This document shows, piece by piece, positions 1-64,000 of a stretch of DNA of 64,000 nucleotides. The stretch lies in assembly GCF_024700885.2 (NCBI RefSeq), contig NZ_CP117016.1; one strand, 5' to 3'. Both the position numbers and the translations under genes were made by a program. The DNA comes from Escherichia coli. Its GTDB lineage: Bacteria; Pseudomonadota; Gammaproteobacteria; Enterobacterales; Enterobacteriaceae. Under the pieces are notes generated by a model. That model did no database searches, was not told the origin of the DNA, and saw only the letters and a list, made by a program, of their open reading frames with translations. Within the stretch, counting starts at the first letter, position 1; each line of letters begins with the position of its first letter.

Positions 1-1662
1 ATGATACCTGTATGGAGCACAGCCTGCCCGGACTGGGCAGAGCGCCTGAAAAAGGGGCTGTCGATTATTCCGGATCCGATTTATCCGGACGAGGCCGCAC
101 ATGCCCTGGCGATTTTTAAACAACTGCGGATTGTGGATGCACCTGGTAGCCCTACGTTCGGGGAGTCCTGTGCACCGTGGGTGTTTGACCTGGTGGCGGC
201 CCTGTTTGGCTCCTACGATGCGCAGACCGGTGTACGCCATATCAAGGAAGTTTTTATCCTTATCCCCAAGAAAAACTCGAAGTCCACGCTGGCCGCGGGG
301 ATCATGATGACTGCACTGTTACTGAACTGGCGGCAGGCGGCGGGTTACACGATTCTGGCCCCGACTGTGGAGGTGGCGGCCAACGCCTTCAACCCTGCCC
401 GGGATATGGTACGACGTGACGATGATCTGGATGATCTCTGCCAGGTACAGACCCATATCCGGACCATCACCCACCGGGTGACAGACACCACCCTGAAGGT
501 GGTGGCAGCCGATCCGAATACGGTGTCCGGTATCAAGTCCGTGGGTACGCTGATTGATGAGTTGTGGCTGTTTGGCAAGCAGTGCAAGGCGGAGGACATG
601 TTACGTGAAGCCATAGGCGGCCTTGCCTCCCGCCCGGAAGGGTTTGTGGTGTATACGACCACCCAGTCGAATGAACCGCCCGCCGGGGTGTTCAGACAGA
701 AACTGCAGTACGCCCGGGATGTGCGCGACGGCAAAATTCATGATCCGCACTTTCTGCCGGTGATATTTGAACACCCTCCTGAAATGGTGGAAAGCGGGGC
801 TCACCTGCTGATGGAAAACCTCGCCATGGTCAATCCTAATCTCGGCTATTCAGTGGATGAGGCCTTTCTGTACCGGGAGTACCGTAAAGCCCGGGAAGCC
901 GGTGAAGAGACATTCCGGGGGTTCATGTCAAAACACGCCAATGTGGAAATTGGTCTTGCCCTGCGCTCTGACCGCTGGGCGGGGGCTGATTTCTGGGAAG
1001 AGCAGGGCCGTTGTATCAGCCTGGACGATATCCTGCGTCGTGCTGATGTGGTGACGGTGGGGATTGACGGCGGAGGGCTGGATGATCTGCTGGGGATGTA
1101 TGTGATTGGGCGTGACCGGGAGACCCGCGAATGGCTGGGCTGGGGCCATGCCTGGGCGCATGAAACCGCGGTGGTCCGACGGAAGAGCGAGGCGTCCCGG
1201 TTTCAGGATCTTGTTGCCTGTGGAGATATGACCATTGTCCGGCGTGTCGGGGATGACACGGCGGAAGTGGCGGAATATGTGCGTCGCATTCATGAGGCTG
1301 AGTTACTGGACCATATCGGTATTGACCCGTCAGGGGTGGGGCAGATTCTGGATTCACTGGCGGAAGCCGGGATCCCCGACGGAATTGTGGTGGGGATAAG
1401 CCAGGGCTGGAAACTGGGCGGGGCCATTAAAACCACCGAGCGCAAACTGGCTGAAGGGGTGCTGGTGCATGGTGACCAGCCCCTGATGGCCTGGTGTGTC
1501 GGCAATGCCCGGGTGGAGCCTAAAGGTAACGCCATTCTTATCACCAAACAGGCCAGTGGACGGGGAAAAATTGACCCGCTGATGGCGCTGTTCAATGCGG
1601 TCTCCCTGATGTCCCTTAACCCGGAACCGAAAAAGAAAGAATATGCGGTTTTTTTCATATAA
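1..1662 (+). CDS. Phage terminase large subunit (may be 5'-truncated by the window edge)
   Basis: 553-aa ORF in frame from position 1; sequence resembles HK97-family large terminases; sits directly upstream of the head genes. Confidence 0.8.
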   Translation: MIPVWSTACPDWAERLKKGLSIIPDPIYPDEAAHALAIFKQLRIVDAPGSPTFGESCAPWVFDLVAALFGSYDAQTGVRHIKEVFILIPKKNSKSTLAAGIMMTALLLNWRQAAGYTILAPTVEVAANAFNPARDMVRRDDDLDDLCQVQTHIRTITHRVTDTTLKVVAADPNTVSGIKSVGTLIDELWLFGKQCKAEDMLREAIGGLASRPEGFVVYTTTQSNEPPAGVFRQKLQYARDVRDGKIHDPHFLPVIFEHPPEMVESGAHLLMENLAMVNPNLGYSVDEAFLYREYRKAREAGEETFRGFMSKHANVEIGLALRSDRWAGADFWEEQGRCISLDDILRRADVVTVGIDGGGLDDLLGMYVIGRDRETREWLGWGHAWAHETAVVRRKSEASRFQDLVACGDMTIVRRVGDDTAEVAEYVRRIHEAELLDHIGIDPSGVGQILDSLAEAGIPDGIVVGISQGWKLGGAIKTTERKLAEGVLVHGDQPLMAWCVGNARVEPKGNAILITKQASGRGKIDPLMALFNAVSLMSLNPEPKKKEYAVFFI

Positions 1663-1688
1663 CCCTGTTCACACTGTAACCATCACGA

Positions 1689-1710
1689 ACCGCTCCGGCG
1701 GTTTTTTTAT
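1689..1710 (+). terminator. Short hairpin plus T7 tract between terminase and capsid genes (attenuator-like)
   Basis: accgc-tccg-gcggt stem-loop followed by ttttttt; the RBS aggagg and GTG start of the next gene follow. Confidence 0.35.
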
Positions 1711-1725
1711 TTTCAGGAGGCTGAT

Positions 1726-3663
1726 GTGACTCTTAAACGGGCCTGTTCCCTGCTGACGGTGAAATCCTTCAGTGAGGATGAACGAGTGATCACCGGGATT
1801 GCGTCAACGCCTTCTCCGGATCGGGATGGTGACATCCTGGAGCCGGAGGGCGCGGAGTTTGGCAGTGCGATCCCGTTTCTCTGGCAGCATGACCATTCCC
1901 GCCCGGTGGGGCAGTGTACGGTGCGCCGGGTCAGCGAAGGGCTGGAAATCACGGCAACACTGGTGAAGCCCGTACCGGATATGCCGTCGCAACTGGCTGC
2001 CCGGCTGGATGAGGTCTGGGCGGCCATTAAGACCGGGCTGGTCAGGGGGCTGTCCGTGGGCTTCCGTCCCCATGAATACACCTTTCTGGACGGAGGCGGA
2101 CTGCATTTTCTGCGCTGGGAACTGATGGAGGTGTCTGCCGTCACCGTGCCCGCGAATGCGGAATGCACCATCCGGACCATTAAATCTTACGACCGCCCGT
2201 TTTCTGCCGCGTCCGGCAACCGGAAACCGGTGGTGAAAATCGCATCTTCTGCCGGCGCTGCGGCACAGTCAACAACCGTTTTTCATAAGGAAAAGACCAT
2301 AATGAATATTGGCGAACAGATTAAAAGTTTTGAAAACAAGCGTGCAGCGCTGGCAGCCTCCCTTGAGGAGGTCATGACCAAAGCCGCAGAGGAAGGGCGC
2401 ACGCTGGATGTGGAGGAGGAAGAGCATTACGACAACACCGCAGCGGAAATCCGTCAGGTGGATGCGCACCTGAAGCGCCTGCGTGAACTGGAAGCCGGTA
2501 AGGCCGCCACGGCGCAGCCGGTGAAACAGGCCGGTAACGGGAATGTGGCCGCGGTGGCTTCTGCGCCGGTGATCCGTGTGGAGCAGAAACTGGATAAGGG
2601 GATTGGCTTCGCCCGCTTTGCCAAATCGCTGGCTGCGGCTAAAGGCGTCCGATCTGAAGCCCTGGAAGTGGCCCGTCGTCAGTATCCGGATGACAGTCGT
2701 CTGCATCATGTCCTGAAATCGGCAGTGGGCGCGGGGACCACCACGGATCCGCAGTGGGCAGGCAGCCTGTCTGAATATCAGGAATACGCACAGGACTTTA
2801 TTGATTACCTGCGTCCGCAGACCATTATCGGGCGATTTGGTCAGGGCGGGATCCCTGCACTTCGTCAGGTGCCGTTCAATATCCGTGTGCACGCCCAGGT
2901 GTCCGGCGGTGCTGCCGGCTGGGTGGGTGAGGGTAAGGCAAAACCCCTGACGAAGTTTGATTTTGAATCCATCACCTTCAGTCATGCGAAGGTGTCGGCC
3001 ATTGCGGTACTGACGGAAGAATTGATCCGTTTTTCCAGTCCGGCTGCTGATGCACTGGTCCGTAATGCGCTGGCGGAAGCGGTGGTGGCGCGTCTGGATA
3101 CAGACTTTGTGGACCCGAAAAAAGCCGCAGTGGCAGATGTCTCCCCGGCGTCCATCACCCATGATGTGAAGGGCACGGCATCAACCGGTAACCCGGATGC
3201 GGATGCAGAGGCTGCGTTTGGACAGTTTGTGGCAGCAAACCTGCAGCCCACCGGTGCGGTCTGGCTGATGTCCAGCACCAATGCCCTGGCACTGTCCATG
3301 CGTAAAAATGCGCTGGGTCAGAAGGAATACCCGGACATGACCCTGCTGGGTGGCTCCTTCCAGGGGCTGCCGGTGATTGTCTCCCAGTACGTGGGTGACC
3401 AGCTGGTGCTGGTGAATGCCCCGGATATTTATCTGGCGGATGACGGCGGCGTGGCAGTGGATATGTCCCGCGAGGCATCACTGGAAATGCAGTCTGAGCC
3501 GGGCGGCGACAGTACCACGCCGTCCCCGGTGGAGCTGGTTTCCATGTTCCAGACAGGCAGCGTGGCCATCCGTGCGGAGCGCTGGATCAACTGGCGTCGT
3601 CGCCGTACCGCGGCGGTGGCGGTGATCACCGGAGTGAACTACGGCAGTGCGTCCGGCGGCTGA
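1726..3663 (+). CDS. Prohead protease - scaffold - major capsid protein fusion (HK97 family)
   Basis: N-terminal part resembles HK97-type prohead proteases (DRDGDILEP, LWQHD, SVGF, VSAVTVPANAE); after an internal MNIGEQIK and a charged coiled-coil stretch, the C-terminal part resembles HK97-fold capsid proteins. GTG start 6 nt after aggagg. Confidence 0.85.
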   Translation: MTLKRACSLLTVKSFSEDERVITGIASTPSPDRDGDILEPEGAEFGSAIPFLWQHDHSRPVGQCTVRRVSEGLEITATLVKPVPDMPSQLAARLDEVWAAIKTGLVRGLSVGFRPHEYTFLDGGGLHFLRWELMEVSAVTVPANAECTIRTIKSYDRPFSAASGNRKPVVKIASSAGAAAQSTTVFHKEKTIMNIGEQIKSFENKRAALAASLEEVMTKAAEEGRTLDVEEEEHYDNTAAEIRQVDAHLKRLRELEAGKAATAQPVKQAGNGNVAAVASAPVIRVEQKLDKGIGFARFAKSLAAAKGVRSEALEVARRQYPDDSRLHHVLKSAVGAGTTTDPQWAGSLSEYQEYAQDFIDYLRPQTIIGRFGQGGIPALRQVPFNIRVHAQVSGGAAGWVGEGKAKPLTKFDFESITFSHAKVSAIAVLTEELIRFSSPAADALVRNALAEAVVARLDTDFVDPKKAAVADVSPASITHDVKGTASTGNPDADAEAAFGQFVAANLQPTGAVWLMSSTNALALSMRKNALGQKEYPDMTLLGGSFQGLPVIVSQYVGDQLVLVNAPDIYLADDGGVAVDMSREASLEMQSEPGGDSTTPSPVELVSMFQTGSVAIRAERWINWRRRRTAAVAVITGVNYGSASGG

Positions 3664-3707
3664 GTCTGATAAGGAGGACGGGAGGCGTGCGCCTCCCGTA
3701 ACAGGTT

Positions 3708-3929
3708 ATGGCAAAGATCCGATATCTGCAGGGCACGCATGATGCCCGGGCCGGGGATATCCGTGATGTGGCACAGCCGTGTGCGGAGGTGCTGGTTCGC
3801 CTGGGAAAGGCGGAGTACATCACGGTGCGACGTCCGGCAGGTCAGAAAAAGAAACGTGATGCGGAGCATGGCGAATGTGGAACCTTTTACGGCGAACCCG
3901 AAAAAACCAGAAATCAGGACGTGACGTAA
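3708..3929 (+). CDS. Hypothetical small protein (73 aa) between capsid and portal; overlaps the annotated portal start
   Basis: ORF only; follows the cgggaggc-gtgc-gcctcccg hairpin after the capsid gene; no recognisable family; weak RBS. Confidence 0.2.
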   Translation: MAKIRYLQGTHDARAGDIRDVAQPCAEVLVRLGKAEYITVRRPAGQKKKRDAEHGECGTFYGEPEKTRNQDVT

Positions 3930-6460
3930 GAGAGGCGGGCTGGACCAGCCTGTTTCAGGCGGTGGCTGAGCCCTTTTCCGGCGCCTGGCAGCAGGGCGTG
4001 AAAGCCGATCCTGAAGCCGTCCTCTCCTTTCATGCGGTGTTTGCATGTATTTCGCTGATATCCCAGGATATCGCCAAAATGCGGCTGCGTCTTATGCAGA
4101 CGGATGCGCATGGGATACGCAGGGAAACGCGCCGGGGGGATATTGCCCGCCTCTGTCGTCGTCCCAACGCCCAGCAGAACCGCATCCAGTTTTTTGAACT
4201 GTGGCTGAACGCCAAACTGCGTCACGGCAATACGGTGGTGCTGAAAATCCGTAATGCCCGGGGGCAGATCAAAGAACTGCGTATTCTGGACTGGAGCCGG
4301 GTTGAACCTCTGGTGGCGGATGACGGCGAGGTGTTCTACCGCATCACGCCGGACCGGAACTGCGGGATCACGGAGGCGGTGACGGTGCCTGCCCGGGAAG
4401 TGATCCACGACCGGTTTAACTGTTTTTTTCATCCGCTTATAGGATTGCCGCCGGTGTATGCCGCCGGGCTGGCGGCCACGCAGGGGCATCATATTCAGGA
4501 AAATTCGACGTCTTTTTTCAGAAATGGTGGCAGGCCGTCCGGGGTGATTGAGATCCCCGGCAGTATTACGGAAGAAAATGCGAAAAAACTGAAGAGCAAC
4601 TGGGACAGCGGGTATACAGGCGAAAATGCGGGGAAAACGGCCATTCTGAGCAACGGGGCAAAATACAACCCCACGACGTTTTCACCTGTGGATGCGCAGA
4701 CGGTGGAACAACTGAAGATGACCGCTGAAATTGTCTGTTCGGTGTTCCGTGTCCCGGCCTACAAGATTGGCGTGGGACAACCGCCTTCCAGTGACAACGT
4801 GGAGGCGCTGGAGCAGCAGTATTATTCCCAGTGCCTGCAGACGCTGATTGAGTCCATTGAACTGTTACTGGATGAGGCGCTGGAAACGGGGGAAAACGAG
4901 AGTACAGAATTTGATGTCACCACGCTGCTGAGAATGGACAGTGAGCGGCGCATGAAAACGCTGGGGGATGCGGTGAAAAATACGCTTCTCACGCCCAATG
5001 AGGCCCGTAAACGGGAGAACCTGCCGCCCCTGGCCGGCGGTGATGCACTGTATCTTCAGCAGCAGAACTACAGTCTGGAGGCGCTGTCCCGTCGTGATGC
5101 CCGTGAGGATCCGTTCTCGTCTGCCGGGAAAACAGTTTCATCACAGCTGCCTGACGGCGCATCTGACGGTAATAAGGCAATCAGTGAAACAGAGCATGAT
5201 GCGGTGAAAGCGATGTTCAGGGGGGATACTGAGAAAATGACGGAACGGGAACTGTCCATTATTCGTGCACTGGGAGAAGAATTCTCCACAGTGCTGGCGG
5301 ATTTACAGCGCACATTTGAGGGGAAGATGGCCTCGCAGGCACAAGCGTTTGAAGAGAAACTGACTTCCCTGTCGGCGGTATTACAGAAGCATGTGACGGT
5401 GGATGAGGTGCGTCCGGTTCTGCAGGCGATGGTGGATGACGCTGTGGGGGCCATTCCGGTACCGCGTGATGGTCGTGATTATGATCCGGATGTACTGCAG
5501 CAGGCGGTGAATGATGCGGTCGCAAATATTCCGCAGCCGGCGGACGGTAAAAGTCTCACCCCGGATGATGTGCGTCCGATGCTTGAACAGATGGTGAAGG
5601 AGGCTGTAAGCCATATCCCTGTTCCGCGTGATGGTCGTGACTACGATCCGGAAGTACTGCAGAAGGCGGTGAATGATGCGGTCGCAAATATTCCGCAGCC
5701 GGCGGACGGTAAAAGTCTCACCCCGGATGATGTGCGTCCGATGCTTGAACAGATGGTGAAGGAGGCTGTAAGCCATATCCCTGTTCCGCGCGACGGTCGT
5801 GACTATGATCCCGATGTTCTGCAGAAGGCGGTGAATGATGCGGTCGCAAATATTCCGCAGCCGGCAGACGGTAAAAGTCTCACCCCGGATGATGTGCGTC
5901 CGATGCTTGAACAGATGGTGAAGGAGGCGGTAAGCCATATTCATGTTCCGCGTGATGGTCGTGACTACGATCCGGATGTTCTGCAGAAGGCGGTTCTGGA
6001 TGCGGTGAGTGCCCTGCCGGCTCCGCAGGACGGGCGTGATGCCACGGCTCTGGAAATACTCCCCGCCATTGACGATCAAAAATCCTTTCCCCGGGGCACG
6101 TATGCCACACACCAGGGCGGACTCTGGCGGGCGTATGAAAAAACGCACGGGATGCGGGGATGGGAATGCCTGGTTGACGGGGTGGCGGATATTGACGTCA
6201 GCATGACGGGTGAGCGGTTGTTCTCTGTGGTGGTCCGGCAGAGCAGTGGCCAGCGTACGGAAAAAACATTTTCCCTGCCGGTGATGCTCTACCGCGGTGT
6301 GTTCAGAGCCGGTGAAACCTACCACCCCGGCGATACGGTGACGTGGGGGGGCTCGCTGTGGCACTGCAACAGTATGACCGAAGATAAACCCGGAGAAGCT
6401 CATTCATCAGCCTGGACCCTGGCTGCAAAACGTGGGCGGGATGCAGGAGGCGGAAAATGA
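3875..6460 (+). CDS. Portal protein (HK97 family) with about 465-aa C-terminal extension containing tandem repeats
   Basis: Residues about 40-400 align to HK97-type portal motifs (FHAVFACISLISQDIA, RRPNAQQNRIQFFELWLNAKLRHGNTVVL, FFRNGGRPSGVIEIPGSITEENAKKLKSNWDSGYTGENAGKTAILSNGAKYNP, NEARKRENLPPLAGGDALYLQ); the ORF continues uninterrupted for another about 465 codons. Start codon uncertain. Confidence 0.8.
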   Translation: MWNLLRRTRKNQKSGRDVREAGWTSLFQAVAEPFSGAWQQGVKADPEAVLSFHAVFACISLISQDIAKMRLRLMQTDAHGIRRETRRGDIARLCRRPNAQQNRIQFFELWLNAKLRHGNTVVLKIRNARGQIKELRILDWSRVEPLVADDGEVFYRITPDRNCGITEAVTVPAREVIHDRFNCFFHPLIGLPPVYAAGLAATQGHHIQENSTSFFRNGGRPSGVIEIPGSITEENAKKLKSNWDSGYTGENAGKTAILSNGAKYNPTTFSPVDAQTVEQLKMTAEIVCSVFRVPAYKIGVGQPPSSDNVEALEQQYYSQCLQTLIESIELLLDEALETGENESTEFDVTTLLRMDSERRMKTLGDAVKNTLLTPNEARKRENLPPLAGGDALYLQQQNYSLEALSRRDAREDPFSSAGKTVSSQLPDGASDGNKAISETEHDAVKAMFRGDTEKMTERELSIIRALGEEFSTVLADLQRTFEGKMASQAQAFEEKLTSLSAVLQKHVTVDEVRPVLQAMVDDAVGAIPVPRDGRDYDPDVLQQAVNDAVANIPQPADGKSLTPDDVRPMLEQMVKEAVSHIPVPRDGRDYDPEVLQKAVNDAVANIPQPADGKSLTPDDVRPMLEQMVKEAVSHIPVPRDGRDYDPDVLQKAVNDAVANIPQPADGKSLTPDDVRPMLEQMVKEAVSHIHVPRDGRDYDPDVLQKAVLDAVSALPAPQDGRDATALEILPAIDDQKSFPRGTYATHQGGLWRAYEKTHGMRGWECLVDGVADIDVSMTGERLFSVVVRQSSGQRTEKTFSLPVMLYRGVFRAGETYHPGDTVTWGGSLWHCNSMTEDKPGEAHSSAWTLAAKRGRDAGGGK
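5399..6046 (+). repeat. In-frame tandem repeat array, period 162 bp (54 aa), about 4 copies, inside the portal gene 3' extension
   Basis: Unit ccggatgatgtgcgtccgatgcttgaacagatggtgaaggaggc... recurs at 5561, 5723 and 5885 with near-identity; a diverged copy precedes and a partial copy follows. Confidence 0.9.
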
Positions 6461-6783
6461 CGGCATTACTGACACTGGAAGAGATCAAGGCACATCTGCG
6501 TGTCGACCATGACGCGGATGATGACATGCTGATGGACAAGGTTTGTCAGGCTACCGCCGTGCTGCTGGCCTACATTCAGGGCAGCCGGGATAAAGTGATC
6601 CGTGAGGACGGTGAACTGATCCCGGGCGAGGCATTAACCCGGATGAAGGGGGCTGCCATGCGACTGACCGGGATGCTGTACCGGAATCCGGATCTTGCGG
6701 AGCGGGAAGAACTGCTTCAGGGGGAGCTGCCGTTTTCTGTTTCCGTGCTGATTTACGATTTGCGTTGTCCGACGGTGTTATGA
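6457..6783 (+). CDS. Head-tail connector protein (gp6-like)
   Basis: 108-aa ORF, ATG overlapping the portal stop (ATGA); N-terminus TLEEIKAHLRVDHDADDDML typical of gp6-like connector proteins. Confidence 0.65.
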   Translation: MTALLTLEEIKAHLRVDHDADDDMLMDKVCQATAVLLAYIQGSRDKVIREDGELIPGEALTRMKGAAMRLTGMLYRNPDLAEREELLQGELPFSVSVLIYDLRCPTVL

Positions 6784-6792
6784 GGAGGGGGA

Positions 6793-7143
6793 ATGGCAAT
6801 ATCTGCAGGTCGTCTGACACAGATGATAAGTGTTCTGAATCCGGTGTTAACCCGTAACGCTGCCGGAGAAATGACGGAAGAATGGGTGTCATGCGGGAAA
6901 ATTCATGCGGATATCCGTGGCAGGAGCAGCCGGGAGCGGATGCAGTCCGGTGCGGAAATGGCGCAGGCGGAAATCCGCATCTGGGTGCGCGGTCAGTCCG
7001 GTCGGGAAATCACGGCAGCGTCACGACTTCATGTGCTGAGTGGTCCATGGCGTGACCGGATCCTGAACGTTGTCGGGCTGCCCGTGCCGGATGCGACCGG
7101 CGGGCGTCTGGAAATTCTCTGTCGGCTGGGAGGGGAAAAATGA
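6793..7143 (+). CDS. Head closure / head-tail adaptor protein
   Basis: 116-aa ORF with RBS gaggagg; position and size fit a head-tail joining protein. Confidence 0.55.
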   Translation: MAISAGRLTQMISVLNPVLTRNAAGEMTEEWVSCGKIHADIRGRSSRERMQSGAEMAQAEIRIWVRGQSGREITAASRLHVLSGPWRDRILNVVGLPVPDATGGRLEILCRLGGEK

Positions 7144-7586
7144 TCGAAACCCTGCTGGATTTTTCGGGGCTGGAGGACATCAGCCGCGATTTGCAGCTTC
7201 TGAGTGGTGCGGAAAATAACCGGGTGCTGCGTGAGGCAACCCGTGCGGGTGCGAATGTGCTGAAAGAAGAAGTGGTGTCACGGGCACCGGTACGCAGGGG
7301 AAAACTGCGCCGCAATGTGGTGATCCTTTCCCGGCGCTCCCGCGATGGCGGGATGGAATCCGGTGTCCATATCCGTGGTGTTAATCCGGACACCGGTAAC
7401 AGCGATAACACTATGAAGGCGGATAACCCGCGCAATGCTTTCTACTGGCGGTTTGTGGAAATGGGGACTGTGAATATGCCACCGCACCCGTTTGTGCGCC
7501 CGGCGTTTGATGTGCGCAGTGAACAGGCAGCTCAGGTGGCGATTGCGCGGATGAACCGGGCCATTGATGAGGTACTGAGACGATGA
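7140..7586 (+). CDS. Tail component protein (HK97 gp10-like)
   Basis: 148-aa ORF translationally coupled (ATGA overlap); position in the morphogenesis module. Confidence 0.55.
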   Translation: MIETLLDFSGLEDISRDLQLLSGAENNRVLREATRAGANVLKEEVVSRAPVRRGKLRRNVVILSRRSRDGGMESGVHIRGVNPDTGNSDNTMKADNPRNAFYWRFVEMGTVNMPPHPFVRPAFDVRSEQAAQVAIARMNRAIDEVLRR

Positions 7587-7927
7587 CGGAGGCGGATTTG
7601 TATCCTCATCTGGCGCATCTTGCCGGCGGGCAGGTGTACCCGTATGTGGTCCCCCTGCTGGATGGCAGGCCGTCGGTGGCGCTTCCGTGGGTGGTTTTCA
7701 GCCTGATTTCATCGGTGTCAGCGGACGTGATGGGCGGGCAGGCGGAGTCCTCAGTGTCGGTGCAGATAGACGTTTATGCCGGGACTGTGACGCAGGCGCG
7801 TCAGATACGTCAGGACGCCCGTGAAGCCATAATGCTGCTGGCCCCGGGATCCGTCAGTGAAATGCAGGACTATATTCCGGAAAACCGCTGTTACCGTGCA
7901 ACCCTGGAGTTTCAGGTCACGGTGTGA
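7583..7927 (+). CDS. Tail completion / tail terminator-like protein
   Basis: 114-aa ORF coupled to the upstream gene, immediately before the major tail gene. Confidence 0.5.
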   Translation: MTEADLYPHLAHLAGGQVYPYVVPLLDGRPSVALPWVVFSLISSVSADVMGGQAESSVSVQIDVYAGTVTQARQIRQDAREAIMLLAPGSVSEMQDYIPENRCYRATLEFQVTV

Positions 7928-7953
7928 CTTTTTCTTTTTTCTACAAAACCATA

Positions 7954-7976
7954 CCCCGCCGCGTGCGGGTTTTTTA
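7954..7976 (+). terminator. Hairpin plus T tract upstream of the major tail gene
   Basis: cccgc-cgcgt-gcggg followed by tttttt; caggagg RBS and ATG 7992 follow. Confidence 0.35.
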
Positions 7977-7991
7977 TTATCAGGAGGCAGA

Positions 7992-8708
7992 ATGTCTGCT
8001 TTGTATGAACGCTCACAGCTGACGCAGGTGATGATTTCATCTGCCCCGGCGACTGCTGAAACTATGGATAAGGCGGAATATCTGCGCCTGGATTGCACCA
8101 TCAAGGAAGTCCAGTTCACCGCCGGTCAGAAACAGGATATTGATGTGACCACGCTCTGCTCCACCGAGCAGGAGAACATCAACGGTCTGGGGGCGTCGTC
8201 TGAGATTTCCATGTCGGGTAATTTTTATCTGAATCAGGCCCAGAACGCCCTGCGTGATGCCTATGACAATGACGCGTTGTATGCGTTTAAGGTGCTGTTT
8301 CCGTCCGGTAAGGGCTTTAAGTTCCTGGCGGAAGTGCGTCAGCACACCTGGTCATCCGGTACCAACGGCGTGGTGGCAGCAACGTTTTCACTGCGTATGA
8401 AAGGCAAACCGGTGTCCTTTGTGGTACCGCTGGCGTTTGTGAAAAATCTGGATAAAACACTTACCGTGAATACAGGTGCGCTGCTGACAATGTCAGTCAG
8501 TGCCAACGGGGGAACGCCGCCGTATAAATACGCCTGGAAGAAGGATGGTCAGCCGGTTGACGGGCAGACGACAGACACCTTCAGTAAGCCAGGTGCGCAG
8601 TCCGCTGATGCGGGGAAATATACCTGCGTGGTGACCGATTCGGCAGAGAAAGCACAGAGTGTGACGTCTGTTGAATGCACCGTGACAGTGAGCGCAGCCG
8701 CCGGATAA
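7992..8708 (+). CDS. Major tail protein (lambda gpV-like) with C-terminal Ig-like domain
   Basis: ATG 7992 preceded by aggagg; C-terminal about 80 aa look like a bacterial Ig-like domain (TVNTGALLTMSVSANGGTPPYKYAWKKDGQPV...GKYTCVVTD), as in lambda gpV. Confidence 0.8.
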   Translation: MSALYERSQLTQVMISSAPATAETMDKAEYLRLDCTIKEVQFTAGQKQDIDVTTLCSTEQENINGLGASSEISMSGNFYLNQAQNALRDAYDNDALYAFKVLFPSGKGFKFLAEVRQHTWSSGTNGVVAATFSLRMKGKPVSFVVPLAFVKNLDKTLTVNTGALLTMSVSANGGTPPYKYAWKKDGQPVDGQTTDTFSKPGAQSADAGKYTCVVTDSAEKAQSVTSVECTVTVSAAAG

Positions 8709-8722
8709 GGGGATGGGTCATC

Positions 8723-9097
8723 ATGAAAAAGGATCTGAAAACGCTGGCGCTGGCCAGACTGTCAGGGTTTCGTCATAAAACGGTGAAGGTGCCGGAATGG
8801 GGTAATGTCAGCGTGGTGCTGCGGGAGCCTTCGGCAGAGGCCTGGTATCTGTGGCAGGAAGTGCTCAATGGTGATGGAGAGGATGACGATACCCTGTCGG
8901 TGGTGGCGAAAACCCGCCGTAACCTGGAAGCGGATGTGACGCTGTTCTGCGATGTCCTGTGTGATACGGATCTGCAGCGGGTGTTCGCTCCGGACGACCG
9001 TGAGCAGGTGCTGGCCGTCTATGGTCCGGTACATGCCCGGTTGCTGCGTCAGGCACTGGAACTGATCGCTGATGCAGAGTCGGCCAGAAAAAAGTAG
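8723..9097 (+). CDS. Tail assembly chaperone (lambda gpG-like)
   Basis: 124-aa acidic ORF immediately before the tape-measure gene; ends at TAG 9095-9097 just after the slippery heptamer. Confidence 0.8.
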   Translation: MKKDLKTLALARLSGFRHKTVKVPEWGNVSVVLREPSAEAWYLWQEVLNGDGEDDDTLSVVAKTRRNLEADVTLFCDVLCDTDLQRVFAPDDREQVLAVYGPVHARLLRQALELIADAESARKK

Positions 9098-9402
9098 CCC
9101 GCCCGGAAATTCGCTTTCTGATGCGACTTGCGCTCCGTCTGGGGCGCACCTTATCCGAACTGCGGCACAGCCTGAGTGTGAGCGAGGCGATGATGTGGAT
9201 GGAGTTCGACAGGGTATCCCCGCTGGGTGATGAGCGCGGGGATATCCGTAATGCACAGATCGTGAAAGCGGTTTTTGGGGCACAGGGGATGAATGTTGCA
9301 CTGAAGGACGCCATGCTCTGCTGGGGCGAGGATGAGGATAAGCCGGAGGTGGATCCGTTTGCGGCGCTGGAAGACGCGCTGAGCTTTGCAGCACAGTCAT
9401 GA
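8723..9402 (+). CDS. Tail assembly chaperone G-T fusion (made by -1 frameshift at 9088-9094)
   Basis: G-frame ORF plus contiguous -1 frame ORF; conserved G/GT arrangement upstream of tape-measure genes in long-tailed phages. Confidence 0.7.
9088..9094 (+). promoter_or_regulatory. Programmed -1 ribosomal frameshift site (A AAA AAG) generating the G-T fusion
   Basis: Heptamer A_AAA_AAG in the G zero frame 1 nt before the G stop; the -1 frame is open from 9094 to the TGA at 9400-9402 (ORF-track ORF 9121..9402). Confidence 0.75.
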
Positions 9403-9410
9403 ATGATGAG

Positions 9411-9431
9411 AACCGCTGAGGCGGTTTTTTT
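9411..9431 (+). terminator. Hairpin plus T tract between GT and the tape-measure gene
   Basis: aaccgc-tgag-gcggtt followed by ttttttt. Confidence 0.35.
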
Positions 9432-9449
9432 ACGCCCGGAGAAAGGTGA

Positions 9450-19690: not shown

Positions 19691-22516
19691 ATGACAGTAA
19701 AAATTTCTGGCGTGCTTAAAGATGGCACAGGAAAACCAGTACAGAACTGCACCATTGTGCTGAAGGCCAGACGAACCAGCAGCACGGTGGTGGTGAACAC
19801 GGTGGCCTCTGAAAATCCGGATGAAGCCGGACGTTACAGCATGGATGTTGAGCATGGTCAGTACAGCGTCACCCTGCTGGTTGAAGGTTTTCCGCCTTCA
19901 CATGCCGGGACCATTACCGTCTATGAAGGTTCCAGACCAGGTACGCTGAATGATTTTCTCGGTGCCATGACGGAGGATGATGTCCGACCGGAGGCACTGC
20001 GCCGCTTTGAGCAGATGGTGGAAGAGGTGTCACGTAACGCCTCCGCGGTTGCACAGAATACGGCAGCCGCGAAAAAATCAGCCAGCGATGCCAGTGCATC
20101 AGCCAGCGAGGCGGCAACTCATGCAACCGATGCTGCAGCCTCAGCACGTGCCGCCAGCACGTCAGCCGGACAGGCCGCGTCGTCGGCTCAGTCAGCGTCT
20201 TCCAGCGCAGGAACGGCATCGACAAAGGCCCGTGAAGCAGCAAAAAGTGCTGCTGCTGCAGAGTCATCAAAAAGCGCGGCAGCTACCAGCGCCAGTGCCG
20301 CGAAAACGTCAGAAACGAATGCCGCAGCATCACAAAAATCGGCAGCCACTTCTGCATCCACAGCGACCACGAAGGCGTCAGAAGCTGCCACCTCGGCACG
20401 GGGTGCGGCGGCCTCAAAAGAGGCAGCGAAATCATCAGAAACGAACGCATCATCAAGCGCCAGTAGTGCCGCTTCCTCGGCAACGGCGGCAGGCAATTCC
20501 GCGAAGGCGGCAAAGACGTCTGAGACAAACGCCAGGTCTTCTGAAACGGCAGCGGGACAGAGCGCCTCGGCTGCGGCAGGCTCAAAAACAGCGGCTGCGT
20601 CGTCTGCCAGTGCCGCGTCAACAAGTGCCGGGCAGGCCTCAGCCAGTGCCACCGCCGCCGGAAAATCGGCAGAAAGCGCCGCATCATCCGCTTCAACAGC
20701 CACAACGAAGGCTGGCAAAGCCACTGAGCAAGCCACTGCAGCAGCGAGGTCTGCTTCTGCAGCAAAAACCTCTGAAACAAATGCAAAGACTTCAGCAGAC
20801 AATGCTGCTTCCTCTAAGGCGGCAGCCGCATCGTCAGCCAGTTCAGCGGCGTCATCGGCATCATCTGCGTCTGCTTCAAAAGATGAGGCGACCAGACAAG
20901 CGTCAGCAGCGAAAGGTAGTGCCACGACAGCAACAATGAAAGCATCAGAGGCAGCTGGTAGTGTGACGGCGGCAGCTCAGAGCAAAAGTACGGCGGAATC
21001 CGCGGCAACGCGCGCCGAGACAGCAGCAAAACGGGCAGAGGATATTGCATCCGCCGTGGCGCTGGAGGATGCGAGCACGACGAAAAAGGGGATAGTACAG
21101 CTCAGCAGTGCGACCAACAGCACTTCCGAGTCACTGGCGGCAACGCCAAAAGCGGTTAAGGCGGTAATGGGTGAAACGAACAAGAAAGCGCCCTTAAATA
21201 GTCCTGCACTGACCGGAACGCCAACAACACCAACTGCGCGACAGGGAACGAATAATACCCAAATCGCAAGCACGGCTTATGTTATGGCTGCGATCGCTGC
21301 CCTCGTGGACTCGTCGCCTGACGCACTGAATACGCTGAACGAGCTGGCTGCGGCGTTGGGCAACGACCCGAATTTTGCGACCACCATGACTAACGCGCTT
21401 GCGGGTAAGCAACCGAAAGATGCCACCCTGACGGCGCTGGCCGGGCTTGCTACTGCGGCAGACAGGTTTCCGTATTTTACGGGGAATGATGTTGCCAGTC
21501 TGGCAACCCTGACAAAAGTTGGGCGGGATATTCTTGCGAAATCGACCGTTGCCGCCGTTATCGAATACCTCGGTTTACGAGAACTCGGCACAAGCGGGGA
21601 GAAAATACCGTTACTCAGTACAGCGAATACCTGGACTAATCGACAAACATTCAGCGGTGGCCTTTCTGGTGAACTATCCGGCAATGCTTCTACAGCTGCA
21701 AAATTAAAAACTGCCAGGAAAATAAGCAATGTGGCTTTTGATGGTTCCTCCGATATCACATTAAAAGCAAGTCATGTTGGTGCGTTTGCCTTAGGGAAAA
21801 CAGGAAGCACCGTTGCGAATGATAAAGCAGTTGGATGGAACTGGAGTAGCGGAGCCTATAACGCAACTATTAGTGGTGCATCAACGTTAATTATTCATTT
21901 TTATATGGGAGAAGGAAGTTGTCCTGCAGCTCAGTTTCGGATTAATTATAAAAATGGCGGTGTTTTTTATCGTTCAGCCCGTGATGGTTATGGTTTTGAA
22001 GCCGACTGGTCCGAATTTTACACCACCACCAGAAAACCTTCAGCAGGAGATGTTGGTGCACTGCCGTTATCTGGTGGTCAACTGAATGGTACACTGGGTA
22101 TCGGAACATCCAGTGCTCTTGGCGGTAATTCGATTGTATTGGGTGATAATGACACGGGCTTTAAACAAAATGGCGATGGTAATCTGGATGTTTATGCTAA
22201 TAACGTCCATGTTATGCGCTTTGTCTCCGGAAGCATTCAAAGTAATAAAACCATAAATATTACAGGGCGTGTTAACCCCTCGGATTACGGTAACTTTGAT
22301 TCCCGTTATGTGAAAGATGTTCGACTTGGTTCACAGCAATATTATGGAGTGAACAACTGGCAAACATGGTATTTCCGGTGCCCTTCAGGTCATGTATTGT
22401 CTGGTATTAATGTTCAGGATACAGGGTCTAACTCTGCCGATAATATAGCGGGCGTTTATTACAGACCCGTTCAGAAGTATATAAATGGCACCTGGTATAA
22501 TGTAGCGAGCGTTTAA
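19691..22516 (+). CDS. stf: Side tail fibre protein Stf (constant N-terminal part plus current variable C-terminal part)
   Basis: N-terminus [28 protein letters not shown]...[20 protein letters not shown] closely resembles lambda Stf; long Ala/Ser/Thr-rich region; the left crossover site lies inside the gene. Confidence 0.9.
21558..21583 (+). promoter_or_regulatory. Left recombination crossover site (gix/pix-like 26-mer) for a Gin/Pin-family invertase
   Basis: TTATCGAATACCTCGGTTTACGAGAA; 22 of 26 positions match the reverse complement of the right site; the inverted-repeat similarity extends to about 40 bp. Confidence 0.7.
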
Positions 22517-22517
22517 T

Positions 22518-23051
22518 ATGATGCACTTAAAGAACATAAAAGCGGGTAATGCTAAAACACTGGAACAGTATGAGTTAACAAAGAAACACGGAGTTATCTG
22601 GCTTTACTCTGAGGACGAAAAAAACTGGTATGAGGAAGTGAAAAACTTTCAGCCAGACACCATAAAGATTGTTTACGATGAAAATAATATTATTGTTGCC
22701 ATAACCAAAGATGCCTCCACACTTAACCCTGAAGGTTATAGCGTCGTTGAGATTCCTGATATTACCGCCAACCGGCGTGCTGACGACTCAGGTAAATGGA
22801 TGTTTAAAGATGGCGCAGTCATTAAACGTGTATATACCGAAGAAGAGTTGCGCCTACAGACGGAAAACCAGAAAAAAATATTATTACAGCAGGCCAGAGA
22901 AAAAACGCAGTTCTGGCAAACACAGCTTACTTTGGGGATTATCACTGATTCAGACAGACAGCAACTGATGAACTGGATGCGATACGTGCAAAAGGTTGAG
23001 ACAACTGATACCTCGGTTCTTCCTGTAACATTCCCGGAACCACCAGAATAA
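22518..23051 (+). CDS. tfa: Tail fibre assembly protein Tfa (current orientation)
   Basis: 177-aa ORF starting 1 nt after the stf stop; Tfa-like sequence. Confidence 0.85.
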
Positions 23052-23081
23052 GAAAAGGCCCGTACGGGCCTTAATTTGTTG

Positions 23082-23609
23082 TTATTCTGGTTTCTGTGGC
23101 CATTCAGGCTTTGCAGTATCCACACGGCTGACCATAACGCTGTAGCGTTCCCATGATTCCAGTCGTGTGCGTTCCTCATCAGTTGCCATATTCAGTCTGA
23201 CAGCACGTTCCAGCGGTTGAATCACAGACTCCGCTTCGGAAAGCAAAGCGGCTTTTTGTAACTCTGCCTGCTGTTGCAGTTCCTGTTTTGTATATTCCCG
23301 CTTTACTACTTTACCATCCAGAAACTTCCAGTTTCCCGAGATATCGGCGCGACGGTTGGCTGTTATATTCGGTAACTCAACAACACTTAACCCGTCAGGG
23401 TTAAGTGTTGATACGTCTTTCTCAATACAACGAATAATCCCCTTCTGGTCATAAGCTATTTTTAAAGTATCATCCTGAAAGTTTTTTAATTCGTCATACC
23501 AGTTTTTACCGTCTTCTGTATATAGCCAGATAACGCCAGCTTTTTTCGTAAGCTGATACTGCTCAATGGTTTTGGGGTTTCCGGCGGTAATATTTTTCAG
23601 ATGTTGCAT
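23082..23609 (-). CDS. Alternative tail fibre assembly protein (Tfa') in the invertible segment
   Basis: 175-aa ORF convergent with tfa and paralogous to it ([30 protein letters not shown] vs [30 protein letters not shown]); a shared hairpin aaggcccgtacgggcctt lies between them. Confidence 0.8.
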
Positions 23610-23624
23610 ATATTCTCCTGATGG

Positions 23625-24593
23625 CTATGCCTGTTCAACGTTATACCAGTTACCAGAAATGTATTTTTGTAGTGGTCGTGACACCATCCAGTCATCTCCA
23701 TCAACCTCACCAATAATTTGCAATCCTGTTGTCACATGACCATTACCTGGTTCGCAAAGTCCTCCGCGATATAATGTGTCAGAACGTCTGCCTCCCAGAC
23801 GCACATTTCTGATAAAAGAACTATTCAGGTAATCATTTAAGTTTGAACCCCAGCACCCACCAAATATATTTCCATCGGTGTTATAACGGACGCCACCCGC
23901 AATAAGAGCACCCGGTGAAATAAAGGATTTATCGTTCGGGTTAAACTGCCATAAAGCATCATTACCGCCATCGCCACGCATATGAATACATGGAACCGGA
24001 AATCCATACTGTTCTGTCAGTAAATACCCAAAGCTGACCGCGCCGGGATAGCCCTGTCCATTGCGAATGGACAAGCCCTTAACTATCGGCACGTAATGAC
24101 CACCAGGAGTGGGATTCCAGGCAAACTGCGTCTGAACAAAAGGCGCGGTGGCATTATTCAACTGGTCTGCAAATGCGCCACTTCCATCAGGAATTATTCC
24201 CTGATGAATATATGCAACCCGCTTATAAAAATCAGCAGATGCGGGTTGAAGTCCAAATGCCAGTTGTCCATTTGAATAGAATAAAAGGACACCGTCGCCG
24301 CCCTGTTTAATACCAGTGTCGTTATCTCCGAGAGTAATGGAATTACCGCCCAGTGCGTTATCTGTACCAAGCGCCAGCCCACCATCAATTTTGGCCCCGT
24401 GGCTGACAGATATAGCACCTGTTCTCAGATTTATAGCGAATGGCCTTAATGGGCCTATATCACCGTTTTCGCCTTGTCCTTCAGCCGTCGGAATGAAATG
24501 AAGAAAATCTTCTGAACGACGGAAAATAAGACCGAAGGCATCATTGAAAATTCGCAGCGCATTCACCGTGCCAATTTTCAGTTCTCCGGTCAT
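23625..24593 (-). CDS. Alternative Stf C-terminal (receptor-binding) cassette, silent in this orientation
   Basis: 322-aa minus-strand ORF whose C-terminus (LQKYISGNWYNVEQA) parallels the current Stf C-terminus ([15 protein letters not shown]); reads in frame into the right crossover site. Confidence 0.75.
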   Translation of the reverse strand: MTGELKIGTVNALRIFNDAFGLIFRRSEDFLHFIPTAEGQGENGDIGPLRPFAINLRTGAISVSHGAKIDGGLALGTDNALGGNSITLGDNDTGIKQGGDGVLLFYSNGQLAFGLQPASADFYKRVAYIHQGIIPDGSGAFADQLNNATAPFVQTQFAWNPTPGGHYVPIVKGLSIRNGQGYPGAVSFGYLLTEQYGFPVPCIHMRGDGGNDALWQFNPNDKSFISPGALIAGGVRYNTDGNIFGGCWGSNLNDYLNSSFIRNVRLGGRRSDTLYRGGLCEPGNGHVTTGLQIIGEVDGDDWMVSRPLQKYISGNWYNVEQA

Positions 24594-24638
24594 TTTATCG
24601 CCGGAACGCTGAACGGCGTTACCAGCCTTGTTTACCGT

Positions 24639-24664
24639 TTCCTGTAAACCGAGGTTTTAGATAA
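24639..24664 (+). promoter_or_regulatory. Right recombination crossover site (gix/pix-like)
   Basis: TTCCTGTAAACCGAGGTTTTAGATAA, one base off the Gin/Pin/Cin crossover-site consensus as I remember it; the invertase remnant lies immediately downstream. Confidence 0.8.
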
Positions 24665-24718
24665 TGGCGGTTTCTGGCCTGTATGGCATGATTTGTGCTT
24701 TTGGACGGGAGATTCAGC

Positions 24719-24901
24719 GTGCTGATTGGCTATGTAAGGGTATCAACAAATGACCAGAATACAGATCTGCAACGAAACGCTCTTGTTTGTGCAGGATATG
24801 AACAAATATTTGAAGATAAATTAAGCGGAACAAGGACAGGCCGACCTGGATTAAAACGTGCTTTAAAGCGCCTTCAAAAAGGTGACGCACTGGTTGTCTG
24901 A
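24719..24901 (+). pseudogene. Truncated serine DNA invertase (Pin/Gin/Hin family), N-terminal about 60 codons only
   Basis: GTG-LIGYVRVSTNDQNTDLQRNALVCAGYEQIFEDKLSGTRTGRPGLKRALKRLQKGDALVV then TGA where family members continue WKLDRLGR; a second in-frame stop follows and similarity is then lost. Confidence 0.85.
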
Positions 24902-24951
24902 AAACTGGACTGACTGGTTCACTGTATGCGGCATCTTGTCGTGCTGGTGGT

Positions 24952-25094
24952 GGAAGCCTGGAAAAAGTATCGGGTGTTGCTGAACCGTGTTGATACATCA
25001 ACTGCACCTGATATTGAGTGGCCTACGAACCCTGTCAGGGAGTAATCATTGGGATTATGCCGCAGCACGTCTTAAGCAAGAACGTGCTGCGGTT
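24952..25094 (+). repeat. Direct repeat copy A: 3' end of a tfa-like gene plus terminator hairpin
   Basis: About 143 bp, roughly 88% identical by eye to 26001..26144; encodes ...[28 protein letters not shown] followed by hairpin ccgcagcacgt...acgtgctgcgg. Confidence 0.85.
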
Positions 25095-25099
25095 GGATG

Positions 25100-25768
25100 C
25101 TATTTTTTCCCTGAAGCGGAAAACATTACTACAGTACCTTGAACCTTGGTTTTAACATTCTCGAAATGCTCTGAGAGTATATGTGTTAAGCCTTCTTCGG
25201 AATCTTTTGTGTTTGAAAAGATGCCTTTCTGATTGTAAATGCGCATCAGTTTTTGACCGAAGCTATTGTGCACAACTCCATCGCCAAGAATTGTGGCTCC
25301 GTATAGAGTTCCATCGTCAGTTAAGGCCTGCGCCGCATTGCGTATTACACAGCTTTTTGTAGATATATTTCCAGGCAGGCAGTGAAGAAGGTAAAACATG
25401 GAAATGGAATCAAATTGACCATGTAACGCCGCGGGATAAGGTTCAAAAACATCATGGCTAATTTTATGTTTAATTTTTGATTCCCCAGCCCTTGTAGATG
25501 CCGCGTTCAGGCTAGCTTCGTTCAAATCCATTAAAGATATCAGACTACTCTCAGGTACGTGAGTAAGGTAAAACCCAGTTCCAACACCAATATCCAGATG
25601 GTTGTTACCTACATGTTCCAGAAAGTGTGGAAGAAGGTGTTCCTTTGTAGGACATCCCCATGCAAGCCGATTTGATACTCCCAAAACCCACCAGTCATAA
25701 AGCTTTAGGGTAAGTGGTGTGTAAATTTTAGCCCCATCATCTGTGTTTTTTTTCATTGATTTCACCAT
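25100..25768 (-). CDS. Class I SAM-dependent methyltransferase (substrate unknown); prophage cargo gene
   Basis: 222-aa ORF with Rossmann SAM-binding motif LDIGVGTGFYL; no DPPY/NPPY or PC-type DNA-methyltransferase motifs seen; appears AT-richer than its surroundings; flanked by the direct repeats. Confidence 0.7.
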   Translation of the reverse strand: MVKSMKKNTDDGAKIYTPLTLKLYDWWVLGVSNRLAWGCPTKEHLLPHFLEHVGNNHLDIGVGTGFYLTHVPESSLISLMDLNEASLNAASTRAGESKIKHKISHDVFEPYPAALHGQFDSISMFYLLHCLPGNISTKSCVIRNAAQALTDDGTLYGATILGDGVVHNSFGQKLMRIYNQKGIFSNTKDSEEGLTHILSEHFENVKTKVQGTVVMFSASGKK

Positions 25769-25824
25769 GTTATAGTTTTATTTGTGAATTAAATCAATTA
25801 TGGCGATGAATTACAAGGGGTTAA

Positions 25825-26094
25825 ATGCTGCCGCAGCATAGCGATATTGAAATAGCCTGGTATGCTTCGATACAGCAGGAGCCGAATGGCTGGAAGACCG
25901 TCACCACACAGTTCTACATCCAGGAATTCAGTGAGTATATTGCGCCACTGCAGGATGCTGTAGATCTGGAAATCGCAACGGAGGAAGAAAGATCGTTGCT
26001 GGAGGCATGGAATAAATATCGGGTATTGTTGAATCGTGTTGTTACATCAACTGCACCTGATATTGAGTGGCCTGCAAATCCTGTCAGGGAGTAA
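25825..26094 (+). CDS. Tfa C-terminal-domain-like small protein (89 aa); likely remnant
   Basis: C-terminus [50 protein letters not shown] is the Tfa C-terminal signature; the N-terminus is unrelated. Confidence 0.5.
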
Positions 26095-26144
26095 TCATTG
26101 GGATTATGCCGCAGACACGTCGTATGCAGGAACGTGCTGCGGTT
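26001..26144 (+). repeat. Direct repeat copy B (see 24952..25094)
   Basis: Same tfa 3' end plus hairpin, diverged. Confidence 0.85.
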
Positions 26145-26208
26145 AGTTTGTGAGCTTTCGATAGTGGTTGTTATTTTTGCCCTTATTTGTTCCGGAGGCC
26201 ATGGTTCA

Positions 26209-26379
26209 ATGGTCCGTCTGCCCCCTGTGGTGATGTCAGCAAAATCAGCCACTGCGCGAACCACAATAGCCCGGGAAGATGCTGAAGATCACCAGGTAAA
26301 GCTATCAGCGCAGAAACTGGAAGAACTGCTCGCATCAATGGTTAAGGATGAGGTTGATCGCAATGATGGGATTTATTGA
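26209..26379 (+). CDS. Hypothetical small protein; may be a decayed gene fragment
   Basis: ORF only (MVRLPPVVMSAKSATARTTIAREDAEDHQVKLSAQKLEELLASMVKDEVDRNDGIY); coiled-coil-like reading continues in another frame after the stop. Confidence 0.15.
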   Translation: MVRLPPVVMSAKSATARTTIAREDAEDHQVKLSAQKLEELLASMVKDEVDRNDGIY

Positions 26380-26691
26380 CGTCAGCGAGAGCAGAAGGAA
26401 GAACTGAATAACCTGAATGATTTACGCTCAATCAGAGCGATGATGATTGGCAGTAATTAGCGGTCAATTTCGGTTTTGTTGGCTGTGCGCTCCCCGCCCA
26501 GCATTGCGCGTCAATTAGCCCCAAAAAAACGAAAAAGTTACAATCAAGTAAAAAATTCCTTCTGCAAAACTAAAAAAGATTTCAATAAAATCAGACAGTT
26601 AAAAACATAAAAAAAAGGTACAAAAAAACATCTCAAAGTCTTGTTTTTTGCTTCAAATACAATTGGTTATTGTGTTTTTTGAAACCTACCA

Positions 26692-26808
26692 GTGTGGTAC
26701 ATGGATATCGATACCACCGCCAATTATAAACTGGGCGGTGCACAGCAACACGATAGCGTACGCCTCGATCCGTGGGTGTTTATGTTCTCAGCAGGATATC
26801 GTTTTTAA
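26692..26808 (+). pseudogene. ompW: 3' remnant of ompW (last about 38 codons) at the prophage-chromosome junction
   Basis: Translates to VWYMDIDTTANYKLGGAQQHDSVRLDPWVFMFSAGYRF*, which I recognise as the OmpW C-terminus; no upstream ompW coding sequence precedes it; in K-12 ompW is the intact neighbour of yciE. Confidence 0.8.
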
Positions 26809-26867
26809 TTCCGCACAAAAACGACCCCGTAATATACGGGGTCAATAAGGACATGGCATAAAGGGTA

Positions 26868-27374
26868 TTATTTCTTCGCTTCTACGCCATCAGTTTCAGA
26901 GCGAATTAAAAATTTCTCAGTTGTTTGCGGAATATGCTGAATCAGCCAGTCGGCCATTTCTTTTTCCTCATTTAAAATCGCTTCGATGGTTGGAATTGAA
27001 GCTGTATCACCGGCATTTTTTGCTGCTGCTAATAGTGAGGTGTAACAGGCGATTTCAAATTGCTCGAAGACATATCCGCTAATAGAGCCTTTGACTATTT
27101 CATCAGAAGGGAATATACCACCGATTGACTGCCCAAGCGCAGCCATTTTACTCATGGAATCTTTAATGACTGAACGTGAAATGTCATTACGATCAAGAAT
27201 AGTTTCCAGTTGAACAATCTGGTTTTTGGTTTCACTAAGATGTTGTTCAATACGAGCGCGTAGTTCAGGATAATTATCTATACGACTAGCCATGGATTCA
27301 AGCATAGATTCGGCTTGCTTTTCCATTGCGTGGGCGTCACGTAACCAGTCATGATAATGTTCAATACGATTCAT
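26868..27374 (-). CDS. yciE: YciE, ferritin-like stress protein
   Basis: 168-aa ORF starting MNRIEHYHDWLRDAHAMEKQAE; matches K-12 YciE; synteny with yciF and yciG. Confidence 0.93.
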   Translation of the reverse strand: MNRIEHYHDWLRDAHAMEKQAESMLESMASRIDNYPELRARIEQHLSETKNQIVQLETILDRNDISRSVIKDSMSKMAALGQSIGGIFPSDEIVKGSISGYVFEQFEIACYTSLLAAAKNAGDTASIPTIEAILNEEKEMADWLIQHIPQTTEKFLIRSETDGVEAKK

Positions 27375-27419
27375 GAAAATGTCCTCTTTATAAAATGACT
27401 AAAAGTTAAAGTTCATATT

Positions 27420-27920
27420 TCAGGCTTTATTTTCGGCTTTCTTATTTACGTTATTAAGTGCCAGATCAGTCAGTTTGATGTCGGTGGCCTTTTCTTCTTC
27501 AAGAGTTTCTTTCAGAAGTTTCGCTGCTTTACGGTAACCTAATTGTTCAGCCAGCGTCGCTAAGATCCCGTAACTGGCGATCTCATAGTGCTCGACTTTC
27601 TGTGCAGCGGCAATCAGTGCGGCATCACGTACTTCGTTTTTCAAGGTACTTTCGATGACCTCATTAGCTTCTTCAATGAGACCTTCCATTGCCACACATT
27701 TCATGCGCTTAATTTTCAGATTCGATTCAGATTCCACAACTTGATCAATACGTTCAATCTGTCCATGTGTTTCCTCGAGGTGCGCATGAAAAGCCTGACT
27801 TAATTTTTCGTTTGATGTTGCTCTTGCGAGTTTTGCCAGTGCCCGGGTTAATTGTTTTTCTGCGCTGTAGGTATCTGAAAGCAGGTGAATAAAGACATCT
27901 TCAATGGTCTTCATATTCAT
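27420..27920 (-). CDS. yciF: YciF, ferritin-like stress protein
   Basis: Starts MNMKTIEDVFIHLLSDTYSAEKQL, 166 aa; the longer ORF-track start is rejected. Confidence 0.93.
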   Translation of the reverse strand: MNMKTIEDVFIHLLSDTYSAEKQLTRALAKLARATSNEKLSQAFHAHLEETHGQIERIDQVVESESNLKIKRMKCVAMEGLIEEANEVIESTLKNEVRDAALIAAAQKVEHYEIASYGILATLAEQLGYRKAAKLLKETLEEEKATDIKLTDLALNNVNKKAENKA

Positions 27921-28005
27921 ATTTTTCTCCAGTGAAATCACTGCGAGCCATACGGCCCGCAGATGCAATTATCTTTATCAACTGATATTAATAATTAACG
28001 GTGAA

Positions 28006-28185
28006 TCAGGATTTTCCTGATTTATTACCACCGCTTTGTTGACCGCCTTTTTTACCCGCTTCAGATGCGCGTTGCGGATCATTTTTAAAATTACCGCCGC
28101 TATGCTGACCGCCTTTACGGCCAGCGTCGGATGCCTTTTCACGGTCTTCGGCGAAATTTCCTGAACCACCACGATGTTCGGCCAT
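28006..28185 (-). CDS. yciG: YciG, small Gly-rich stress protein
   Basis: MAEHRGGSGNFAEDREKASDAGRKGGQHSGG... 59 aa. Confidence 0.9.
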   Translation of the reverse strand: MAEHRGGSGNFAEDREKASDAGRKGGQHSGGNFKNDPQRASEAGKKGGQQSGGNKSGKS

Positions 28186-28565
28186 GTTATTTCTCCCGTT
28201 GCGTTGCATTGTTTCATTAATATGAGTGTTGTGTGTCGACACTCATTAAAATTAGTCGCTAATGAAAATTAGTCAAATTAAGCGCAACGAGAAGAAAGAG
28301 GGAAAATATATTATGAGGAACATTCTGGATATATTAACAATTGCCTGAGGAATAAGTGACTTAGAGAAAATTATTGATTTTACTGGTGTTATGTTGCGGG
28401 ATTAATTTGTTTGATTATATTACTGTTGGGCGGAAAAAAGACGTAAGTTGACTTTCGACAGGGGTAAGCGAAACGGTAAAAAGATAAATAATAAATGAAT
28501 TTAGGATTTTTCCAGCTTCGTTAAAGAAAGTTAAAATGCCGCCAGCGGAACTGGCGGCTGTGGGA

Positions 28566-29372
28566 TTAACTGCGCGTCGCCGCTTTCATCGGTTGTACAA
28601 AAGCTTTCAGTGCCGCCAGCATTTTCTCTGGCTCATTAATATGTTGCTCGATGATTTTAACGATGGCCGAACCAGAAATCGCGCCCGCAGCTCCTGCATC
28701 AATCGCTGCTTTTACCTGATCCGGGGCGGAAATACCAAAGCCCTGCAATGGAGGCGCAGCATTGTATTCTTTCAGCTTCGTGACCAGATGATTGAGGGGT
28801 AACGCGGCGCGGTTTTCTGCGCCGGTCACGCCCGCACGTGACAATAAATAGGTGTATCCACGACCGTAGGAGGCTATCTGGCGCAGCAAATCATCGTCGG
28901 CATTCGGCGGGCAAATAAAGATAGGTGCGACATTATGACGCAACGCGGCCTGGCGGAAGGGAGCGGACTCTTCCACTGGCACATCGGCAACCAGCACCGA
29001 ATCGACGCCGACTTTCTCGCACTGGGCATAAAACTCATCAATGCCTTTGTTAAACACCAGGTTGGCATACATCAAAAGGCCGATGGGAATGGTCGGGTGC
29101 TTCTGGCGAATCAGTGCCAGCATCTCAAAGCACTGTGCCGGGGTCACACCTGCCGCAAAGGCACGCAGTGTGGCGTTTTGAATCGTCGGGCCATCCGCCA
29201 GTGGGTCGGAGAAGGGGATACCTAACTCCAGCGCGTCAGCACCGGCTTCAATTAGCGTGTCGATAATTTTCAGCGACTGCTCAATGCCCGGATCACCGAG
29301 CGTGACGAAAGGAACGAATGCGCCTTCTTTGCGCTCCTTCAACTGGGCAAACAGAGATTCGTAGCGTTCCAT
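28566..29372 (-). CDS. trpA: Tryptophan synthase alpha subunit
   Basis: 268 aa, [28 protein letters not shown]; start overlaps the trpB stop. Confidence 0.97.
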
Positions 29373-30565
29373 CAGATTTCCCCTCGTGCTTTCAAAATAT
29401 CGTGAACGGTGAAGATGTCTTTATCGCCGCGACCGGAAAGGTTAACCACCAGTAGCTGCTCTTTTTCCGGGTTTTCGCGCATCATTTTCAGCGCATGGGC
29501 CAGGGCGTGGGAGGATTCTAGCGCCGGGATGATCCCTTCGTGCAGGCACAGCGTTTTGAAGGCTTCCAGTGCTTCATCATCGGTAATTGACACGTAATCA
29601 GCGCGTCCAGTGCTGTTAAGATACGCGTGTTGTGGGCCGACAGACGGGAAATCCAGTCCGGCGGAGATGGAGTAAGATTCTTCAATCTGTCCATCTTCGG
29701 TTTGCATCATCGGCGCTTTCATACCGAAATAGATGCCCACGCGACCGTGTTTTAACGGTGCGCCGTGCTCGCCAGTTTCGATACCGTGACCGCCTGGTTC
29801 GACACCAATCAGGCCGACGTCGGTTTCGTTGATAAAATCAGCAAACATGCCGATGGCATTCGAACCGCCGCCAACACAGGCGATAACCGCATCCGGCAGG
29901 CGACCTTCTCTTTCCAGAATCTGCGCTTTCGTTTCTTCGCCAATCATTCGCTGAAACTCACGCACAATGGTCGGGTAAGGATGCGGGCCAGCCGCGGTGC
30001 CCAGCATATAGTGAGCGGTTTCATAACTGCCGGACCAGTCGCGTAGCGCCTCATTACAGGCATCTTTCAGCGTCGCGGAACCGCTATGCACCGGGATCAC
30101 TTCCGCACCCATTAAGCGCATACGAAAAACGTTAGGCGACTGGCGCTCGACGTCTTTGGCACCCATATAAATGCGACATTTCAGGCCGAGCAGGGCGCTG
30201 GCAAGGGCCGACGCCACGCCATGCTGACCGGCACCGGTTTCGGCGATGATTTCGGTTTTACCCATCCGCTTCGCCAGTAAAGCCTGACCGAGCACCTGGT
30301 TAGTTTTATGCGCGCCGCCGTGCAGCAAATCTTCGCGCTTGAGATACAGCGTGGTGTTAGTGCCAGCCGTGATGTTCTGGCATTTGGTGAGTGCGGTTGG
30401 ACGCCCGGCATAGTTTTTCAGCAGGTCGTTGAACTGGGCCTGAAATTCAGGATCTTTTTGCGCGCTGACAAAAGCTTCTTCCAGCTGGCGCAGAGCAGGC
30501 ATCAGGATTTGTGGCACGTACATGCCGCCAAACTCACCAAAATACGGGTTAAGTAATGTTGTCAT
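29372..30565 (-). CDS. trpB: Tryptophan synthase beta subunit
   Basis: 397 aa, [21 protein letters not shown]...; PLP-enzyme motifs. Confidence 0.97.
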
Positions 30566-30576
30566 TGTTCCTTTCC

Positions 30577-31938
30577 TTAATATGCGCGCAGCGTCTGGAA
30601 AACCGAGGCCAAAAGACGTGCGTCTTTGATGCCCGGTTGCGACTCTACAGCAGAATTAAAATCAAGTCCGGCGCAGCCGGTTTGTGCCGCTTCCACGCAG
30701 TTATCTGCGCCTAAGCCCCCCGCCAGCAGAACGTTGCCAAGCGATTGGCCGTTTAACAGTGACCAGTCGAAACGTTGACCGCTTCCACCCTGGCCGTTGT
30801 CTAAAACATATTTATCAACGTGCTGAAGCTCGCGGGCGGGCAGGGTTTCACCGACGCTTAATGCTTTCCAGATGGCAACGTGTGCTGGCAGAGCTTCACG
30901 CAGCGTATCGATATACAGCTGATCTTCATTACCATGCAGTTGCACTGCCGCCAGCGATAACACCTTAGCTTTGTCCACCACATCGGCAATATCGTGATTG
31001 CGGAACACGCCAACATACTGCAACGGTGCCGCAGCCATCACTTCCTGCGCCTGTTCAACGTTGACGCAACGCGGTGATGTCGCAACAAAAATCAACCCAC
31101 CGTAAATCGCGCCCGCGTCATAAGCTGCTTTAGCATCTTGCCCACGCGTCAGGCCACATACTTTATTCTCACCCAGCAACACCCGGCGCACGGCGGCGTT
31201 CAAATCGTCATGGGCCATCAACGCCGAACCAATCAGAAAACCGTTAGCGAAGTGGCTTAACTCGCGCACCTGAGCGTAAGTATTGATGCCGGATTCGCTG
31301 ATTACCGTCACGTTGTGCCCCAGTTTCGGCGCAAGCTCGCGGGTACGGTTGAGATCAATCGACAAATCGCGCAGGTCGCGGTTGTTAATGCCAACGACCT
31401 TTGCCCCCAATGCAATGGCGCGCTCCAGTTCCTCTTCATTACTGACTTCGGTCAGCACACCCATCTCCAGACTGTGGGCGACGGCGGCAAGCTGGCGATA
31501 TTGTTCATCGTCCAGCACCGACAGCATTAATAAGCAGGCATCGGCCTGGTAATAGCGCGCCAGATAGATCTGGTAAGGGTCGATAATAAAGTCTTTACAT
31601 AAAATCGGCTGGGGGGCGATTTGGCTGACGATGGGGAGGAAATCAAAGCTCCCCTGGAAATATTTCTCATCGGTCAGCACCGAAATTGCCGAAGCATAAT
31701 TTCTGTAAACGGTTGCAATGCGTGCCGGATCAAAATCATCGCGGATCACGCCTTTTGACGGTGACGCTTTTTTACACTCCAGAATAAACGCCGTGCGTGC
31801 ACCCTGTAGCGCATCATAAAAATGTCGCGTGCTCGGCTGAACCTCATTCTGAAAACTGGCCAGCGGTTGCTGCTGTTTGCGGGCTTCTACCCAAATCGCC
31901 TTGTCTGCGACGATTTTCGCTAAAACGGTTTGCATCAT
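30577..31938 (-). CDS. trpC: Bifunctional indole-3-glycerol-phosphate synthase / phosphoribosylanthranilate isomerase
   Basis: 453 aa, [26 protein letters not shown]. Confidence 0.97.
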
Positions 31939-33534
31939 TTACCCTCGTGCCGCCAGTGCGGTGACTCTGTCGTAAGCGGAACCACTACGCAGTACCTCAA
32001 GAACGGTTTGCGCATTGGCTTGCAGATCTTCATGGCCATGCAGGCGCATTAACATGGCGACGTTCGCCGCGACGGCTGCTTCATGGGCGGCGTCGCCTTT
32101 ACCTTGTAACAAGCGTGTTAAAATGTCACGGTTTTCTTCCGGTGTTCCGCCTGCCAGTTGCTCCTGGTGGTAGGGTGTCAGGCCAAAATCTTCAGCGGTC
32201 AATTGATAGCTCTTAATTTCGCCGTCATGCAGTTCGGCAACGATTGTCGGCGCGTGTAATGAAACTTCATCCATCCCGCCGCTGTGCACCACCGCCGCGC
32301 GTTGATACCCCAGCACGCGCAAAGTTTCGGCAATCGGCAGCACCAGTTCCGGGCTGTAGACACCAATTAATGCCAGTGGCGGATGTGCCGGGTTAATCAA
32401 TGGCCCCAACACGTTGAACAGGGTGCGGGTTTTCAGTTGCTGGCGAACCGGCATCGCGTGGCGGAATCCGGTGTGATATTTCGGCGCAAAGAGGAAACAG
32501 ACGCCTAACTCATCCAGCGCCTGGCGCGATTTATCGGCGTTCATATCAAGATTAATACCGAATGCCGCCAGCAGATCCGACGAACCGGATTTACTGGAGA
32601 CGCTACGGTTGCCGTGTTTCGCCACTTTCAGCCCACAGGCCGCGGCGACAAACGCACTGGCGGTAGAAATATTGATACTGTTACTGCCGTCACCACCGGT
32701 ACCGACGATATCGGCAAACAGATAATCAGGGCGCGGGAACGGCGCAGCATTTTCCAGAAGGGCAGTTGCTGCCCCGGCGATTTCGTTCGGGTGCTCGCCA
32801 CGAATTTTCATGCTTACCAGAGCCGCCGCGAGCTGTTCTGGCTTCAGCTCGCCACGCACCACCGCTGAAAACAGCTGGTGGCTTTCTTGCTGGCTAAGCG
32901 TCTGCGCCTGATACAGTTTTTCCAGAATCGGTTGCAGCGTGTTAGTCGGTTCCAGTTTCTGCTGCGCCCAGGCCAATGTTTGTTCCAGCAGGCGAGCGCC
33001 CTGGGTAGTAAGAATGGATTCCGGATGGAACTGGAATCCACAAACGCGATCTGCATCGTGACGCACCGCCATCACCATGCCATTAAAATGGGCGTTGATG
33101 GTTAAACCGGCCGGAATGTTACTGCCAACCAGCGAGTGATAACGCGCCACTGGCAGCGGGTTTGTTAATCCGGCAAACATCGCCTGACCGTCATGTTCAA
33201 TGCTGGAGGCTTTACCGTGAAGAATTTCGCCCGCCTGACCGACATACCCCCCATAAGCTTCGACAATCGCCTGATGACCGAGGCAAATGCCAATAATTGG
33301 CAGCTTGCCGCGCAGGCGGGTGAGGAGTTCTGGCATACAACCGGCTTCGCTTGGCACACCGGGGCCAGGAGAAAGCATCAGCACCGGATTGCTCATTGTC
33401 GCCAGGCGTTCAATTAAGGTCTGCGCCGGAATATGGTTGCGGTAAATCACCACGTTATGCCCATTGCTGCGCAACTGATCTGCCAGGTTGTAAGTAAAAG
33501 AGTCGATATTATCGAGCAGCAGAATGTCAGCCAT
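31939..33534 (-). CDS. trpD: Anthranilate synthase component II / anthranilate phosphoribosyltransferase
   Basis: 531 aa, [21 protein letters not shown]; start overlaps the trpE stop (TGATG). Confidence 0.97.
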
Positions 33535-35096
33535 CAGAAAGTCTCCTGTGCATGATGCGCGGTGGCAATAGCGCGCAGTACAGCGCGGGCTTTATTACGG
33601 GTTTCGTCGGCTTCCGACTGCGGAACAGAATCAAGTACCACGCCAGCACCGGCTTGCACGGTGGCGATACCGTTTTCCACCAGTGCCGAGCGGATCACAA
33701 TGCAGGTGTCGAGATCGCCATGCGCGGTGAAATAACCTACCGCGCCGCCGTAGCTGCCGCGGCGACGACCTTCCGCCTCGGCAATTAACTGCATAGCGCG
33801 TACTTTCGGTGCACCGCTTAACGTCCCCATATTCATACAGGCGCGGTAAGCGTGCAGGGCGTCGAGATCGTGGCGCAGCTCACCGACCACGCGGGAGACC
33901 AGGTGCATCACGTAAGAGTAACGGTCAACTTTGGTGAGATCGGCGACGTAGCGGCTGCCGGGGGTGCAAATGCGTGCCAGATCATTACGGGCGAGATCCA
34001 CCAGCATCAGATGTTCAGAAAGCTCTTTATGATCGGTACGCATTTCCAGTTCGATGCGGCTGTCGAGGTCTCTGTCCAGTGAACCATCGGCACGACGACC
34101 GCGTGGACGTGTTCCGGCAATGGGGTAGATCTCAATCTGGCGGCTGGTGGCGTCATACTTGAGCGAACTTTCCGGCGACGCGCCAAACAGGGTGAAATCA
34201 TTATCCTGCATAAAAAACATGTACGGGCTGGGATTACTCTTTTTCAGCACGTAATAGGCCGCCAGCGGTGACGGGCAGGGCAGAGAGAAACGGCGAGATG
34301 GTACGACCTGGAAAATTTCTCCGGCGCGAATCGCTTTTTGCAACAAACGCACTACGCCACCGAACTCTTCATCGCTCTGGTTACATTCACAACGCATATG
34401 CGGCACGGAAACCACCGGCAGCGGTGGCGCGGTTTCAGTCAGTTGCTGGCGAAGATCGTTCAGGCGAGCAGTGAGACGTTGTTTTTCTTCTTCATTCGGA
34501 GCAAAAAGACTGGCCTGAATGCGGGTGCTTTTTTTCTGATGGTCAATCACCATCAGCGTTTCAGCGAGATAAAAACAGAAATCAGGACAGTTATTTTCCG
34601 CTGCCAGTTGTGGTAAATCTTCAAATCCCGCCACAAGGTCATAAGAGAACAGGCCGCCGAAGAACATTGCTTCTCGCTCTTCCCTCGGTACATTCAACAG
34701 ATTCTGCAATAAGCGGAAAGCGTCAAAAACCGAAAGGGAGCATAAGCGGGCGTCTTCATCCAGCAGTGGACTGACAGGGGGGAAGCGCAGCACACGGCAG
34801 TTTGGTGATTGTTCACTTTCCACACCCGCAGGCAGGGCGTTATCCAGTAGTGCCAGCAGGGCTTCGCCATTGCCGGAAAGTGCCTGAATTGTGACAGTGT
34901 CACCTAATGCTGTAATGCGCAGCGCACTGTCTATCAGCAGCAGACTTTTTAAATCATCTTTGCTGTCGATATCTGCGGATTCCAGCAGCAGCGTTGCTGG
35001 ACGATGCCCACACAACTGGTGAAAAAGCGCAGTCGGGTTGTCGCGATAAGCGCCTTCGCAGGTTAGCAGTTCGAGAGTCGGTTTTTGTGTTTGCAT
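33534..35096 (-). CDS. trpE: Anthranilate synthase component I
   Basis: 520 aa, [28 protein letters not shown]. Confidence 0.97.
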
Positions 35097-35116
35097 TGTT
35101 ATTCTCTAATTTTGTT

Positions 35117-35145
35117 CAAAAAAAAGCCCGCTCATTAGGCGGGCT
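35117..35145 (-). terminator. trp attenuator (3:4 terminator hairpin plus U tract)
   Basis: Minus strand reads agcccgc-ctaatga-gcgggct followed by tttttttt. Confidence 0.95.
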
Positions 35146-35187
35146 GGGTATCTGATTGCTTTACGCATGGTGAATACACTGCCCGTT

Positions 35188-35232
35188 TCAGGAAGTGCGC
35201 CACCAACCTTTCAGTACGAAAATTGCTTTCAT
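35188..35232 (-). CDS. trpL: trp operon leader peptide (14 aa, tandem Trp codons)
   Basis: Minus strand atgaaagcaattttcgtactgaaaggttggtggcgcacttcctga = [14 protein letters not shown]. Confidence 0.95.
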
Positions 35233-35258
35233 TGTCGATACCCTTTTTACGTGAACTT

Positions 35259-35296
35259 GCGTACTAGTTAACTAGTTCGATGATTAATTGTCAACA
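35259..35296 (-). promoter_or_regulatory. trp promoter (-35 TTGACA, -10 TTAACT) with overlapping TrpR operator palindrome
   Basis: Minus strand TTGACAATTAATCATCGAACTAGTTAACTAGTACGCAAG; -35 at 35294..35289, -10 at 35271..35266; operator palindrome about 35261..35280. Confidence 0.93.
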
Positions 35297-35369
35297 GCTC
35301 ATTTCAGAATATTTGCCAGAACCGTTATGATGTCGGCGCAAAAAACATTATCCAGAACGGGAGTGCGCC

Positions 35370-36251
35370 TTGAGCGACACGAATTACGCAGTGATTTACG
35401 ACCTGCACAGCCATACCACAGCTTCCGATGGCTGCCTGACGCCAGAAGCATTGGTGCACCGTGCAGTCGAGATGCGCGTCGGCACCCTGGCGATCACCGA
35501 CCATGACACCACAGCTGCAATCTCACCAGCAAGAGAGGAAATTTCACGTTCGGGACTGGCGCTGAATCTTATTCCCGGCGTGGAAATCTCCACGGTCTGG
35601 GAAAATCATGAAATTCATATTGTCGGGCTGAATATTGATATTACTCATCCGCTAATGTGTGAGTTCCTCGCGCAGCAGACAGAACGGCGCAATCAGCGGG
35701 CGCAGCTGATTGCCGAAAGACTTGAAAAAGCGCAAATACCTGGGGCACTGGAAGGCGCGCAACGACTGGCGCAGGGCGGTGCGGTGACGCGCGGTCATTT
35801 TGCGCGTTTCCTTGTGGAGTGCGGCAAAGCCAGTTCAATGGCGGATGTCTTTAAAAAATATCTGGCGCGCGGGAAAACCGGATACGTTCCGCCACAGTGG
35901 TGTACAATAGAACAAGCTATTGATGTCATTCATCATTCTGGCGGTAAGGCGGTGCTAGCTCATCCTGGGCGGTACAATCTTAGTGCTAAATGGCTGAAAA
36001 GATTGGTTGCGCATTTTGCCGAACACCACGGCGACGCGATGGAAGTCGCGCAGTGCCAGCAATCGCCCAATGAACGCACCCAGCTGGCGACACTTGCGCG
36101 TCAGCATCATTTATGGGCATCACAAGGATCTGATTTTCATCAGCCATGCCCGTGGATCGAACTGGGTCGTAAACTCTGGCTGCCCGCAGGCGTTGAAGGC
36201 GTCTGGCAGCTATGGGAACAGCCGCAGAACACCACAGAGAGGGAATTATGA
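35370..36251 (+). CDS. trpH: PHP-domain phosphoesterase TrpH (YciV)
   Basis: 293 aa with TTG start, MSDTNYAVIYDLHSHTTASDG (PHP motif). Confidence 0.92.
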   Translation: MSDTNYAVIYDLHSHTTASDGCLTPEALVHRAVEMRVGTLAITDHDTTAAISPAREEISRSGLALNLIPGVEISTVWENHEIHIVGLNIDITHPLMCEFLAQQTERRNQRAQLIAERLEKAQIPGALEGAQRLAQGGAVTRGHFARFLVECGKASSMADVFKKYLARGKTGYVPPQWCTIEQAIDVIHHSGGKAVLAHPGRYNLSAKWLKRLVAHFAEHHGDAMEVAQCQQSPNERTQLATLARQHHLWASQGSDFHQPCPWIELGRKLWLPAGVEGVWQLWEQPQNTTEREL

Positions 36252-36868
36252 GCCAGTTTTTTTATATTCATCCTGATAATCCGCAGCAACGTCTGATCAA
36301 CCAGGCGGTGGAGATCGTGCGTAAAGGCGGGGTGATTGTTTATCCAACCGATTCCGGCTATGCGCTCGGCTGTAAAATTGAAGATAAAAACGCCATGGAG
36401 CGTATTTGTCGAATTCGCCAGCTGCCGGACGGTCACAACTTTACCCTGATGTGTCGCGATCTTTCTGAACTCTCGACCTATTCATTTGTCGATAACGTTG
36501 CGTTTCGTTTAATGAAAAACAACACGCCGGGCAACTATACCTTCATCCTGAAGGGGACGAAGGAAGTGCCACGCCGTCTGTTGCAGGAAAAACGCAAAAC
36601 CATCGGTATGCGTGTGCCTTCTAACCCGATTGCGCAGGCGCTGCTTGAAGCATTGGGCGAACCGATGCTTTCCACATCACTGATGCTGCCAGGTAGCGAA
36701 TTTACCGAATCCGATCCGGAAGAAATTAAAGACCGTCTGGAAAAACAGGTGGACTTGATTATTCACGGCGGCTATCTCGGGCAGAAACCAACAACGGTTA
36801 TTGATCTTACTGATGATACGCCGGTCGTGGTGCGTGAAGGCGTAGGTGATGTGAAGCCTTTCTTATAA
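36248..36868 (+). CDS. yciO: YciO, Sua5/YrdC-family putative RNA-binding protein
   Basis: MSQFFYIHPDNPQQRLINQAVEIVRKGGVIVYPTDSGYALGC; ATG overlaps the trpH stop. Confidence 0.92.
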   Translation: MSQFFYIHPDNPQQRLINQAVEIVRKGGVIVYPTDSGYALGCKIEDKNAMERICRIRQLPDGHNFTLMCRDLSELSTYSFVDNVAFRLMKNNTPGNYTFILKGTKEVPRRLLQEKRKTIGMRVPSNPIAQALLEALGEPMLSTSLMLPGSEFTESDPEEIKDRLEKQVDLIIHGGYLGQKPTTVIDLTDDTPVVVREGVGDVKPFL

Positions 36869-36895
36869 CAAATTGCGTTCCACGGATGGAAGACT

Positions 36896-38791
36896 ATGGC
36901 AGGGAAGTTTCGCTGCATTTTGCTGTTGATAGCAGGGCTGTTTGTATCATCTCTAAGTTATGCAGAAAACACGGAGATCCCTTCTTATGAAGAAGGGATC
37001 TCGCTCTTTGATGTTGAAGCCACCCTGCAACTGGATGGGGTGCTCGACATCAAAGAGAACATTCATTTTCAGGCGCGAAATCAGCAGATTAAGCACGGAT
37101 TTTATCGTGATTTACCACGACTATGGATGCAGCCTGATGGTGACGCTGCACTGCTGAACTATCATATTGTTGGCGTCACCCGTGATGGTGTTCCTGAACC
37201 CTGGCATCTTGACTGGCATATCGGTTTAATGAGTATTGTCGTGGGCGATAAACAACGTTTCTTGCCTCAAGGTGACTATCATTATCAAATTCATTATCAG
37301 GTTAAAAATGCTTTCCTGCGTGAGGGAGATTCTGATCTGTTAATCTGGAACGTGACCGGTAACAAGTGGCCGTTTGAAATTTATAAGACCCGATTTTCTC
37401 TCCAGATCTCTAATATTGCGGGTAATCCATTTAGCGAAATTGATCTCTTTACCGGAGAAGAGGGCGACACATATCGAAATGGCCGCATCCTTGAGGACGG
37501 AAGAATTGAATCCCGCGATCCGTTTTATCGTGAAGACTTCACGGTCCTCTATCGCTGGCCTCACGCTTTACTTAGCAATGCCCCGGCTCTACAAACGACG
37601 AATATTTTCAGCCATCTTCTTTTACCCTCCACGTCATCGTTGTTAATTTGGTTTCCGTGTCTGCTCATGGTTTGTGGATGGTTATATCTCTGGAAGCGCA
37701 GGCCGCAATTTACGCCGGTAGATGTGATTGAAACCGATGTCATTCCGCCAGATTACACGCCCGGCATGTTACGTCTCGATGCGAAGCTGGTTTACGACGA
37801 TAAAGGTTTTTGTGCCGATATCGTAAATCTGATTGTGAAAGGCAAAATTCATCTGGAAGATCAGTATGACAAGAACCAGCAAATCCTGATTCGTGTTAAT
37901 GAAGGCGCGACCAGAAATAATGCGGTATTACTGCCCGCAGAGCAGTTATTACTGGAAGCGTTATTTCGTAAAGGCGATAAGGTCGTTCTTACGGGGAGAC
38001 GCAACAGAGTGTTACGCAGGGCATTTTTACGGATGCAGAAATTTTATCTGCCGCGTAAAAAGTCTTCGTTTTACCGACCTGATGCGTTTTTGCAATGGGG
38101 CGGAATGGCAATATTGGCGGTCATTCTCTACGGTAACCTGAGTCCCGTAGGCTGGGCAGGAATGAGTCTGGTGGGCGATATGTTTATTATGATCTGCTGG
38201 TTTCTTCCTTTTTTATTTTGTTCCCTTGAGCTTTTATTTGCCCGCGATGATGACAAGCCTTGCGTTAATCGTGTAATCATCACTTTGTTTTTACCGCTGA
38301 TTTGTTCAGGCGTGGCCTTTTATTCTCTCTATATCAATGTCGGAGATGTATTCTTTTACTGGTATATGCCAGCGGGTTATTTTAGCGCTGTTTTCCTGAC
38401 CGGTTATCTCACTGGCATGGGGTATATTTTTCTGCCAAAGTTTACCCAAACTGGGCAGCAACGTTATGCCCACGGTGAAGCTATCGTTAACTATCTTGCG
38501 CGTAAAGAGGCGGCAACACACAGTGGGCGGCGGCGGAAAGGGGAAACACGGAAACTGGATTACGCGTTGTTAGGTTGGGCGGTCTCGGCAAACCTTGGCA
38601 GAGAATGGGCAGCACGTATCACCCCATCACTCACAGCGGCTGTTAGCGCCCCGGAAATTGCCCGTAGTGGTGTTTTATTCTCATTGCAGACGCACCTGAG
38701 TTGCGGGGCCTATACCAGTTTGTTGGGGCGGAGCTATTCCGGTGGTGGTGCTGGCGGCGGTGCGGGTGGCGGAGGCGGTGGTGGTTGGTAA
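36896..38791 (+). CDS. yciQ: YciQ, predicted inner-membrane protein with Gly-rich C-terminal tail
   Basis: 631-aa ORF with N-terminal signal/TM segment, later TM helices and a C-terminal GGGAGGGAGGGGGGGW tail; position as in K-12. Confidence 0.88.
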   Translation: MAGKFRCILLLIAGLFVSSLSYAENTEIPSYEEGISLFDVEATLQLDGVLDIKENIHFQARNQQIKHGFYRDLPRLWMQPDGDAALLNYHIVGVTRDGVPEPWHLDWHIGLMSIVVGDKQRFLPQGDYHYQIHYQVKNAFLREGDSDLLIWNVTGNKWPFEIYKTRFSLQISNIAGNPFSEIDLFTGEEGDTYRNGRILEDGRIESRDPFYREDFTVLYRWPHALLSNAPALQTTNIFSHLLLPSTSSLLIWFPCLLMVCGWLYLWKRRPQFTPVDVIETDVIPPDYTPGMLRLDAKLVYDDKGFCADIVNLIVKGKIHLEDQYDKNQQILIRVNEGATRNNAVLLPAEQLLLEALFRKGDKVVLTGRRNRVLRRAFLRMQKFYLPRKKSSFYRPDAFLQWGGMAILAVILYGNLSPVGWAGMSLVGDMFIMICWFLPFLFCSLELLFARDDDKPCVNRVIITLFLPLICSGVAFYSLYINVGDVFFYWYMPAGYFSAVFLTGYLTGMGYIFLPKFTQTGQQRYAHGEAIVNYLARKEAATHSGRRRKGETRKLDYALLGWAVSANLGREWAARITPSLTAAVSAPEIARSGVLFSLQTHLSCGAYTSLLGRSYSGGGAGGGAGGGGGGGW

Positions 38792-39001
38792 CCAAATCGA
38801 CGTTAATCGAAACAAGCTTTAACCATAAAGATAGTGTAGTATGTTGCGCCTCAAAGCCAGGCCGATAAACGTCGAGTCGTTTACTTAAGGCCTGAAGAGT
38901 TCAAACAGACTTTACTATCAGTGAGTCAGATGTAAGTTCTGACTCACTGTTGCACAAAAGCATATCAGACGCCTGGGAAGGCGACACCAAAAGGAAGCTC
39001 T

Positions 39002-39877
39002 ATGAGCGAAAAGCTACAGAAAGTGCTGGCGCGTGCCGGCCACGGTTCTCGCCGTGAAATCGAATCTATTATTGAAGCCGGTCGTGTGAGTGTTGATGGC
39101 AAAATTGCTAAACTCGGCGATCGTGTTGAAATTACCCCTGGATTGAAAATCCGTATCGATGGTCACCTGATTTCGGTACGTGAGTCCGCTGAACAAATTT
39201 GTCGCGTTCTGGCCTATTACAAACCGGAAGGTGAGTTGTGTACCCGTAACGATCCGGAAGGACGTCCAACGGTGTTTGACCGTCTGCCAAAACTGCGTGG
39301 CGCACGCTGGATTGCCGTGGGTCGCCTGGACGTTAATACCTGTGGTCTGCTGCTGTTCACCACCGATGGTGAACTGGCAAACCGTTTAATGCACCCAAGC
39401 CGTGAAGTTGAACGTGAATATGCCGTGCGTGTATTTGGTCAGGTTGACGACGCGAAACTGCGTGATTTGAGTCGTGGCGTGCAGTTGGAAGATGGTCCGG
39501 CAGCCTTTAAAACCATCAAGTTCAGCGGCGGCGAAGGGATCAACCAGTGGTACAACGTTACTCTGACCGAAGGCCGTAACCGTGAAGTTCGTCGTCTTTG
39601 GGAAGCGGTTGGTGTGCAGGTAAGCCGCCTGATTCGTGTTCGTTACGGTGATATCCCACTGCCAAAAGGTCTGCCACGCGGTGGCTGGACGGAGCTGGAC
39701 CTCGCCCAGACTAACTATCTGCGCGAACTGGTGGAGCTACCGCCAGAAACCAGCTCTAAAGTTGCCGTAGAAAAAGACCGTCGTCGTATGAAGGCGAATC
39801 AGATTCGTCGTGCGGTGAAACGTCATAGCCAGGTGAGCGGTGGTCGCCGTTCTGGCGGACGTAATAATAACGGTTAA
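39002..39877 (+). CDS. rluB: 23S rRNA pseudouridine(2605) synthase
   Basis: 291 aa, S4 domain then RsuA-family catalytic motif, Arg/Gly-rich C-terminal tail. Confidence 0.95.
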
Positions 39878-39898
39878 TTTAAGATAAGTATAAAATAA

Positions 39899-39920
39899 AG
39901 GCCCTGCGGGGCCTTTTCTT
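39899..39920 (+). terminator. rluB rho-independent terminator
   Basis: aggccc-tgcg-gggcct followed by tttt. Confidence 0.7.
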
Positions 39921-40046
39921 CATTTGAAGCATGATAAATAGTCGCAGTATTTTAATTTAATTTCATACTTGCTTATGAATAATACCCAGAAATAGCCACG
40001 TTACTATTTAATTATCTGAGATAAACTCAACGTCAAGAGGTGGGTT

Positions 40047-41069
40047 ATGATTAGATATAGTGGAATATTTCTATCGCTGTTAATGCTTTCAGGTTGTGCA
40101 ACCGATGCATTGAAAAATGAACAAGCCGAAACTGTTATTACTGCGGGTAACAAGGCGGTGGCGGCGAATGCAAGTTTCTTTAAACAATACTATGCTTCTC
40201 GTGAAAACTTCCTTGTTAATTTTTATGCGACTAATCCGGAGTGTGCACCTCGACCAGATTATGAGGTAGTTATTGAAAACAGTACCAGTGATGAGTCATT
40301 ATGTCAGCAACCTGGAGATAAGCACAAAAAATCTCAAGAAGATCTTTTTACTACAAAGATAGTCGCTACTGAAAAAGAAAGATTGCTGGCTTCTATGGAA
40401 ATCATTAGCAGTATGAGTTCTTATGTCGAACTTTTGAATGAGGATTTAGATGTTAAAGACAGCAAACAGTTCATATTGCTTAAACAAGCTCTGGATCACG
40501 CGAATAATGCGGGGGCACTTCTGGGCATCAATGGTGGTGGAACATTAACAAAATCTGCAGCAGCGGTTAAAGATTTAGTGGTTTATTTCAATGGGTTGTA
40601 TAATACAAGGGTAAGCGCAGGGAATATAGGTAGTACGGTAAATAAACATTGGCAAAGAATAAAAAATGATCTAACTGATATACGAAACGATATCGCGACA
40701 AAAGGTAAACAAACTGGAAGAAATACCTTTGCGACGGTACATAATAATCTCGTTTATTACAATGCCTCCTTAAAAAAAGGAGGAGGTAATGAATTTAAGA
40801 CATTGAAGAGCAGACAAGAATTCCTGGCTGCGATTATCAGTATTAATGAAACACGTCTTCGTGCAGCAGATCCAGCTATTCCAGCAATACAAGCACTGAA
40901 CTCATTTCTTGACGAGGGAAATCACCTTAAGGATTTATACACTAATAAAATACGCACAGCGGCTGAACAAAAAAGATTAAATGAAATATTACGCGCACAG
41001 GTCATTAGTGGGTTAAAGGCGTCTGAGGGGCTGGCGAAATTACTTATTGCCAGCGGAATAATGTTATAG
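40047..41069 (+). CDS. Hypothetical lipoprotein (340 aa), islet-encoded
   Basis: Signal peptide with lipobox LLMLSGCAT (Cys17); RBS agaggtggg; AT-rich coding sequence; no family recognised; absent from this position in K-12. Confidence 0.6.
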   Translation: MIRYSGIFLSLLMLSGCATDALKNEQAETVITAGNKAVAANASFFKQYYASRENFLVNFYATNPECAPRPDYEVVIENSTSDESLCQQPGDKHKKSQEDLFTTKIVATEKERLLASMEIISSMSSYVELLNEDLDVKDSKQFILLKQALDHANNAGALLGINGGGTLTKSAAAVKDLVVYFNGLYNTRVSAGNIGSTVNKHWQRIKNDLTDIRNDIATKGKQTGRNTFATVHNNLVYYNASLKKGGGNEFKTLKSRQEFLAAIISINETRLRAADPAIPAIQALNSFLDEGNHLKDLYTNKIRTAAEQKRLNEILRAQVISGLKASEGLAKLLIASGIML

Positions 41070-41081
41070 GAGGGGCATTTT

Positions 41082-41390
41082 ATGAACGATGTACAAAACC
41101 GTAGAATACTGGCATTACTTGATATGCTGTATAATACTCTGGGCAACCAAACCACATGCAAGGTTTGTCATAAATATTTTATCCTTATCCTCACGGTGAT
41201 GAACAATCTGACGATTAACTACGGTACTGAAACTTCGCCAGAGTTAAGCGCAATCAGTTATGAAGATGCCAATGCGTTAATTACTGAACTGATATTATTT
41301 ATTGAAGATGTTGACGCTGAGAATCATGAAGCATATCCGGGACATTTGAATGAGATAAAACGGATTCTGAGTTTTGCTATTGCCGCTTGA
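41082..41390 (+). CDS. Hypothetical small protein (102 aa), cotranscribed with the upstream lipoprotein gene
   Basis: ATG 12 nt after the upstream stop, preceded by ggagggg; no signal peptide; acidic C-terminal half; no family recognised. Confidence 0.5.
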   Translation: MNDVQNRRILALLDMLYNTLGNQTTCKVCHKYFILILTVMNNLTINYGTETSPELSAISYEDANALITELILFIEDVDAENHEAYPGHLNEIKRILSFAIAA

Positions 41391-41404
41391 ATATAATTAT
41401 GATT

Positions 41405-41440
41405 AAAGCACCTCAAGAGGCGATCTTTTGAGGTGCTTTC
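41405..41440. terminator. Bidirectional hairpin terminator between the islet and btuR
   Basis: aaagcacctcaagag...cttttgaggtgcttt inverted repeat. Confidence 0.65.
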
Positions 41441-41442
41441 TC

Positions 41443-42033
41443 TTAATAATCAATCCCTATTTGCGCCTTAACACCGGCATCAAACGCATGTTTCACGGGG
41501 CGTAATTCACTCACCGTATCCGCCAATTCAAGAATATCCCGATGACAACCACGACCCGTGATAATCACCGTCTGTTGATGTGGACGTTCATTTAACGCCT
41601 GCACCACTTCTTCCAGTGGCAAATAGTCATACGCCACCATATAAGTTAGCTCATCGAGCAAAACCATATCCAGTGAAGGATCGGCCAGCATTCGTTTGGC
41701 ATGTTGCCAGACTTCACGGCAGGCCGCGGTATCAGATTCGCGATTTTGTGTATCCCAGGTAAAGCCCGTTGCCATCACCTGAAACTCAACGCCATGTGGC
41801 TCCAGTAGATTGCGCTCGCCATTAGGCCAGGTGCCTTTAATAAACTGCACGATACCCACATTTTTGCCATGGCCTACTGCACGAGTTGCCGTACCAAATG
41901 CCGCGGTGGTTTTGCCTTTTCCATTGCCGGTAAAGACGATGATAATACCGCGTTCATCCTGGGACTGAGCCACACGGGCATCTACTTTTTCTTTCACTCG
42001 CTGCTGACGCTGTTGGTAGCGTTCATCACTCAT
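41443..42033 (-). CDS. btuR: Cob(I)yrinic acid a,c-diamide / cobalamin adenosyltransferase
   Basis: 196 aa, P-loop GNGKGKTTAAFG; matches K-12 BtuR. Confidence 0.95.
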   Translation of the reverse strand: MSDERYQQRQQRVKEKVDARVAQSQDERGIIIVFTGNGKGKTTAAFGTATRAVGHGKNVGIVQFIKGTWPNGERNLLEPHGVEFQVMATGFTWDTQNRESDTAACREVWQHAKRMLADPSLDMVLLDELTYMVAYDYLPLEEVVQALNERPHQQTVIITGRGCHRDILELADTVSELRPVKHAFDAGVKAQIGIDY

Positions 42034-42788
42034 TGGGAAATTCCTGGTTTACGGCCCGGTTGGGCGTCAAAGGTCATGCCGGTTTTACGGCGGCTGTCAT
42101 CACCCATCAGCCAGAGGTAGAGCGGCATGATATCAGCGGGTGTTTTAAGTTTCTGTGGATCTTCGGTCGGGAAGGCGCTGGCACGCATTGCGGTGCGCGT
42201 ACCGCCTGGGTTAATGCAGTTGACGCGCAGGCGCTGCTGATATTCATCGGCCAGTACCTGCATCATCCCTTCGGTGGCAAATTTCGACGCTGCATATGCG
42301 CCCCAGTTTGCACGCCCCTGACGTCCAACGCTTGATGAAGTAAAGACCAGTGAACCCGCGTCCGATTTGAGTAATAAAGGAAGCAGTGCCTGGGTGAGCA
42401 TAAAGGTGGCATTAACGTTGACCTGCATGACGTCCTGCCAGACCTGCGGATTTTGTTCGCTCATTGGGCAAACATCGCCGAGCAATCCGGCATTATGCAA
42501 AACACCATCCAGGCGCGGATAATTAACGGCAATGCGCTGTGCCAGTTGTTGGCAATCTTCGGACGTGCAGGTCAGCAAATCGAGAATAAACCACTGTGGC
42601 TGACGCCCAGTTTCTTCGTTTATGTGGCTGGCTACCTGACGTAATTTTTCTTCATTACGGCCCAACAGAATCACTGTCGCACCATAGCGTGCATACGTCA
42701 TCGCGGCTTCACGACCAATACCATCGCTGGCTCCCGTCACCAGGATAATGCGATCATTGAGTAAATCTTGTTTTGGCTGGTAATGCAT
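42030..42788 (-). CDS. yciK: Short-chain dehydrogenase/reductase YciK
   Basis: 252 aa, TGASDGIG Rossmann motif; overlaps the btuR start. Confidence 0.93.
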   Translation of the reverse strand: MHYQPKQDLLNDRIILVTGASDGIGREAAMTYARYGATVILLGRNEEKLRQVASHINEETGRQPQWFILDLLTCTSEDCQQLAQRIAVNYPRLDGVLHNAGLLGDVCPMSEQNPQVWQDVMQVNVNATFMLTQALLPLLLKSDAGSLVFTSSSVGRQGRANWGAYAASKFATEGMMQVLADEYQQRLRVNCINPGGTRTAMRASAFPTEDPQKLKTPADIMPLYLWLMGDDSRRKTGMTFDAQPGRKPGISQ

Positions 42789-43007
42789 GGCTACTCCTCA
42801 ACGACGTTGTCTGTCGCGCTGCCAGTGTACTTTATGACTTTGGGGCTTTATGCCTGAAACAGAAGGGCATTTCAATCAGCCTGGGGCGATAACACCGCAA
42901 AATGGATACTTTGTCATACTTTCGCTGCAATAACATCTCTGCGAGACGGCTTAACATGCCTGTTGTAAACTGTGAGCCAAAGCGTTGTTTAACCAAGGTG
43001 GGGACTC

Positions 43008-44057
43008 GTGGAATTGTTGTCTGAATATGGTTTGTTTTTGGCGAAAATCGTTACCGTTGTGCTAGCGATTGCGGCGATTGCCGCCATTATTGTCAATGTT
43101 GCTCAACGTAATAAACGCCAGCGTGGCGAGTTACGGGTCAACAATCTCAGCGAACAGTATAAGGAGATGAAAGAAGAACTGGCCGCGGCGCTGATGGACT
43201 CACATCAGCAAAAACAGTGGCACAAAGCGCAGAAGAAAAAGCACAAGCAAGAAGCGAAAGCAGCAAAAGCGAAAGCCAAACTGGGCGAGGTGGCAACTGA
43301 CAGTAAACCTCGCGTCTGGGTGCTGGATTTTAAAGGCAGCATGGACGCCCATGAAGTGAACTCGCTACGTGAAGAGATAACGGCGGTACTCGCAGCATTT
43401 AAACCGCAGGATCAGGTTGTGCTACGTCTGGAAAGCCCTGGTGGCATGGTGCATGGTTACGGGTTGGCGGCTTCGCAGCTGCAGCGTCTGCGTGATAAAA
43501 ACATTCCTTTAACTGTTACGGTAGACAAAGTCGCTGCCAGCGGCGGTTACATGATGGCCTGTGTGGCGGACAAAATTGTTTCCGCACCGTTTGCTATTGT
43601 GGGTTCCATTGGCGTGGTGGCACAAATGCCCAACTTTAACCGCTTCCTGAAAAGCAAAGATATTGATATCGAACTGCACACCGCTGGGCAGTATAAGCGC
43701 ACGCTGACCTTGCTGGGTGAAAACACCGAAGAAGGGCGGGAGAAATTCCGCGAAGAGCTGAACGAAACGCATCAGTTATTTAAAGATTTTGTGAAGCGTA
43801 TGCGTCCGTCTCTGGATATTGAACAGGTGGCAACGGGTGAACACTGGTACGGACAACAGGCGGTAGAGAAAGGCCTGGTTGATGAAATCAACACCAGTGA
43901 TGAAGTTATTCTTAGCCTGATGGAAGGCCGTGAAGTGGTCAATGTACGCTATATGCAGCGTAAACGACTCATTGACCGATTCACCGGCAGCGCGGCAGAG
44001 AGCGCCGATCGATTGTTGCTACGCTGGTGGCAGCGGGGTCAAAAGCCATTGATGTAA
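43008..44057 (+). CDS. sohB: Inner-membrane S49-family peptidase SohB
   Basis: 349 aa, GTG start, N-terminal TM helix, ClpP/S49 fold motifs. Confidence 0.93.
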   Translation: MELLSEYGLFLAKIVTVVLAIAAIAAIIVNVAQRNKRQRGELRVNNLSEQYKEMKEELAAALMDSHQQKQWHKAQKKKHKQEAKAAKAKAKLGEVATDSKPRVWVLDFKGSMDAHEVNSLREEITAVLAAFKPQDQVVLRLESPGGMVHGYGLAASQLQRLRDKNIPLTVTVDKVAASGGYMMACVADKIVSAPFAIVGSIGVVAQMPNFNRFLKSKDIDIELHTAGQYKRTLTLLGENTEEGREKFREELNETHQLFKDFVKRMRPSLDIEQVATGEHWYGQQAVEKGLVDEINTSDEVILSLMEGREVVNVRYMQRKRLIDRFTGSAAESADRLLLRWWQRGQKPLM

Positions 44058-44092
44058 AAGACAAACGCGAGGCTAAGACCTCGCGTTTTGCT

Positions 44093-44344
44093 TTAATCAA
44101 CCAGGTGATATTTTTCTGAAAGCACATGGGCCAGGTGTTTGAACATATTAAACACCGCGGTGCTTTTGGCTGTTGGCAATCCTTGTTCATCTAAAAAGTA
44201 GTCGCCGGTAAATACCAGCACGCCATTACGCTGCGTGACGCCGGTGGCTTCAATCCCTGCGAGCGTATCCTCATGCTCACGAATGATTTTGTTGGCCTCT
44301 TTCAACAGCGTTTCGCGGTCGATGGGTTGTGTCTCTTTGTTCAT
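44093..44344 (-). CDS. yciN: YciN
   Basis: 83 aa, [36 protein letters not shown]. Confidence 0.9.
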
Positions 44345-44723
44345 TATTTACTCCTTAAACAAGGACATTAGTCTACGCCAGGCATGGCTTGCAGACAAAT
44401 ATACCACGCTGGTGGCAAGAGCGCCTTACTGGCAACTTTGGATTTTGCATGCTAATAAAGTTGCGTATCGGATTTTATCAGGTACAGTGTGACGCTTTCG
44501 TCAATCTGGCAATAGATTTGCTTGACATTCGACCAAAATTCCGTCGTGCTATAGCGCCTGTAGGCCAAGACCTGTTAACTCAGTCACCTGAATTTTCGTG
44601 AACAGAGTCACGACAAGGGGTTGATATCCGCAGAGAGCGAGTCCATATCGGTAACTCGTTGCCAGTGGAAGGTTTATCAACGTGCGACGCATTCCTGGAA
44701 GAATCAAATTAGGTAAGGTGAAT

Positions 44724-47321
44724 ATGGGTAAAGCTCTTGTCATCGTTGAGTCCCCGGCAAAAGCCAAAACGATCAACAAGTATCTGGGTAGTGACTACGT
44801 GGTGAAATCCAGCGTCGGTCACATCCGCGATTTGCCGACCAGTGGCTCAGCTGCCAAAAAGAGTGCCGACTCTACCTCCACCAAGACGGCTAAAAAGCCT
44901 AAAAAGGATGAACGTGGCGCTCTCGTCAACCGTATGGGGGTTGACCCGTGGCACAATTGGGAGGCGCACTATGAAGTGTTGCCTGGTAAAGAGAAGGTCG
45001 TCTCTGAACTGAAACAACTGGCTGAAAAAGCCGACCACATCTATCTCGCAACCGACCTTGACCGCGAAGGGGAAGCCATTGCATGGCACCTGCGGGAAGT
45101 GATTGGTGGTGATGATGCGCGCTATAGCCGAGTGGTGTTTAACGAAATTACTAAAAACGCGATCCGCCAGGCATTTAACAAACCAGGTGAGCTGAATATT
45201 GATCGTGTTAATGCCCAGCAGGCGCGTCGCTTTATGGACCGCGTGGTGGGGTATATGGTTTCGCCGCTGCTGTGGAAAAAGATCGCTCGTGGTCTGTCTG
45301 CCGGTCGTGTGCAGTCGGTGGCGGTCCGCCTGGTGGTCGAGCGTGAGCGTGAAATTAAAGCGTTCGTACCGGAAGAGTTCTGGGAAGTCGATGCCAGCAC
45401 GACCACGCCATCTGGTGAAGCGTTGGCGTTGCAGGTGACTCATCAGAACGACAAACCGTTCCGTCCGGTCAACAAAGAACAAACTCAGGCTGCGGTAAGT
45501 CTGCTGGAAAAAGCGCGCTACAGCGTGCTGGAACGTGAAGACAAACCGACAACCAGTAAACCTGGCGCTCCTTTTATTACCTCTACGCTGCAACAAGCTG
45601 CCAGCACCCGTCTTGGTTTTGGCGTGAAAAAAACCATGATGATGGCGCAGCGTTTGTATGAAGCTGGCTATATCACATACATGCGTACCGACTCCACCAA
45701 CCTGAGTCAGGACGCGGTAAATATGGTTCGCGGTTATATCAGCGATAATTTTGGTAAGAAATATCTGCCGGAAAGTCCGAATCAGTACGCCAGCAAAGAA
45801 AACTCACAGGAAGCACACGAAGCGATTCGTCCTTCTGACGTCAATGTGATGGCGGAATCGCTGAAGGATATGGAAGCAGATGCGCAGAAACTGTACCAGT
45901 TAATCTGGCGTCAGTTCGTTGCCTGCCAGATGACCCCAGCGAAATATGACTCCACGACGCTGACTGTTGGTGCGGGCGATTTCCGCCTGAAAGCACGCGG
46001 TCGTATTTTGCGCTTTGATGGCTGGACGAAAGTGATGCCTGCACTGCGTAAAGGCGATGAAGATCGTATCTTACCGGCAGTCGATAAAGGCGATGCTTTG
46101 ACACTCGTTGAACTGACACCAGCCCAGCACTTTACCAAGCCGCCAGCCCGTTTTAGTGAAGCATCGCTGGTTAAAGAGCTGGAAAAACGCGGTATCGGTC
46201 GTCCGTCTACCTATGCATCGATCATTTCGACCATTCAGGATCGTGGCTATGTGCGAGTAGAAAATCGTCGTTTCTACGCGGAAAAAATGGGTGAAATTGT
46301 CACCGATCGCCTGGAAGAAAATTTCCGTGAGTTAATGAACTACGACTTTACCGCGCAGATGGAAAACAGCCTCGACCAGGTGGCAAATCACGAAGCAGAG
46401 TGGAAAGCTGTACTGGATCACTTCTTCTCGGATTTCACCCAGCAGTTAGATAAAGCTGAAAAAGATCCGGAAGAGGGTGGTATGCGCCCGAACCAGATGG
46501 TTCTGACCAGCATTGACTGCCCGACTTGTGGTCGCAAAATGGGGATTCGCACAGCGAGCACCGGGGTATTCCTTGGCTGTTCTGGTTATGCGCTGCCGCC
46601 GAAAGAGCGTTGCAAAACCACCATTAACCTGGTGCCGGAAAACGAAGTGCTGAACGTGCTGGAAGGCGAAGACGCTGAAACCAACGCGCTGCGCGCAAAA
46701 CGTCGTTGCCCGAAATGCGGCACGGCGATGGACAGCTATCTCATCGATCCGAAACGTAAGTTGCATGTCTGTGGTAATAACCCAACCTGCGACGGTTACG
46801 AGATCGAAGAGGGCGAATTCCGCATTAAAGGTTATGACGGCCCGATCGTTGAGTGTGAAAAATGTGGCTCTGAAATGCACCTGAAAATGGGGCGTTTCGG
46901 TAAATACATGGCCTGCACTAACGAAGAGTGTAAAAACACACGTAAGATTTTACGTAACGGCGAAGTGGCACCACCGAAGGAAGATCCGGTGCCATTACCG
47001 GAGCTGCCGTGCGAAAAATCAGATGCCTATTTCGTGCTGCGTGACGGTGCTGCCGGTGTGTTCCTGGCGGCCAATACCTTCCCGAAATCGCGTGAAACAC
47101 GTGCGCCACTGGTGGAAGAGCTTTATCGCTTCCGCGACCGTCTGCCGGAAAAACTGCGTTATCTGGCCGATGCGCCACAGCAGGATCCGGAAGGTAATAA
47201 GACCATGGTTCGCTTTAGCCGTAAAACCAAACAGCAATATGTCTCTTCGGAAAAAGACGGAAAGGCGACTGGCTGGTCAGCATTTTATGTTGATGGCAAA
47301 TGGGTTGAAGGGAAAAAATAA
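44724..47321 (+). CDS. topA: DNA topoisomerase I
   Basis: 865 aa from [22 protein letters not shown]; Toprim and topoisomerase IA domains; C-terminal Zn-ribbon repeats. Confidence 0.97.
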
Positions 47322-47352
47322 CCTTTAATTCTGTCAGGTTTTTATAAACAAA

Positions 47353-47376
47353 GGGTCGCGAAAGCGGCCCTTTTTT
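47353..47376 (+). terminator. topA terminator
   Basis: gggtcgc-gaaa-gcggccc followed by ttttttatt. Confidence 0.7.
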
Positions 47377-47507
47377 ATTGCATATTATTTTTTCTTCACA
47401 CCTATACACTAAGGCTATAAATGATATAGTGGTTATAGTTAGCACCTTTTTTATTATTAAATCGTATTAGTCACGCCGCCTGGTGTGACGAAAAAACGAT
47501 GTTCTGA

Positions 47508-48506
<999 letters not shown>

Positions 48507-48836
48507 TTTCTTGCGTTATTTTCGGCACCTTTTATGTAGCGAAGGTGCCGGAATATATTCTCTTTTGTTGCTTATTTGTATACCGTGCACAATATTTTTA
48601 TCCCTCATATTTATAGGGTAAATCACCTGTAAAGTAGTGTCTAATTACCCGCCTCGCAAACTCGAGTTTTCAAATATCTATTTCAGGTCAAAAGATTGAA
48701 TTATTCACTGGAGACGATTCGTAAATTCGCTGGATTTTTGACTAAAGTTTCTTTAGGATTTGTCTCATCGTATGATTAATTACACCAATCGTTCAACGTC
48801 TTGCTGATAAATGATGGCGATTATATGAGGTTAGCA

Positions 48837-48965
48837 ATGCCTTCTGGAAATCAGGAACCCCGCCGGGACCCTGAATTAAAACGCAAAGCCTGGCTGGCGG
48901 TATTTCTTGGTTCTGCACTTTTCTGGGTGGTTGTCGCACTGCTGATTTGGAAAGTGTGGGGATAA
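48837..48965 (+). CDS. ymiA: Small membrane protein YmiA
   Basis: MPSGNQEPRRDPELKRKAWLAVFLGSALFWVVVALLIWKVWG* with one TM helix. Confidence 0.6.
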   Translation: MPSGNQEPRRDPELKRKAWLAVFLGSALFWVVVALLIWKVWG

Positions 48966-48967
48966 CT

Positions 48968-49135
48968 ATGGTCGGTCAGGAGCAACTGGAGTCGTCACCA
49001 TTATGTCAGCATAGTGACAATGAACCAGAAACGAAACGGGAATGTTCCGTCGTTATTCCAGACGACTGGCAACTAACAACGCAGCAGCAAGCCTTTATAG
49101 AACTGTTTGCTGAAGATGATCAGCCGAAACAATAA
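48968..49135 (+). CDS. yciX: Small protein YciX
   Basis: MVGQEQLESSPLCQHSDNEPETKRECSVVIPDDWQLTTQQQAFIELFAEDDQPKQ. Confidence 0.7.
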   Translation: MVGQEQLESSPLCQHSDNEPETKRECSVVIPDDWQLTTQQQAFIELFAEDDQPKQ

Positions 49136-49248
49136 TTATCATCATTCTTATTACCCATTTTTAATGAATTAAAGGGCTTTTAATACACCGCAGCAATAAC
49201 AGGTTGAGTTATCTCAACACAAAGTAATAACCGTTAAAGGTGTAGCCT

Positions 49249-49344
49249 ATGATCAACACAAATATGAAATATTGGTCCTGGATGGGCGCGTTTTCTCTGT
49301 CGATGTTCTTCTGGGCCGAATTCCTCTGTATCATTACTCACTGA
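49249..49344 (+). CDS. Candidate 31-aa small hydrophobic protein upstream of acnA
   Basis: ATG ORF MINTNMKYWSWMGAFSLSMFFWAEFLCIITH*; I half-recall a K-12 small protein (ymiC) here but am not certain. Confidence 0.35.
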   Translation: MINTNMKYWSWMGAFSLSMFFWAEFLCIITH

Positions 49345-49507
49345 TCCCTGACCCCGCTGCGGCGGGGTTTTCATTTGCTTTGCCACAAGGTTTCTCCTCT
49401 TTTATCAATTTGGGTTGTTATCAAATCGTTACGCGATGTTTGTGTTATCTTTAATATTCACCCTGAAGAGAATCAGGGCTTCGCAACCCTGTCATTAAGG
49501 AGGAGCT

Positions 49508-52183
49508 ATGTCGTCAACCCTACGAGAAGCCAGTAAGGACACGTTGCAGGCCAAAGATAAAACTTACCACTACTACAGCCTGCCGCTTGCTGCCAAATCA
49601 CTGGGCGATATCACCCGTCTGCCTAAGTCACTCAAAGTTTTGCTCGAAAACCTGCTGCGCTGGCAGGATGGTAACTCGGTTACCGAAGAGGATATCCACG
49701 CGCTGGCGGGATGGCTGAAAAATGCCCATGCTGACCGTGAAATTGCCTACCGCCCGGCAAGGGTGCTGATGCAGGACTTTACCGGCGTACCTGCCGTTGT
49801 TGATCTGGCGGCAATGCGCGAAGCGGTTAAACGCCTCGGCGGCGATACTGCAAAGGTTAACCCGCTCTCACCGGTCGACCTGGTCATTGACCACTCGGTG
49901 ACCGTCGATCGTTTTGGTGATGATGAGGCATTTGAAGAAAACGTACGCCTGGAAATGGAGCGCAACCACGAACGTTATGTGTTCCTGAAATGGGGAAAGC
50001 AAGCGTTCAGTCGGTTTAGCGTCGTGCCGCCAGGCACAGGCATTTGCCATCAGGTTAACCTCGAATATCTCGGCAAAGCAGTGTGGAGCGAATTGCAGGA
50101 CGGTGAATGGATTGCTTATCCGGATACACTCGTTGGTACTGACTCGCACACCACCATGATCAACGGCCTTGGCGTGCTGGGGTGGGGCGTTGGTGGGATC
50201 GAAGCCGAAGCCGCAATGTTAGGACAGCCGGTTTCCATGCTTATCCCGGACGTAGTGGGCTTTAAACTCACCGGAAAATTACGTGAAGGTATTACCGCCA
50301 CAGACCTGGTTCTCACCGTTACCCAAATGCTGCGCAAACATGGCGTGGTTGGGAAATTCGTCGAATTTTATGGTGATGGGCTGGATTCACTACCGCTGGC
50401 GGATCGCGCCACCATTGCCAATATGTCGCCAGAATATGGTGCCACCTGTGGCTTCTTCCCAATCGATGCTGTCACCCTCGATTACATGCGTTTAAGCGGG
50501 CGCAGCGAAGATCAGGTCGAGTTGGTCGAAAAATATGCCAAAGCGCAGGGCATGTGGCGTAACCCGGGCGATGAACCGATTTTTACCAGTACGTTAGAAC
50601 TGGATATGAATGACGTTGAAGCGAGCCTGGCAGGGCCAAAACGCCCACAGGATCGCGTTGCACTGCCCGATGTACCAAAAGCATTTGCCGCCAGTAACGA
50701 ACTGGAAGTGAATGCCACGCATAAAGATCGCCAGCCGGTCGATTATGTTATGAACGGACATCAGTATCAGTTACCTGATGGCGCGGTGGTCATTGCTGCG
50801 ATAACGTCGTGCACCAACACCTCTAACCCAAGTGTGCTGATGGCCGCAGGTTTGCTGGCGAAAAAAGCTGTAACTCTGGGCCTCAAGCGGCAACCGTGGG
50901 TCAAAGCGTCGCTGGCACCAGGCTCGAAAGTCGTTTCTGATTATCTGGCAAAAGCGAAACTGACACCGTATCTCGATGAACTGGGATTTAACCTTGTGGG
51001 ATACGGTTGTACCACCTGTATTGGTAACTCTGGTCCATTGCCCGATCCTATCGAAACGGCAATCAAAAAAGGCGATTTAACCGTCGGTGCGGTGCTGTCC
51101 GGCAACCGTAACTTTGAAGGCCGTATCCATCCGCTGGTTAAAACTAACTGGCTGGCCTCGCCGCCGCTGGTGGTTGCCTATGCGCTGGCGGGAAATATGA
51201 ATATTAACCTCGCTTCTGAGCCTATTGGTCACGATCGTAAAGGCGACCCGGTATATCTGAAAGATATCTGGCCCTCGGCACAAGAAATTGCCCGTGCGGT
51301 AGAACAAGTCTCCACAGAAATGTTCCGCAAAGAGTACGCAGAAGTTTTTGAAGGCACAGCAGAGTGGAAGGAAATTAACGTCGCACGATCCGATACCTAC
51401 GGTTGGCAGGAAGATTCAACCTATATTCGCTTATCGCCTTTCTTTGATGAAATGCAGGCAACACCAGCACCTGTGGAAGATATTCACGGTGCGCGGATCC
51501 TCGCAATGCTGGGGGACTCGGTTACCACTGACCACATTTCTCCGGCGGGCAGCATTAAGCCCGACAGCCCAGCGGGTCGATATCTACAAGGCCGGGGTGT
51601 TGAGCGAAAAGACTTTAACTCCTACGGTTCGCGGCGTGGTAACCATGAAGTGATGATGCGCGGCACCTTCGCCAATATTCGCATCCGTAATGAAATGGTG
51701 CCTGGTGTTGAAGGGGGGATGACGCGGCATTTACCTGACAGCGACGTAGTCTCTATTTATGATGCTGCGATGCGCTATAAGCAGGAGCAAACGCCGCTGG
51801 CGGTGATTGCCGGGAAAGAGTATGGATCAGGCTCCAGCCGTGACTGGGCGGCAAAAGGTCCGCGTCTGCTTGGAATTCGTGTGGTGATTGCCGAATCGTT
51901 TGAACGAATTCACCGTTCGAATTTAATTGGCATGGGCATCCTGCCGCTGGAATTTCCGCAAGGCGTAACGCGTAAAACGTTAGGGCTAACCGGGGAAGAG
52001 AAGATTGATATTGGCGATCTGCAAAATCTACAACCCGGCGCGACGGTTCCGGTGACGCTTACGCGCGCGGATGGTAGCCAGGAAGTCGTACTCTGCCGTT
52101 GTCGTATCGACACCGCGACGGAGTTGACCTACTACCAGAACGACGGCATTTTGCATTATGTCATTCGTAATATGTTGAAGTAA
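49508..52183 (+). CDS. acnA: Aconitate hydratase A
   Basis: 891 aa, [26 protein letters not shown]; aconitase family. Confidence 0.97.
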
Positions 52184-52190
52184 CGAGTAT

Positions 52191-52223
52191 TTGCTTGCCG
52201 GTTATTTTGCTTCCGGCAAGCAA
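52191..52223. terminator. Bidirectional terminator between convergent acnA and ribA
   Basis: Perfect 11-bp inverted repeat ttgcttgccgg ... ccggcaagcaa. Confidence 0.7.
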
Positions 52224-52246
52224 ATGAATTACACAATGCAAGAGGG

Positions 52247-52837
52247 TTATTTGTTCAGCAAATGACCCATTTTCTCGGCTTTGGTATCGAGATAATGTTC
52301 GTTATTGGGGTTACGACCTACAATCAACGGTACGCGTTCAACAATATTAATCCCTGCTTCGGTCAGAATTTCGACTTTTTTCGGGTTATTGGTTAACAAG
52401 CGGACTTCATTGACGCCAAGGAGTTTGAACATATCAGCGCAAAGAGTGAAGTCGCGCTCATCAGCGGCGAAGCCTAACTGGTGGTTAGCCTCTACAGTAT
52501 CGTAACCTTGATCCTGCAGTGCATAAGCGCGGATTTTATTCAGCAGACCAATGTTACGACCTTCCTGACGGTGATACAGCAAAATACCACGGCCTTCTTC
52601 GGCAATTTGCGTCAGTGCCGCTTCGAGCTGGAAGCCACAATCGCAGCGCAAGCTGAACAGGGCGTCACCGGTCAGACATTCGGAATGGACGCGCGCAAGT
52701 ACCGGGGTATGCCCGGAAATATCGCCATAGACTAGCGCGACATGATCGTGTCCGGTTGCCAGTTCTTCAAATCCCACCATCAGGAAATCGCCCCATGGGG
52801 TTGGCAGTTTGGCTTCTGCCACACGTTTAAGCTGCAT
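52247..52837 (-). CDS. ribA: GTP cyclohydrolase II
   Basis: 196 aa from [18 protein letters not shown]; Zn-binding CxxC motifs. Confidence 0.95.
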
Positions 52838-53006
52838 GAAATTCTCCAGATAATGCTGGTTCTGTATTGGCTTATTTTGCCATAACGAGAAGGGGTTCAC
52901 CTAATCACGACGCGTCGATCGTTCACGGAATGGCACAAATCTGTCAATTTTTCCTGGAACTGGCATTTTCAGTTATGATTGTGGGACTTATCAAAAAGGA
53001 GAGGCC

Positions 53007-53771
53007 ATGCGTTCGATTGCCAGACGTACCGCAGTGGGAGCTGCACTATTGCTTGTTATGCCAGTAGCCGTATGGATTTCTGGCTGGCGTTGGCAACCTG
53101 GAGAACAAAGTTGGCTACTAAAAGCGGCTTTTTGGGTTACTGAAACTGTCACCCAGCCCTGGGGCGTCATTACACATTTGATTTTATTCGGTTGGTTTCT
53201 CTGGTGTCTGCGTTTTCGCATTAAGGCTGCCATTATGTTATTTGCCATTCTGGCGGCGGCAATTCTTGTGGGACAAGGCGTTAAATCCTGGATCAAAGAC
53301 AAAGTCCAGGAACCACGACCTTTTGTTATCTGGCTGGAAAAAACACATCATATTCCGGTTGATGAGTTCTACACTTTAAAGCGAGCAGAACGCGGAAATC
53401 TAGTGAAAGAACAGTTGGCTGAAGAGAAAAATATCCCACAATATTTGCGTTCACACTGGCAGAAAGAGACGGGGTTTGCCTTTCCTTCCGGTCACACGAT
53501 GTTTGCTGCCAGTTGGGCGCTGCTGGCCGTTGGTTTGCTGTGGCCGCGTCGGCGAACGTTAACCATTGCTATCTTGTTGGTCTGGGCAACGGGAGTCATG
53601 GGAAGCCGCCTGCTGCTCGGGATGCATTGGCCACGCGATCTGGTGGTAGCTACGTTGATTTCGTGGGCGCTGGTGGCGGTGGCAACGTGGCTTGCGCAAC
53701 GAATTTGTGGGCCATTAACACCACCTGCGGAAGAAAATCGCGAAATTGCACAACGGGAACAAGAAAGTTAA
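53007..53771 (+). CDS. pgpB: Phosphatidylglycerophosphatase B
   Basis: 254 aa, multi-TM, PAP2 motifs (PSGHT, SRLLLGMHWPRD). Confidence 0.95.
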   Translation: MRSIARRTAVGAALLLVMPVAVWISGWRWQPGEQSWLLKAAFWVTETVTQPWGVITHLILFGWFLWCLRFRIKAAIMLFAILAAAILVGQGVKSWIKDKVQEPRPFVIWLEKTHHIPVDEFYTLKRAERGNLVKEQLAEEKNIPQYLRSHWQKETGFAFPSGHTMFAASWALLAVGLLWPRRRTLTIAILLVWATGVMGSRLLLGMHWPRDLVVATLISWALVAVATWLAQRICGPLTPPAEENREIAQREQES

Positions 53772-53919
53772 CGCTGGTTGATTTTCCGAATTTAGCCCTT
53801 AAATCATCAACAATGCGCGTGGATGCCATTTCGCAGACGGCGCGAAAATGGTACTTTAAAGGGCTATTGCGGTAAGTTGACCATAATTTATTCGCTCTAA
53901 CCACATAACGGGAAGTAAT

Positions 53920-54228
53920 GTGAAATATTTACTCATTTTCTTACTGGTGTTAGCGATCTTCGTGATTTCGGTCACGTTAGGTGCGCAGAACGATCAACAG
54001 GTGACGTTTAATTATCTGTTAGCGCAAGGGGAGTACCGTATTTCCACATTGCTGGCGGTATTGTTTGCTGCGGGGTTTGCTATCGGTTGGCTGATTTGCG
54101 GTCTGTTCTGGCTGCGAGTTCGTGTTTCCCTGGCGCGCGCTGAACGTAAAATAAAGCGACTGGAAAACCAGCTTTCACCCGCGACTGACGTGGCTGTAGC
54201 GCCGCATTCGTCAGCGGCGAAGGAATAA
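53920..54228 (+). CDS. lapA: LPS assembly protein LapA (YciS)
   Basis: 102 aa, GTG start, two TM helices; precedes lapB. Confidence 0.9.
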   Translation: MKYLLIFLLVLAIFVISVTLGAQNDQQVTFNYLLAQGEYRISTLLAVLFAAGFAIGWLICGLFWLRVRVSLARAERKIKRLENQLSPATDVAVAPHSSAAKE

Positions 54229-54234
54229 CTTTCT

Positions 54235-55404
54235 ATGCTGGAGTTGTTGTTTCTGCTTTTGCCTGTAGCCGCTGCCTATGGCTGGTATATGGGCCGCAGA
54301 AGTGCGCAACAAAACAAGCAAGATGAAGCCAACCGCTTGTCGCGTGATTACGTAGCGGGGGTTAATTTTCTGCTTAGTAATCAACAGGATAAAGCGGTAG
54401 ACCTGTTTCTCGATATGCTTAAAGAGGATACGGGTACTGTTGAAGCCCACCTTACGCTCGGAAACCTGTTCCGTTCGCGTGGCGAAGTTGATCGCGCTAT
54501 TCGCATCCATCAGACCCTAATGGAAAGCGCCTCGCTGACCTATGAACAGCGTCTGTTGGCGATTCAACAACTGGGGCGTGATTACATGGCCGCCGGGTTA
54601 TACGACCGCGCGGAAGACATGTTCAATCAACTGACCGATGAAACTGACTTCCGCATTGGCGCGCTGCAACAGTTGCTACAAATCTACCAGGCTACCAGCG
54701 AGTGGCAGAAAGCAATTGATGTTGCCGAACGCCTGGTGAAGCTGGGTAAAGATAAGCAGCGCGTCGAAATTGCTCATTTCTACTGCGAGTTAGCCCTACA
54801 GCATATGGCCAGCGACGATCTCGATCGTGCCATGGCCTTGTTAAAAAAAGGTGCGGCGGCAGATAAAAACAGCGCCCGCGTATCCATCATGATGGGACGC
54901 GTATTTATGGCGAAAGGAGAATACGCCAAAGCCGTCGAAAGTCTGCAACGCGTGATATCCCAGGACAGAGAACTGGTCAGCGAAACGCTGGAAATGCTGC
55001 AAACCTGCTACCAGCAGTTGGGTAAAACTGCCGAATGGGCAGAGTTCCTGCAGCGCGCGGTGGAAGAGAACACCGGTGCCGATGCTGAACTGATGCTTGC
55101 GGATATCATCGAAGCGCGCGATGGTAGTGAGGCCGCACAGGTCTATATTACGCGTCAACTTCAGCGTCATCCGACCATGCGTGTGTTCCATAAGCTAATG
55201 AATTACCACTTAAATGAAGCGGAAAAAGGGCGTGCCAAAGAGAGTCTGATGGTGCTGCGTGACATGGTTGGCGAGAAGGTGCGTAGTAAGCCTCGTTATC
55301 GCTGCCAGAAATGTGGTTTTACCGCATACACCCTCTACTGGCATTGTCCGTCTTGTCGGGCTTGGTCAACCATTAAACCGATTCGCGGTCTTGATGGCCT
55401 GTAA
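54235..55404 (+). CDS. lapB: LPS assembly protein LapB (YciM), TPR repeats plus rubredoxin-like Zn finger
   Basis: 389 aa; C-terminal CQKCGF...CPSC. Confidence 0.95.
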   Translation: MLELLFLLLPVAAAYGWYMGRRSAQQNKQDEANRLSRDYVAGVNFLLSNQQDKAVDLFLDMLKEDTGTVEAHLTLGNLFRSRGEVDRAIRIHQTLMESASLTYEQRLLAIQQLGRDYMAAGLYDRAEDMFNQLTDETDFRIGALQQLLQIYQATSEWQKAIDVAERLVKLGKDKQRVEIAHFYCELALQHMASDDLDRAMALLKKGAAADKNSARVSIMMGRVFMAKGEYAKAVESLQRVISQDRELVSETLEMLQTCYQQLGKTAEWAEFLQRAVEENTGADAELMLADIIEARDGSEAAQVYITRQLQRHPTMRVFHKLMNYHLNEAEKGRAKESLMVLRDMVGEKVRSKPRYRCQKCGFTAYTLYWHCPSCRAWSTIKPIRGLDGL

Positions 55405-55595
55405 TTTTTAAAAAAATCCGACTTTAGTTACAACATACTAATTATTGATGTTCCATCGTGCTCCGGTAACTCGGGCGCAGAAAAGCCTGCCAGGGGAGAA
55501 ATCGCAACTGTTAATTTTTTATTTCCACGGGTAGAATGCTCGCCGTTTACCTGTTTCGCGCCACTTCCGGTGCCCATCATCAAGAAGGTCTGGTC

Positions 55596-56333
55596 ATGAC
55601 GTTAACTGCTTCATCTTCTTCCCGCGCTGTTACGAATTCTCCTGTGGTTGTTGCCCTTGATTATCATAATCGTGATGCCGCGCTGGCCTTTGTCGACAAG
55701 ATCGACCCACGCGATTGTCGTCTGAAAGTCGGCAAAGAGATGTTTACGCTGTTTGGACCTCAATTTGTACGCGAACTTCAACAGCGTGGTTTTGATATCT
55801 TCCTCGACCTGAAATTTCACGATATTCCCAACACTGCAGCGCACGCTGTCGCTGCTGCAGCTGACTTAGGCGTGTGGATGGTGAATGTTCATGCCTCCGG
55901 AGGGGCGCGTATGATGACCGCAGCGCGTGAGGCACTGGTTCCGTTTGGCAAAGATGCACCGCTTTTGATTGCTGTGACAGTATTGACCAGCATGGAAGCC
56001 AGCGACCTGGCCGATCTTGGCATGACACTGTCACCTGCAGATTATGCAGAACGTCTGGCAGCACTGACGCAAAAATGTGGCCTTGATGGTGTGGTGTGTT
56101 CTGCTCAGGAAGCAGTGCGCTTTAAACAGGTATTTGGTCAGGAGTTCAAACTGGTTACACCGGGCATTCGTCCGCAGGGGAGTGAAGCTGGTGACCAGCG
56201 CCGCATTATGACGCCAGAACAGGCGTTGGCGGCTGGTGTTGATTATATGGTGATTGGTCGCCCGGTAACGCAATCGGTAGATCCAGCGCAAACGCTGAAA
56301 GCGATCAACGCCTCTTTACAGCGGAGTGCATGA
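55596..56333 (+). CDS. pyrF: Orotidine-5'-phosphate decarboxylase
   Basis: 245 aa from [23 protein letters not shown]. Confidence 0.95.
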
Positions 56334-56659
56334 TGAGTGATTCCAACAGCCGTCTGGTCTACTCAACGGAAACCGGACGTATTGATGAGCCAAAAGCGGC
56401 CCCTGTACGCCCTAAAGGCGACGGTGTGGTGCGTATTCAGCGTCAGACCAGTGGACGTAAAGGTAAGGGCGTTTGCTTGATTACCGGTGTCGATCTCGAT
56501 GATGCCGAACTGACAAAACTGGCAGCGGAACTGAAGAAAAAATGCGGCTGCGGTGGGGCAGTTAAAGATGGAATTATTGAAATCCAGGGTGATAAGCGCG
56601 ATTTATTAAAATCACTGCTTGAAGCGAAAGGGATGAAGGTAAAACTCGCCGGTGGTTAA
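56333..56659 (+). CDS. yciH: SUI1/eIF1-family translation initiation factor-like protein YciH
   Basis: [20 protein letters not shown]...; ATG overlaps the pyrF stop. Confidence 0.92.
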   Translation: MSDSNSRLVYSTETGRIDEPKAAPVRPKGDGVVRIQRQTSGRKGKGVCLITGVDLDDAELTKLAAELKKKCGCGGAVKDGIIEIQGDKRDLLKSLLEAKGMKVKLAGG

Positions 56660-56665
56660 CATAAA

Positions 56666-56691
56666 AAGCCACGGATATATCCGTGGCTTTA
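56666..56691 (+). terminator. yciH terminator
   Basis: Perfect palindrome agccacggatatatccgtggct followed by tt. Confidence 0.65.
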
Positions 56692-56784
56692 GAATATTTT
56701 ACTGTGTGTATTATTCACTTATTTCGTACTGAACAGAATCAAGCGTATTATAATTGCGAGTCGATAATCGACATTTATTTACGA

Positions 56785-57003
56785 TTATTTACCGACCTGG
56801 TGACCAATAACACCACCGACGGCTGCACCACCTAATGTACCCAGCGTACTGCCATCGGTCAGTACTGCACCGCCTAATGCACCTGCACCCGCGCCAATTG
56901 CGGTGTTACGGTCTCGTTTAGACCAGTTAGAACAGGCACTCAGAGACATTGCCAGGGTAATTGCCAGAACAGCCGCGGTCATTTTTTTGCTCGTTACAAA
57001 CAT
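56785..57003 (-). CDS. osmB: Osmotically inducible lipoprotein B
   Basis: 72 aa, lipobox LSAC, Gly-rich. Confidence 0.95.
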   Translation of the reverse strand: MFVTSKKMTAAVLAITLAMSLSACSNWSKRDRNTAIGAGAGALGGAVLTDGSTLGTLGGAAVGGVIGHQVGK

Positions 57004-57271
57004 AATACTCTCTCCTGAATTTATGATTCACGGAAGTACGCTCTCTATAACTATAATAGCTAAGAATAAGCCTGGTGAAATTATTCCGTGAAATCCGCTC
57101 GCGCGCAGGGTTATATCACGCAGGTGATAATGACTTCCTGTTATATCGCTGATAATAATTTTATATGTTGAGAGTGTTAATAACAGGTAAATAGTCTTAA
57201 TTATCAACCAGGAATCATCTTAGAGCGGATGATTTGCAAAACAGCAAATCATCCGTGGAGAAGGGAAATGG

Positions 57272-58021
57272 TTAAATGTCAACGACGTGAACGGTGAGTT
57301 TACTGTGCTCAAGATGCATCAGATCGCTGGCGCGTATTTTCGAATCGGTAATCACGCGATTGAATCGCTCAACGGGGCCGATGGAGTATGAATGTACAGC
57401 ACCAAATTTCGAGCTGTCAGTCAGGACTATCGCTTCGCACTCTTTTTCCAGCACGGCATTGACCACATCGGTACGCATCATATCGCGACCGGTAAACCCA
57501 GTTTCAGGTTGCCAGCCATCAATCCCAATAAATGCTTTGCTGAAATGCACCTGTTGGATGCACTGGCGTGTCAAAGGACCAACCATACTTTCGCTTTTTT
57601 TCTGGTACACGCCACCGAGCAAAATGACTTCACAAGGCGCGTCTTTCAGCAAATGCGCGATGTAGCTGCTGACCGTGATGATCGTGACATTTTTCTTCTG
57701 CTCGCCCAGAGTCCGGGCGAGCAGGGCATTGCTGCTGCCATTTTCGATAAAGATGGTTTCGCCCGGTTGAACCAGTGACGCGGCAAACTCGGCGAGTTCA
57801 CGCTTCAGCGTATAGTTGTTCATCATACGGGTTTCGACGTCATCACTATCAAGCGAAACTGCAAAACCATGTGCACGGCGGAGGTAACTCAGTTTTTCGA
57901 GGGTGTTGAGATCCTGGCGAATGGTAACTTCAGAAACTCCAGTGGCTTTTGCCAGATCGGTTACGCTAACCTGACCCTGGTCAATGACCATCTGTAGAAT
58001 AGTTTGTTGTCGGGAATTCAT
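57272..58021 (-). CDS. yciT: DeoR-family transcriptional regulator YciT
   Basis: 249 aa, N-terminal HTH, C-terminal sugar-phosphate-binding domain. Confidence 0.93.
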
Positions 58022-58110
58022 CGCTGTAATTCTTATAACGTTATAATACTAAATAAAAAAATACTGACGCGCCGGGCATCCTCAAATAGGAAAACCTGAA
58101 GGCACGATTG

Positions 58111-58284
58111 TTAAATCTCCCACGGTGCCTTCGGGATGTCTGGCGTAGATTCAGCAACCTGGCGCAAGAGTTCTGCTTTAAGTATCTCGAGATTATGGAT
58201 CGCAGAGTGGTAATCGCCTGCCACAAGGATATCTAACACAATATCAATACGTTCGGCAACGCGCTGGGCATCAAATTCAGACAT
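58111..58284 (-). CDS. yciZ: Small protein YciZ
   Basis: 57 aa from [40 protein letters not shown]. Confidence 0.85.
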
Positions 58285-58430
58285 CAAGGACATCCTTATA
58301 GCAAAAGGGGAAAATGAATAATGCAAAAATTGCCGCTAAAAGAGAAGTGTTTAACAGCAACGGCTAATTATCATCCGGGAATACGATATATAATGACGGA
58401 ATATAGCGCTAAGTATATATATTCATCTAC

Positions 58431-60416
58431 TTATGCGCGCTTCAGATAGCGTTTATACCAGCGTTCAAAGGCGACGGCGGGCATCGGTTTGGCAAACAAA
58501 AATCCTTGCCGCTCATTGATCCCGTTCTTGGTTAAAAAAGCATCTTCCTTTTTACTCTCCACTCCTTCAGCGATCACCTGAAGATTCAATGCCTGGGCCA
58601 CAGCGACGATCGCCCGGACCAGCGACTGTGAGACAGGTTGTTTGTGAATATCTCGAACAAAAACCTGGTCAAGTTTAATCGCATCGATCGGAAAGCGCGC
58701 CAGTTGCGAAAGTGAAGAGTAGCCGGTACCAAAATCGTCCAGATGCACTTGCGCACCTAGTTGGCTAAATTGTTGAATAACAGAAAGTGCCAGTTCATCA
58801 TTCTCAATCAGGCAGCTCTCCGTCAGTTCAACATCAATAGGGCAGTATTCAAAATTGAGTTCCTGGAGAACCTGTTTCAGGGCGGTGAAAATGGTTTGAT
58901 CGGCGAGCTGACGTGCAGAAATGTTTACCGCCACTCGCAGGTTAATACCTTTATCCCGCCACTTTGCCACCTGGCGTACGACATCGAGAATCACCCAACG
59001 GCCTAAAGGCACAATTAGCCCTGACTCTTCGGCGTAGGAAATGAAGTCCAACGGTGGAATCAACCCACGTTCAGGTGACTGCCAACGTACTAGTGCTTCC
59101 AGACTGCGCACTTCGCCACGCCAGGTGATTTTCGGTTGATAGTGAATAACCAACTGATCGTTTTCCAGTGCTTTACGCAAGTTGGTATCCAGCCAGAGAT
59201 ATTCAAATACCCGCTGATTCATTTCTGGAGTAAAAACGCAAAATTGTCCTCGTCCGCCTTCCTTCGCTGTGTACATTGCTGTGTCGGCGTGACGAATAAT
59301 AGCCGCGCTGTCCGAACCATGTTCGGGAGAGAGTGAAATACCCACTGAACAGCTGGTATAAACTTCAATTAAACCAATGCGGAAGGGGAGTCGTAAGCGA
59401 GTCAAAATTCGTGATGCCATTGCTTCCAGCGCGCTTTGTGAGGTATTGGATGCCAGTACCAGAAACTCATCGCCACCTGGACGCGCCAACACCTGATCAT
59501 GTTCGAGACAGCTTAAAATGGCCAATGACACGTCGCGTAATAGCTGGTCACCAAACAAATGCCCATAAGCGTCGTTGACCTTTTTAAAATTATCCAAATC
59601 AAGATACACAACCCCAACTTTATTGTTATCTGCCTGATTAATGGCGTGATCGATTAACTCCTGCATTGCGTTACGATTCGGCAGTCCGGTGATACTGTCG
59701 GTATTTGCCAGAATACGCAGTCGCTCCTGAGCGCGGCGCTCTTCGGTAATGTCGGTGCCGGAACAGATTAAAAAAATCTCGTTCTTGCCACTGCCGCTGT
59801 GGACAAATTTATTGCGAAACAGAAACAGCCGCTGGCCTTTACGTGTTGGTATCCACAGTTCGACTTCATATGCATTGCCGCTTCGAAAAAATACACGGTT
59901 ATTACGCCTGGATGCCGCAGCTTCACGACGGCTCATAAACAGTTTAAACACGCTTTGCCCAATTACGTCATGTTCTTTCAACCCTGTGTAATCTTCACAT
60001 AACCGATTGAAGCGTTGGATATTCCCCCGGCTGTCGAGAATCACTATTGCGGAATGTGCTTCAGAAACTACCTGCTCAGCAAAGGAAAGCCCGTGTGATA
60101 AATCACGAGCAACTGCTGGTGTGTCATGCCATGCAGACGCGTTGCCAGCCCATTCCCGTTTATTGATTTTTCGTCCTACCAGATGCACAGAAAGATCGCT
60201 TTCATCGACGGTCAGACTCATCATCAGGCTGGAGGTGATGACCGTCATTTCCCTGATGCGAGCAGCCTGTTCGGCAGATAACTGCAACGTACGTTCAGGT
60301 TCTGTGGTTTCGGTGGTAGAAAAGCGCAAAACATCGCTGCTTTCCGTTAACCGCCAGTATGGATTGTGCGATCCGAGAAAGTTGTACAACGTTGTGGACT
60401 CCCTAACGGTTTTCAT
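58431..60416 (-). CDS. pdeR: Cyclic-di-GMP phosphodiesterase PdeR (Gmr/YciR), PAS-GGDEF-EAL
   Basis: 661 aa; GGDEF-domain region and EAL region recognisable; K-12 synteny. Confidence 0.95.
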   Translation of the reverse strand: MKTVRESTTLYNFLGSHNPYWRLTESSDVLRFSTTETTEPERTLQLSAEQAARIREMTVITSSLMMSLTVDESDLSVHLVGRKINKREWAGNASAWHDTPAVARDLSHGLSFAEQVVSEAHSAIVILDSRGNIQRFNRLCEDYTGLKEHDVIGQSVFKLFMSRREAAASRRNNRVFFRSGNAYEVELWIPTRKGQRLFLFRNKFVHSGSGKNEIFLICSGTDITEERRAQERLRILANTDSITGLPNRNAMQELIDHAINQADNNKVGVVYLDLDNFKKVNDAYGHLFGDQLLRDVSLAILSCLEHDQVLARPGGDEFLVLASNTSQSALEAMASRILTRLRLPFRIGLIEVYTSCSVGISLSPEHGSDSAAIIRHADTAMYTAKEGGRGQFCVFTPEMNQRVFEYLWLDTNLRKALENDQLVIHYQPKITWRGEVRSLEALVRWQSPERGLIPPLDFISYAEESGLIVPLGRWVILDVVRQVAKWRDKGINLRVAVNISARQLADQTIFTALKQVLQELNFEYCPIDVELTESCLIENDELALSVIQQFSQLGAQVHLDDFGTGYSSLSQLARFPIDAIKLDQVFVRDIHKQPVSQSLVRAIVAVAQALNLQVIAEGVESKKEDAFLTKNGINERQGFLFAKPMPAVAFERWYKRYLKRA

Positions 60417-60649
60417 GATGCATATCCTCCGGTTAACAGCGGAGTCCGCGGTTAAATAAAAGGAACAACATGACTTACATGAAATTAACGGCGGCTAAAC
60501 GCATTGTTTTTTTATATATTTATTTGTAATCCAGTTTTGGAAAAACGCCAGTTTTCAAACGAAAGTCAGTTAAAAATCTGCCGGGATATGACGAAGGTGG
60601 AGCGGGGAAATAAACGGCCCATTCATGAGGAATGGGCCGTGAAAGGAGA

Positions 60650-62584
60650 TTACGCGACCGGGCGCGCAATAATGCTGCGGGTTTCCATGCGGACTTCGGC
60701 AATGGTGACGTCAATAACGTCAGTCACTTTGTAAGCCGTTTCACCTTTAATTTGTACAGTGCCGTTTTCCTGGCTGCAAACCAGTTCATCGCGCACAGCG
60801 TGTAAGAAAGGTGCCGGAATAAAGGCGATAGCGCCGTTATCAACCAAACGCACACGCATGCCGCCACGGCTGATATCGACAATTTCCGCCGCGAAACGGG
60901 TGTCGGTCCCGGCTTTGTCTTTCAGGAAGCGTGCGTATAACCAGTCGCCAACATCACGTTCTGCCATTCGGTTGAGACGGCGACGCTCGGCCATTTGGAC
61001 AGTGATTTCATCCTGCGGACGCGTCGCAGTTTCGCCTTTGATAACCGCTTTCAGCAGACGGTGGTTGATCATGTCGCCATATTTACGGATCGGCGAAGTC
61101 CAGGTGGCGTATGACTCCAGACCGAGGCCAAAGTGAGGACCGGGTTCAGTGCTAATTTCAGCAAATGACTGGAAGCGACGAATGCGGCTGTCGAGGAAAC
61201 CAGTTGGTTGCGCATCCAGTTCACGACGCAGTTTGCAGAAACCGTCCAGCGTGAGCACTTCTTCGGCATCGACATGCAGACCGTGGGTTTTCAGCAACGC
61301 TGCCAGCGCGTCGGCATTCGCCGGATCAAAGCCCATATGCACGTTATAGATGCCAAAACCGAGCTTATCGCGCAGTACGCGGGCCGCACAAATGTTAGCG
61401 GCAATCATCGCTTCTTCGACGATACGATTGGCAATGCGACGAGGCTCGGCGACGATATCCAGCACTTCACCTTTTTCACCGAGAATAAAGCGGTAATCCG
61501 GGCGATCTTTAAATACCAGTGCGTGGTTATGACGCCACTCACCGCGGCGTTGGCAAATTTGCGCTAACAAACGGACTTGTTCGGCAATTGCTTCACTTTC
61601 AGGCTGCCAGTCACCGGTATTTTCCAGCCAGTCAGAGACCTGGTCATACACCAGCTTCGCTTTGGATTCGATGGTGGCGGCAAAGAATTCGATATTATCT
61701 TCAATGGTGCCATCAGCGGAGAGCGTCATGCGGCATGCCAGTACCGGGCGGACTTCATTGGCGCGCAGTGAGCAGAGATCGTCCGAAAGCTCACGAGGCA
61801 GCATAGGGATGTTGAAGCCAGGCAGATAGTTGGTGAATGCGCGAATTTTCGCGGCTTTGTCCAGCTTGCTGCCTTCAGCAATCCACGCGGTTGGATCGGC
61901 AATCGCCACAATCAGCTGAAGTTTGTCATCCGGCAACGCCTTAGCGAAAAGGGCGTCATCCATATCTTCTGTGCTGGCACTGTCGATGGTGACAAAATCC
62001 AGCGCGGTCAGATCTTCACGAACCAGACCTTCATCGAGCATTTCGGTAGCGACGCCGTCTGGTGCTTCTTTTTCCAGATTATGGCGCGCAAGAGTAACCC
62101 ACCACGGTACAAAGTGGTCGTCACCAAAAGTGATGTATTGTGTCAGTTCAGCATAGAAAGAACGATCGCCTTTCAGCGGATGACGGCGCATTTCGGCAAC
62201 CGCCCAGTCGCCTTCTTTAAACTCGTGGTTCAGGCCACGGGCTGCGCGGCAAGGAATGGCGTCTTTTAAGAGTGGATGATCAGGAACGATGGCCAGACGG
62301 TCATTTTTGCCCTGAACTTTACCCACGAAACGAGTCAGGAACGGTTCAACCAGTTCTTCTGGCTCTGCGGATTCACGTTCTTTTTCACTGTGGATCACCG
62401 CGATAATTCGGTCGCCATGCATGACTTTTTTCATCTGCGGCGGCGGAATGAAATAACTTTTTTGCGCGTCGACTTCCAGGAAGCCAAAGCCTTTTTCTGT
62501 GGCTTTTACCACCCCTTCAGCGCGTGGCGTCTGGGAATGCAGTTGCTGTTTAAGCTGCGCTAGCAGCGGGTTGTCCTGAAACAT
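60650..62584 (-). CDS. rnb: Exoribonuclease II
   Basis: 644 aa, [41 protein letters not shown] catalytic and S1 domains. Confidence 0.97.
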
Positions 62585-62651
62585 AATTGTCTATTTTGGT
62601 GGCCATTAGAGCGGCTGACAGTTTTACGCGAATCTGTCTGACGCGGCAAGG

Positions 62652-63779
62652 TTAATATGTCTCACCCAACGCGATTTTTAAGCGATTTATCCAGCCACAC
62701 AGCCCGCTCCATACCAGCAGATTAATAATCTGCGTTGATGATTTTTCGTGTTCGAGTAATGGGCTGAACTGGGCGGCGCTAAAGCGATCGGGTGCTCGGG
62801 TCAGCCATTGTATCGCCTGAACGGTAGCGCGCTCAACAGAATGACGGTCAGCCCATTGGTTAATTTCATTTTCGCCCTTGCGCAGAAGGGGGCTGATTTT
62901 TTTATATTCATTCGATGAATTCATACAGGCGGCAAAACAAGCAGGACTGCCATTAATACGCGCGCATAACAACGCCGCAAGCAGGTTACCCGGCTGTGTT
63001 TTAACCCGAGTGCTGTTTAACAACATTTCGAGAAGGGAAAGTGAAATAGGGTGGAGAGAGAGTGTTTCGGTCAGTTGGCAAAGTTCTGCAGTCGAACTTT
63101 TTGTGTACTCTTCAGGAAGTTTTTCCACCTCATAGCTGCTTCGCCAGCGTATTGATTCATCAGCAAACAGTGACGCGTCGGCGTAGTTTTGTATCTCCAG
63201 ACCTGGTAACCAGCGTACCGGATGCCCGAGATAAGCCTGAAATGTCGCAATTGTCCGCGCCTGAAAGCCAATAAAACCAATGATTTGGTTAATGATTACA
63301 CAGTCCCAGGCAGTAAGACCGACGTCATTCAGATGTTGGCGCGATCGGTTGTCGATAATAGAAGGCGAGCTGGCCAGTTGGCGGGCATATTGCGTGATTT
63401 GTGCCAACCGATGATTACTTTCCCTGGAGGAATCAGGCCCGGGGAGCGGCGTAAGTCGCGCCGAATAGTAGTTACATAACCGCTGGACGCCGCAAACCTG
63501 AGCAACCGTCAGGGCCGTCGACAAGCGTTCATAAGCGTTGAAGGTCTGTGAACGGGTCACGGTAAGCTGGTCAGGGAATAACTCCGCTGCAAGAACACGC
63601 GCAGGGTCCAGCCATGAAAGGAAGGGGGCCAGCGTTTTTTCATCAAGGATCACGTCGAGCAGAAAGGGATCGCTAACCTTTGCGGCTTCCGGGACCAGAG
63701 GCAGAACGTCATTCTCCGCAGTACTGGATTGCGTTTCATGATACCAGTGGCTTTTGCCGGTGATGTGGCGTTGTTCCAT
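62652..63779 (-). CDS. yciW: YciW, predicted oxidoreductase
   Basis: 375 aa from [19 protein letters not shown]; the longer ORF-track start is rejected. Confidence 0.9.
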
Positions 63780-63922
63780 GGGCGCTCCTTGGTCGTAAAG
63801 GAAATCGTTATCCTGACGCAAGGCGGGAAGGGGAGAAAGACGGATCGGCGATAACAAATATCAGAAAGGTATAACAGAGATAACGGGCGGCAGAACGCCG
63901 CCCATCTTTACCAACAGAACGA

Positions 63923-64000
63923 TTATTTCAGTTCGAGTTCGTTCATTGCAGCAATGCTGAAACCGCCGTCAACGTGGACCACTTCACCGGAGATACCGGC
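63923..64000 (-). CDS. fabI: Enoyl-ACP reductase FabI, 3' end only (continues beyond the window)
   Basis: Minus strand encodes ...AGISGEVVHVDGGFSIAAMNELELK*. Confidence 0.9.
   Translation of the reverse strand, partial: AGISGEVVHVDGGFSIAAMNELELK

Follow-up and report, generated by a model that had tools for sequence, protein, structure and literature searches.

How did a phage portal gene in Escherichia coli come to share one uninterrupted reading frame with a second region that ends in a domain of its own? In the window, by which we mean the whole 64,000-nucleotide stretch of DNA that was analysed, an open reading frame at 3875..6460 (+) comprises 861 codons plus the stop, with no internal stop, as a preliminary description of this DNA had noted. 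That description treated the region behind the portal as a C-terminal extension of the portal protein and offered a fusion or a sequencing artefact as alternatives. We show here that in the 861-codon "portal" two neighbouring genes that overlap, the portal gene and a gene that we call X, are fused by read-through; the portal did not acquire a tail of its own.

A portal gene and gene X joined in one frame

The portal part was delimited with profiles and solved structures. Pfam Phage_portal (PF04860) matched aa 54–382 (E=1e-80, model positions 2–321 of 321), TIGR01537 portal_HK97 matched aa 45–388 (349 bits against a cut-off of 112, model positions 2–343 of 343), and aa 43–420 could be aligned to solved HK97-type portals of 424–431 aa, the HK97 portal 8cez corresponding to aa 45–401. 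Because these alignments cover that part, the first ~420 residues represent a complete portal, in agreement with the earlier estimate of about 400. The portal fold thus occupies aa ~43–420, and a tail at aa ~401–454 has no alignment to solved portals. From the profile matches and the separate homologues of 454 codons in Sakai Sp10 (ECs_1974) and phage BP-4795 (ORF58), the portal gene proper spans aa 1–454, at 3875..5236 (+). It belongs to a head/packaging module with terminase, prohead protease, major capsid protein, and head–tail adaptors. The gene for one of these adaptors (Ad1, 6457..6783, +) starts within the stop of X, overlapping it by 4 nt.

Gene X follows the portal gene directly, with 407 codons at 5237..6460 (+), as delimited by its stand-alone relatives and by junction alignments. 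A search for an internal start or a frameshift between the two parts had been suggested previously, and it proved decisive: X has its own ATG at 5237–5239, and a poly-G tract at 5220..5225 (+) decides between fusion and separation. The window carries six Gs (G6) and the fused frame, and the junction of its 861-aa product is spelled by the peptide AMFRGDTEKMTER. With five Gs (G5), there are two genes; the portal then ends in ...AMFRGILRK-TGA, and this TGA, at 5238–5240, overlaps the start of X (ATGA). Among the inspected loci, all fused ones were G6 and all split ones were G5, with otherwise near-identical flanks. Of the alternatives offered in the preliminary description, it is therefore the fusion that is correct, since G6 joins portal and X. 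The tract lies 11–12 nt upstream of the X ATG, and because it resembles a Shine–Dalgarno (SD) run at that distance, the G6 form may yield little free X.

The order of events can be sketched as follows. Ancestrally, the HK97-type portal gene ends in ...KAM(L/F)RG(I/L)L.K-TGA, with the ATG of X overlapping that stop. Within the E. coli lineage, a run of five Gs has formed from the Arg-Gly codons shortly before the portal stop. A sixth G puts the portal frame into the frame of X, so that ribosomes would continue and produce a covalent 861-aa portal–X protein.

By comparison of sequences, X is a gene of its own: roughly half of the E. coli copies and almost all other relatives have it separate, which speaks against an "extension" that is part of the portal. 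The family is large (5702 clusters at 50% identity), and stand-alone proteins with their own Met make up 148 of the 150 best representative matches, with a median of 315 aa. One of them, P0002, aligns with positions 455–858 of the fused profile, and the N-termini of P0002, P0005, and P0008 (MNxRE(I/L)..IK..GE) resemble MTERELSIIRALGEE. A portal gene was adjacent or fused to an X-type gene in 69 of the 74 distinct loci examined. The ATGA overlap of the two genes recurs in an enterobacterial genome and in Salmonella phage FSL SP-016; in metagenome contigs, we observed an 8-nt overlap with the portal in one and a short gap in another. The literature searched on portal extensions, frameshifts, and phage 2851 yielded no discussion of X. 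In the literature and databases searched, neither X nor the 861-aa product was covered by proteomic, structural, or genetic data, and no functional study was found.

Fused and split states among E. coli prophages

How widespread are the two states? Among the junctions in 5,426 complete E. coli genomes, ~1386 were fused (G6) and ~1190 were split (G5), and a given junction type was present as many as six times in a single genome. The IMG/VR contigs with this junction (n=112) comprised 71 G5 and 41 G6, with no further tract length. The split junction is found in Sakai Sp10, phage BP-4795, and Stx2 phage 1717, and G6 occurs in records deposited under the phage names 2851, YYZ-2008, and Stx2a_WGPS6. 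The identical 861-aa protein was present on 306 contigs, and the DNA of the reading frame is 100% identical in E. coli NCTC86. Furthermore, the Sanger-sequenced Sakai genome has both states (Sp10 is split; Sp6 combines G6 with a truncated X), and in strain E2863, both occur within one assembly, in different prophages. We therefore rejected the earlier suggestion of a sequencing or assembly artefact, because both states exist in Sanger-era genomes and within single assemblies.

Both states were found in 3 haplotypes of ±250 nt, and a tree of the flanks required at least 9 state changes, with G5 basal; the tract length has been altered repeatedly and in both directions. A second poly-G tract, G7 and in frame, lies at 6345..6351 (+) within the last carbohydrate-binding-module (CBM)-like motif of X, and its G6 variants truncate X, as in Sakai Sp6 ECs_1544 and in loci L196 and L276. 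The 2585-nt matches H45 and H47 are G6 at the first tract and have a shortened second tract.

Could the first tract be a site of regulated recoding, at which the ribosome or the RNA polymerase slips and each allele yields both products in a fixed proportion (cf. lambda G/GT), or a high-frequency DNA switch that varies the virion? To judge from the sequence, if the Gly tRNA slipped by −1 on GGG in the G5 allele, ahead of the rare ATA codon, exactly the G6 protein sequence would result, and slippage by +1 in the G6 allele would bring back the short portal. However, relatives outside the E. coli group share neither a slippery heptamer nor a homopolymer at this position, their junctions reading AGAGGA or CGAGGA, and the sole strong RNA hairpin begins ~36 nt past the tract, too distant to stimulate frameshifting, for which a structure 5–9 nt downstream would be expected. 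A conserved programmed frameshift was, therefore, rejected as a feature of the family. (In one locus, L002, T_TTA_AAA stands ahead of the stop, apparently by chance.) A switch would agree with the changes of tract length in both directions and with a homopolymer that differs in length among close relatives and switches the product, as expected of a contingency locus. On the other hand, the IMG/VR contigs never contained longer runs than G6. Tracts of 5–6 Gs are shorter than classical contingency tracts. Taken together, we find recoding or switching very improbable.

Is the fused form, then, a dead gene? G6 might be a frameshift lesion in decaying prophages, its product non-functional or poisonous to assembly, and might persist because lambdoid prophages are numerous and many are defective or complement one another. 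Homopolymer indels are the commonest inactivating mutations, and the second tract in X is mutated as well; Sp6 joins G6 with a truncated X, and genomes can carry multiple copies of one junction type. In addition, Sakai O157 prophages of this head type have been judged portal- or head-defective and packaged with the help of others (PMC2669165), and in the same study, the split Sp10 had all morphogenesis functions scored as intact and was transferred to K-12. Against a lesion, G6 is as common as G5 in complete genomes, and it is present in deposited phage records, including 2851 and YYZ-2008. The abundance of G6 is no proof of viability, since many E. coli prophages are defective and helper prophages could complement them.

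The state of X itself also argues against a lesion. X was intact in 24 of 30 G6 loci and in 46 of 52 G5 loci, and its pN/pS of 0.19–0.32 in both allele groups (motif-anchored alignment) points to purifying selection in the G6 alleles, a likeness that may merely reflect divergence before the recent G5-to-G6 changes, or recombination. Comparable portal–X fusions with other junction sequences are present in further lineages, including Pandoraea-type forms, and in a Pantoea-associated clade, the fusion is retained across 61–69% identity (1143–1249 aa). We consider a lesion quite unlikely and regard G6 as a viable variant rather than a dead gene, one that arose repeatedly by slippage in a short homopolymer.

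The two states have been treated unequally in annotation. The preliminary description had raised an unannotated fusion as a possibility, but a form of ~860 aa is the ordinary "phage portal protein" (PHROG 2271, length 859; phage 2851 gp59; RefSeq WP_032167421.1). The fused product matches the PHROG 2271 profile end to end (1–859 of 859), and the NCTC86 reading frame bears the same name as phage 2851 gp59. The ~860-aa form is thus this group's usual annotated portal, which is the outcome that the preliminary description had itself named as counting against its reading. RefSeq takes the fused form as normal, and one intact two-gene locus that we checked was flagged as a "frameshifted" pseudogene; in PHROGs, the stand-alone X family is mislabelled "portal protein". 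If the pseudogene flag were general, judgements of prophage integrity would be biased across thousands of E. coli genomes, including those of Stx phages. At the same time, natural fused and split pairs that differ by one base offer a ready experiment on the location of X and on the cargo capacity of the portal.

Anatomy and probable position of X

X consists of three parts. In the AlphaFold2 (AF2) model, the first is a predicted helix of about 50 residues (aa 455–506, 5237..5392, +), which occupies residues 3–52 of the X model with a pLDDT of ~90 and is likewise predicted in the short relative P0016. The second is made up of four 162-bp/54-aa units (aa 503–718, 5381..6028, +). Each unit contains two half-units (25 + 29 aa), each a helix followed by IPxPxDG(K/R), so that eight helix + IPxPxDG half-units are present. 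Tandem Repeats Finder (TRF) reported a 162-bp period with 3.3 copies, 95% matches, and no indels at 5462–5994. The repeats had been described as four and near-identical; the number stands, and the likeness was overstated, as units 2 and 3 share 95.7% of their DNA, unit 4 is 84–86% identical to both, and unit 1 is only 65–77% identical. Copy-number variation had been predicted and is indeed observed: X measures 245, 299, 353, 407, 461, 515, or 569 aa among E. coli prophages, corresponding to 1–7 units, and the number shifts fast (1–7 units at >90% identity).

The third part is a conserved C-terminal beta domain (aa ~719–861, 6029..6457, +) with two CBM5/12-like motifs (FPRGTYATHQGGLWRA; YHPGDTVTWGGSLWHC). 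It was modelled with a pLDDT of 95–98, and its W/G/C/Y columns are invariant or almost so in 140 relatives, which bears out the distinct terminal domain with conserved Trp, Cys, and Gly that had been noted before. The match to PF02839 covers just 23 residues (E=0.012 for the window protein, E=0.00084 for P0016), and a profile search of the PDB returned CBM-containing chains at E 0.001–0.1. The predicted fold resembles solved CBM5/12 domains, and its structural neighbours include tail fibres of phages 7-7-1, Milano, and Pa193 and collagen-repeat phage proteins (BFVD). Sequence and profile searches of the PDB found no solved homologue of X. No catalytic family was detected in X in Pfam, NCBIfam, or PHROGs. 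The only modules detected were of the CBM5/12-like binding type.

Where would such a protein sit? We propose that X is a low-copy portal-vertex protein, probably inside the head. The internal or ejected domain that had been envisaged earlier is a plausible reading. In the two-gene form, X would be made by termination–reinitiation at the ATGA, and its amount would be tied to that of the low-copy portal, which suggests that X is itself a low-copy component of the portal vertex. The N-terminal helix would be anchored at or near the C-terminal crown or tail of the portal, facing the head interior; anchoring at that point would account for the tolerance of a permanent tether to the portal C-terminus and for its retention in several lineages. 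The 54-residue units in series would act as a flexible spacer of adjustable length. The CBM5/12-like end domain may bind a glycan, and our guess, the weakest step of the scheme, is a cell-wall glycan met as the contents of the head exit via the tail. Extra domains on a portal C-terminus would lie inside the capsid, and relatives of this portal clade have toxin- or peptidase-like cargo (zeta-toxin/AAA_33 or HExxH-peptidase-like domains) in the corresponding C-terminal place. For effectors fused to a portal or to MuF, packaging and injection have been proposed (PMC5512222). The slot right behind the portal gene is also that of MuF genes, and SPP1 gp7 is a portal-binding protein (PMC5576092). The recurrence of natural fusions lends indirect support to a portal-bound position within the capsid. 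Tolerance of the fusion is no proof of native proximity, since portals may accept foreign C-terminal additions.

Could X instead be a neck whisker or head fibre outside the portal vertex that aids adsorption via a surface glycan? G6 would then trap X inside the head, a loss of function for X with the portal still usable, and the frameshifts at the second tract would be further loss alleles of a dispensable accessory. The anatomy fits, since a long N-terminal helix, a variable repeat shaft, a CBM5/12-like knob, and tail-fibre neighbours are what one would expect of an external fibre and run counter to an internal location. The collagen-repeat proteins among the structural neighbours, the collagen-like GxDGxDG stretches in some X relatives, weak PHROG matches of X to tail-fibre families, the rapid change in repeat number, and the second frameshift hot spot that truncates X in some copies all point the same way. 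However, the terminal domain is more conserved than is usual in a receptor-binding tip (40–60% identity over thousands of clusters from very different hosts), and the gene lies in the head module, coupled to the portal, and not in a tail-fibre module. Furthermore, the Pantoea clade has retained fusions to the portal C-terminus, which faces inward, throughout its divergence, and X shows no relaxed constraint in G6 alleles. On balance, an external fibre appears rather unlikely to us, although it deserves more weight than a lesion. The combined explanation, in which a G-tract change fuses portal and X, X is a low-copy portal-vertex protein, and the fusion is viable, is the one that we favour and hold to be fairly likely.

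A bolder version of the internal location can be imagined, to which we give little credence. X might represent a large unrecognised class of portal-tethered head proteins that sit at the crown and are threaded out through the tail at infection, with the CBM5/12-like tip gripping cell-wall glycan, the 54-residue units setting the reach, and the G5/G6 tract (together with the G7 tract in the tip) switching between a releasable form and a permanently tethered or tip-less form. If true, such a switch would alter the delivery of phage DNA.

Comparison with known systems

The closest positional counterparts of X are the MuF/SPP1 gp7 proteins (PF04233, PF06152), including the MuF polymorphic toxins (Jamet et al. 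2017, PMC5576092), whose genes, like X, come immediately after the portal gene within the packaging/head module. SPP1 gp7 is a low-copy, portal-bound protein with 1–2 copies per capsid (PMC5576092), and X is proposed here to be likewise low-copy and portal-associated. Both are modular, with an N-terminal anchoring part (putative in X) and a C-terminal part that is variable in MuF proteins. X differs in its single long N-terminal helix and in its conserved, glycan-binding-like end in place of a variable toxin. Pfam scans of the fused protein and of the stand-alone P0016, as well as NCBIfam, detected no MuF domain (PF04233, PF06152), and membership of X in the MuF family was rejected on this ground. 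X forms a very large family in the MuF/gp7 slot beside the portal.

Portal-fused effectors, part of the "polyvalent protein" theme (Iyer et al. 2017, PMC5512222), likewise place an extra domain C-terminal to the portal. Unlike these, the portal–X protein contains a whole neighbouring gene of the structural module, joined by a 1-nt homopolymer change and encoded as two genes in about half of the copies. Its added part is predicted to be a binding-type domain, not an enzyme, and no processing site is known.

The C-terminal helical barrel of the phage P22 portal (PMC4992974, PMC5290284) is long, largely helical, and directed into the head interior, as we propose for X. It differs in being integral to one gene, and it is not known to have repeats, a beta end domain, or a sequence relation to X. 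The CBM5/12-tipped tail fibres of 7-7-1 and Milano, which are Agrobacterium phages, and of the Pseudomonas phage Pa193, together with the collagen-repeat phage proteins in BFVD, resemble X in their plan: an anchoring N-terminus (putative in X), a repeat shaft whose length varies, and a small beta knob of the CBM5/12 type.

The portal gene and the gene joined to it

The reading frame at 3875-6460 (+ strand) runs for 861 codons without interruption in a lambdoid head module that also contains the large terminase (1-1662). The portal is complete and of HK97 type, occupying aa 43-420 of the fused protein. The Pfam scan matched PF04860 at aa 54-382 (E=1e-80), TIGR01537 scored 349 bits (cut-off 112), and solved portals (424-431 aa) aligned end to end with the portal part. 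Downstream follow, in order, the head-tail adaptor, head-closure protein, a gp10-like protein, tail terminator, major tail protein and tape measure. Upstream, the Peptidase_S78 prohead protease and the major capsid protein form a single 645-codon gene (1726-3663), whose place ahead of the portal is an unusual order among HK97-like heads; relatives also keep this fusion gene. Between it and the portal, a small ORF (3708-3929) shares 55 nt with the start of the portal gene; such an ORF is annotated in Salmonella phage FSL SP-016 and in one homologous locus (L005) and is absent from the annotation of another (L002).

What is the 465-codon stretch that the preliminary description read as a C-terminal extension of the portal? 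We observed that the last ~140 residues form a distinct conserved domain, and a search with it against 1.84 billion representative proteins returned 5702 clusters. Among the best 150 of these, 148 had no portal domain and began at their own Met, with a median length of 315 aa. These stand-alone relatives share a common plan: an N-terminal helix (MNxRE(I/L)..IK..GE... in the closest ones), variable repeats (a helix plus (I/L)PxPxDG(K/R)D, in 1 to >20 copies, collagen-like in some) and then the same C-terminal domain. One of them (P0002) aligned with positions 455-858 of the fused profile, and the window protein has a Met at residue 455 (MTERELSIIRALGEEF). We call this second gene, which starts at ATG 5237, X.

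In an enterobacterial genome and in FSL SP-016, X directly follows the portal gene, the portal stop and X start overlapping as ATGA; on one metagenome contig X overlaps the portal gene by 8 nt, and on another it follows after a short gap. The portal adjoined X or was fused to it in 69 of the 74 distinct loci fetched. At L256, one of the few exceptions to this pairing, the copy of X (3983-4948) is missing its N-terminal helix and stands behind glycosyltransferase-like genes. Within X, Pfam gave only a partial CBM_5_12 match, NCBIfam holds no model for it, and a PDB search found no solved structure of a homologue. PHROG 1289 is the stand-alone X family and carries the label "portal protein", presumably transferred from the fused form. 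PF28083 appears in the precomputed Pfam hits for the fused protein and was absent from our own Pfam scans.

A one-base difference at the junction

Both the fused and the split arrangement occur among E. coli-type loci >90% identical to the window, and the sole difference in the junction alignment is ttcaGGGGGGatactgagaaaATGAcg (six G, fused) versus ttcaGGGGGatactgagaaaATGAcg (five G, split). With five G (G5), the portal ends ...AMFRGILRK and its TGA overlaps the ATG of X; with six (G6; 5220-5225), the portal frame reads ...FRGDTEK-MTERE... and continues into X. These results show that a G5-to-G6 change fuses the frames of a portal-X gene pair across its ATGA overlap. The fusion that the preliminary description had offered as one alternative is thus borne out, and the internal start it proposed to look for lies at the portal stop, with the tract that decides the frame just upstream.

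An exact-pattern scan of IMG/VR contigs found 71 G5 and 41 G6 junctions and no other tract length. Complete E. coli genomes held G5 at 708 and G6 at 1337 places with a GAG flank, and at 482 and 49 places with a GCG flank (about 1190 and about 1386 for both flanks). Both states are found in each of three flank haplotypes (±250 nt). On a neighbour-joining tree of the flanks at least nine state changes were needed, an approximate count because prophages recombine, and all deep branches of the tree were G5. Since the tract site reads AGAGGA or CGAGGA in relatives beyond the E. coli group, which are split, G5 and separate genes are the ancestral state.

Phages BP-4795 and Stx2 phage 1717 are split, and phage 2851, YYZ-2008, Stx2a_WGPS6 and NCTC86 are fused. 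Within the Sakai genome, which was Sanger-sequenced, prophage Sp10 is split (ECs_1974, 454 aa, and ECs_1975, 407 aa) and Sp6 is G6; different prophages of strain E2863 likewise carry both states. The polymorphism is therefore real, and the suspicion of a sequencing artefact falls away. In phage vB_EcoS_phi330 (PV189401.1; L199), 2 nt are inserted upstream of the junction in addition to G6, and the annotation also splits X near its end domain, leaving portal and X as three ORFs; these oddities may be sequencing errors in that record.

Could the tract instead serve programmed frameshifting or classical phase variation? A -1 slip on GGG in the G5 allele would yield the G6 protein. However, the slippery site is not conserved among the relatives' junctions, no RNA structure near the tract is suitably placed, and the tract is short. 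A stable hairpin at ~5261-5302, 22 nt within X (-35.4 kcal/mol over a 111-nt region, z = -3.45), is too distant for frameshift stimulation. In one enterobacterial relative (L002, 7990-8004) the portal ends in T_TTA_AAA-TGA; this -1 slippery heptamer is canonical and would carry the frame into the X ATG, but since other relatives do not conserve it, it is probably there by chance.

Repeats, persistence and annotation of the fused form

Tandem Repeats Finder reported a 162-bp period at 5462-5994 (3.3 copies, 95%, zero indels), which at the protein level corresponds to four units of 54 residues (aa 503-718). In DNA, identity is 95.7% between units 2 and 3, about 85% for unit 4 and 65-77% for unit 1, so the count of four stands and "near-identical" was somewhat overstated. 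The predicted copy-number variation was confirmed: counted from its own ATG, X is 245, 299, 353, 405/407, 461, 515 or 569 aa long, or 1-7 units, in both G5 and G6 alleles. Many database entries of the fused protein are "partial" (~600-650 aa, on contigs of ~2-5 kb), consistent with short-read assemblies breaking inside the repeats. X contains a second tract within its last CBM5/12-like motif, G7 at 6345-6351; where this has shortened to G6, as it has in 8 of 142 loci, Sakai Sp6 (ECs_1544, 833 aa) among them, X is truncated.

X is intact in 24 of 30 G6 and 46 of 52 G5 loci. For the N-helix and the end domain, pN/pS is 0.19-0.32 among G5 and G6 loci alike, and the divergence behind these values may be older than the tract changes. 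G6 is also present in records deposited as phages; phage 2851 was reportedly found infectious by Strauch et al. in 2008.

Conserved portal-X fusions with other junction sequences are found elsewhere too. One clade, from Pantoea genomes and from metagenomes, is fused throughout (61-69% identity, 1143-1249 aa, about 25 repeats), and Pandoraea-type portals bear collagen repeats and the X end domain. Other related portals carry zeta-toxin/AAA_33, HExxH-peptidase-like or unassigned domains in the position of X. In more detail, the C-terminal additions on these same-clade portals from other bacteria (P0300/P0301, P0303, P0299, P0297/P0298/P0302/P0304) are of several kinds: a zeta-toxin with an AAA_33 kinase-like part, a HELGH metallopeptidase-like region, an unassigned domain, or collagen repeats, followed by the X end domain in the two such sequences read (P0297, P0304). 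P0299 and P0300 share a recurrent HPRxxGGxW-like motif and then a Gly-rich linker.

The preliminary description had offered an unannotated fusion as one possibility, but the ~860-aa form is the ordinary annotated one in this phage group, the very finding it had named as a refutation: PHROG 2271 ("portal protein", profile length 859) matches end to end, and 306 contigs carry the identical protein. Among phage records, 93 hold DNA at least 90% identical to it; they include phage 2851 (genus Pankowvirus), YYZ-2008 and many Stx1a/Stx2a/Stx2c prophages. Of 5426 complete E. coli genomes, 1245 have this DNA as well. RefSeq/PGAP names the G6 form "phage portal protein"; at the one intact two-gene locus checked (L275, G5 and G7; NZ_CP031910.1 1272886-1275470) it records a single "frameshifted" pseudogene, and in records from other annotators each of the two genes is named "portal protein". 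The split Sp10 portal was rated intact by Asadulghani et al., who also saw Sp10 transferred to K-12 (PMC2669165). The original observation is correct; what lies behind it is a portal gene joined, through one base in a homopolymer, to a portal-coupled gene that is widespread and uncharacterised. No discussion of this fusion was found in the literature searched.

Predicted structure and place of X in the virion

AlphaFold2 (140 relatives) predicted with confidence a helix of about 50 residues at the N-terminus. Eight short helices with Pro-rich linkers between them follow, at low confidence for the monomer, and the end domain is predicted as all-beta (pLDDT 95-98); the short relative P0016 was predicted alike (mean pLDDT 87.9). 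Weaker structural neighbours are phage tail-fibre proteins and collagen-repeat phage proteins. The main rival reading, which this fibre-like anatomy supports, would place X outside, as a fibre of the neck or head, and take G6 as a loss of X that is tolerated. We think that X normally lies inside the head, at the portal crown, because the crown points toward the head interior (PMC10359639) and that end has repeatedly acquired fusions that persist. Translation of X would be coupled to that of the portal, with amounts tied to it, which would make X a low-copy vertex protein. Its conserved tip, predicted to be glycan-binding-like, would suit a universal ligand such as peptidoglycan.

The result is a useful annotation correction and an experimental handle on a large uncharacterised family, not a new kind of system. 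For an X inside the head there are two analogues: SPP1 gp7 and other MuF minor head proteins, which bind the portal and whose genes take the slot after it as X does (PMC5576092), and effector domains fused to portal or MuF proteins, for which injection has been proposed (PMC5512222).

Follow-up and report, generated by a model that had tools for sequence, protein, structure and literature searches.

A G/GT tail assembly chaperone pair with an A_AAA_AAG slip site in an HK97-tail-type lambdoid prophage of Escherichia coli

Results

Gene content of the locus

The window analysed here is a 64,000-nt stretch of the Escherichia coli contig NZ_CP117016.1, and all positions given below refer to it. 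Positions 8723–9402 are the G/GT tail assembly chaperone pair of an HK97-tail-type lambdoid E. coli prophage (Table 1). The product of the first ORF, G, matches the Phage_TAC_1 family (PF06222) over its full length (E 1.7e-61, 206 bits against a gathering cut-off of 25) as well as phrog_344 of the PHROG collection, and SD pairing at its start amounts to -8.4 kcal/mol. The T segment matches Phage_tail_T (PF06223; E 1.5e-18, 67.4 bits against a gathering cut-off of 25.9). The major tail gene product upstream matches Phage_TTP_11 / Phage_tail_2 together with Ig_3 / I-set in Pfam and the major tail protein phrog_158 in PHROG (E 7.8e-117), and the overall order of genes is major tail, G, T, HK97-type tape measure, and lambda-like M and L. 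A preliminary description made from the letters of the sequence had named a tail assembly chaperone followed by a T domain, and both identities are borne out by the two Pfam matches and by the location of the pair between the major tail and tape measure genes.

Table 1. Features of the G/GT locus and its immediate neighbours, in window coordinates
Feature	Position	Strand	Basis or remark
Major tail subunit gene, C-terminal Ig-like domain	7992..8708	+	RefSeq annotation of identical E2348/69 prophage; 5' neighbour of G
G, tail assembly chaperone ORF, 124 aa, zero frame	8723..9097	+	ATG 8723 to TAG 9095-9097
TGA in -1 frame, 5' bound of shift window	9070..9072	+	-1 frame translation
Slippery heptamer A_AAA_AAG, X_XXY_YYZ phase of zero frame	9088..9094	+	Last G codons GCC AGA AAA AAG TAG
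T segment, -1 frame, 102 codons plus TGA 9400-9402	9094..9402	+	
Zero-frame stop TAG, abuts heptamer; candidate contributor to slippage	9095..9097	+	
ATG, annotated start of stand-alone 93-aa 'tail assembly protein T'	9121..9123	+	Public annotation
Small 5-bp GC hairpin (GCGCU...GGCGC) over invariant LALRLGR codons	9130..9147	+	RNAalifold
Terminator-like hairpin plus U run, -10.8 kcal/mol	9408..9431	+	In 47-nt gap between T stop and tape measure start
Tail tape measure protein gene, 3' neighbour	9450..12692	+	PF06120 Phage_HK97_TLTM E 1.2e-90, TMP_3, Tape_meas_lam_C

The predicted G-T fusion is 226 aa long and consists of G residues 1–124 followed by T, with the junction reading ...ESARKK then VARPEIRFLM.... 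Within the 224-position profile phrog_14766, G matches positions 2–122 and T matches positions 125–224. That a single profile spans both G and T indicates that contiguous G-T proteins exist among annotated phages.

Two terminator-like hairpins closely precede the major tail gene, at 7914–7969; in HK97, too, a putative terminator stands before the major tail gene, at the equivalent place. Elsewhere in the window, the 861-aa ORF at 3875–6460, annotated as a portal protein, carries about four tandem repeats of roughly 55 residues (IPVPRDGRDYDP...QPADGKSLTPDDVRPMLEQMVKEAVSH) in its C-terminal half, which is unusual for a portal protein and was seen in translation only. The window starts exactly at the ATG of a 553-aa ORF (1–1662), whose 1662 nt equal the length of the Sakai Sp9 terminase large subunit gene ECs_1792, and in several E. 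coli assemblies the query match falls at the very coordinates it has in the window. Given the ORF at position 1 and these same-coordinate matches, the chromosome record was apparently opened within the prophage, with the window as its first stretch.

The slip site and the overlap between G and T

The preliminary description placed the end of G just after an A_AAA_AAG heptamer and reported the -1 frame open for 102 further codons; reading of the sequence and its ORFs confirmed both, with the open -1 frame extending from 9094 to 9399. Upstream, the -1 frame opens no earlier than 9073, so that its overlap with G is confined to 25 nt, within which A_AAA_AAG is the sole in-phase X_XXY_YYZ heptamer. 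The window contains 29 copies of AAAAAAG, counted in any phase and on both strands, where dinucleotide shuffles predict 14.5 +/- 4.3. Sharma et al. (2014, PMC4066793) report a strong avoidance of in-phase A_AAA_AAG among E. coli genes (z = -10.1). By our own arithmetic, the chance of a correctly phased heptamer inside the 8-codon overlap is roughly 8 x 4^-7, or about 5e-4, although a chance origin is made irrelevant by the recurrence of the heptamer at the homologous junction of diverged relatives.

Published record of the site

The frameshift site is already known, being present in two published catalogues with a measured efficiency and belonging to a textbook class. In the catalogue of Sharma et al. 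(2014), ECs1801, described as 'tail assembly chaperone', is the type gene of the prophage cluster A_AAA_AAG_25, which comprises 53 genes (Table S4, PMC4066793). The cluster is marked [true], with -1 PRF 'safely inferred', and is equated with GeneTack programmed-frameshift cluster #10 (PMC4066793). G of the window is 98% identical to ECs1801 of Sakai Sp9 (121/124), and the Sakai Sp9 junction agrees with the window in every base of the slip site and of 75 nt around it.

In the second catalogue (Antonov et al. 2013, PMC3711429), the Phage_TAC cluster 862991913 brings together 41 genes that resemble an HK97 protein. Two Phage_TAC genes were tested in an E. coli GST-MBP reporter and gave 6% and 7% frameshifting (PMC3711429). 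The 6% cassette carries G_GGA_AAG (PMC3711429), the same slip site as mEp390, and the A_AAA_AAG cassette gave 7% +/- 0.79 of -1 frameshifting, a value that belongs to the reporter and not to the native phage (PMC3711429 Suppl. Table S2). This second cassette is an exact match to positions 9068–9142 of the window. A reporter frameshift assay, proposed as a check in the preliminary description, is therefore already published on the identical cassette, with a 7% -1 shift (PMC3711429). A literature search on the HK97-type tail assembly chaperone frameshift in Stx phages returned no paper.

Conservation of the two-frame layout and of the junction

The predicted 226-aa fusion was used as a tblastn query against phage records. 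In 198 of them, at 36–99% identity, the matches to G and to T were separate and lay in different frames; these include the plaque-forming phages HK97, HK633, mEp390 and KS9. HK97 gp14 and KS9 gp12 are annotated as two-piece joins, and the HK97 record states a -1 frameshift. Junctions were then extracted from ten diverged phages, and all carried an A_AAG-ending slip site except that of KS9, which is A_AAA_AAA; the forms encountered in the ten are A_AAA_AAG, A_AAA_AAA, G_GGA_AAG and G_GAA_AAG. In the window, Sakai Sp9, Evi (66% identity) and Pm34 (48%), A_AAA_AAG is followed directly by TAG with 0 nt to the G stop. The same heptamer is found 3 nt from the G stop in Moraxella Mcat13 and 30 nt from it in Burkholderia PhiBP82.1 and Bordetella PHB09, while the A_AAA_AAA of Burkholderia KS9 is 33 nt from the stop. 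In mEp390 a lambda-type G_GGA_AAG lies 3 nt before the G stop. HK97, HK633 and ENT39118 have CGG_GAA_AAG, of which only A_AAG is in phase, at 15 nt (HK97, HK633) or 3 nt (ENT39118) from the stop.

A further 80 loci were found in IMG/VR through the T alignment; two clades dominate this set, and the deeper diversity comes from the tblastn search of phage records. Among the 80, the junction is AAAAAAG followed by TAG in 65, AAAAAAA followed by TAG in one and GGAAAAG in 14. The A_AAA_AAG heptamer is invariant in all 48 close IMG/VR relatives, and TAG stands directly 3' of the heptamer in 66/66 A-run members, which belong to the window and Evi lineages, as well as in Pm34. In the Evi clade a TAA lies just before the heptamer and the -1 frame opens only 6 nt ahead of T, which leaves the heptamer as the sole possible shift site there.

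Among the IMG/VR loci, an Evi-like clade (L065, L069, L070 and others) has an A8 run (ttaaAAAAAAG tag, junction at about 1195–1201), locus L076 has an A9 run with A_AAA_AAA, and in locus L091 one A fewer leaves G and T fused in frame, as is also the case for the database protein P0004. The longer A runs of the Evi-like clade could permit transcriptional slippage or replication indels. The HK97-type junction CGG_GAA_AAG (L015 1335–1341, HK97; L006, HK633; L008, ENT39118) contains no in-phase canonical X_XXY_YYZ, despite the -1 frameshift annotated there in the HK97 record, and this form is also found in 14/80 IMG/VR relatives.

Stimulatory elements and nearby hairpins

No stimulatory fold was found 3' of the heptamer, as MFE z-scores were -0.4 for 9095–9200 and -0.8 for 9060–9160, and 35% of shuffles gave equal or better hairpins starting 3–10 nt past the heptamer. 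RNAalifold applied to 14 diverged relatives returned no conserved structure near the slip site. The absence of an obvious stimulatory hairpin, as first described, is thus a point on which the fold z-scores, the shuffles and the 14-relative alignment agree. A dnaX-like SD, which would lie about 10 nt upstream, was likewise not found, the anti-SD duplex being -3.0 kcal/mol as compared with -7.4 kcal/mol for what we take to be the dnaX sequence. The small hairpin at 9130–9147 was considered as a stimulator and rejected: it is located about 35 nt 3' of the heptamer and coincides with the LALRxGR codons, its consensus energy is -4.3 kcal/mol with an unfavourable covariation term of +0.37, and it is broken in the Burkholderia and Moraxella members. 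For the published cluster A_AAA_AAG_25, no SD is reported and the predicted structure is no stabler than background (delta-delta-G 0.020 +/- 0.023/nt; Sharma et al. 2014 Table S8, PMC4066793).

The terminator-like hairpin that the preliminary description placed near 9411–9431 is present, at about 9408–9429 plus the U run, and the element is absent from the list produced by a consensus terminator scan. At the equivalent position in HK97, the moron gp15 is flanked by putative terminators, and the window may keep a terminator without the moron.

Comparison with known systems

The closest known system is ECs1801/ECs1802 of Sakai Sp9, which has the same gene order as the window; nothing of substance separates the two, only a handful of substitutions in the N-terminal part of G and in the hairpin that lies between T and the tape measure gene. 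HK97 gp13/gp14 belong to the same families (PF06222 and PF06223, with gp13 scoring 203 bits on PF06222), are about 60% identical and occupy the same place before an HK97-type tape measure gene. They differ in the junction, where only A_AAG of CGG_GAA_AAG is in phase and the G stop lies 15 nt further on, and in the interval from T to the tape measure gene, which in HK97 carries the moron gp15 and in the window is only the 47-nt gap with its terminator-like hairpin. The HK97 gp13/gp14 family of tail chaperone frameshifts was reportedly covered by Xu, Hendrix and Duda in 2004. By sequence the locus is a member of the HK97 gp13/gp14 group, and it works like lambda G/GT.

The locus resembles lambda G/GT in its genomic position, in slipping by -1 with low efficiency close to where G ends, and in a T that belongs to PF06223; the assembly role is presumably the same. 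However, lambda G belongs to PF06894 instead of PF06222, and no pairwise BLAST similarity was detected between the window and lambda in either G or T. The lambda slip site, read directly from the lambda sequence, is G_GGA_AAG and lies 15 nt before the G stop, which settles the earlier statement that the heptamer of the window is of the dnaX type and unlike that of lambda. The lambda G/GT system is said to be the subject of Levin, Hendrix and Casjens 1993 and of Xu, Hendrix and Duda 2004, 2013 and 2014.

The window and dnaX have the heptamer A_AAA_AAG in common, decoded in both cases by the same single tRNA-Lys. In dnaX, an SD-like stimulator is located upstream, a strong hairpin follows about 5–6 nt downstream, and the shift reaches about 50% (PMC3711429). 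Unlike dnaX, the slip site of the window has no SD-like stimulator and no hairpin beyond shuffles, and the shift is about 7% in the reporter. The outcome also differs, as the dnaX shift truncates the protein whereas the shift in the window extends it by 102 residues. Of the three defining parts of the dnaX signal, the locus has only the heptamer; tests for the other two gave a negative result.

Distribution and annotation

Prophages of many E. coli genomes, E2348/69 and NCTC86 among them, match the DNA of the locus at 100% identity, and long-tailed Stx-converting phages, for example 2851 and YYZ-2008, match it at about 99%. Of 5426 complete E. coli genomes, 1245 (about 23%) contain the module, with up to seven copies in one genome, and its carriers include Stx-converting and effector-carrying prophages of O157:H7. 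In the identical loci of NC_011601.1, ON470597.1 and NC_049943.1 (L001–L003), T is given as a stand-alone 93-aa ORF with no ribosomal-slippage join. The 226-aa GT protein is missing from RefSeq/PGAP and from most GenBank phage records, and NCBIfam holds no model for G, T or GT.

Discussion

Anatomy, homology and conservation of the locus were observed directly in this work, and the frameshift itself is established from the literature. The reading of the locus as a G-T programmed frameshift, put forward in the preliminary description, is accordingly supported by homology, by the conserved two-frame layout and by the published reporter value. We consider tandem tRNA-Lys -1 slippage on A_AAA_AAG, yielding the 226-aa GT at a few percent of G, to be the correct account with a probability of about 0.93. 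Most ribosomes would translate the 124-aa G and terminate at the TAG at 9095, while a minority would slip by -1 on the heptamer with tRNA-Lys on AAA in the P site and on AAG in the A site. The pair of tRNAs would re-pair on AAA AAA, GUA would be read next, and translation would continue in the -1 frame to the end of GT. These tandem P- and A-site steps are modelled on dnaX work, and the assembly role on that of lambda. Slippage by tRNA-Lys on AAG was described by Tsuchihashi and Brown (1992), as cited in PMC4066793. In lambda, the partner of G is the tape measure protein and that of T the major tail protein, and the virion contains neither G nor T (summarised in PMC5009743). By analogy, abundant G together with the G part of the rarer GT would coat the tape measure protein, the T part would recruit the major tail subunit, and a fixed low G:GT ratio would be set by the frequency of slipping, about 7% in the reporter.

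Public annotation offers a different account of T. RefSeq and GenBank give a separate CDS from ATG 9121, which is where the preliminary description had noted it and lies 24 nt past the G stop, a spacing at which reinitiation is physically conceivable; T would then be made mainly as an independent 93-aa protein through initiation or reinitiation at this codon, and the heptamer would be incidental. SD pairing before ATG 9121 is -3.5 kcal/mol, which is at background level (the median for the ATG triplets of the whole window is -3.0), as compared with -6.2 to -12.8 kcal/mol at ten start positions nearby. The methionine is kept in most enterobacterial relatives, yet it is replaced by Thr in KS9 and by Phe in Mcat13, whereas T residues P4, F8 and L9, which are encoded 5' of the ATG, are nearly invariant in the T alignment. 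The background SD, the unconserved Met and the conserved residues upstream of it together indicate that T is entered by frameshifting and not by initiation of its own, and ATG 9121 is probably just the internal Met10 of the T segment. Furthermore, the identical cassette frameshifts at 7% in the reporter, and Phage_TAC is outside the clusters that Antonov et al. list with additional internal initiation (PMC3711429). In addition, a free T would lack the link through G to the tape measure on which the lambda mechanism turns (Xu, Hendrix and Duda 2013/2014, cited in PMC5009743). An independent start at 9121 is, on this comparative evidence, contradicted, and we regard it as very unlikely. Smaller still is the likelihood that the locus is a single gene decayed by a frameshift mutation in a cryptic prophage, with no programmed event. 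The locus is indeed a prophage, and rare versions fused in frame are found in databases (P0001, P0004, P0118; L091), but the split layout is the rule across 198 phage records, 79/80 IMG/VR loci and 1245 E. coli genomes. The fused proteins P0001, P0002, P0004 and P0118 were considered as a possible ancestral state and rejected, as each is a single case, with indels at or close to the A run. Pseudogene decay is thus effectively refuted by the comparative data.

Transcriptional slippage is harder to separate from tRNA-Lys slippage at the level of the product. Were the polymerase to add one A to the A6 run, the identical in-frame ...RKKVARPE... fusion would result, and reporter assays cannot separate the two routes. 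The longer runs in relatives (A8 in the Evi clade, A9 in L076) make polymerase slippage plausible there, slippage-prone homopolymers being typically at least 8 nt long (Antonov et al., PMC3711429). However, the run in the window is only A6. The junctions of mEp390 (G_GGA_AAG) and of HK97 and ENT39118 (G_GAA_AAG) have runs of only A3–A4, unable to support polymerase slippage, and nevertheless keep A_AAG; the G_GGA_AAG cassette shifts at 6%, about equal to the 7% of the A_AAA_AAG cassette. The G at heptamer position 7 is kept in 65/66 A-run loci, and its conservation fits a ribosomal mechanism of tRNA-Lys on AAG and not a requirement for a homopolymer. Polymerase slippage at the A6 run of the window is therefore considered improbable, to much the same degree as an independent start of T, and ribosomal slippage on A_AAA_AAG is retained as the favoured account.

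The efficiency of this ribosomal slippage differs between reporters. The bare heptamer A_AAA_AAG gave only 0.29% in a lacZ system (Sharma et al. 2014, PMC4066793), as against 7% for the cassette in GST-MBP, and G_GGA_AAG shows the same gap, with 0.28% in the lacZ system of Sharma and 6% in the GST-MBP system of Antonov. The gap of 0.29% versus 7% may reflect the difference in reporter. A cryptic stimulator could also lie behind the slippage of about 7%, and the zero-frame UAG abutting the heptamer is the best candidate for it: once translocation has brought the UAG into the A site, its slow decoding would leave the tRNA-Lys pair long enough to slip. We hold this to be doubtful, since the evidence is weakened by the small number of independent lineages and by the double duty of these bases, which also code for the conserved Val-Ala of T. 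A literature search returned nothing relevant on stop-codon stimulation of -1 slippage. The idea of stop-codon-assisted slippage reportedly goes back to Horsfield et al. 1995. If the UAG does contribute, these prophages would use a stop-codon-assisted route and not a dnaX-type barrier route.

As a discovery the locus matters little, the G/GT frameshift being textbook phage biology. Its practical value lies in annotation, as a very common E. coli prophage module still stands in public records without its GT fusion.

Follow-up and report, generated by a model that had tools for sequence, protein, structure and literature searches.

The tail fiber locus and its reading frames

In the window, i.e. 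the stretch of 64,000 nucleotides of Escherichia coli DNA analyzed here, the side tail fiber gene stf (ORF 19691-22516, 941 aa; PHROG tail fiber families up to E 3e-215) runs into a segment of 3,081 bp that is bracketed by two inverted sites and holds two cassettes, Sv-tfa and tfa'-Sv'. A remnant of an invertase gene lies beyond the right site. The features of the locus are:

19691..21570, + strand: Sc, constant 5' part of stf, outside the invertible segment and common to both fusion products
21558-21583, inside stf: left 26-bp crossover site; exchange point at the central TC (21570-21571)
21571..22516, + strand: Sv, the currently expressed variable C-terminal end of Stf (315 aa)
22518..23051, + strand: tfa, tail fiber assembly chaperone paired with Sv (phrog_136, E 4e-69)
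23082..23609, - strand: tfa', alternative tail fiber assembly chaperone (phrog_136, E 7e-77)
23625..24651, - strand: Sv', alternative variable end of Stf, 342 aa when fused (matches PHROG tail fiber families)
24639-24664: right 26-bp crossover site, inverted relative to the left one; exchange point at 24651-24652
24719..24955, + strand: invertase remnant of ~79 codons (PHROG DNA invertase families, E 5e-33)
24737-24804, in the remnant upstream of its first stop: putative equivalent of the Fis-dependent recombinational enhancer (sis)
24948..25045, + strand: 3' fragment of a tfa gene, in frame with the invertase remnant; deletion or replacement junction

Phi1, a P2-like prophage of strain EC958 with an invertible H/G fiber region, has two alternative fiber ends, and Sv shares 97% identity with one of them. 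Compared to U and U' of phage Mu, tfa shows 65-69% identity, while tfa' is 56% identical to tfa and 78% to Mu U. The ORF of Sv' spans 23625-24593 and its frame is open up to the right site; as a fusion partner it lacks its own start and depends on inversion to be read. When inversion was simulated at 21570/21571 and 24651/24652, an open Stf of 968 aa was obtained, reading ...EYLGLQETVNKAGNAVQRSGDKMTGELKIG... across the junction. The gene is in frame both ways round, with Stf products of 941 aa and 968 aa. The initial annotation had described a segment of ~3 kb with the stf variable end and tfa, and on the opposite strand tfa' and an alternative cassette, as well as an stf frame that stays open across a simulated inversion. 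Both descriptions are borne out, the former by ORFs and PHROG matches and the latter by the same junction sequence. It had also named inactivating mutations in the alternative cassette as a finding that would count against its reading; the translated fusion is open throughout. This 968-aa fusion is annotated as an intact protein (WP_071550361.1) in EC958 assembly CP138232, and the open fusion frame also occurs in L002. Both Stf products are full-length and have matching chaperones, and the rest of the head-tail gene set is complete.

Crossover sites, invertase remnant and putative enhancer region

A repeat search of the window yielded an inverted repeat of 32 nt (21552-21583 / 24639-24670, 84% complementary) that contains both sites. 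The left 26-bp core is TTATCGAATACCTCGGTTTACGAGAA and the right one, as reverse complement, is TTATCTAAAACCTCGGTTTACAGGAA. They share the central TC and differ at positions 6, 9, 22 and 23, in agreement with the four mismatches reported before; the longest perfect match between the repeat arms is 12 bp (ACCTCGGTTTAC). A consensus scan of the 64 kb returned exactly these two sites (0 expected, 100 shuffles), and with regard to a multi-site Min-type system, no further crossover sites were present in the window at ≤ 3 mismatches. These three analyses uphold the initial call of two inverted, gix/pix-like 26-bp sites. Alignment to known sites, which the initial annotation had proposed as a check, showed that the right site matches gix of Mu at 25/26 positions (one differs) and that the left site has the same sequence as the left site of Phi1 (EC958; Table 3, PMC4134206). 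The latter identity is an addition to the published work. It does not support the earlier hint that the left site is degraded, and the Phi1 segment differs in orientation between two EC958 assemblies. The observed architecture is that of a Gin/Pin-type (Din) tail fiber inversion switch.

A complete serine invertase gene, with catalytic domain, E helix and C-terminal helix-turn-helix, is absent beside the segment, where ~79 codons are left. The remnant starts with a GTG codon at 24719. Its first TGA (24899-24901) takes the place of Trp61, for which gin, pinE and the Phi1 invertase gene have TGG, and its second TGA (24911-24913, position 65) corresponds to an Arg codon in the same three genes. 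The TGA at the family Trp and the second stop had both been correctly recognized by the initial annotation. Its description as a 60-codon stump holds for the position of the first stop, after codon 60, and relatives annotate the remnant as a 60-aa 'recombinase family protein' (WP_001421220.1), but the invertase homology reaches ~codon 79. Likewise, loss of homology does not coincide with the second stop: the 5' ~180 bp are Gin-like, the last ~30 bp are pinE-like, and a stretch nearly identical to pinE (ATGCGGCATCTTGTCGTGCTGGTG) runs past this stop to ~24955. Because of the two nonsense codons and the loss of everything after ~codon 79, the adjacent invertase gene is, judged by its sequence, a dead, non-functional remnant. 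A second copy of the tfa fragment (25997-26144) is 89% identical to the fused one in a local alignment. In strains EC931 and CH4796, a different, non-invertible fiber module precedes the same tfa fragment and the methyltransferase gene that comes after it.

The 5' end of the remnant retains a putative enhancer. In the phage P7 record, the cin enhancer is annotated at nt 19-86 of the cin CDS; the equivalent region here (24737-24804) differs from Mu gin at two positions and may function as an enhancer. A motif scan, which is weak evidence, detected two G-N13-C Fis-like 15-mers (24740-24754 and 24789-24803), with a distance of 96 and 145 bp between their centers and the point of crossover. Their spacing of 49 bp compares with 48 bp between the Fis sites of Hin. 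Given the nature of the motif scan, no spacing rule was relied on. In native Hin, the distance from hixL to the proximal Fis site is ~100 bp (PMC3798978). The retention of the enhancer-equivalent in the stump is new compared to the published work. We put forward only tentatively, as a possibility that we doubt more than we favor, that what is left of the dead invertase gene now serves as a cis-regulatory element. In this view, the deletion took away two thirds of the gene and spared the first ~90 bp with the Fis enhancer. Invertases from unrelated prophages in the same cell could then still flip the segment, host-range switching would obligatorily depend on a second prophage, and lineages without a compatible helper would be frozen in one orientation.

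Orientation of the segment and the candidate flipping enzyme

The same locus was described by Forde et al. 2014 (PLoS One 9:e104400, PMC4134206) as prophage Phi4 of EC958, with crossover sites at 1484784..1484809 and c1487865..1487890. The authors reported a "severely truncated" Phi4 invertase, inferred an enzyme acting in trans, noted near-identical crossover sites in the P2-like prophage Phi1 and obtained an alternative-allele PacBio contig for Phi4, i.e. both alleles in a single EC958 culture (PMC4134206). EC958 is ungapped-colinear with our simulated inversion and its Stf is open (968 aa). Its sites are both exact hybrids of the window's left (L) and right (R) sites, in reciprocal fashion: one combines the left half of L with the right half of R, the other the left half of R with the right half of L. 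The crossover can thus be placed within the 12-bp core.

The locus was found in 364 complete E. coli genomes, and the inverted left junction, queried as an 800-bp sequence built in silico, was present in 242/364 (match identity 99.8-100%). A spread ranking puts the window orientation in ~116-138 genomes, in agreement with 364 - 242 = 122; all orientation counts represent the assembly consensus. The 800-bp junction queries were used instead of the whole 3.8-kb segment, which cannot sort orientations: both of its versions give 364 genomes, because the interior alone makes up 81% of the query and both orientations pass the 80% coverage cutoff. The same stump accompanies the locus in both orientations. 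Isolate U12A is oriented like the window, and U15A is inverted. Both belong to the dominant cluster from one patient, of whom five urine isolates differ by 26 core SNPs in total (PMC6692316). Furthermore, the assembly of WS3294A, which is identical to the window across the 800-bp left junction and ~99.9% identical over 21300-25100, contains two untrimmed ends in opposite orientations. For this lineage, both orientations, the reciprocal hybrids and the published mixed culture point to reversible exchange at the site centers.

The locus is therefore the already published Phi4 locus and a known, still-working switch in its lineage, since both orientations occur among related genomes. The initial annotation had considered the fiber locked unless an invertase is supplied in trans. 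The trans clause stands, but the locked state is opposed by both orientations among the genomes (242/364 inverted), by U12A and U15A, by the hybrid sites and by the two alleles in one EC958 culture (PMC4134206). The two EC958 assemblies show no difference in Phi4 orientation, which is evidence neither way; as they do differ in Phi1 orientation, Phi4 may flip less often than Phi1.

In our opinion, the locus is very probably a host-range switch of the Mu G-segment type that belongs to an ompW-integrated lambdoid prophage, the orthologue of Phi4, and is flipped in trans. The constant 5' part of stf ends in a 26-bp gix-like site, with the inverted second site 3.08 kb downstream and the two divergent cassettes (Sv-tfa and tfa'-Sv') in between. 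A serine invertase of the Gin/Cin/Pin/Hin group would exchange strands at the central TC, and with each flip the stf frame would continue into the other variable end, accompanied by its matching chaperone gene. The prophage's own invertase gene is dead and the cis-acting parts are kept, namely the two crossover sites and, within the first 90 bp of the stump, the enhancer-equivalent, so that a related enzyme produced elsewhere in the same cell could flip the segment. The fiber variants would be expected to change the host range.

In ST131, intact paralogous invertases coexist with the locus in the same genomes. The Phi1 recombinase is intact (199 aa), its gene is 100% conserved in many Phi4-carrying genomes, and the Phi1 segment has opposite orientations in the two EC958 assemblies. 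On these grounds, the 199-aa Phi1 invertase is the best candidate for the flipping enzyme in ST131. Such action in trans has precedents: the Salmonella H segment is inverted by Fin of Fels-2 where Hin is lacking (PMC3535392), the P segment of e14 by PinQ/PinR, and the G segment of Mu by PinE (PMC12529663).

It is unlikely, but the strongest of the alternatives, that the genome of the window itself has no compatible invertase and that its switch is a locked relic, with the fiber fixed in the Sv orientation. No active enzyme can come from the stump, and MLI114, a near-twin of the window (99.991% identical over 10.8 kb), has the same orientation. The search for pin/gin-family genes suggested by the initial annotation was run on MLI114. 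A synteny check revealed no e14 at icd; the mukB-serS interval and aroA, the sites of Phi1 and Phi2 in ST131, were likewise free of prophages. Window positions 21300-25100 match one place only, i.e. there is no second Gin/Phi1-type 5' copy. These findings agree with a locked relic. One extra chromosomal megablast match to the set of pinE, the Phi2-type invertase and P7 cin counts against it. This match was found with chimeric queries (a single-copy trp region joined to the invertase genes, counting places per record) and is a candidate only, as it shows neither position nor intactness. In addition, a helper could also be a plasmid-borne P1-like cin gene, invertases of this group cross-complement, and one assembly reflects only the orientation that predominates in a culture. 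Finally, WS3294A, near-identical to the window, carries both orientations in one assembly. A compatible helper may be present in the window's own genome.

A very improbable alternative is that the host rather than the phage profits from the retained switch, with the fiber or chimeric protein of one orientation blocking adsorption of other phages. PinQ, encoded by one cryptic prophage, flips the P segment of e14, which is a different prophage, and the resulting product StfE2 blocks T2 adsorption (PMC12529663). The switch here likewise depends on a different prophage, and it survives in damaged prophages, e.g. with ISEc12 in lom of EC958. However, no sequence feature points to host benefit, and two full-length fibers with matching chaperones and a complete head-tail set are what phage host-range switching predicts. 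Host benefit is also compatible with a trans-flipped host-range switch and does not exclude it.

RecA-dependent recombination between the inverted repeats, or a single ancient inversion inherited vertically, is favored by the position of the sites within a 32-36 bp imperfect inverted repeat and by orientation counts that alone cannot tell mechanisms apart, but RecA exchange in E. coli usually needs roughly 25 bp, far more than the 12 bp of the longest perfect arm match, and the exchange maps inside exactly that core. We reject both variants as having a negligible probability, based on the hybrid sites, the patient isolates and the mixed culture (PMC4134206), since one ancient event cannot explain orientations that differ between clonal isolates of one patient and within single cultures.

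Comparison with known inversion systems

A pseudogenized recombinase beside an intact switch does not mean that the switch is off, and caution is needed in such cases: it may stay on because members of this invertase family also use one another's sites. In genome annotation and assembly, segments of this kind give rise to alternative contigs, artefactual duplications (as in WS3294A) and 'partial' fiber gene calls. The locus is a clear case of a prophage that relies on another prophage for tail fiber variation in the pandemic ST131 clone, a point already made in 2014. Next to the identity of the left site with that of Phi1, we add only counts at the population scale, a crossover position mapped from the site mismatches, and the putative enhancer region retained in the stump.

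The closest known system is Phi4 of EC958. It has the same ompW insertion site next to the trp operon, the same gene order, the same two sites (in recombined form in EC958) and the same truncated invertase fused to the tfa fragment, followed by the methyltransferase gene. Window positions 24644-26442 are 99.7% identical to EC958 and the invertible segment 99.4%. In EC958, in contrast to the window, the segment is assembled the other way round, lom carries ISEc12, and yciEFG beside the prophage has been lost. The head and tape-measure genes of the window match other strains (MLI114, EC931), with EC931 and CH4796 matching window positions 1-15000 at 100%, starting at the same base. The chromosomal background of the window appears not to be ST131.

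With the G segment of Mu, the locus shares the Sc / Sv-U / U'-Sv' layout, a segment of roughly 3 kb, and an invertase gene immediately beyond the right site, whose 5' end carries the enhancer in Mu and its putative equivalent here. Mu gin and the stump differ by two bases between alignment columns 101 and 200. Unlike in Mu, where the fiber is that of a myovirus, the gene here encodes the side fiber (Stf) of a lambdoid siphovirus, the invertase is dead, and the variable ends share no more than 27-42% identity with S and S' of Mu. Phi1 has the identical left site and one fiber end in common (97%), and the 5' end of its invertase gene is ~94% identical to the stump, whereas its invertase is intact, its segment is 2.77 kb, its second cassette is another one and its virion is that of a myovirus. 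As with Fin, PinE and PinQ/PinR, the invertase of one prophage would flip a segment elsewhere in the chromosome (PMC3535392, PMC12529663). The target loci in those systems normally keep a working invertase of their own, whereas the cognate invertase gene is permanently lost here, which makes the dependence on another invertase obligatory.

Organization of the invertible fibre module

Within the window lies the late region of a lambdoid prophage that is inserted in ompW and adjoins yciEFG and the trp operon. The identities tail fibre, tail fibre assembly and DNA invertase are backed by PHROG profiles.

Features of the fibre module and its surroundings (window coordinates)
15399-18872: J, upstream of lom and stf
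18940-19539: lom, between J and stf
19691-22516: stf, side tail fibre, 941 aa (PHROG tail fibre)
22518-23051: tfa, directly after stf (PHROG tail fibre assembly)
23082-23609, opposite strand: second tfa, tfa' (PHROG tail fibre assembly)
23625-24593, opposite strand: ORF of the alternative fibre C-terminal cassette, open up to 24651 (PHROG tail fibre)
24737-24804: putative equivalent of the P7 cin enhancer, within the truncated invertase gene and upstream of its first stop
25100-25768, minus strand: class I SAM-dependent methyltransferase, 222 aa, WP_000240999.1 (phrog_2132, no known function)

A repeat search of the window returned an inverted repeat (21552-21583 and 24639-24670), the 26-bp cores of which share a central TC and differ at positions 6, 9, 22 and 23. 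The right core equals Mu gix with one change and the left site is identical to the left site of Phi1, another prophage of the ST131 strain EC958. No further sites of the same kind were found in the 64-kb window, and none are expected by chance. In silico inversion of 3,081 bp, cut at both site centres, results in an open Stf of 968 aa and reproduces the junction peptide of the initial annotation, which had correctly described inverted sites with four mismatches, an in-frame junction and a dead invertase.

Many deposited chromosomes (EC931, CH4796, EcPNK004 and many ST131 assemblies) begin at the exact first base of the window. This shared start lies within the terminase large-subunit gene of the prophage, suggesting that an automatic re-orientation step chose this gene as record start.

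Invertase remnant and cis-acting elements

From GTG 24719 onward, 60 residues of a Gin-like N-terminus are followed by a TGA in place of Trp and, four codons further, by a second TGA that replaces Arg; the remnant cannot make an active enzyme. Both stops had been noted before, but the loss of homology placed there did not hold, as the sequence past the second stop is near-identical to e14 pinE as far as about 24955. From that point it corresponds to the final 29 codons of a tfa gene. Two direct copies of this tfa 3' fragment plus downstream sequence (24948-25094 and 25997-26144; 89% identical) flank the methyltransferase gene. EC931 and CH4796 have head and tail genes in common with the window but a different, non-invertible fibre module, directly followed by the same tfa fragment and methyltransferase gene. 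The truncated form therefore seems to stem from a module replacement or a deletion that ended within the invertase gene, and the methyltransferase cassette at the prophage end behaves as a module of its own.

The remnant is also mosaic. Over the first ~180 bp it is near-identical to Mu gin and to the invertase gene of Phi1, whereas its last ~30 bp (24925-24955) match e14 pinE and not gin, which indicates that invertase genes had recombined before the truncation.

Segment inversion by this invertase group needs a Fis-bound enhancer in cis; for Hin, its native position is about 100 bp from hixL (PMC3798978). In the phage P7 record, the annotated cin enhancer occupies nt 19-86 of the gene's coding sequence. 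The putative equivalent in the remnant (24737-24804) has two base differences from Mu gin and contains two Fis-like G-N13-C 15-mers, whose centres are 96 and 145 bp away from the point of crossover. All cis elements appear to be retained, and we infer that they may function.

Both orientations among E. coli genomes

The locus is present in 364 complete E. coli genomes. An 800-bp query built from the in silico inverted left junction matched 242 of these end to end at 99.8-100%. By an estimate from an evenly spaced ranking of matches, some 116-138 genomes have the window-type junction at 99.8% identity or higher, which is consistent with the 122 left when 242 is taken from 364. Phi4, the EC958 orthologue of the window prophage, likewise sits in ompW and has the same truncated recombinase, and its segment is inverted; it is colinear and gap-free with the in silico inverted sequence and encodes an open Stf of 968 aa. 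With the four mismatches as markers, the EC958 left site (TTATCGAATACCTCGGTTTACAGGAA) and right site (as reverse complement, TTATCTAAAACCTCGGTTTACGAGAA) are exact reciprocal hybrids of the two window sites. The exchange therefore occurred between core positions 9 and 22, which fits the expectation of a staggered cut at the central dinucleotide. RecA-dependent exchange as the source of the inversion is argued against by the arms, which match perfectly over 12 bp at most.

Switching is recent. Isolates U12A (window orientation) and U15A (inverted) fall within the dominant cluster of one patient's isolates, and the five urine isolates of this patient have 26 core SNPs in all between them (PMC6692316). 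The proposal that the fibre is locked is thus contradicted for the lineage by the inverted genomes, the hybrid sites and the isolates of this patient.

Strain WS3294A matches the window perfectly across the 800-bp left junction and with 99.9% identity across 21300-25100. Its assembly ends in ~16.4 kb of untrimmed overlap, the two copies of which hold opposite orientations. In the circular record (NZ_CP035819.1, 4979441-4996164 and 1-16998), this direct duplication spans the record start; it begins with the tail genes, takes in J, lom, stf and the switch, and reaches as far as the methyltransferase gene. Frameshifts affect several genes of the copy at the start of the record. The duplication looks like a contig-end overlap whose merging was prevented by the inversion, an artefact that Forde et al. 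2014 warned of (PMC4134206).

ISEc12 interrupts lom in EC958 (1184-4369 of the compared stretch) and in many ST131 genomes, where yciEFG is also absent beside the prophage; both lom and yciEFG are intact in the window. The switch thus persists in prophage copies at differing stages of decay.

Probable source of the invertase and relation to known switches

Phi1 likely supplies the helper invertase. This P2-like prophage beside serS encodes an intact 199-aa recombinase, its segment has opposite orientations in two EC958 assemblies, and of its two fibre ends, one has 97% identity to the variable end currently expressed in the window. Many Phi4-bearing genomes also carry the Phi1 invertase gene, conserved at 100%. 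It is established that enzymes of the Gin/Pin group cross-act: when Hin is missing, Fels-2 Fin inverts the H segment (PMC3535392), PinE inverts Mu G, and PinQ and PinR invert the e14 P segment (PMC12529663).

In strain 4/0 (NZ_CP023849.1, 940000-975000), the chromosomal block dmsA...aroA is inverted compared to EC958 (966000-1012000) and K-12. This ~47 kb inversion ends within the invertible fibre regions of two P2-like prophages flanking the block, and invertase genes of 199 and 190 aa lie 2.2 kb apart with fibre fragments in between. Candidate agents are an invertase or homologous recombination; the 4/0 prophage beside serS has an identity of only about 89% with Phi1 in that region.

A switch locked in the window's own strain is improbable, even if its near-twin MLI114 offers some grounds for it. 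MLI114 is 100% identical to the window over 1-15000, shows a single mismatch across the 10,845 bp of 18300-29144 and shares its orientation and truncated invertase. Among the sites inspected in MLI114, icd is free of e14, and serS and aroA are free of prophages. Window 21300-25100 has a single place in MLI114, which thus has no second Gin/Phi1-type gene. Against locking, places per chromosome were counted with chimeric queries joining a single-copy trp segment to invertase genes. The MLI114 chromosome gave two places with six invertase types, and also with only pinE, the gene type of the EC958 prophage Phi2 and P7 cin, whereas one place was found in several sister genomes whose trp segment is identical. 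MLI114 therefore has one Pin/Cin/Phi2-type homologue, intact or not, somewhere in its chromosome.

The window switch is the already known, published Phi4 orphan switch: Forde et al. 2014 described exactly this locus, with a segment of 3,106 bp, crossover sites 1484784..1484809 and c1487865..1487890 that are near-identical to those of Phi1, and the alternative allele on a separate PacBio contig from the same EC958 culture, and concluded from the severely truncated invertase that an enzyme acts in trans (PMC4134206). The initial observation is confirmed with two corrections and its interpretation is partly supported. The locus belongs among the Gin/Pin-type fibre switches but lacks a working invertase of its own.

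Follow-up and report, generated by a model that had tools for sequence, protein, structure and literature searches.

Gene content of the locus

The window (the whole stretch of DNA that we analysed, 64,000 nucleotides) is from an Escherichia coli chromosome. From position 1 to about 26.7 kb, it is the late region of a lambda-like prophage, with terminase, portal, and tail genes, J, lom, and stf. Past the prophage lies a 3' fragment of ompW, with the chromosomal genes yciE-yciF-yciG-trpABCD behind it. The host element is a lambda-like prophage that is integrated in ompW and carries the common moron ybcY. The ybcY cassette is at the extremity of the prophage's right arm, with tail-fibre genes on one side and attR on the other. 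The features are listed below; two of them were mapped over from the PGAP annotation of the NCTC86 locus, which is 99.3% identical to the locus in the window.

21552–21583 (no strand): left inverted repeat of an invertible tail-fibre segment, inside stf and outside the cassette; 32 nt, 84% complementary to 24639–24670
24639–24670 (no strand): right inverted repeat, shortly before the pin remnant; gix/pix-like crossover site
24720–24954 (+): truncated pin-type serine DNA invertase, codons 1–79 of about 184–196 (listed open reading frame, 24695–24901)
24948–25094 (+): left repeat copy, made up of the final ~30 codons of a lambda-type tfa, which stops at 25043–25045, and a hairpin at 25060–25092; in frame with pin
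25100–25768 (−): ybcY, predicted class I SAM-dependent methyltransferase; 222 amino acids as listed, 218 from M5 at 25756
25769–25824 (−): spacer between the divergent genes ybcY and tfaX, with predicted sigma-70 promoters (hexamers located)
25825–26094 (+): tfaX-like open reading frame of 89 amino acids, matching phrog_2341 over its full length as well as Tfa profiles
25997–26144 (+): right repeat copy, the 3' end of tfaX plus a hairpin at 26109–26142; recombinant
26191–26460 (+): remnant of a DUF4376 or tail-fibre-like gene with an internal stop (PGAP annotation of the NCTC86 locus, mapped over)
26683–26808 (+): 3' fragment of ompW, which marks the attR side (mapped from the NCTC86 annotation; coordinates approximate)

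The DUF4376 remnant sits between the cassette and the end of the prophage, and an open reading frame in the same region (26098–26379) matches phrog_1141 and phrog_7703. The G+C content is 0.41–0.42 over the cassette versus 0.46–0.50 in the flanks. An Rfam search of the region gave no match.

The methyltransferase gene is a copy of an already known gene, ybcY (b0562 of K-12), in its usual setting of tfa leftovers. The name is given in the annotation of phage PhiR26_1, and in the cryptic prophage DLP12 of K-12 MG1655, the annotated order is tfaD, ybcY (as a pseudogene), tfaX. The copy in the window is 99.0% identical to b0562 over 669 nt, and the K-12 copy has a 2-nt deletion. The 222-amino-acid reading frame on the minus strand is intact and matches Pfam methyltransferase families, as the first-pass annotation of this DNA had it. 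The true start is probably M5 (25756): a profile of phage proteins of unknown function (phrog_2132) aligns from residue 5 to residue 222 over all of its positions (1–218 of 218, E = 4.2e-157), M5 is where this match and each of the 36 aligned homologues start, and it is preceded by a Shine-Dalgarno sequence (GGTGA), so the product probably has 218 amino acids.

Two tfa ends flank ybcY

The first-pass annotation described ybcY as lying between 143-bp direct repeats. These are real and are 90% identical, and with 4 more nucleotides on the left (24948/25997 instead of 24952/26001) they reach 147 nt. The two copies (24948–25094 and 25997–26144) differ by one 1-nt indel in alignments from MAFFT and a repeat finder (24948–25065/25066–25094 versus 25997–26114/26116–26144), they are spaced 1049–1050 nt apart, and they bracket the intact minus-strand gene. 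The two copies code for one C-terminal Tfa sequence, in which EAW(K/N)KYRVLLNRV(D/V) is followed by 10 residues and then by (T/A)NPVRE before the stop codon (25043–25045 in the left copy, 26092–26094 in the right). The repeat copies are the C-terminal coding ends of lambda-type tfa genes.

A GC-rich hairpin lies 15–17 nt past the stop in each copy, with stems at 25060–25070/25082–25092 on the left and at 26109–26120/26132–26142 on the right. The folding z-scores are −4.4 and −2.2, respectively. So the description of each copy as a tfa end plus a terminator was right about the last ~30 codons and the strong hairpin, but the word “terminator” goes beyond the evidence: a scan for terminators did not flag the left hairpin (which has a T-run 10 nt past its stem) and flagged the right hairpin only in part, and on the ybcY strand, neither hairpin is followed by a U-run, i.e., neither is a canonical intrinsic terminator.

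The right copy ends an 89-amino-acid reading frame that had been called a chimeric Tfa-like protein, and this description is accurate. An unrelated N-terminus of 31 amino acids is joined to the C-terminal ~58 amino acids of a lambda-type Tfa; residues ~30–87 match Tfa C-terminal profiles, and PGAP labels the gene as a partial tfa. The length of tfaX varies by locus (61 amino acids in K-12, 101 in the phages, and 89 in the window), and the tfaX-like frame is probably a non-functional remnant. The right copy is a part of tfaX, a tfa-derived stub that always goes with ybcY. The phages part from the window after 26049. From 26050 to 26144, the window is unlike the 3' end of tfaX in the phages or in K-12, and it resembles a genuine tfa 3' end with its hairpin (87–95% identical to various tfa alleles). 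Judging from these alignments, tfaX in the lineage of the window has recombined with a third tfa allele, and the recombinant end of tfaX is why the repeat reaches 147 nt and takes in the hairpin.

A widely shared module

Nine loci were aligned with the window by BLAST: NCTC86, three phages, K-12, O157:H7, an ETEC, a DLP12 remnant, and a potB-side prophage. The left breakpoints are at 24948, 24972, 25054, or 25060, and the right breakpoints are at 25851, 26049, or 26071, so the hairpin and ybcY always travel together. The constant unit consists of the hairpin, ybcY, the spacer, and the 5' two-thirds of tfaX. Where a lambda-type tfa is on the left (PhiR26_1, 2G7b, K-12, and strain 98210), homology starts at 24948 and runs leftward as a full-length tfa. 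Where other cargo is on the left, homology starts at the hairpin; the neighbours are ydfK/ynaM in ETEC and a cluster that resembles yciGFE-katN in O157:H7. The block 24948–26049 is present at 97–99.5% identity in K-12, in phages ev243, 2G7b, and PhiR26_1, and in prophages that occupy several attachment sites. (Against K-12, 24948–26071 is contiguous at 97% identity; against phages 2G7b and PhiR26_1, in which a full-length tfa precedes ybcY, 24948–26049 is 98.8–99.5% identical.) By this comparison, the tfa 3' end, the hairpin, ybcY, and the 5' part of tfaX (24948–26049) are a pre-existing and widely shared module and not a new capture.

ybcY is present at 95% identity or more in 3,831 of 5,426 complete E. 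coli genomes (71%), with up to four copies per genome, and in 15 of 50,697 phage records, among them the inducible lambdoid phages ev243, 2G7b, PhiR26_1, Kati, and Turner. The exact arrangement of the window (pin'::tfa'-ybcY-tfaX) occurs in 784 genomes, including NCTC86 and O25b:H4 strains. Annotations of the gene and of its tfa/tfaX flanks already exist for K-12 and for thousands of genomes: the arrangement is genuine but nothing unusual. What is distinctive of the lineage of the window is the pin::tfa fusion on the left and the recombinant end of tfaX on the right.

The family is strongly conserved across Enterobacterales, Aeromonas, and Pasteurellaceae. Bacterial homologues at 56–68% identity are orphan chromosomal genes: the one in Salmonella is between an ArnT-like gene and cybB/hrpA, the one in Enterobacter follows a liv-type transporter, and the one in Aeromonas adjoins IS elements. 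We found no phage or biosynthetic genes and no tfa fragments or hairpin beside any of the three, and no restriction genes beside the Salmonella and Enterobacter homologues. We conclude that the ybcY of phages was captured from an enterobacterial chromosome. The neighbourhoods of the distant homologues share no conserved operon, so genomic context gives no clue to function.

A proposed origin of the pin–tfa joint

The left repeat copy had been described as fused to a truncated invertase, and it is. The pin remnant is 74% identical to pinE of K-12 over nt 2–236 of that gene, and the homology runs past the in-frame TGA at 24899–24901 and a second one four codons further on (24911–24913) to end at 24954, which is codon 79 of pin. 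There it reads in frame into the tfa tail. The remnant matches DNA invertase profiles (phrog_8275 and phrog_125), and PGAP labels it as a recombinase family protein with a missing C-terminus.

Upstream of the remnant, the window has two functional tfa genes back to back (22518–23051 on the plus strand and 23082–23609 on the minus strand), and this pair, with an alternative fibre tip, is between the 32-nt inverted repeats at 21552–21583 and 24639–24670. In the second repeat, TTCCTGTAAACCGAGGTTTTAGATAA resembles the Gin/Pin crossover consensus. The C-termini of the two functional Tfa proteins are unrelated to the lambda-type ending that the left remnant and tfaX have in common. The first-pass annotation had proposed a comparison with prophages in which pin and tfa are intact. 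Two prophages, one P2-like and the other Mu-like, have the same pin allele in intact form (92–95% identical) along with the same tfa pair, in which one gene is inverted; in the Mu-like prophage, it is next to com.

The left fusion seems best explained by replacement of an invertible module. We propose that the ancestral lambdoid prophage already had stf-tfa-hairpin-ybcY-tfaX and that a Mu/P2-type invertible module (a stf tip, tfa, the inverted tfa' and stf', and pin) recombined into it and replaced the resident lambda-type fibre tip and tfa. The right joint of this module would have been illegitimate but in frame, at a short CTGG..GG microhomology that links pin at about codon 79 to tfa at ~30 codons before its stop. 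The left repeat copy would then be the leftover of the prophage's original tfa. A single pin/tfa joint would yield both the truncation of the invertase and the short left repeat. In this history, ybcY would not have moved. The order of these events is something that we infer from present-day arrangements.

The predicted enzyme

Five Pfam families (Methyltransf_12, 23, 25, 11, and 31) match the 222-amino-acid protein. None of 37 homologues departs from motif I of class I enzymes (LDIGVGTG, residues 58–65) or from the aspartates D81 and D106, and their alignment has 59 invariant columns, including DIGVGTG, D81, H105-D106, and YLLHCLPG. The AlphaFold model (pLDDT 91) has the seven-stranded alpha/beta fold. 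By sequence and predicted structure, YbcY, with its 218–222 amino acids, belongs to the class I (Rossmann-fold) SAM-dependent methyltransferases and, among these, to the small-molecule type; that it is catalytically active is a prediction.

A fold search, which had also been proposed at the start, points to small-molecule enzymes. Beyond the enterobacterial orthologues, Foldseek against AFDB50 returned many fungal proteins at 36–46% identity, many of them labelled Methyltransf_12 and 40–46% identical to YbcY. They include VerB of the verrucosidin cluster (36% identity, TM score 0.91, E = 6e-26). VerB groups with AurB, CtvB, and AstB, which O-methylate the hydroxyl of an alpha-pyrone, and the VerB orthologue DovB has been shown experimentally to do so (PMC12312803); elsewhere, verB is listed as putative only (PMC8176439). 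Going by sequence and fold similarity, the nearest characterised relatives of YbcY are fungal alpha-pyrone O-methyltransferases. AurB, CtvB, AstB, and VerB (DovB) have the same size and fold as YbcY. However, the fungal enzymes are encoded in polyketide synthase clusters, while ybcY and its chromosomal homologues in bacteria are orphans without biosynthetic neighbours, and we found no polyketide synthase or tailoring genes next to ybcY or next to the homologues from Salmonella, Enterobacter, and Aeromonas. We have not filed YbcY as an alpha-pyrone O-methyltransferase, as it has no polyketide cluster and these enzymes are only its nearest characterised relatives. The NCBIfam models CpaM, RquA, and PmtA score just 16–18 bits against cut-offs of 175–390, so they do not assign it either. 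A sequence search of the PDB gave weak matches to juvenile-hormone acid methyltransferase and to UbiG, which fit O-methyltransferases but are unspecific.

From these relatives, we infer that the chemistry is most likely methylation of a small molecule, and O-methylation in particular. More specifically, we find it about as easy to accept as to doubt that the group that YbcY O-methylates is an acidic hydroxyl or enol, carried by a small metabolite or a xenobiotic, and that the enzyme thereby serves in lysogenic conversion or detoxification. A literature search for ybcY, tfaX/tfaD, and b0562 found no functional study, only a SELEX promoter table, a mention of no phenotype, and a mention of synteny near ompT. 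Deletion of ybcY from K-12 had no phenotype in the single assay that we found, one of Hha toxicity (PMC2408971), and the K-12 copy is a pseudogene anyway.

Predicted expression as a moron

ybcY is read leftwards, so it would be antisense to the phage's late operon. The AT-rich spacer between ybcY and tfaX may supply it with a sigma-70 promoter of its own, from which it would be expressed in the lysogen. On the ybcY strand, we located the hexamers TTGATT-17-TATAAC at 25797–25769, and a promoter scan gave a second candidate, TTAACC-16-CATAAT, at 25824–25797. A study that used genomic SELEX to survey constitutive sigma-70 promoters (PMC3946193) lists TTGATT and TATAAC for ybcY of K-12 too, together with an H-NS site. 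The TATAAC −10 element abuts the first ATG, so a transcript from the predicted promoter would be almost leaderless. The GC-rich hairpin at 25060–25092 might end or stabilise the ybcY transcript. The promoter, the hairpin, and the low G+C content would fit a moron that is expressed independently of the late operon and that is possibly silenced by H-NS. Also, the left neighbour of ybcY varies (tfa, ydfK/ynaM, the yciGFE-katN-like cluster, or pin') around a constant hairpin-ybcY-tfaX unit, and ybcY is an extra gene between phage genes that is present in only some relatives (the 15 phage records mentioned above). These observations support the view that the methyltransferase is a cargo gene of the moron type between tfa-derived direct repeats.

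Alternative explanations

That much of the first-pass annotation stands, but it also suggested that the cassette was captured when tfa 3' ends recombined. In this prophage, such a capture could have been, for example, Campbell-type integration of a circle that carried one copy of a tfa end, which would create the direct repeats. Homologous direct repeats around an insert are indeed the expected scar of a single crossover; tfa 3' ends do serve as crossover points, as the right copy (26050–26144) is recombinant with a third tfa allele; and the older duplication of tfa and tfaX around ybcY could have such an origin, so an ancient event of this kind is possible. For the prophage in the window, we think that capture is unlikely. 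The same 1.1-kb block with tfa and tfaX flanks is in many phages and prophages, at 97–99.5% identity and with a full-length tfa on the left, so the cassette is older than the rearrangement in this prophage. The left copy was cut by the fusion to pin and not by a crossover in tfa. Nor did we find an empty or excised site among the 5,426 genomes: a synthetic query for the product of a repeat-mediated deletion, in which a genuine empty site is expected to rank at the top, matched only occupied sites, in two pieces spanning 1911 bp, so there is no sign that the repeats mobilise ybcY at present. The first-pass annotation had named conserved synteny in related prophages as evidence against capture, and K-12, the phages, and the 784 genomes have it.

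Another view is that the region is just the debris of a decaying prophage and that ybcY, a passenger with no function, is turning into the kind of pseudogene that K-12 has. ybcY does have remnants all around it (pin', tfa', tfaX, and DUF4376' with its internal stop), the K-12 copy has its 2-nt deletion, and there are clusters of shortened sequences (161 amino acids with 445 members and 130 amino acids with 30 members). But the intact 222-amino-acid sequence has 6,589 members and is found in inducible, plaque-forming phages, the 59 invariant columns extend across Enterobacterales, Aeromonas, and Pasteurellaceae, and pN/pS is 0.21 relative to the most divergent E. coli copy (L016), based on 13 differences. 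(Other pairwise dN/dS values among E. coli copies are mostly uninformative, with 0–5 differences per pair.) We consider decay of ybcY to be quite improbable, and we give even less credence to the idea that YbcY modifies nucleic acids, either DNA (for anti-restriction or as an epigenetic mark) or tRNA or rRNA, even though its placement recalls that of mom downstream of gin in Mu. The first-pass annotation had noticed that obvious DNA-methyltransferase motifs are lacking, and Pfam, inspection, and the relatives bear this out: for N6A, N4C, or C5 enzymes, we found no (D/N/S)PP(Y/F/W) motif, no PCQ/ENV motif, no target-recognition domain in the 218 amino acids, and no DNA-methylase family in Pfam. 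The top relatives by structure and by sequence are small-molecule enzymes, and the homologues at 56–68% identity stand alone in the chromosomes of Salmonella and Enterobacter, away from phage or restriction genes. A role in DNA or RNA modification is unlikely on all of these grounds. As for defence, the sole PADLOC match (mad2, E = 0.009) is insignificant and lends such a role no support.

Considering all of this, we think it likely that the window holds a lambdoid prophage in ompW with the common ybcY moron, that ybcY encodes a small-molecule methyltransferase, and that the left fusion arose by module replacement. If so, the locus is a clean example of replacement of a tail-fibre module in a lambdoid prophage, with a grafted Mu/P2-type segment, a truncation of that segment's own invertase, and the tail of the old tfa as a scar. 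And an intact gene that prophages carry in some 71% of the complete E. coli genomes gains a biochemical lead, small-molecule O-methylation, from its fungal pyrone relatives. A more speculative and rather doubtful reading is that YbcY is a lysogenic-conversion O-methyltransferase, captured from a chromosome and related to the fungal pyrone enzymes, that neutralises or modifies an acidic small molecule of the enol or phenol type to the benefit of ~70% of E. coli, and that the tfa 3' end and hairpin are a patch of homology that moves the gene between tail-fibre modules. Were this true, possible targets would be a pyrone, a 4-hydroxyquinolone, or a similar microbial or dietary toxin or signal.

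Comparison with known systems

The layout of 21552–24670 is that of the invertible segments of Mu (G/gin), P1 (C/cin), and e14 (P/pin): a constant part of stf, back-to-back tfa genes, an alternative stf tip, inverted repeats, and a downstream invertase. Unlike in those elements, the invertase in the window is cut to 79 codons and contains stop codons, so inversion would be possible only with Pin in trans.

The cassette is closest to the one in DLP12 of K-12, with which it shares the orientation of ybcY, the flanking tfa 3' end, the hairpin, tfaX, and the promoter hexamers. The K-12 copy is a frameshifted pseudogene, while the copy in the window is intact. On the left, K-12 has the longer tfaD where the window has the pin::tfa fusion; on the right, K-12 continues into appY-ompT, and the window continues into the tfa end with its hairpin, the DUF4376 remnant, and attR in ompW.

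Finally, ybcY can be compared with the phage morons, a concept that goes back to Juhala and Hendrix and that includes lom and bor of lambda and the morons of HK97 and HK022. The hairpin at the end of ybcY is not a canonical terminator, and expression of ybcY here is predicted only. Like the phage morons, ybcY is a single extra gene that sits between conserved phage genes and is read against the late operon. It has its own putative promoter and a terminal hairpin, its G+C content (0.41–0.42) is below that of its neighbours, and it is present in only some related phages.

The cargo string at the right arm

In the inducible phages and in several prophages, as seen in ev243, 2G7b, PhiR26_1, and ETEC4088 (L002-L004 and L015), ybcY (the methyltransferase gene) and tfaX (the tfa-derived stub) have to their right a gene for an alpha/beta hydrolase of about 495 amino acids, then ompT, and then int. 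Because the hydrolase gene and ompT lie between ybcY-tfaX and int, the ybcY-tfaX module belongs to a longer string of cargo at the phage right arm. The ompT of DLP12 is a member of this string.

A prophage of E. coli O157:H7 F1273 (L014) has a cargo cluster (290-2503) between tfa and the unit formed by ybcY and its adjoining hairpin. The cluster encodes a Mn catalase along with yciE-, yciF-, and yciG-like genes, and its DNA is 74% identical to the chromosomal yciE-yciF-yciG (window 26867-28196), which lies directly beyond the boundary of the window's own prophage. The cluster looks like host genes from another enterobacterium that were acquired by a phage.

The prophage end and other features of the window

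25018-25155, plus strand: ORF of 45 aa that runs across the left hairpin and into the 3' end of ybcY
26191-26460: remnant of a DUF4376/tail-fibre-like gene, interrupted by a stop codon, in the stretch from tfaX to the prophage end
~26683-26808: 126-nt 3' fragment of ompW, right of that remnant
35118-35211, minus strand: trp operon leader (Rfam match)
49176-49378, plus strand: sRNA STnc180 (Rfam match)

Since the ompW fragment lies past the prophage end, the prophage integrated in ompW. The 45-aa ORF, which is labelled a hypothetical protein in RefSeq genomes (WP_001309429.1), is most likely an annotation artefact. The two Rfam matches are ordinary chromosomal features, away from the ybcY locus.

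The invertible tail-fibre segment

21552-21583 and 24639-24670: inverted repeats, 32 nt each, 84% complementary
23625-24593, minus strand: alternative fibre tip

These repeats bound an invertible tail-fibre segment (21552-24670) that holds two tfa genes, back to back. It is of the same type as Mu G and e14 P, but only 79 codons of its own invertase remain, which leaves the segment locked in place unless a Pin from elsewhere works on it in trans.

Follow-up and report, generated by a model that had tools for sequence, protein, structure and literature searches.

The A-rich DNA and decayed coding fragments that flank ompW at one end of an Escherichia coli prophage very probably form the right end (attR side) of a lambda-like, PPompW-type element integrated in ompW, with decayed late-region DNA at 26098-26545 followed by the P arm of the phage attachment site, attP. 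Positions refer to the window, the 64,000-nucleotide stretch of chromosome that was analysed. The two parts of the interval would be unrelated to each other, the first being a mosaic of the tail of a duplicated tail fibre assembly (tfa) 3' end with its hairpin, an orphan junction of ~60 bp, 82 codons of a DUF4376 gene and that gene's own 3' flank. The original prediction had offered eroded b-region sequence or an attachment-site arm as alternatives for this DNA, and each turns out to describe a part of it: the mosaic is b-region-like, and the remainder is the att arm. The prophage family and its ompW att site are already published and the pseudogene already carries a PGAP annotation, and the additions made here are modest; the analysis fixes the right prophage boundary, and its main value lies in correct annotation.

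The chromosomal setting is clear on both sides of the junction. On the + strand, 26692-26808 holds the final 38 codons of ompW, and trpA, yciG, yciF and yciE occupy 26.9-29.4 kb on the - strand, while everything left of the ompW junction, back to the terminase at position 1, is lambdoid prophage. The junction itself falls at 26690, exactly where it had first been placed. Strain MLI114 matches the interval at 100% identity, and its terminase gene ends at the point where the window starts; its prophage of ~53 kb has ompW, then int and xis, at its left end and this junction at its right end, an arrangement seen again in E. coli 55989. The int gene lies outside the window, and Int was read from 55989 and MLI114. 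Since int occupies the far prophage end in both strains, the interval belongs to the attR side, which is also where lambda has its b region and the P arm of its attP.

The position of the boundary follows from comparing the two prophage ends. attL (from 55989 and MLI114) and attR (from the window) are identical only over the 28-bp core, and the flanks are swapped around it. To the left of the core lie host ompW in attL and the phage A-rich tract in attR; to the right, attL continues into a phage-type ompW 3' end that differs at 25 of 91 nucleotides, three copies of CTCTGCAAAAC, a hairpin and int, and attR continues into the host-type ompW end. Because identity is limited to 28 bp and the flanks are exchanged, strand exchange must fall within the core. 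This segment contains an inverted repeat, GTGGTA (26694-26699) and TACCAC (26712-26717) separated by 12 nucleotides, and its blocks TGGTACATGGATAT and GATACC are invariant in all nine aligned sequences. The reconstructed attB is 100% identical to annotated ompW among the matches listed.

The joined arrangement also exists as assembled DNA. In CP025907.1 ('Escherichia phage 204576', deposited apart from the host chromosome) the P arm, core, surrogate ompW end, three CTCTGCAAAAC copies and int are contiguous, and the 200 bp to the left of the core match the window without a mismatch. The record is linear, 31.5 kb long and unannotated, without terminal overlap, and by itself it is an attP junction in assembled DNA rather than proven circular phage DNA. 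PPompW phages do excise and circularise, and their attP has been amplified by PCR and sequenced (PMC8112680). The comparison of ends narrows the predicted att core to 28 bp, against the 121-bp ompW-like duplication taken as att in the same study (PMC8112680).

Features at the right prophage end, with window coordinates, strand and basis of each assignment
Feature	Position	Strand	Basis or remark
N-terminally truncated tail fibre assembly (tfa) fragment	25825-26094	+	Pfam Caudo_TAP, 81.6 bits, profile positions 75-130 of 131
Direct repeat copy B	25997-26144	+	repeat search families D1 and D2; 90% identity to copy A (24948-25094)
Imperfect hairpin just 3' of the tfa stop	26101-26149	+	MFE -22.4 kcal/mol, z = -1.4 only; weak terminator-like element
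Orphan spacer, end of repeat B to start of DUF4376 homology	26147-26208	.	junction left by 5' truncation
DUF4376 / PHROG 1141 pseudogene, 82 C-terminal codons (residues ~110-192 of 192)	26209-26460	+	native TAG at 26458-26460
In-frame TGA nonsense codon	26377-26379	+	CAG (Gln) or an Arg codon in intact homologues
Non-coding 3' flank of the DUF4376 gene	26461-26545	+	aligns with SerU-LTIIb to ...AAGTTACAA, then breaks
P arm of lambda-type attP, phage half of attR (132 bp)	26558-26689	+	directly abuts the core
Putative Int arm-type site TTCTGCAAAAC	26560-26570	+	about -140 from the core dyad centre (26705.5)
Invariant A-tract AAAAAAGA beside the arm-type site	26572-26579	+	9-sequence alignment
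Candidate IHF-consensus site AATCAGACAGTTA	26589-26601	+	WATCAANNNNTTR with one mismatch; about -110 from the dyad
28-bp core CAGTGTGGTACATGGATATCGATACCAC, identical in attL, attR, attP and attB	26690-26717	+	flank swap comparison
Displaced host ompW 3' end (last 30 codons and stop)	26718-26808	+	translates to ...ANYKLGGAQQHDSVRLDPWVFMFSAGYRF*

The A-rich tract is real and its composition lies far beyond chance, although its length is ~170 bp (26520-26689) and not the 250 bp or so first given for it. Here A reaches 47%, against a mean of 24.6% in the window, the highest value among 6383 sliding 170-nt segments on either strand; seven runs of at least five A occur, more than anywhere else in the 64 kb, and GC drops to 22-31%. 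A second A-rich spot, at about 40.6 kb, proved to be ordinary coding sequence. The first two A-runs belong to the 85-bp 3' flank of the DUF4376 gene, which is common to phage SerU-LTIIb. This phage integrates at serU, with a different att, and a flank common to it is therefore the dead gene's own 3' end and not an ompW-specific att module. AA dinucleotides in the tract give no periodicity peak at 10.5 bp, and phasing of the A-tracts at about that spacing is not evident.

Beyond this flank, the suspicion that the tract hides an arm of the attachment site was borne out: 26558-26689 is the P arm and, far from lacking similarity to any attP arm, matches the att arms of other ompW phages. A survey of 5426 complete E. 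coli genomes finds the module at 26540-26720 in about 1720 of them, the identity classes ranging between 100% and about 77%. The count puts the prophage family in about a third of complete E. coli genomes, and its members include effector-gene carriers and Stx-phage hosts. Similarity to the other ompW prophages always sets in at 26541-26561, whatever lies upstream, and nine representatives with unrelated upstream DNA (nleG region, ash/Rha, a DinI fragment, VapA/B, ORF6N) align from about 26558. Conservation was read from nine ompW prophage arms, the window and eight relatives. In this alignment 26562-26607 forms a near-continuous invariant block. The invariant stretches are CTGCAAAAC (26562-26570), the A-tract listed in the table, AAAATCA (26587-26593), GTTAAAAACA (26598-26607) and shorter A or T runs; towards the core, the remaining half of the arm (26608-26689) varies to a fair degree from lineage to lineage. 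As for what lies just outside, the ompW prophages of strain S2 (locus L015) and of locus L016 carry a Rha-family regulator and an ash-family gene, on the - strand, between the DUF4376 gene or its remnant and the P arm, and such insertions make this position a cargo insertion hotspot.

Could the tract nevertheless be functionless, an eroded AT-rich filler from the b region beside a core that is all recombination needs? Its left third (26520-26545) is indeed dead-gene flank common to the serU phage, and the variable inner arm and the lack of clear A-tract phasing also speak for filler. This reading is very unlikely. The invariant block persists where the arm is otherwise about 20% diverged and the DNA upstream is unrelated, the exact 9-mer CTGCAAAAC recurs at three sites beside int and nowhere else in the fetched loci, and the Int of these phages, with its arm-binding domain of lambda type, implies the existence of arm sites.

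That 9-mer is read as a putative Int arm-type site on the strength of its distribution. It is invariant in all nine aligned arms and occurs four times on one strand of the 481-bp attP, with one copy in the P arm and the other three in the P' arm next to int, as the tandem CTCTGCAAAAC copies. Each of the eleven attR loci fetched has a single copy, at the same aligned place, and each attL has three, with none elsewhere in these loci of 30-37 kb; altogether it is exclusive to the att arms in 16 loci and absent from the serU phage locus. The whole 64-kb window holds only three copies. A second arm-type site was sought in the P arm on either strand and none was found at two mismatches or fewer; two looser candidates picked by eye, CAAAAAAAC at 26621-26629 and TTTTTTGCT at 26644-26652, are not conserved in relatives.

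Just inward lies the candidate IHF site, which in five of the eight relatives reads as the perfect consensus AATCAATCAGTTA and whose flanks, AAAATCA and GTTAAAAACA, are invariant. A weaker IHF match at 26631-26646 is not conserved. To call the arm rich in IHF sites, as had been suggested, was an overstatement: it has one conserved consensus match and one weaker, non-conserved match, along with conserved A/T tracts. Xis or Fis sites are not identifiable in the P arm by sequence; AAAAAnCAYC is repeated at 26601-26609 and 26623-26632, which makes it a candidate Xis sequence only.

The recombinase fits an arm of this kind. Int matches Pfam PF09003, the lambda Int arm DNA-binding domain, at 77.7 bits (cut-off 22) and aligns over its full length with the lambda Int structures 5J0N/1Z1B (E = 1e-55), and Xis matches the excisionase family PF07825 (Exc-family). 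We infer from these sequences that Int, IHF and Xis may bind the sites named here. As in lambda, Int would be heterobivalent: its C-terminal, catalytic domain would bind the core half-sites, and its N-terminal domain the TTCTGCAAAAC site together with the three P' sites at the far end of the prophage. Xis, IHF bound at AATCAGACAGTTA and intrinsic bends in the conserved A/T tracts would fold the arm back onto the core, such that one Int molecule would bridge an arm site and a core site. An intasome would then assemble for integration (as attP) or for excision (attR x attL), and by analogy with lambda both would need this arm. Arm sites, IHF and Xis sites and A-tracts are all described for the P arm of lambda, where the sites are named without coordinates (PMC4880445). 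The report on PPompW makes no mention of arm-type or IHF sites (PMC8112680), and candidates for both are now named for the P arm of ompW prophages.

The likeness to the lambda P arm (P1-H1-P2-X1/X1.5/X2-F-H2) extends to several features. Both arms lie on the late-gene or b-region side of the core, at the opposite end from int-xis, both have a similar length of about 130-145 bp, and both contain A-tracts; the cognate Int is in each case a lambda Int or its full-length homologue with PF09003. From the outside inward, the putative arm-type site at about -140 precedes the IHF consensus match at about -110, an order like P1-H1 at what we take to be the P1 and H1 positions of the lambda attP map, and the three tandem P' sites are like P'1-P'3. 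There are differences too. The arm-type motif of this phage is (C/T)TCTGCAAAAC and its core is also different, the P arm has one recognisable arm-type site where lambda has two (P1 and P2), and the P' sites are displaced outward, to about +107 to +142, by the 91-bp surrogate ompW 3' end that is embedded between them and the core. Between core and P' sites there is no IHF consensus within one mismatch. An improbable, though not negligible, idea is that the ompW-phage attP represents an architectural variant of the lambda intasome, with a single P site, displaced P' sites and no recognisable H'-type IHF site, which would rely on other bends (A/T tracts, Xis, non-consensus IHF) and on another pattern of Int bridging.

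Close known systems are also the PPompW prophages of STEC O145:H28 and relatives (Nakamura et al. 2021, PMC8112680) and P-EibA, which have the same integration site. The segment made up of P', surrogate ompW and int is 100% identical in the O145 PPompW prophages, whereas the P arm is 76-79% identical across this group, about 79% in the O145 phages, with the same invariant blocks; the window has a different P-arm sequence class. The cargo also differs, tfa, methyltransferase and DUF4376 remnant in the window versus nleG effector loci in PPompW, and the prophage in the window is without the 21-bp attB-in-prophage site.

The decayed late-region DNA includes the DUF4376 remnant. The short ORF from which the original prediction started is real, with its ATG at 26209 and a TGA at 26377-26379, and so is the notion of a gene remnant. 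What did not stand is the frameshift: the reading goes on past the stop without a change of frame, frame 1 from 26098 giving ...VDRNDGIY*RQREQKEELNNLNDLRSIRAMMIGSN*, and the damage consists instead of an in-frame nonsense codon and a 5' deletion. A frameshift was accordingly rejected. Homology to DUF4376 genes starts at ~26206-26209, and the 83-residue read-through translation aligns ungapped with residues 110-192 of the 192-aa SerU-LTIIb 'stf2' protein (ALP46936.1; 75% identity at the DNA level) and with residues 107-189 of WP_136769085.1, 55 of the 83 positions being identical. The match to PHROG 1141 ('tail fiber protein'; E = 7e-20, profile positions 111-191 of 194) spans the stop, and the match of the read-through translation to PHROG 7703 (E = 2.5e-24) is also read across it. 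The 83-aa fragment alone gives no significant match to the Pfam DUF4376 model, which an intact homologue reaches at 58 bits.

Compared with the tail-fibre-associated DUF4376 (PF14301)/PHROG 1141 proteins, then, the remnant can be aligned without gaps to residues ~107-192 (66% identity) and differs by the absence of about 110 N-terminal codons and by the internal TGA. Intact genes of the family stand directly after a side tail fibre gene and near an att end, in one case within an ompW prophage: strain CFIAFB20180511 has an intact 192-codon DUF4376 gene after the tail fibre gene and near the same att end, and this is the undamaged state. An intact frame of ~192 codons is absent from the window. 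With ~110 N-terminal codons missing and a TGA in frame, the window copy is a pseudogene and not a functional member of the family, in agreement with PGAP, which annotates a DUF4376 pseudogene with internal stop and missing N-terminus. The gene would have died through the loss of its first ~110 codons and the in-frame TGA.

Sequencing error does not account for this damage and was rejected, as the TGA and the 5' breakpoint both recur in independent assemblies. The identical TGA and the same truncation point are found in the three other records checked, 55989 (locus L001), phage record 204576 (locus L005) and strain S2. An intact gene does exist in relatives, as would fit a sequencing frameshift in the window, but the window copy is without those 110 codons and its TGA is not its own alone. 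Truncation and TGA in independent assemblies point to an inherited pseudogene, and the fragment is present at at least 95% identity in about 950 genomes.

The wide retention of the fragment, together with a GGAGG (26194-26198) placed 10 nt before the ATG, is what might commend the 56-codon ORF at 26209-26379 as a functional small gene born from the fragment, an idea that deserves next to no credence. The ORF covers the central part of a C-terminal domain, truncated at either end, and lies within the PGAP pseudogene; homology runs through the TGA to the native stop, as recent decay would leave it; the promoter scan gives no promoter-like site upstream on the + strand; and high identity reflects the recent spread of one phage lineage, not selection. 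The ORF is a dead fragment and should not receive a gene annotation.

Another reading, in which the tract or the flank that precedes it encodes a small RNA, a promoter or a retroregulatory element of the sib kind for int, instead of or besides arm sites for proteins, is equally hard to credit. Lambda has its sib/tI element immediately outside the P arm, which would correspond here to about 26460-26550 on the - strand. Against this, the Rfam scan of 24000-29000 gives no family in 26098-26700 even at E<=1, and z-scores for folding range from +0.06 to +0.85 over the two strands, with no structure signal in the 3' flank on either strand (z = 0.06 and 0.52). The promoter and terminator scan gave counts no higher than shuffled sequence, with neither kind of site in the tract, and a good terminator hairpin, bidirectional in form, already follows int and ompW in the P' arm. 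Over the hairpin, the spacer and the A-rich tract, on both strands, folding likewise gives no signal (z from -1.4 to +0.85).

The left edge of the interval needs a small correction as well. It had been described as starting after repeat copy B, and it does lie at the end of that repeat; copy B extends to ~26144-26146, however, and the first ~50 bp are still part of it. The repeat comprises the tfa 3' end and ~50 bp past the stop, and copies A and B diverge after ...CTGCGGTT. The tfa fragment is a PGAP pseudogene in 55989 ('tail fiber assembly protein, missing N-terminus'). A terminator-like match from the terminator scan (26125-26141) falls inside the hairpin. Copy A and the lambda b region both retain this hairpin, and 26108-26166 matches lambda J02459 24161-24219, an unannotated piece of that region, at 89.8% identity. 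The same hairpin-containing sequence also matches HK629/HK630, a small conserved element past the tfa stop that travels with tfa 3' ends. The orphan spacer, by comparison with copy A and with the intact DUF4376 gene, aligns with neither, and the phage search returned nothing for it (query positions 70-108) among the matches listed.

Several further observations concern the neighbouring tail fibre region. Between the two direct repeats (24948-25094 and 25997-26144) lies a gene for a class I SAM-dependent methyltransferase (25100-25768, - strand), and its position between two copies of tfa 3' end plus hairpin looks like a moron insertion or a duplication scar. Sub-threshold Rfam matches occur in the tfa fragments, to IS009 at 110.1 bits (gathering score 117) and 47.5 bits, at 25848-26051 and 24923-25002 (+), and to CssrB at 32.6 bits, at 25029-25091 (+); these are probably 'sRNA' families defined on tfa-derived sequence. 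A Pin/Gin-type DNA invertase gene is cut to 68 codons (24695-24901, + strand), annotated by PGAP in strain S2 as 'recombinase family protein, missing C-terminus', and adjoins an inverted cassette of alternative tail-fibre tip and tfa (23082-24593, - strand). The host-range switch appears to be locked.

Integration also leaves its mark on ompW itself. The displaced host end, which PGAP lists as a pseudogene ('OmpW family, missing N-terminus'), is a leftover, since at attL the gene has received a surrogate 3' end from the phage. The surrogate end (3121-3211 in locus L005; 8148-8235 in locus L004) differs from the host end by 7 residues over the same 91 nucleotides. On integration the C-terminal part of OmpW is changed from ANYKLGGAQQHD to AKYKSGVTTVKD, and the final strand, VRLDPWVFMFSAGYRF, is kept. 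The swapped segment is presumably the last surface loop of the barrel, and lysogeny might thus alter a surface epitope or receptor. In the P' arm (3216-3285 in locus L005; 8240-8300 in locus L004), directly after the three arm-type repeats and between the restored ompW stop and the int stop, stands the perfect hairpin CTGGTCATcaaATGACCAG with a flanking A-run and T-run, probably a bidirectional terminator for ompW and int.

Follow-up and report, generated by a model that had tools for sequence, protein, structure and literature searches.

An orphan ompW 3' end beside yciE as attR of a lambda-like, PPompW-type prophage in Escherichia coli

The ompW gene of Escherichia coli is a documented prophage hotspot, whose attachment site and 3'-end duplication have been defined experimentally before. 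Nakamura et al. (2021, PLoS Pathog, PMC8112680) described PPompW, a lambda-like prophage that resides in ompW and is bounded by a 121-bp attL/R; upon induction with mitomycin C, sequencing of the circularized attP confirmed this 121-bp att sequence. Of 767 complete E. coli genomes in that study, 44% had a PPompW, the phage-borne sequence shared ~81% identity with ompW, and PCR showed excision, circularization, and packaging of the PPompWs of O145:H28 upon induction (PMC8112680). In GenBank records of these prophages (LC567818-LC567841), the 121 bp bear the annotation 'duplication due to insertion of PPompW', and the integrase gene is named intE. Bobay et al. (2013, PMC3603311) listed ompW among the most occupied hotspots and, with icd, among the few protein-coding targets. 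Their wording is readable as disruption of ompW, which does not fit the intact 212-aa open reading frame (ORF) found here. Insertion of PPompW in ompW is already described and very common.

Here, we followed up an original prediction made from the letters of a 64-kb stretch of E. coli DNA (the window), according to which a prophage sits in the 3' end of ompW and a displaced native fragment marks its attR. Our analysis assigns positions 26690-26810, with a probability of about 0.96, to the attR of a lambda-like, PPompW-type prophage that has replaced the ompW 3' end by a phage copy. Behind this reading stand the two junctions with their common core and intact ompW reading frame, the undivided empty site, an attP in one contiguous piece, and the identification of int and xis.

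The two junctions and their common core

The distal junction, attL, lies outside the window and was taken from the public genome of E. coli MLI114 (NZ_CP117013.1). Over its 64 kb, the window matches the reverse complement of that genome except for 1 mismatch (one in positions 1-27690, none in 27290-64000). The link of attR to attL depends on this identity of window and MLI114, one base apart. The differing base, at position 26042, falls in a tail-fiber-assembly remnant and is probably an assembly-version or clonal difference. Features of the window are collected in Table 1.

Table 1. Features at and around the right prophage junction (positions in the window)
Feature	Position	Strand	Remarks
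Right part of the prophage, 26.7 kb of 52.9 kb	1-26689	+	Lambda-like
Conserved A-rich attP arm distal to int (lambda P arm equivalent)	26556-26689	+	Alignment
Arm-type repeat TTCTGCAAAAC	26560-26570	+	1 mismatch to CTCTGCAAAAC; only match in the 64-kb window
Exact common core CAGTGTGGTACATGGATATCGATACCAC, 28 bp	26690-26717	+	Identical in attR, attL, attB, and attP
attR copy of the imperfect 121-bp att duplication	26690-26810	+	96/121 identical to the attL copy (79%), ungapped
Displaced native ompW 3' end	26692-26808	+	ORF, 38 codons plus stop; translation VWYMDIDTTANYKLGGAQQHDSVRLDPWVFMFSAGYRF
Inverted hexamers GTGGTA / TACCAC	26694-26699 / 26712-26717	.	Perfect, 12-bp spacer; direct sequence reading
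Native hairpin GACCCCG-TAATATA-CGGGGTC, between ompW and yciE	26823-26843		Candidate terminator; direct sequence reading
yciE	26868-27374	-	First chromosomal gene past attR

The last 38 codons of ompW stand immediately before yciE as in K-12, a placement on which the ORF, the alignment, and the 59-nt spacing between fragment and yciE, equal to that of K-12, agree. The fragment differs at 1 nucleotide from the ompW 3' end of the K-12 derivative J53. Lacking its own start codon and promoter, it is a pseudogene in the MLI114 annotation and carries the NCBI label of an incomplete OmpW-family pseudogene. The native hairpin that separates ompW from yciE stays with the orphan fragment after integration. 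For comparison with the empty locus, window positions 26300-27400 were used as a megablast query against 5,426 complete E. coli genomes, thousands of which have an empty ompW. These undivided loci match only from query position 391 (26690) rightwards, so that none of the DNA further left belongs to ompW. The segment 26520-26689 is 75% A+T and 47% A, versus 48% A+T for the whole 64-kb window. The claim that the A-rich stretch preceding the fragment is not ompW thus proved correct. The predicted fragment start at 26692 holds for the 38 complete codons and falls short for native homology, which begins 2 nt earlier.

The prophage side of this junction encodes the terminase large subunit, whose gene forms the left edge of the window, as well as capsid, portal, tail, tail tip J, Lom, and tail fibers, followed by tail-fiber accessory remnants; pseudogenes are present in the accessory region of the MLI114 prophage. 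A direct repeat of ~147 bp (24948-25094 and 25997-26144, 90% identical), derived from the 3' end of a tail-fiber-assembly gene, brackets a class I SAM-dependent methyltransferase gene at 25100-25768 (- strand). The arrangement resembles a cargo cassette that entered through a duplication of the tfa end. A truncated serine invertase of 68 aa (24695-24901), reduced to the Resolvase N-terminal domain, adjoins oppositely oriented tail-fiber tip and tfa genes at 22518-24593. Together, they look like a fossil invertible host-range switch of the Pin/Gin type, presumably locked. On the chromosomal side, two adjacent + strand genes (340 aa and 102 aa; 40047-41390) lie between rluB and cobO and are absent from K-12. 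At least 80% of window positions 39700-41700 is present in 488 of the 5,426 complete E. coli genomes, with more diverged versions in others, and neither protein had a Pfam or PADLOC match.

The attL core in MLI114 lies 52,855 bp upstream of the attR core, as calculated from coordinates. Past the window edge, the MLI114 annotation lists lysis, Q-antiterminator, replication, cro, repressor, exonuclease, excisionase, and integrase genes, then an intact ompW, and beyond it yciC, yciB, yciA, and tonB. The gene order of the prophage therefore reads int-xis-exo, repressor/cro, replication, Q-type antiterminator, lysis, terminase, head, tail, J, lom, and tail fibers. At attL, int (376 aa) is convergent with ompW, the stop codons being 45 nt apart, and the xis gene overlaps the int start. 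Int carries a Phage_integrase domain (PF00589, 61 bits) and an N-terminal Arm-DNA-bind_1 domain (PF09003, 78 bits), both above the cut-offs, and Xis belongs to the lambda Exc family (PF07825 Exc, 31.9 bits; cut-off, 23).

Inspection of this end upheld the expectation that ompW is rebuilt there with a phage-derived C-terminus. The 5' part of the gene is fused in frame to a phage 3' end, with int and xis adjoining, and an intact OmpW of 212 aa is annotated at attL. Aligning the two junctions revealed an exact core of 28 bp, the longest exact match between attL and attR, which corresponds to ompW nucleotides 521-548 (codons 174-183). The original prediction had put the core at about 26680-26700, close to its actual location, and made a minor error of 10-17 bp, the exact core being further right. 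With the undivided site of the empty loci as a third sequence, attL equals attB left of the core and attR equals attB right of it, the reciprocal flank pattern that site-specific integration would predict. Reciprocal flanks and the core shared with attL support the predicted insertion of a prophage in the ompW 3' end, with the fragment marking attR. The 121-bp duplication reaches two bases beyond the stop codon, scores 82% identity by BLAST, and is present at the two prophage ends only, the attL copy occupying positions 4736-4856 of the extracted attL stretch (L002). The inverted hexamers in the core are candidate core-type Int sites that may flank the overlap region; we infer this, and the exact cleavage positions, from the sequence.

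The attP arms and competing explanations

An attP of 1,218 bp was rebuilt in silico by fusing the phage-derived flanks of attR and attL. This sequence occurs in one contiguous piece, with 99.5% identity, in Escherichia phage 204576 (CP025907.1), and the int-side 60% of the attP query is matched by 11 PPompW or Stx2a-in-PPompW records. Three tandem copies of CTCTGCAAAAC follow the phage-borne stop codon, beside int (L002 4699-4733). Adding the copy in the distal arm, both attP arms bear arm-type repeats, distinct from the core, which amount to 3 + 1 copies of (C/T)TCTGCAAAAC and are candidate sites that Int would bind. A search allowing up to 3 mismatches returned no further arm-type sites beyond these 3 + 1 copies. 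The attR of an otherwise different ompW prophage of O157:H7 is conserved only from ~26556 to the core, and four megablast matches begin at positions 251-263 of the 26300-27400 query. Arm conservation thus starts at the distal repeat, which would delimit a functional attP of ~300 bp. The strict IHF consensus WATCAANNNNTTR had no match in either attP arm. Both arms are rich in A-tracts, and bending may therefore be intrinsic or rely on degenerate IHF sites. A hairpin with flanking A and U runs (-17 kcal/mol, z = -4.8) follows the arm repeats, between the convergent ompW and int.

The arms also bear on a composite origin of the element. The 52.9 kb might represent tandem prophages or a prophage within a prophage, and position 26690 would then be the attR of an element other than the one whose int flanks ompW. 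Clusters of this kind are documented at ompW (PMC8112680), and the element is longer than the 44-46 kb of PPompW records. However, the attR P arm bears the same arm-type repeat as the int-side arm, the annotation between the ends shows one integrase only and the lambdoid modules in one set only, and no copy of the 121-bp att sequence is internal. Furthermore, the 21-bp attB-in-PP_1, which serves some PPompWs as a landing pad for Stx phages, is absent from the window and the rest of the MLI114 prophage at up to 3 mismatches. We therefore regard a composite element as very improbable.

Less probable still is an origin of the ompW fragment in some deletion or rearrangement unrelated to the prophage, with an intact ompW located separately. 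The fragment taken alone, without attL, and its annotation as an incomplete pseudogene would fit such a history. Nonetheless, its breakpoint coincides to the base with the core common to attL, the attL ompW is chimeric exactly from the core onward, and this rebuilt copy is the sole intact ompW in the region. The contiguity of the rebuilt attP in a phage record and the restriction of the 121-bp sequence to the prophage ends also speak against a relic. Placement of the exchange in the 28-bp block follows from attL having the phage-type middle section and attR the native one. Stretches of 23 and 20 identical bases also stand near the stop codon, at the 3' end of the 121-bp homology (26766-26810), but homologous or site-specific exchange there would have given attL the native and attR the phage-type loop codons. 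The reverse is seen, and such an exchange has a negligible chance of being right.

In our preferred reading, a PPompW-type phage integrated by recombination of its attP with the core in ompW, catalyzed by a tyrosine integrase of the lambda type that has an arm-binding domain at its N-terminus. Right of the core, attP supplies a diverged copy of the last 91 nt of ompW, the three arm-type sites, the hairpin as a terminator, and the convergent int. Since integration, attL consists of the host ompW 5' part and the phage 3' end, yielding a full-length OmpW, and attR retains the A-rich phage arm and the orphaned native 3' end.

The chimeric OmpW and its last loop

The attL ompW keeps the native length, its final 91 nt being phage-derived. 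Its product reaches 402 bits with the NCBIfam OmpW equivalog model (cut-off, 287) and aligns end to end with the solved OmpW structures 2MHL and 2F1T; expression and function of the chimeric protein are predicted. Differences between the native and phage-borne ends are unevenly distributed. All 7 nonsynonymous changes fall within one stretch of 10 residues, ANYKLGGAQQHD in the native protein and AKYKSGVTTVKD in the chimera, and the 9 synonymous codon differences all lie outside ANYKLGGAQQHD, in what are probably strand-forming parts. Both termini of the OmpW beta-barrel are periplasmic, and its last hairpin is joined by the extracellular loop L4. With this topology, the ANYKLGGAQQHD/AKYKSGVTTVKD stretch would be surface exposed as the last loop of the protein.

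The AKYKSGVTTVKD variant also occurs in O157:H7, O55:H7, and ST131 lysogens. A second phage-borne allele was observed in E. coli 2021CK-00607 (L008 31-684), where the loop reads AKYKSDGRKLAKGSYSDNV, 5 aa longer, within a 217-aa OmpW that adjoins a related integrase. When 100,044 species-representative genomes were scanned with degenerate codons for the exact peptide, serine being encoded as TCN, no native ompW with the phage-type loop was found; a scan of this design would miss diverged sources. Its sole match, Escherichia albertii NBRC 107761, belongs to the same phage module. The phage ompW 3' end is identical there and fused in frame to a truncated rlmC (L011 5670-6035, - strand) adjoining potI/potH, next to the same Int with one amino-acid difference. 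The host/phage junction lies at CCAGTG|TGGTAC and represents either a secondary attachment site or a rearrangement. Occurrence of the same Int and ompW end at another locus in E. albertii indicates that the ompW-like end travels with the phage.

It is conceivable, if rather unlikely, that the phage-borne end converts a surface receptor upon lysogeny, i.e., that receptor masking is built into the att site. If so, lysogens could differ in their sensitivity to agents that depend on OmpW, for instance colicin S4 (PMC2649078) or certain phages (PMC10132071). Receptor conversion would fit the clustered changes in the loop and the occurrence of two loop alleles, and neutral capture of the end from an unsampled relative would fit them equally well.

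Comparison with PPompW, e14/icd, and lambda

The MLI114 prophage resembles the PPompW prophages of STEC/EPEC and other E. coli in its ompW site, the imperfect 121-bp att duplication, and the lambda-like gene order. Its Int is identical to IntE of PPompW_132418 (LC567822.1) over 376/376 aa (1127/1131 nt), well inside the >90% identity and coverage used to define PPompW integrases, and xis differs by 1 base. The MLI114 copy departs from the published ones in size (52.9 kb versus ~44-46 kb), in the cargo next to the P arm and the tail-fiber region, as reflected by the 60% of the attP query that they match, and in the lack of attB-in-PP_1. Its host is a human stool isolate from Mali, whereas published hosts include O145:H28. 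Among the 5,426 complete E. coli genomes, 1,714 contain the attL junction (≥80% query coverage) and 609 the right end specific to this window. A phage-encoded OmpW loop is thus carried by about one-third of E. coli genomes. For annotation, an ompW pseudogene beside yciE should be taken as a prophage boundary and not as gene decay; a full-length OmpW with a chimeric end remains encoded in the present strain, at a distance of 52.9 kb.

A comparable arrangement is known at icd, into which the e14 element reportedly integrates, as described by Hill in 1989. Integration of phage 21 into icd is attributed to Wang 1997, as cited in PMC3603311. Like the ompW prophage, e14 and phage 21 enter the 3' end of a protein gene and bring a diverged replacement end that keeps the length of the ORF. 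As with the ompW fragment here, the original 3' end of icd is left at the far junction. They differ in target, icd instead of ompW, and in core and integrase specificity.

The recombination module resembles that of lambda. Shared features are an Int that joins a tyrosine recombinase domain to an N-terminal arm-binding one, an Xis of the Exc family, transcription of int towards att, and an A/T-rich arm. The MLI114 prophage has three tandem repeats on the int side and at least one distal repeat ~120-130 bp from the core. The lambda core is intergenic, between gal and bio, whereas that of the MLI114 prophage lies within coding sequence. Because 91 nt of its int-proximal arm are coding, the three arm sites stand ~95-140 bp away from the core; those of lambda are nearer. 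In mechanistic terms, a lambda-type Int/Xis module here performs an integration that follows the e14/icd pattern.

Follow-up and report, generated by a model that had tools for sequence, protein, structure and literature searches.

Control of the trp operon in two layers, repression by TrpR and ribosome-mediated attenuation, is the textbook mechanism of Yanofsky. Most amino-acid leader attenuators of E. coli lack the repressor-operator layer. The thrL, hisL, leuL, pheL and ilvL leaders of E. coli resemble the trp leader in that each has a short ORF in which the regulatory codon is abundant, hairpins that form as alternatives, and an intrinsic terminator, but they use other regulatory codons and have other sequences; one of them, thrL, is annotated as a 'Thr leader region' in the genome of isolate MLI114, to which the locus described below belongs. 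The trp leader of Bacillus subtilis, like that of E. coli, chooses between an antiterminator and a terminator in response to tryptophan. There the choice is made by Trp-activated TRAP bound to (G/U)AG repeats, not by a ribosome, and the leader encodes no peptide with Trp codons. A further relative is trpL/rnTrpL of Sinorhizobium meliloti, which lies upstream of trpE(G), has Trp codons in the reading frame of its 14-aa leader peptide, and works by ribosome-mediated attenuation. Two accounts describe the released S. meliloti attenuator RNA as a trans-acting sRNA (PMC6614838; PMC12612679). The S. meliloti system differs from that of E. coli in having no TrpR and hence a constitutive promoter, and in having its trp genes split over three operons.

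We analysed the trp control region in a 64,000-nucleotide stretch of E. coli DNA, here called the window. The leader, ribosome-type like that of S. meliloti, does not use the TRAP-type mechanism of B. subtilis; and where S. meliloti has a 110-nt sRNA that targets trpDC, the window has trpEDCBA as one operon with a TrpR operator. We observed the regulatory elements with their spacing and with the same sequence as in K-12, RNA helices that compete for bases, and both trpR and the target genes in intact form, and we conclude, at a probability of about 0.97, that the region is the native, unaltered E. coli trp control region of MLI114, lying on the minus strand and acting through TrpR repression plus ribosome-mediated attenuation. 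It is an already known, textbook system in its modal, K-12-identical form, and it holds no new biology. The preliminary description had called it well described and not novel, an assessment with which the K-12 identity, Rfam, the terminator scan, the PGAP annotation, the intact trpEDCBA and the matching TrpR all agree. The features and their positions are given in Table 1.

Table 1. Features of the trp control region and operon in the window.
Feature	Position	Strand	Remarks
-35 hexamer TTGACA, trp promoter	35289-35294	minus	exact consensus; same as K-12
-10 hexamer TTAACT, trp promoter	35266-35271	minus	same as K-12
TrpR operator CGAACTAGTTAACTAGTACG	35260-35279	minus	near-palindrome, two CTAG cores; string search; same as K-12
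trpL leader ORF	ATG 35232 to TGA 35188	minus	translation; 14 sense codons + stop
Tandem Trp codons TGG TGG, trpL codons 10-11	35200-35205	minus	tryptophan-sensing site
Leader RNA segment 1	35189-35207, nt +52 to +70	minus	pairs with segment 2 (1:2 pause hairpin)
Leader RNA segment 2	35165-35185, nt +74 to +94	minus	partner: segment 1 or 3
Leader RNA segment 3	35138-35152, nt +107 to +121	minus	partner: segment 2 (antiterminator) or 4 (terminator)
Attenuator, terminator hairpin 3:4 + T8 run	35118-35145	minus	terminator scan, fold, Rfam structure
Spacer of 21 nt, T-run to trpE ATG	35097-35117	minus	holds trpE ribosome-binding region (AGAGAAUAACA AUG); same as K-12
trpE	35096-33534	minus	full-length ORF, 520 aa, ATG at 35096
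trpD	33534-31939	minus	full-length ORF, 531 aa
trpC(F)	31938-30577	minus	full-length ORF, 453 aa
trpB	30565-29372	minus	full-length ORF, 397 aa
trpA	29372-28566	minus	full-length ORF, 268 aa

An exact string search of the minus strand gave a spacer of 17 nt between the -35 and -10 hexamers, and an explicit pattern search for TTGACA-N17-TTAACT found a single match in the window. The trp promoter was absent from the output of a generic promoter scan, which in this area reported only a plus-strand site upstream of rnm; the scan missed the trp promoter because it accepts a -10 hexamer solely with A as its second base, a rule that TTAACT breaks. The operator is self-complementary at 18 of its 20 positions, and its centre of symmetry falls inside the -10 hexamer. 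It is unique in the window, where 0.01 occurrences would be expected by chance, and it matched on both strands, which is the behaviour due from a palindrome. TrpR presumably binds here, as binding is known for exactly the CGAACTAGTTAACTAGTACG sequence.

The transcription start (+1), which we take to be position 35258 on the minus strand, was assigned from the identical K-12 sequence, so that the leader RNA would begin AAGUUCACG. With the A of AAGTTCACG as the start, an assignment likewise borrowed from the identical K-12 region, the leader is presumably 162 nt long. Counting from 35258 reproduces the classical numbering exactly: the trpL AUG falls at +27, the Trp codons at +54-59, the UGA stop at +69-71, the U-run at +134-141 and the trpE AUG at +163. 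A start at 35258 would thus be consistent with the classical numbering.

The trpL ORF corresponds to WP_001700591.1 in the PGAP annotation of MLI114, and the bases of that gene, as well as those of the annotated 'Trp leader region', are identical to the ones derived here. The terminator scan found the stem-loop AGCCCGCCTAATGAGCGGGCT at 35145-35125 with a 7-bp stem; the hairpin has 7-8 pairs, 6 of them G-C, and is followed by exactly 8 T (35125-35118). The preliminary description had claimed a TTGACA/TTAACT promoter with the TrpR operator palindrome over the -10, a 14-codon leader with tandem Trp codons, and an attenuator hairpin with a U8 run ending 21 nt before trpE. All of this was borne out to the base: both hexamers are exact, read in the direction of transcription at 35294-35289 and 35271-35266; the operator at 35279-35260 spans the -10; codons 10 and 11 of trpL (35232-35188) are TGG TGG; and the stretch from the T8 run to trpE, 35117-35097, is 21 nt.

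The leader was also recognised by covariance-model search. Rfam family RF00513 (Trp_leader), which comprises enterobacterial tryptophan operon leaders, matched at 35211-35118 on the minus strand over the full model, positions 1-100, with a score of 93.1 bits, where the gathering threshold is 41 bits (E = 2.7e-20 for the local search and 1.1e-18 for the window as a whole). Trp_leader is one of only two Rfam families above threshold in the window. Both helices of the consensus structure, the 1:2 pause hairpin and the 3:4 terminator, are present; relative to the consensus the window lacks 5 nt of the unpaired stretch that links the helices, which is general in E. coli. Chance resemblance to a trp control region was considered as an explanation and rejected, the Rfam score, the unique operator and a 349-base identity to K-12 (below) being far beyond chance.

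If the region behaves as the identical K-12 sequence is known to do, from which we infer the transcription start, TrpR binding, pausing and the response to tryptophan, expression would be set as follows. With tryptophan in ample supply, a TrpR dimer carrying Trp would occupy the operator across the -10 and block RNA polymerase at TTGACA/TTAACT. A polymerase that had started would pause at the 1:2 hairpin until a ribosome began translation of the 14-codon trpL. Were charged tRNA-Trp available, the ribosome would clear the Trp codons, reach the stop codon and cover segment 2; with segment 2 covered the 3:4 terminator would form, and transcription would end at the U8 run, at about +140. Were tRNA-Trp scarce, the ribosome would stall on UGG UGG in segment 1 and leave segment 2 free. 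Free segment 2 would then pair with segment 3 as it emerged, no terminator would form, and the polymerase would continue into trpEDCBA. In K-12, loss of TrpR raises expression roughly 70-fold and relief of attenuation roughly 8-10-fold.

The helices needed for such a switch were found when the leader was folded in parts. With ViennaRNA, helix 1:2 (nt 52-70 with nt 74-94) had an energy of -17.5 kcal/mol in a fold of nt 50-95, helix 2:3 (nt 74-86 with nt 107-119) one of -15.6 kcal/mol in a fold of nt 70-125, and helix 3:4 (nt 114-121 with nt 126-134) one of -14.0 kcal/mol in a sub-segment fold. The 1:2 and 2:3 helices both use nt 74-86, and the 2:3 and 3:4 helices both use nt 115-119, so that the helices are mutually exclusive, as the attenuation model requires. 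The Trp codons, nt 54-59, fall within segment 1, nt 52-70. The terminated leader RNA of 141 nt folded with -46.9 kcal/mol (z = -3.69), and 0 of 200 shuffled sequences folded as well.

When the whole 141-nt leader was folded with nt 1-71 masked, which mimics a ribosome stalled at the Trp codons, or with nt 1-84 masked, no antiterminator appeared and the terminator stayed in the minimum-energy structure. The 2:3 helix appeared only when segment 4 was left out (nt 70-125). Retention of the terminator at equilibrium despite the mask suggests that the antiterminator would win by kinetics alone, while segment 4 is still to be transcribed. A kinetic, co-transcriptional antiterminator would fit the classical model, being that model's own statement, and equilibrium folding alone cannot demonstrate the switch.

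None of the five ORFs of trpEDCBA (28566-35096) contains an internal stop, and PGAP also lists five intact genes. The order and orientation of genes are those of K-12 MG1655, with trpEDCBA on one side of the control region and rnm-yciO-yciQ divergent on the other. In MG1655 (trpL b1265, trpE b1264) the control region is the same as in the window at every base. Alignment with the K-12 trp regulatory region, the check that the preliminary description had proposed, gave zero mismatches across promoter, operator, leader and attenuator; the operator half-sites are without mismatches and the tandem Trp codons are kept. The identity extends without a single difference over 349 consecutive bases, 35038-35386, reaching 59 nt into trpE and 17 nt into rnm. 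Window and MG1655 are colinear over 5001 bases with no indels and 166 substitutions (3.3%); had the 349 bases changed at the rate of their flanks, 12.5 substitutions would have been expected among them, and 0 were observed (Poisson P about 4e-6).

The flanking genes differ from K-12 by about 3-4% of their DNA, mostly at synonymous sites. In trpE 61 of 1563 bases differ (3.9%), 56 of them at third positions (10.7% of third positions), and TrpE carries six amino-acid substitutions. Between trpE and rnm, by comparison, the 273-bp intergenic region shows no difference from K-12. With 0 of 273 intergenic bases changed against about 11% divergence at trpE third positions, the locus is a clean example of purifying selection on non-coding control DNA.

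The same holds across the species. The control region is present in 5421 of 5426 complete E. coli genomes, and 35097-35300 was found at an identity of at least 99% in 5355 of 5422 records. For an equal-length piece of the trpE coding sequence the records at or above 99% identity numbered only 316 of 5422, and the control region is therefore much more constrained than the gene under its control. In an evenly spaced sample of records about half were 100% identical, including those of the CFT073, B and C600 lineages. Eight variants were fetched and aligned as examples of the rarer alleles. Upstream of the transcript, the base beside the -35 hexamer was altered, as were spacer positions, a single position at the operator's outer edge, and position -1 (C to A); in the leader these variants had Gly9Ala in trpL, a change in the innermost terminator pair and T7 for T8. 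One variant strain had an 8-bp duplication inside the operator. The window carries the modal allele, with none of the changes seen in the eight variants.

Intact cis elements could nevertheless accompany the loss or alteration of a trans factor, for example TrpR, in which case the operator would be a silent relic and attenuation alone would operate. Loss of trpR does occur, if rarely, since 5 of the 5426 complete genomes have no trpR match while the remaining 5421 have one. The trpR gene lies outside the window, and we located it in MLI114 by synteny at NZ_CP117013.1 4432890-4433216, between yjjX and slt and beyond thrL-arcA-creDCBA-rob-gpmB-yjjX. Its 108-aa product is identical to K-12 TrpR across 106/108 residues aligned, and the operator is itself under visible purifying selection across E. 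coli. The locus and the product of the gene largely refute a loss or alteration of TrpR, which we regard as highly improbable. The trp promoter is also widely used in expression plasmids, and the region might be an engineered or vector-derived cassette and not native chromosome. Copies of the control region do occur on a few plasmids (6-8 places), and some genomes have it in up to 4 places. Such an origin was rejected, however, as refuted by the native chromosomal context: the region has trpE on one side and the divergent rnm-yciO-yciQ genes on the other, and over 5 kb this neighbourhood is colinear with K-12 and free of indels; the promoter is followed by the full leader-attenuator and trpEDCBA; and a 24-kb match of the window to NZ_CP117013.1, the chromosome of the Malian human stool isolate MLI114, shows 100% identity. 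We give a cassette virtually no credence.

Another proposal would supplement native trp control as the explanation of the region and would not replace it, namely that the terminated leader of ~140 nt, 35258 to about 35118, may also act in trans as the sRNA rnTrpL. A 2025 review (PMC12612679, citing Li et al. 2021) summarises reports on rnTrpL of E. coli, an Hfq-dependent RNA of 140 nt, according to which it destabilises dnaA mRNA and also affects sanA, mhpC, rsuA and bcr. The whole transcript is the same as in K-12, so that K-12 behaviour should carry over, and the stable folding of the terminated RNA (z-score above) is also in its favour. Against this, the literature on the trans role is small and comes mainly from one laboratory, the high conservation of the leader is already accounted for by its function in cis, and the targets lie outside the window. 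We put the chances of such an additional role in this strain at roughly even.

Control by TrpR and attenuation in a native setting also bears on how the window as a whole is read. Positions 1 to about 24950 are the tail region of a lambdoid prophage that replaces most of ompW; in this, some 3.6 kb past trpA, the window is unlike K-12. The left part of the window is phage-derived, and its right-hand part is ordinary E. coli chromosome. The preliminary description had taken the trp region as evidence that the host backbone was being read with the right coordinates and strand, and this was upheld, the region being native chromosome with its elements at the positions given and on the minus strand. 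The span given there, 35096-35296, has the A of the trpE ATG at one end and, at the other, a base 2 nt beyond the -35 hexamer on its upstream side; the description's sole omission was that it was silent on the minus-strand placement of the operon. The value of the locus is that of a calibration or positive control, a regulatory region on the reverse strand having been parsed to single-base accuracy from sequence.

Two unannotated genes between rluB and cobO were checked for a known defence system or domain, and the pair gave no Pfam match and no PADLOC match.

A separate observation concerns the DNA upstream of the trp promoter. The 73 bp from the trp -35 to the start codon of rnm (trpH), 35297-35369, are identical in 5184 of 5424 records (95.6%). 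For comparison, the 73 bp that hold the terminator and the trpE ribosome-binding region are identical in 4628 of 5418 (85.4%), so that conservation within E. coli is higher in the upstream 73 bp than in the segment with the terminator. To our knowledge, the 73 bp upstream of the trp -35 have no role in the classical trp model. A promoter-like site on the plus strand, TTCAGA-17-TATGAT (35303-35331), faces away from the trp -35 and starts only 9 bp from it, and a GGAG lies a few bases ahead of the TTG start of rnm. If the site is a genuine promoter, rnm transcription would be expected to start near 35338 on the plus strand, about 7 nt past TATGAT. The divergent promoters might be mechanistically coupled, either through an effect of polymerase or TrpR occupancy at trp on rnm-yciO-yciQ or through an undescribed shared upstream element; we think this unlikely, and nothing in the analysis supports it. 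On the simplest reading the upstream 73 bp are probably the rnm promoter and 5' UTR, under a constraint of their own.

Of the E. coli records, 95.6% carry exactly the same 73 bp as the window between the trp -35 hexamer and the TTG start codon of rnm (trpH), window positions 35297–35369. Identity of this stretch thus exceeded that of the 73 bp containing the attenuator terminator, which were identical in 85.4% of the records. In the classical trp model, 35297–35369 plays no role. A promoter-like site directed at rnm, whose TTG start is at 35370, was found here (Table), and only 9 bp separate the start of its -35 hexamer from the -35 hexamer of trp, which lies on the opposite strand. Given this 9-bp gap, the trp promoter and the predicted rnm promoter would be divergent and back to back.

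Other strains (L003–L009) carry rare natural changes in the control region, which the Table lists by window-equivalent position. In the alignment, all of these changes leave the CTAG cores, the Trp codons and the terminator's G+C stem untouched. A further variant, L002 (NZ_CP182387.1, strain Br_190_kylling), carries a trp operator with an 8-bp tandem duplication, AACTAGTT, at about locus positions 84–91. In the alignment the duplication creates a third CTAG half-site, with a TTAACT hexamer still 17 nt from the -35 hexamer. L002 is thus a natural operator-extension allele, and the extension might alter TrpR stoichiometry.

Table. Coordinates of features in the window and, by equivalent position, of variants in other strains
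Feature	Position	Strand	Remarks
Prophage tail genes	within 1–24950		tape measure, Lom, tail-fibre assembly genes
gpJ	15399–18872		prophage
Tail fibre	19691–22516		prophage
322-aa protein	23625–24593	-	between prophage and yciE
Recombinase fragment, 60 aa	24719–24901		between prophage and yciE
SAM-dependent methyltransferase	25100–25768	-	between prophage and yciE; Pfam Methyltransf_12, E = 4e-9
Variant G>T	35133		innermost terminator pair; L003–L009
Variant T7 in place of T8			T-run; L003–L009
Variant GGT>GCT	35207		Gly9Ala in trpL; L003–L009
Variant C>A	35259		position -1; three strains; L003–L009
Variant C>T	35279		outer operator base; L003–L009
Variants T>C	35280, 35286		promoter spacer; L003–L009
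Variant G>A	35295		adjoining -35 hexamer; L003–L009
Promoter-like site TTCAGA-17-TATGAT	35303–35331	+	directed at rnm (trpH)
Two 'hypothetical protein' genes, 340 aa and 102 aa	40047–41390	+	between rluB and cobO
STnc180, enterobacterial sRNA	49176–49378	+	Rfam RF02079, 193.4 bits

Across the E. coli genome collection, pieces of the trp promoter region were also found on 6–8 plasmid records and, in some genomes, at up to 4 places; the trp region was absent altogether from 5 of the 5426 genomes. Laboratory constructs and strains with trp deletions probably account for these plasmid and multi-place copies and trp-less genomes.

Downstream of the leader, trpE (33534–35096, minus strand) differs from its K-12 counterpart at 3.9% of bases; third codon positions account for 56 of the 61 differences. 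Six substitutions distinguish the TrpE proteins: D31H, V55I, K138R, S165A, E214D and A222T. Because the first trpE difference occurs only at nt 60, the initial 59 coding bases are as invariant as the leader.

K-12 is not known to carry any gene in the rluB–cobO interval. The two proteins encoded there in the window had no matches in Pfam or PADLOC. The segment was present at at least 80% coverage in only 214 of the 5426 E. coli genomes, with diverged partial matches in about 1000 further genomes. The segment has the appearance of a small, variable islet.

A lambdoid prophage occupies the left part of the window, 1–24950, with its tail end, and the junction is at about 24951; in close relatives (99.9% identity) the match to the window starts only at that point. 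Tail-fibre-assembly remnants lie in the interval between the prophage and yciE, and a Pfam search with the 322-aa protein gave no match. Of ompW, next to the prophage, the annotated remnant is a C-terminal fragment only (about 26683–26808). Elsewhere in the window, the STnc180 match lies directly upstream of acnA (49508) and overlaps the annotated small-protein gene ymiC.
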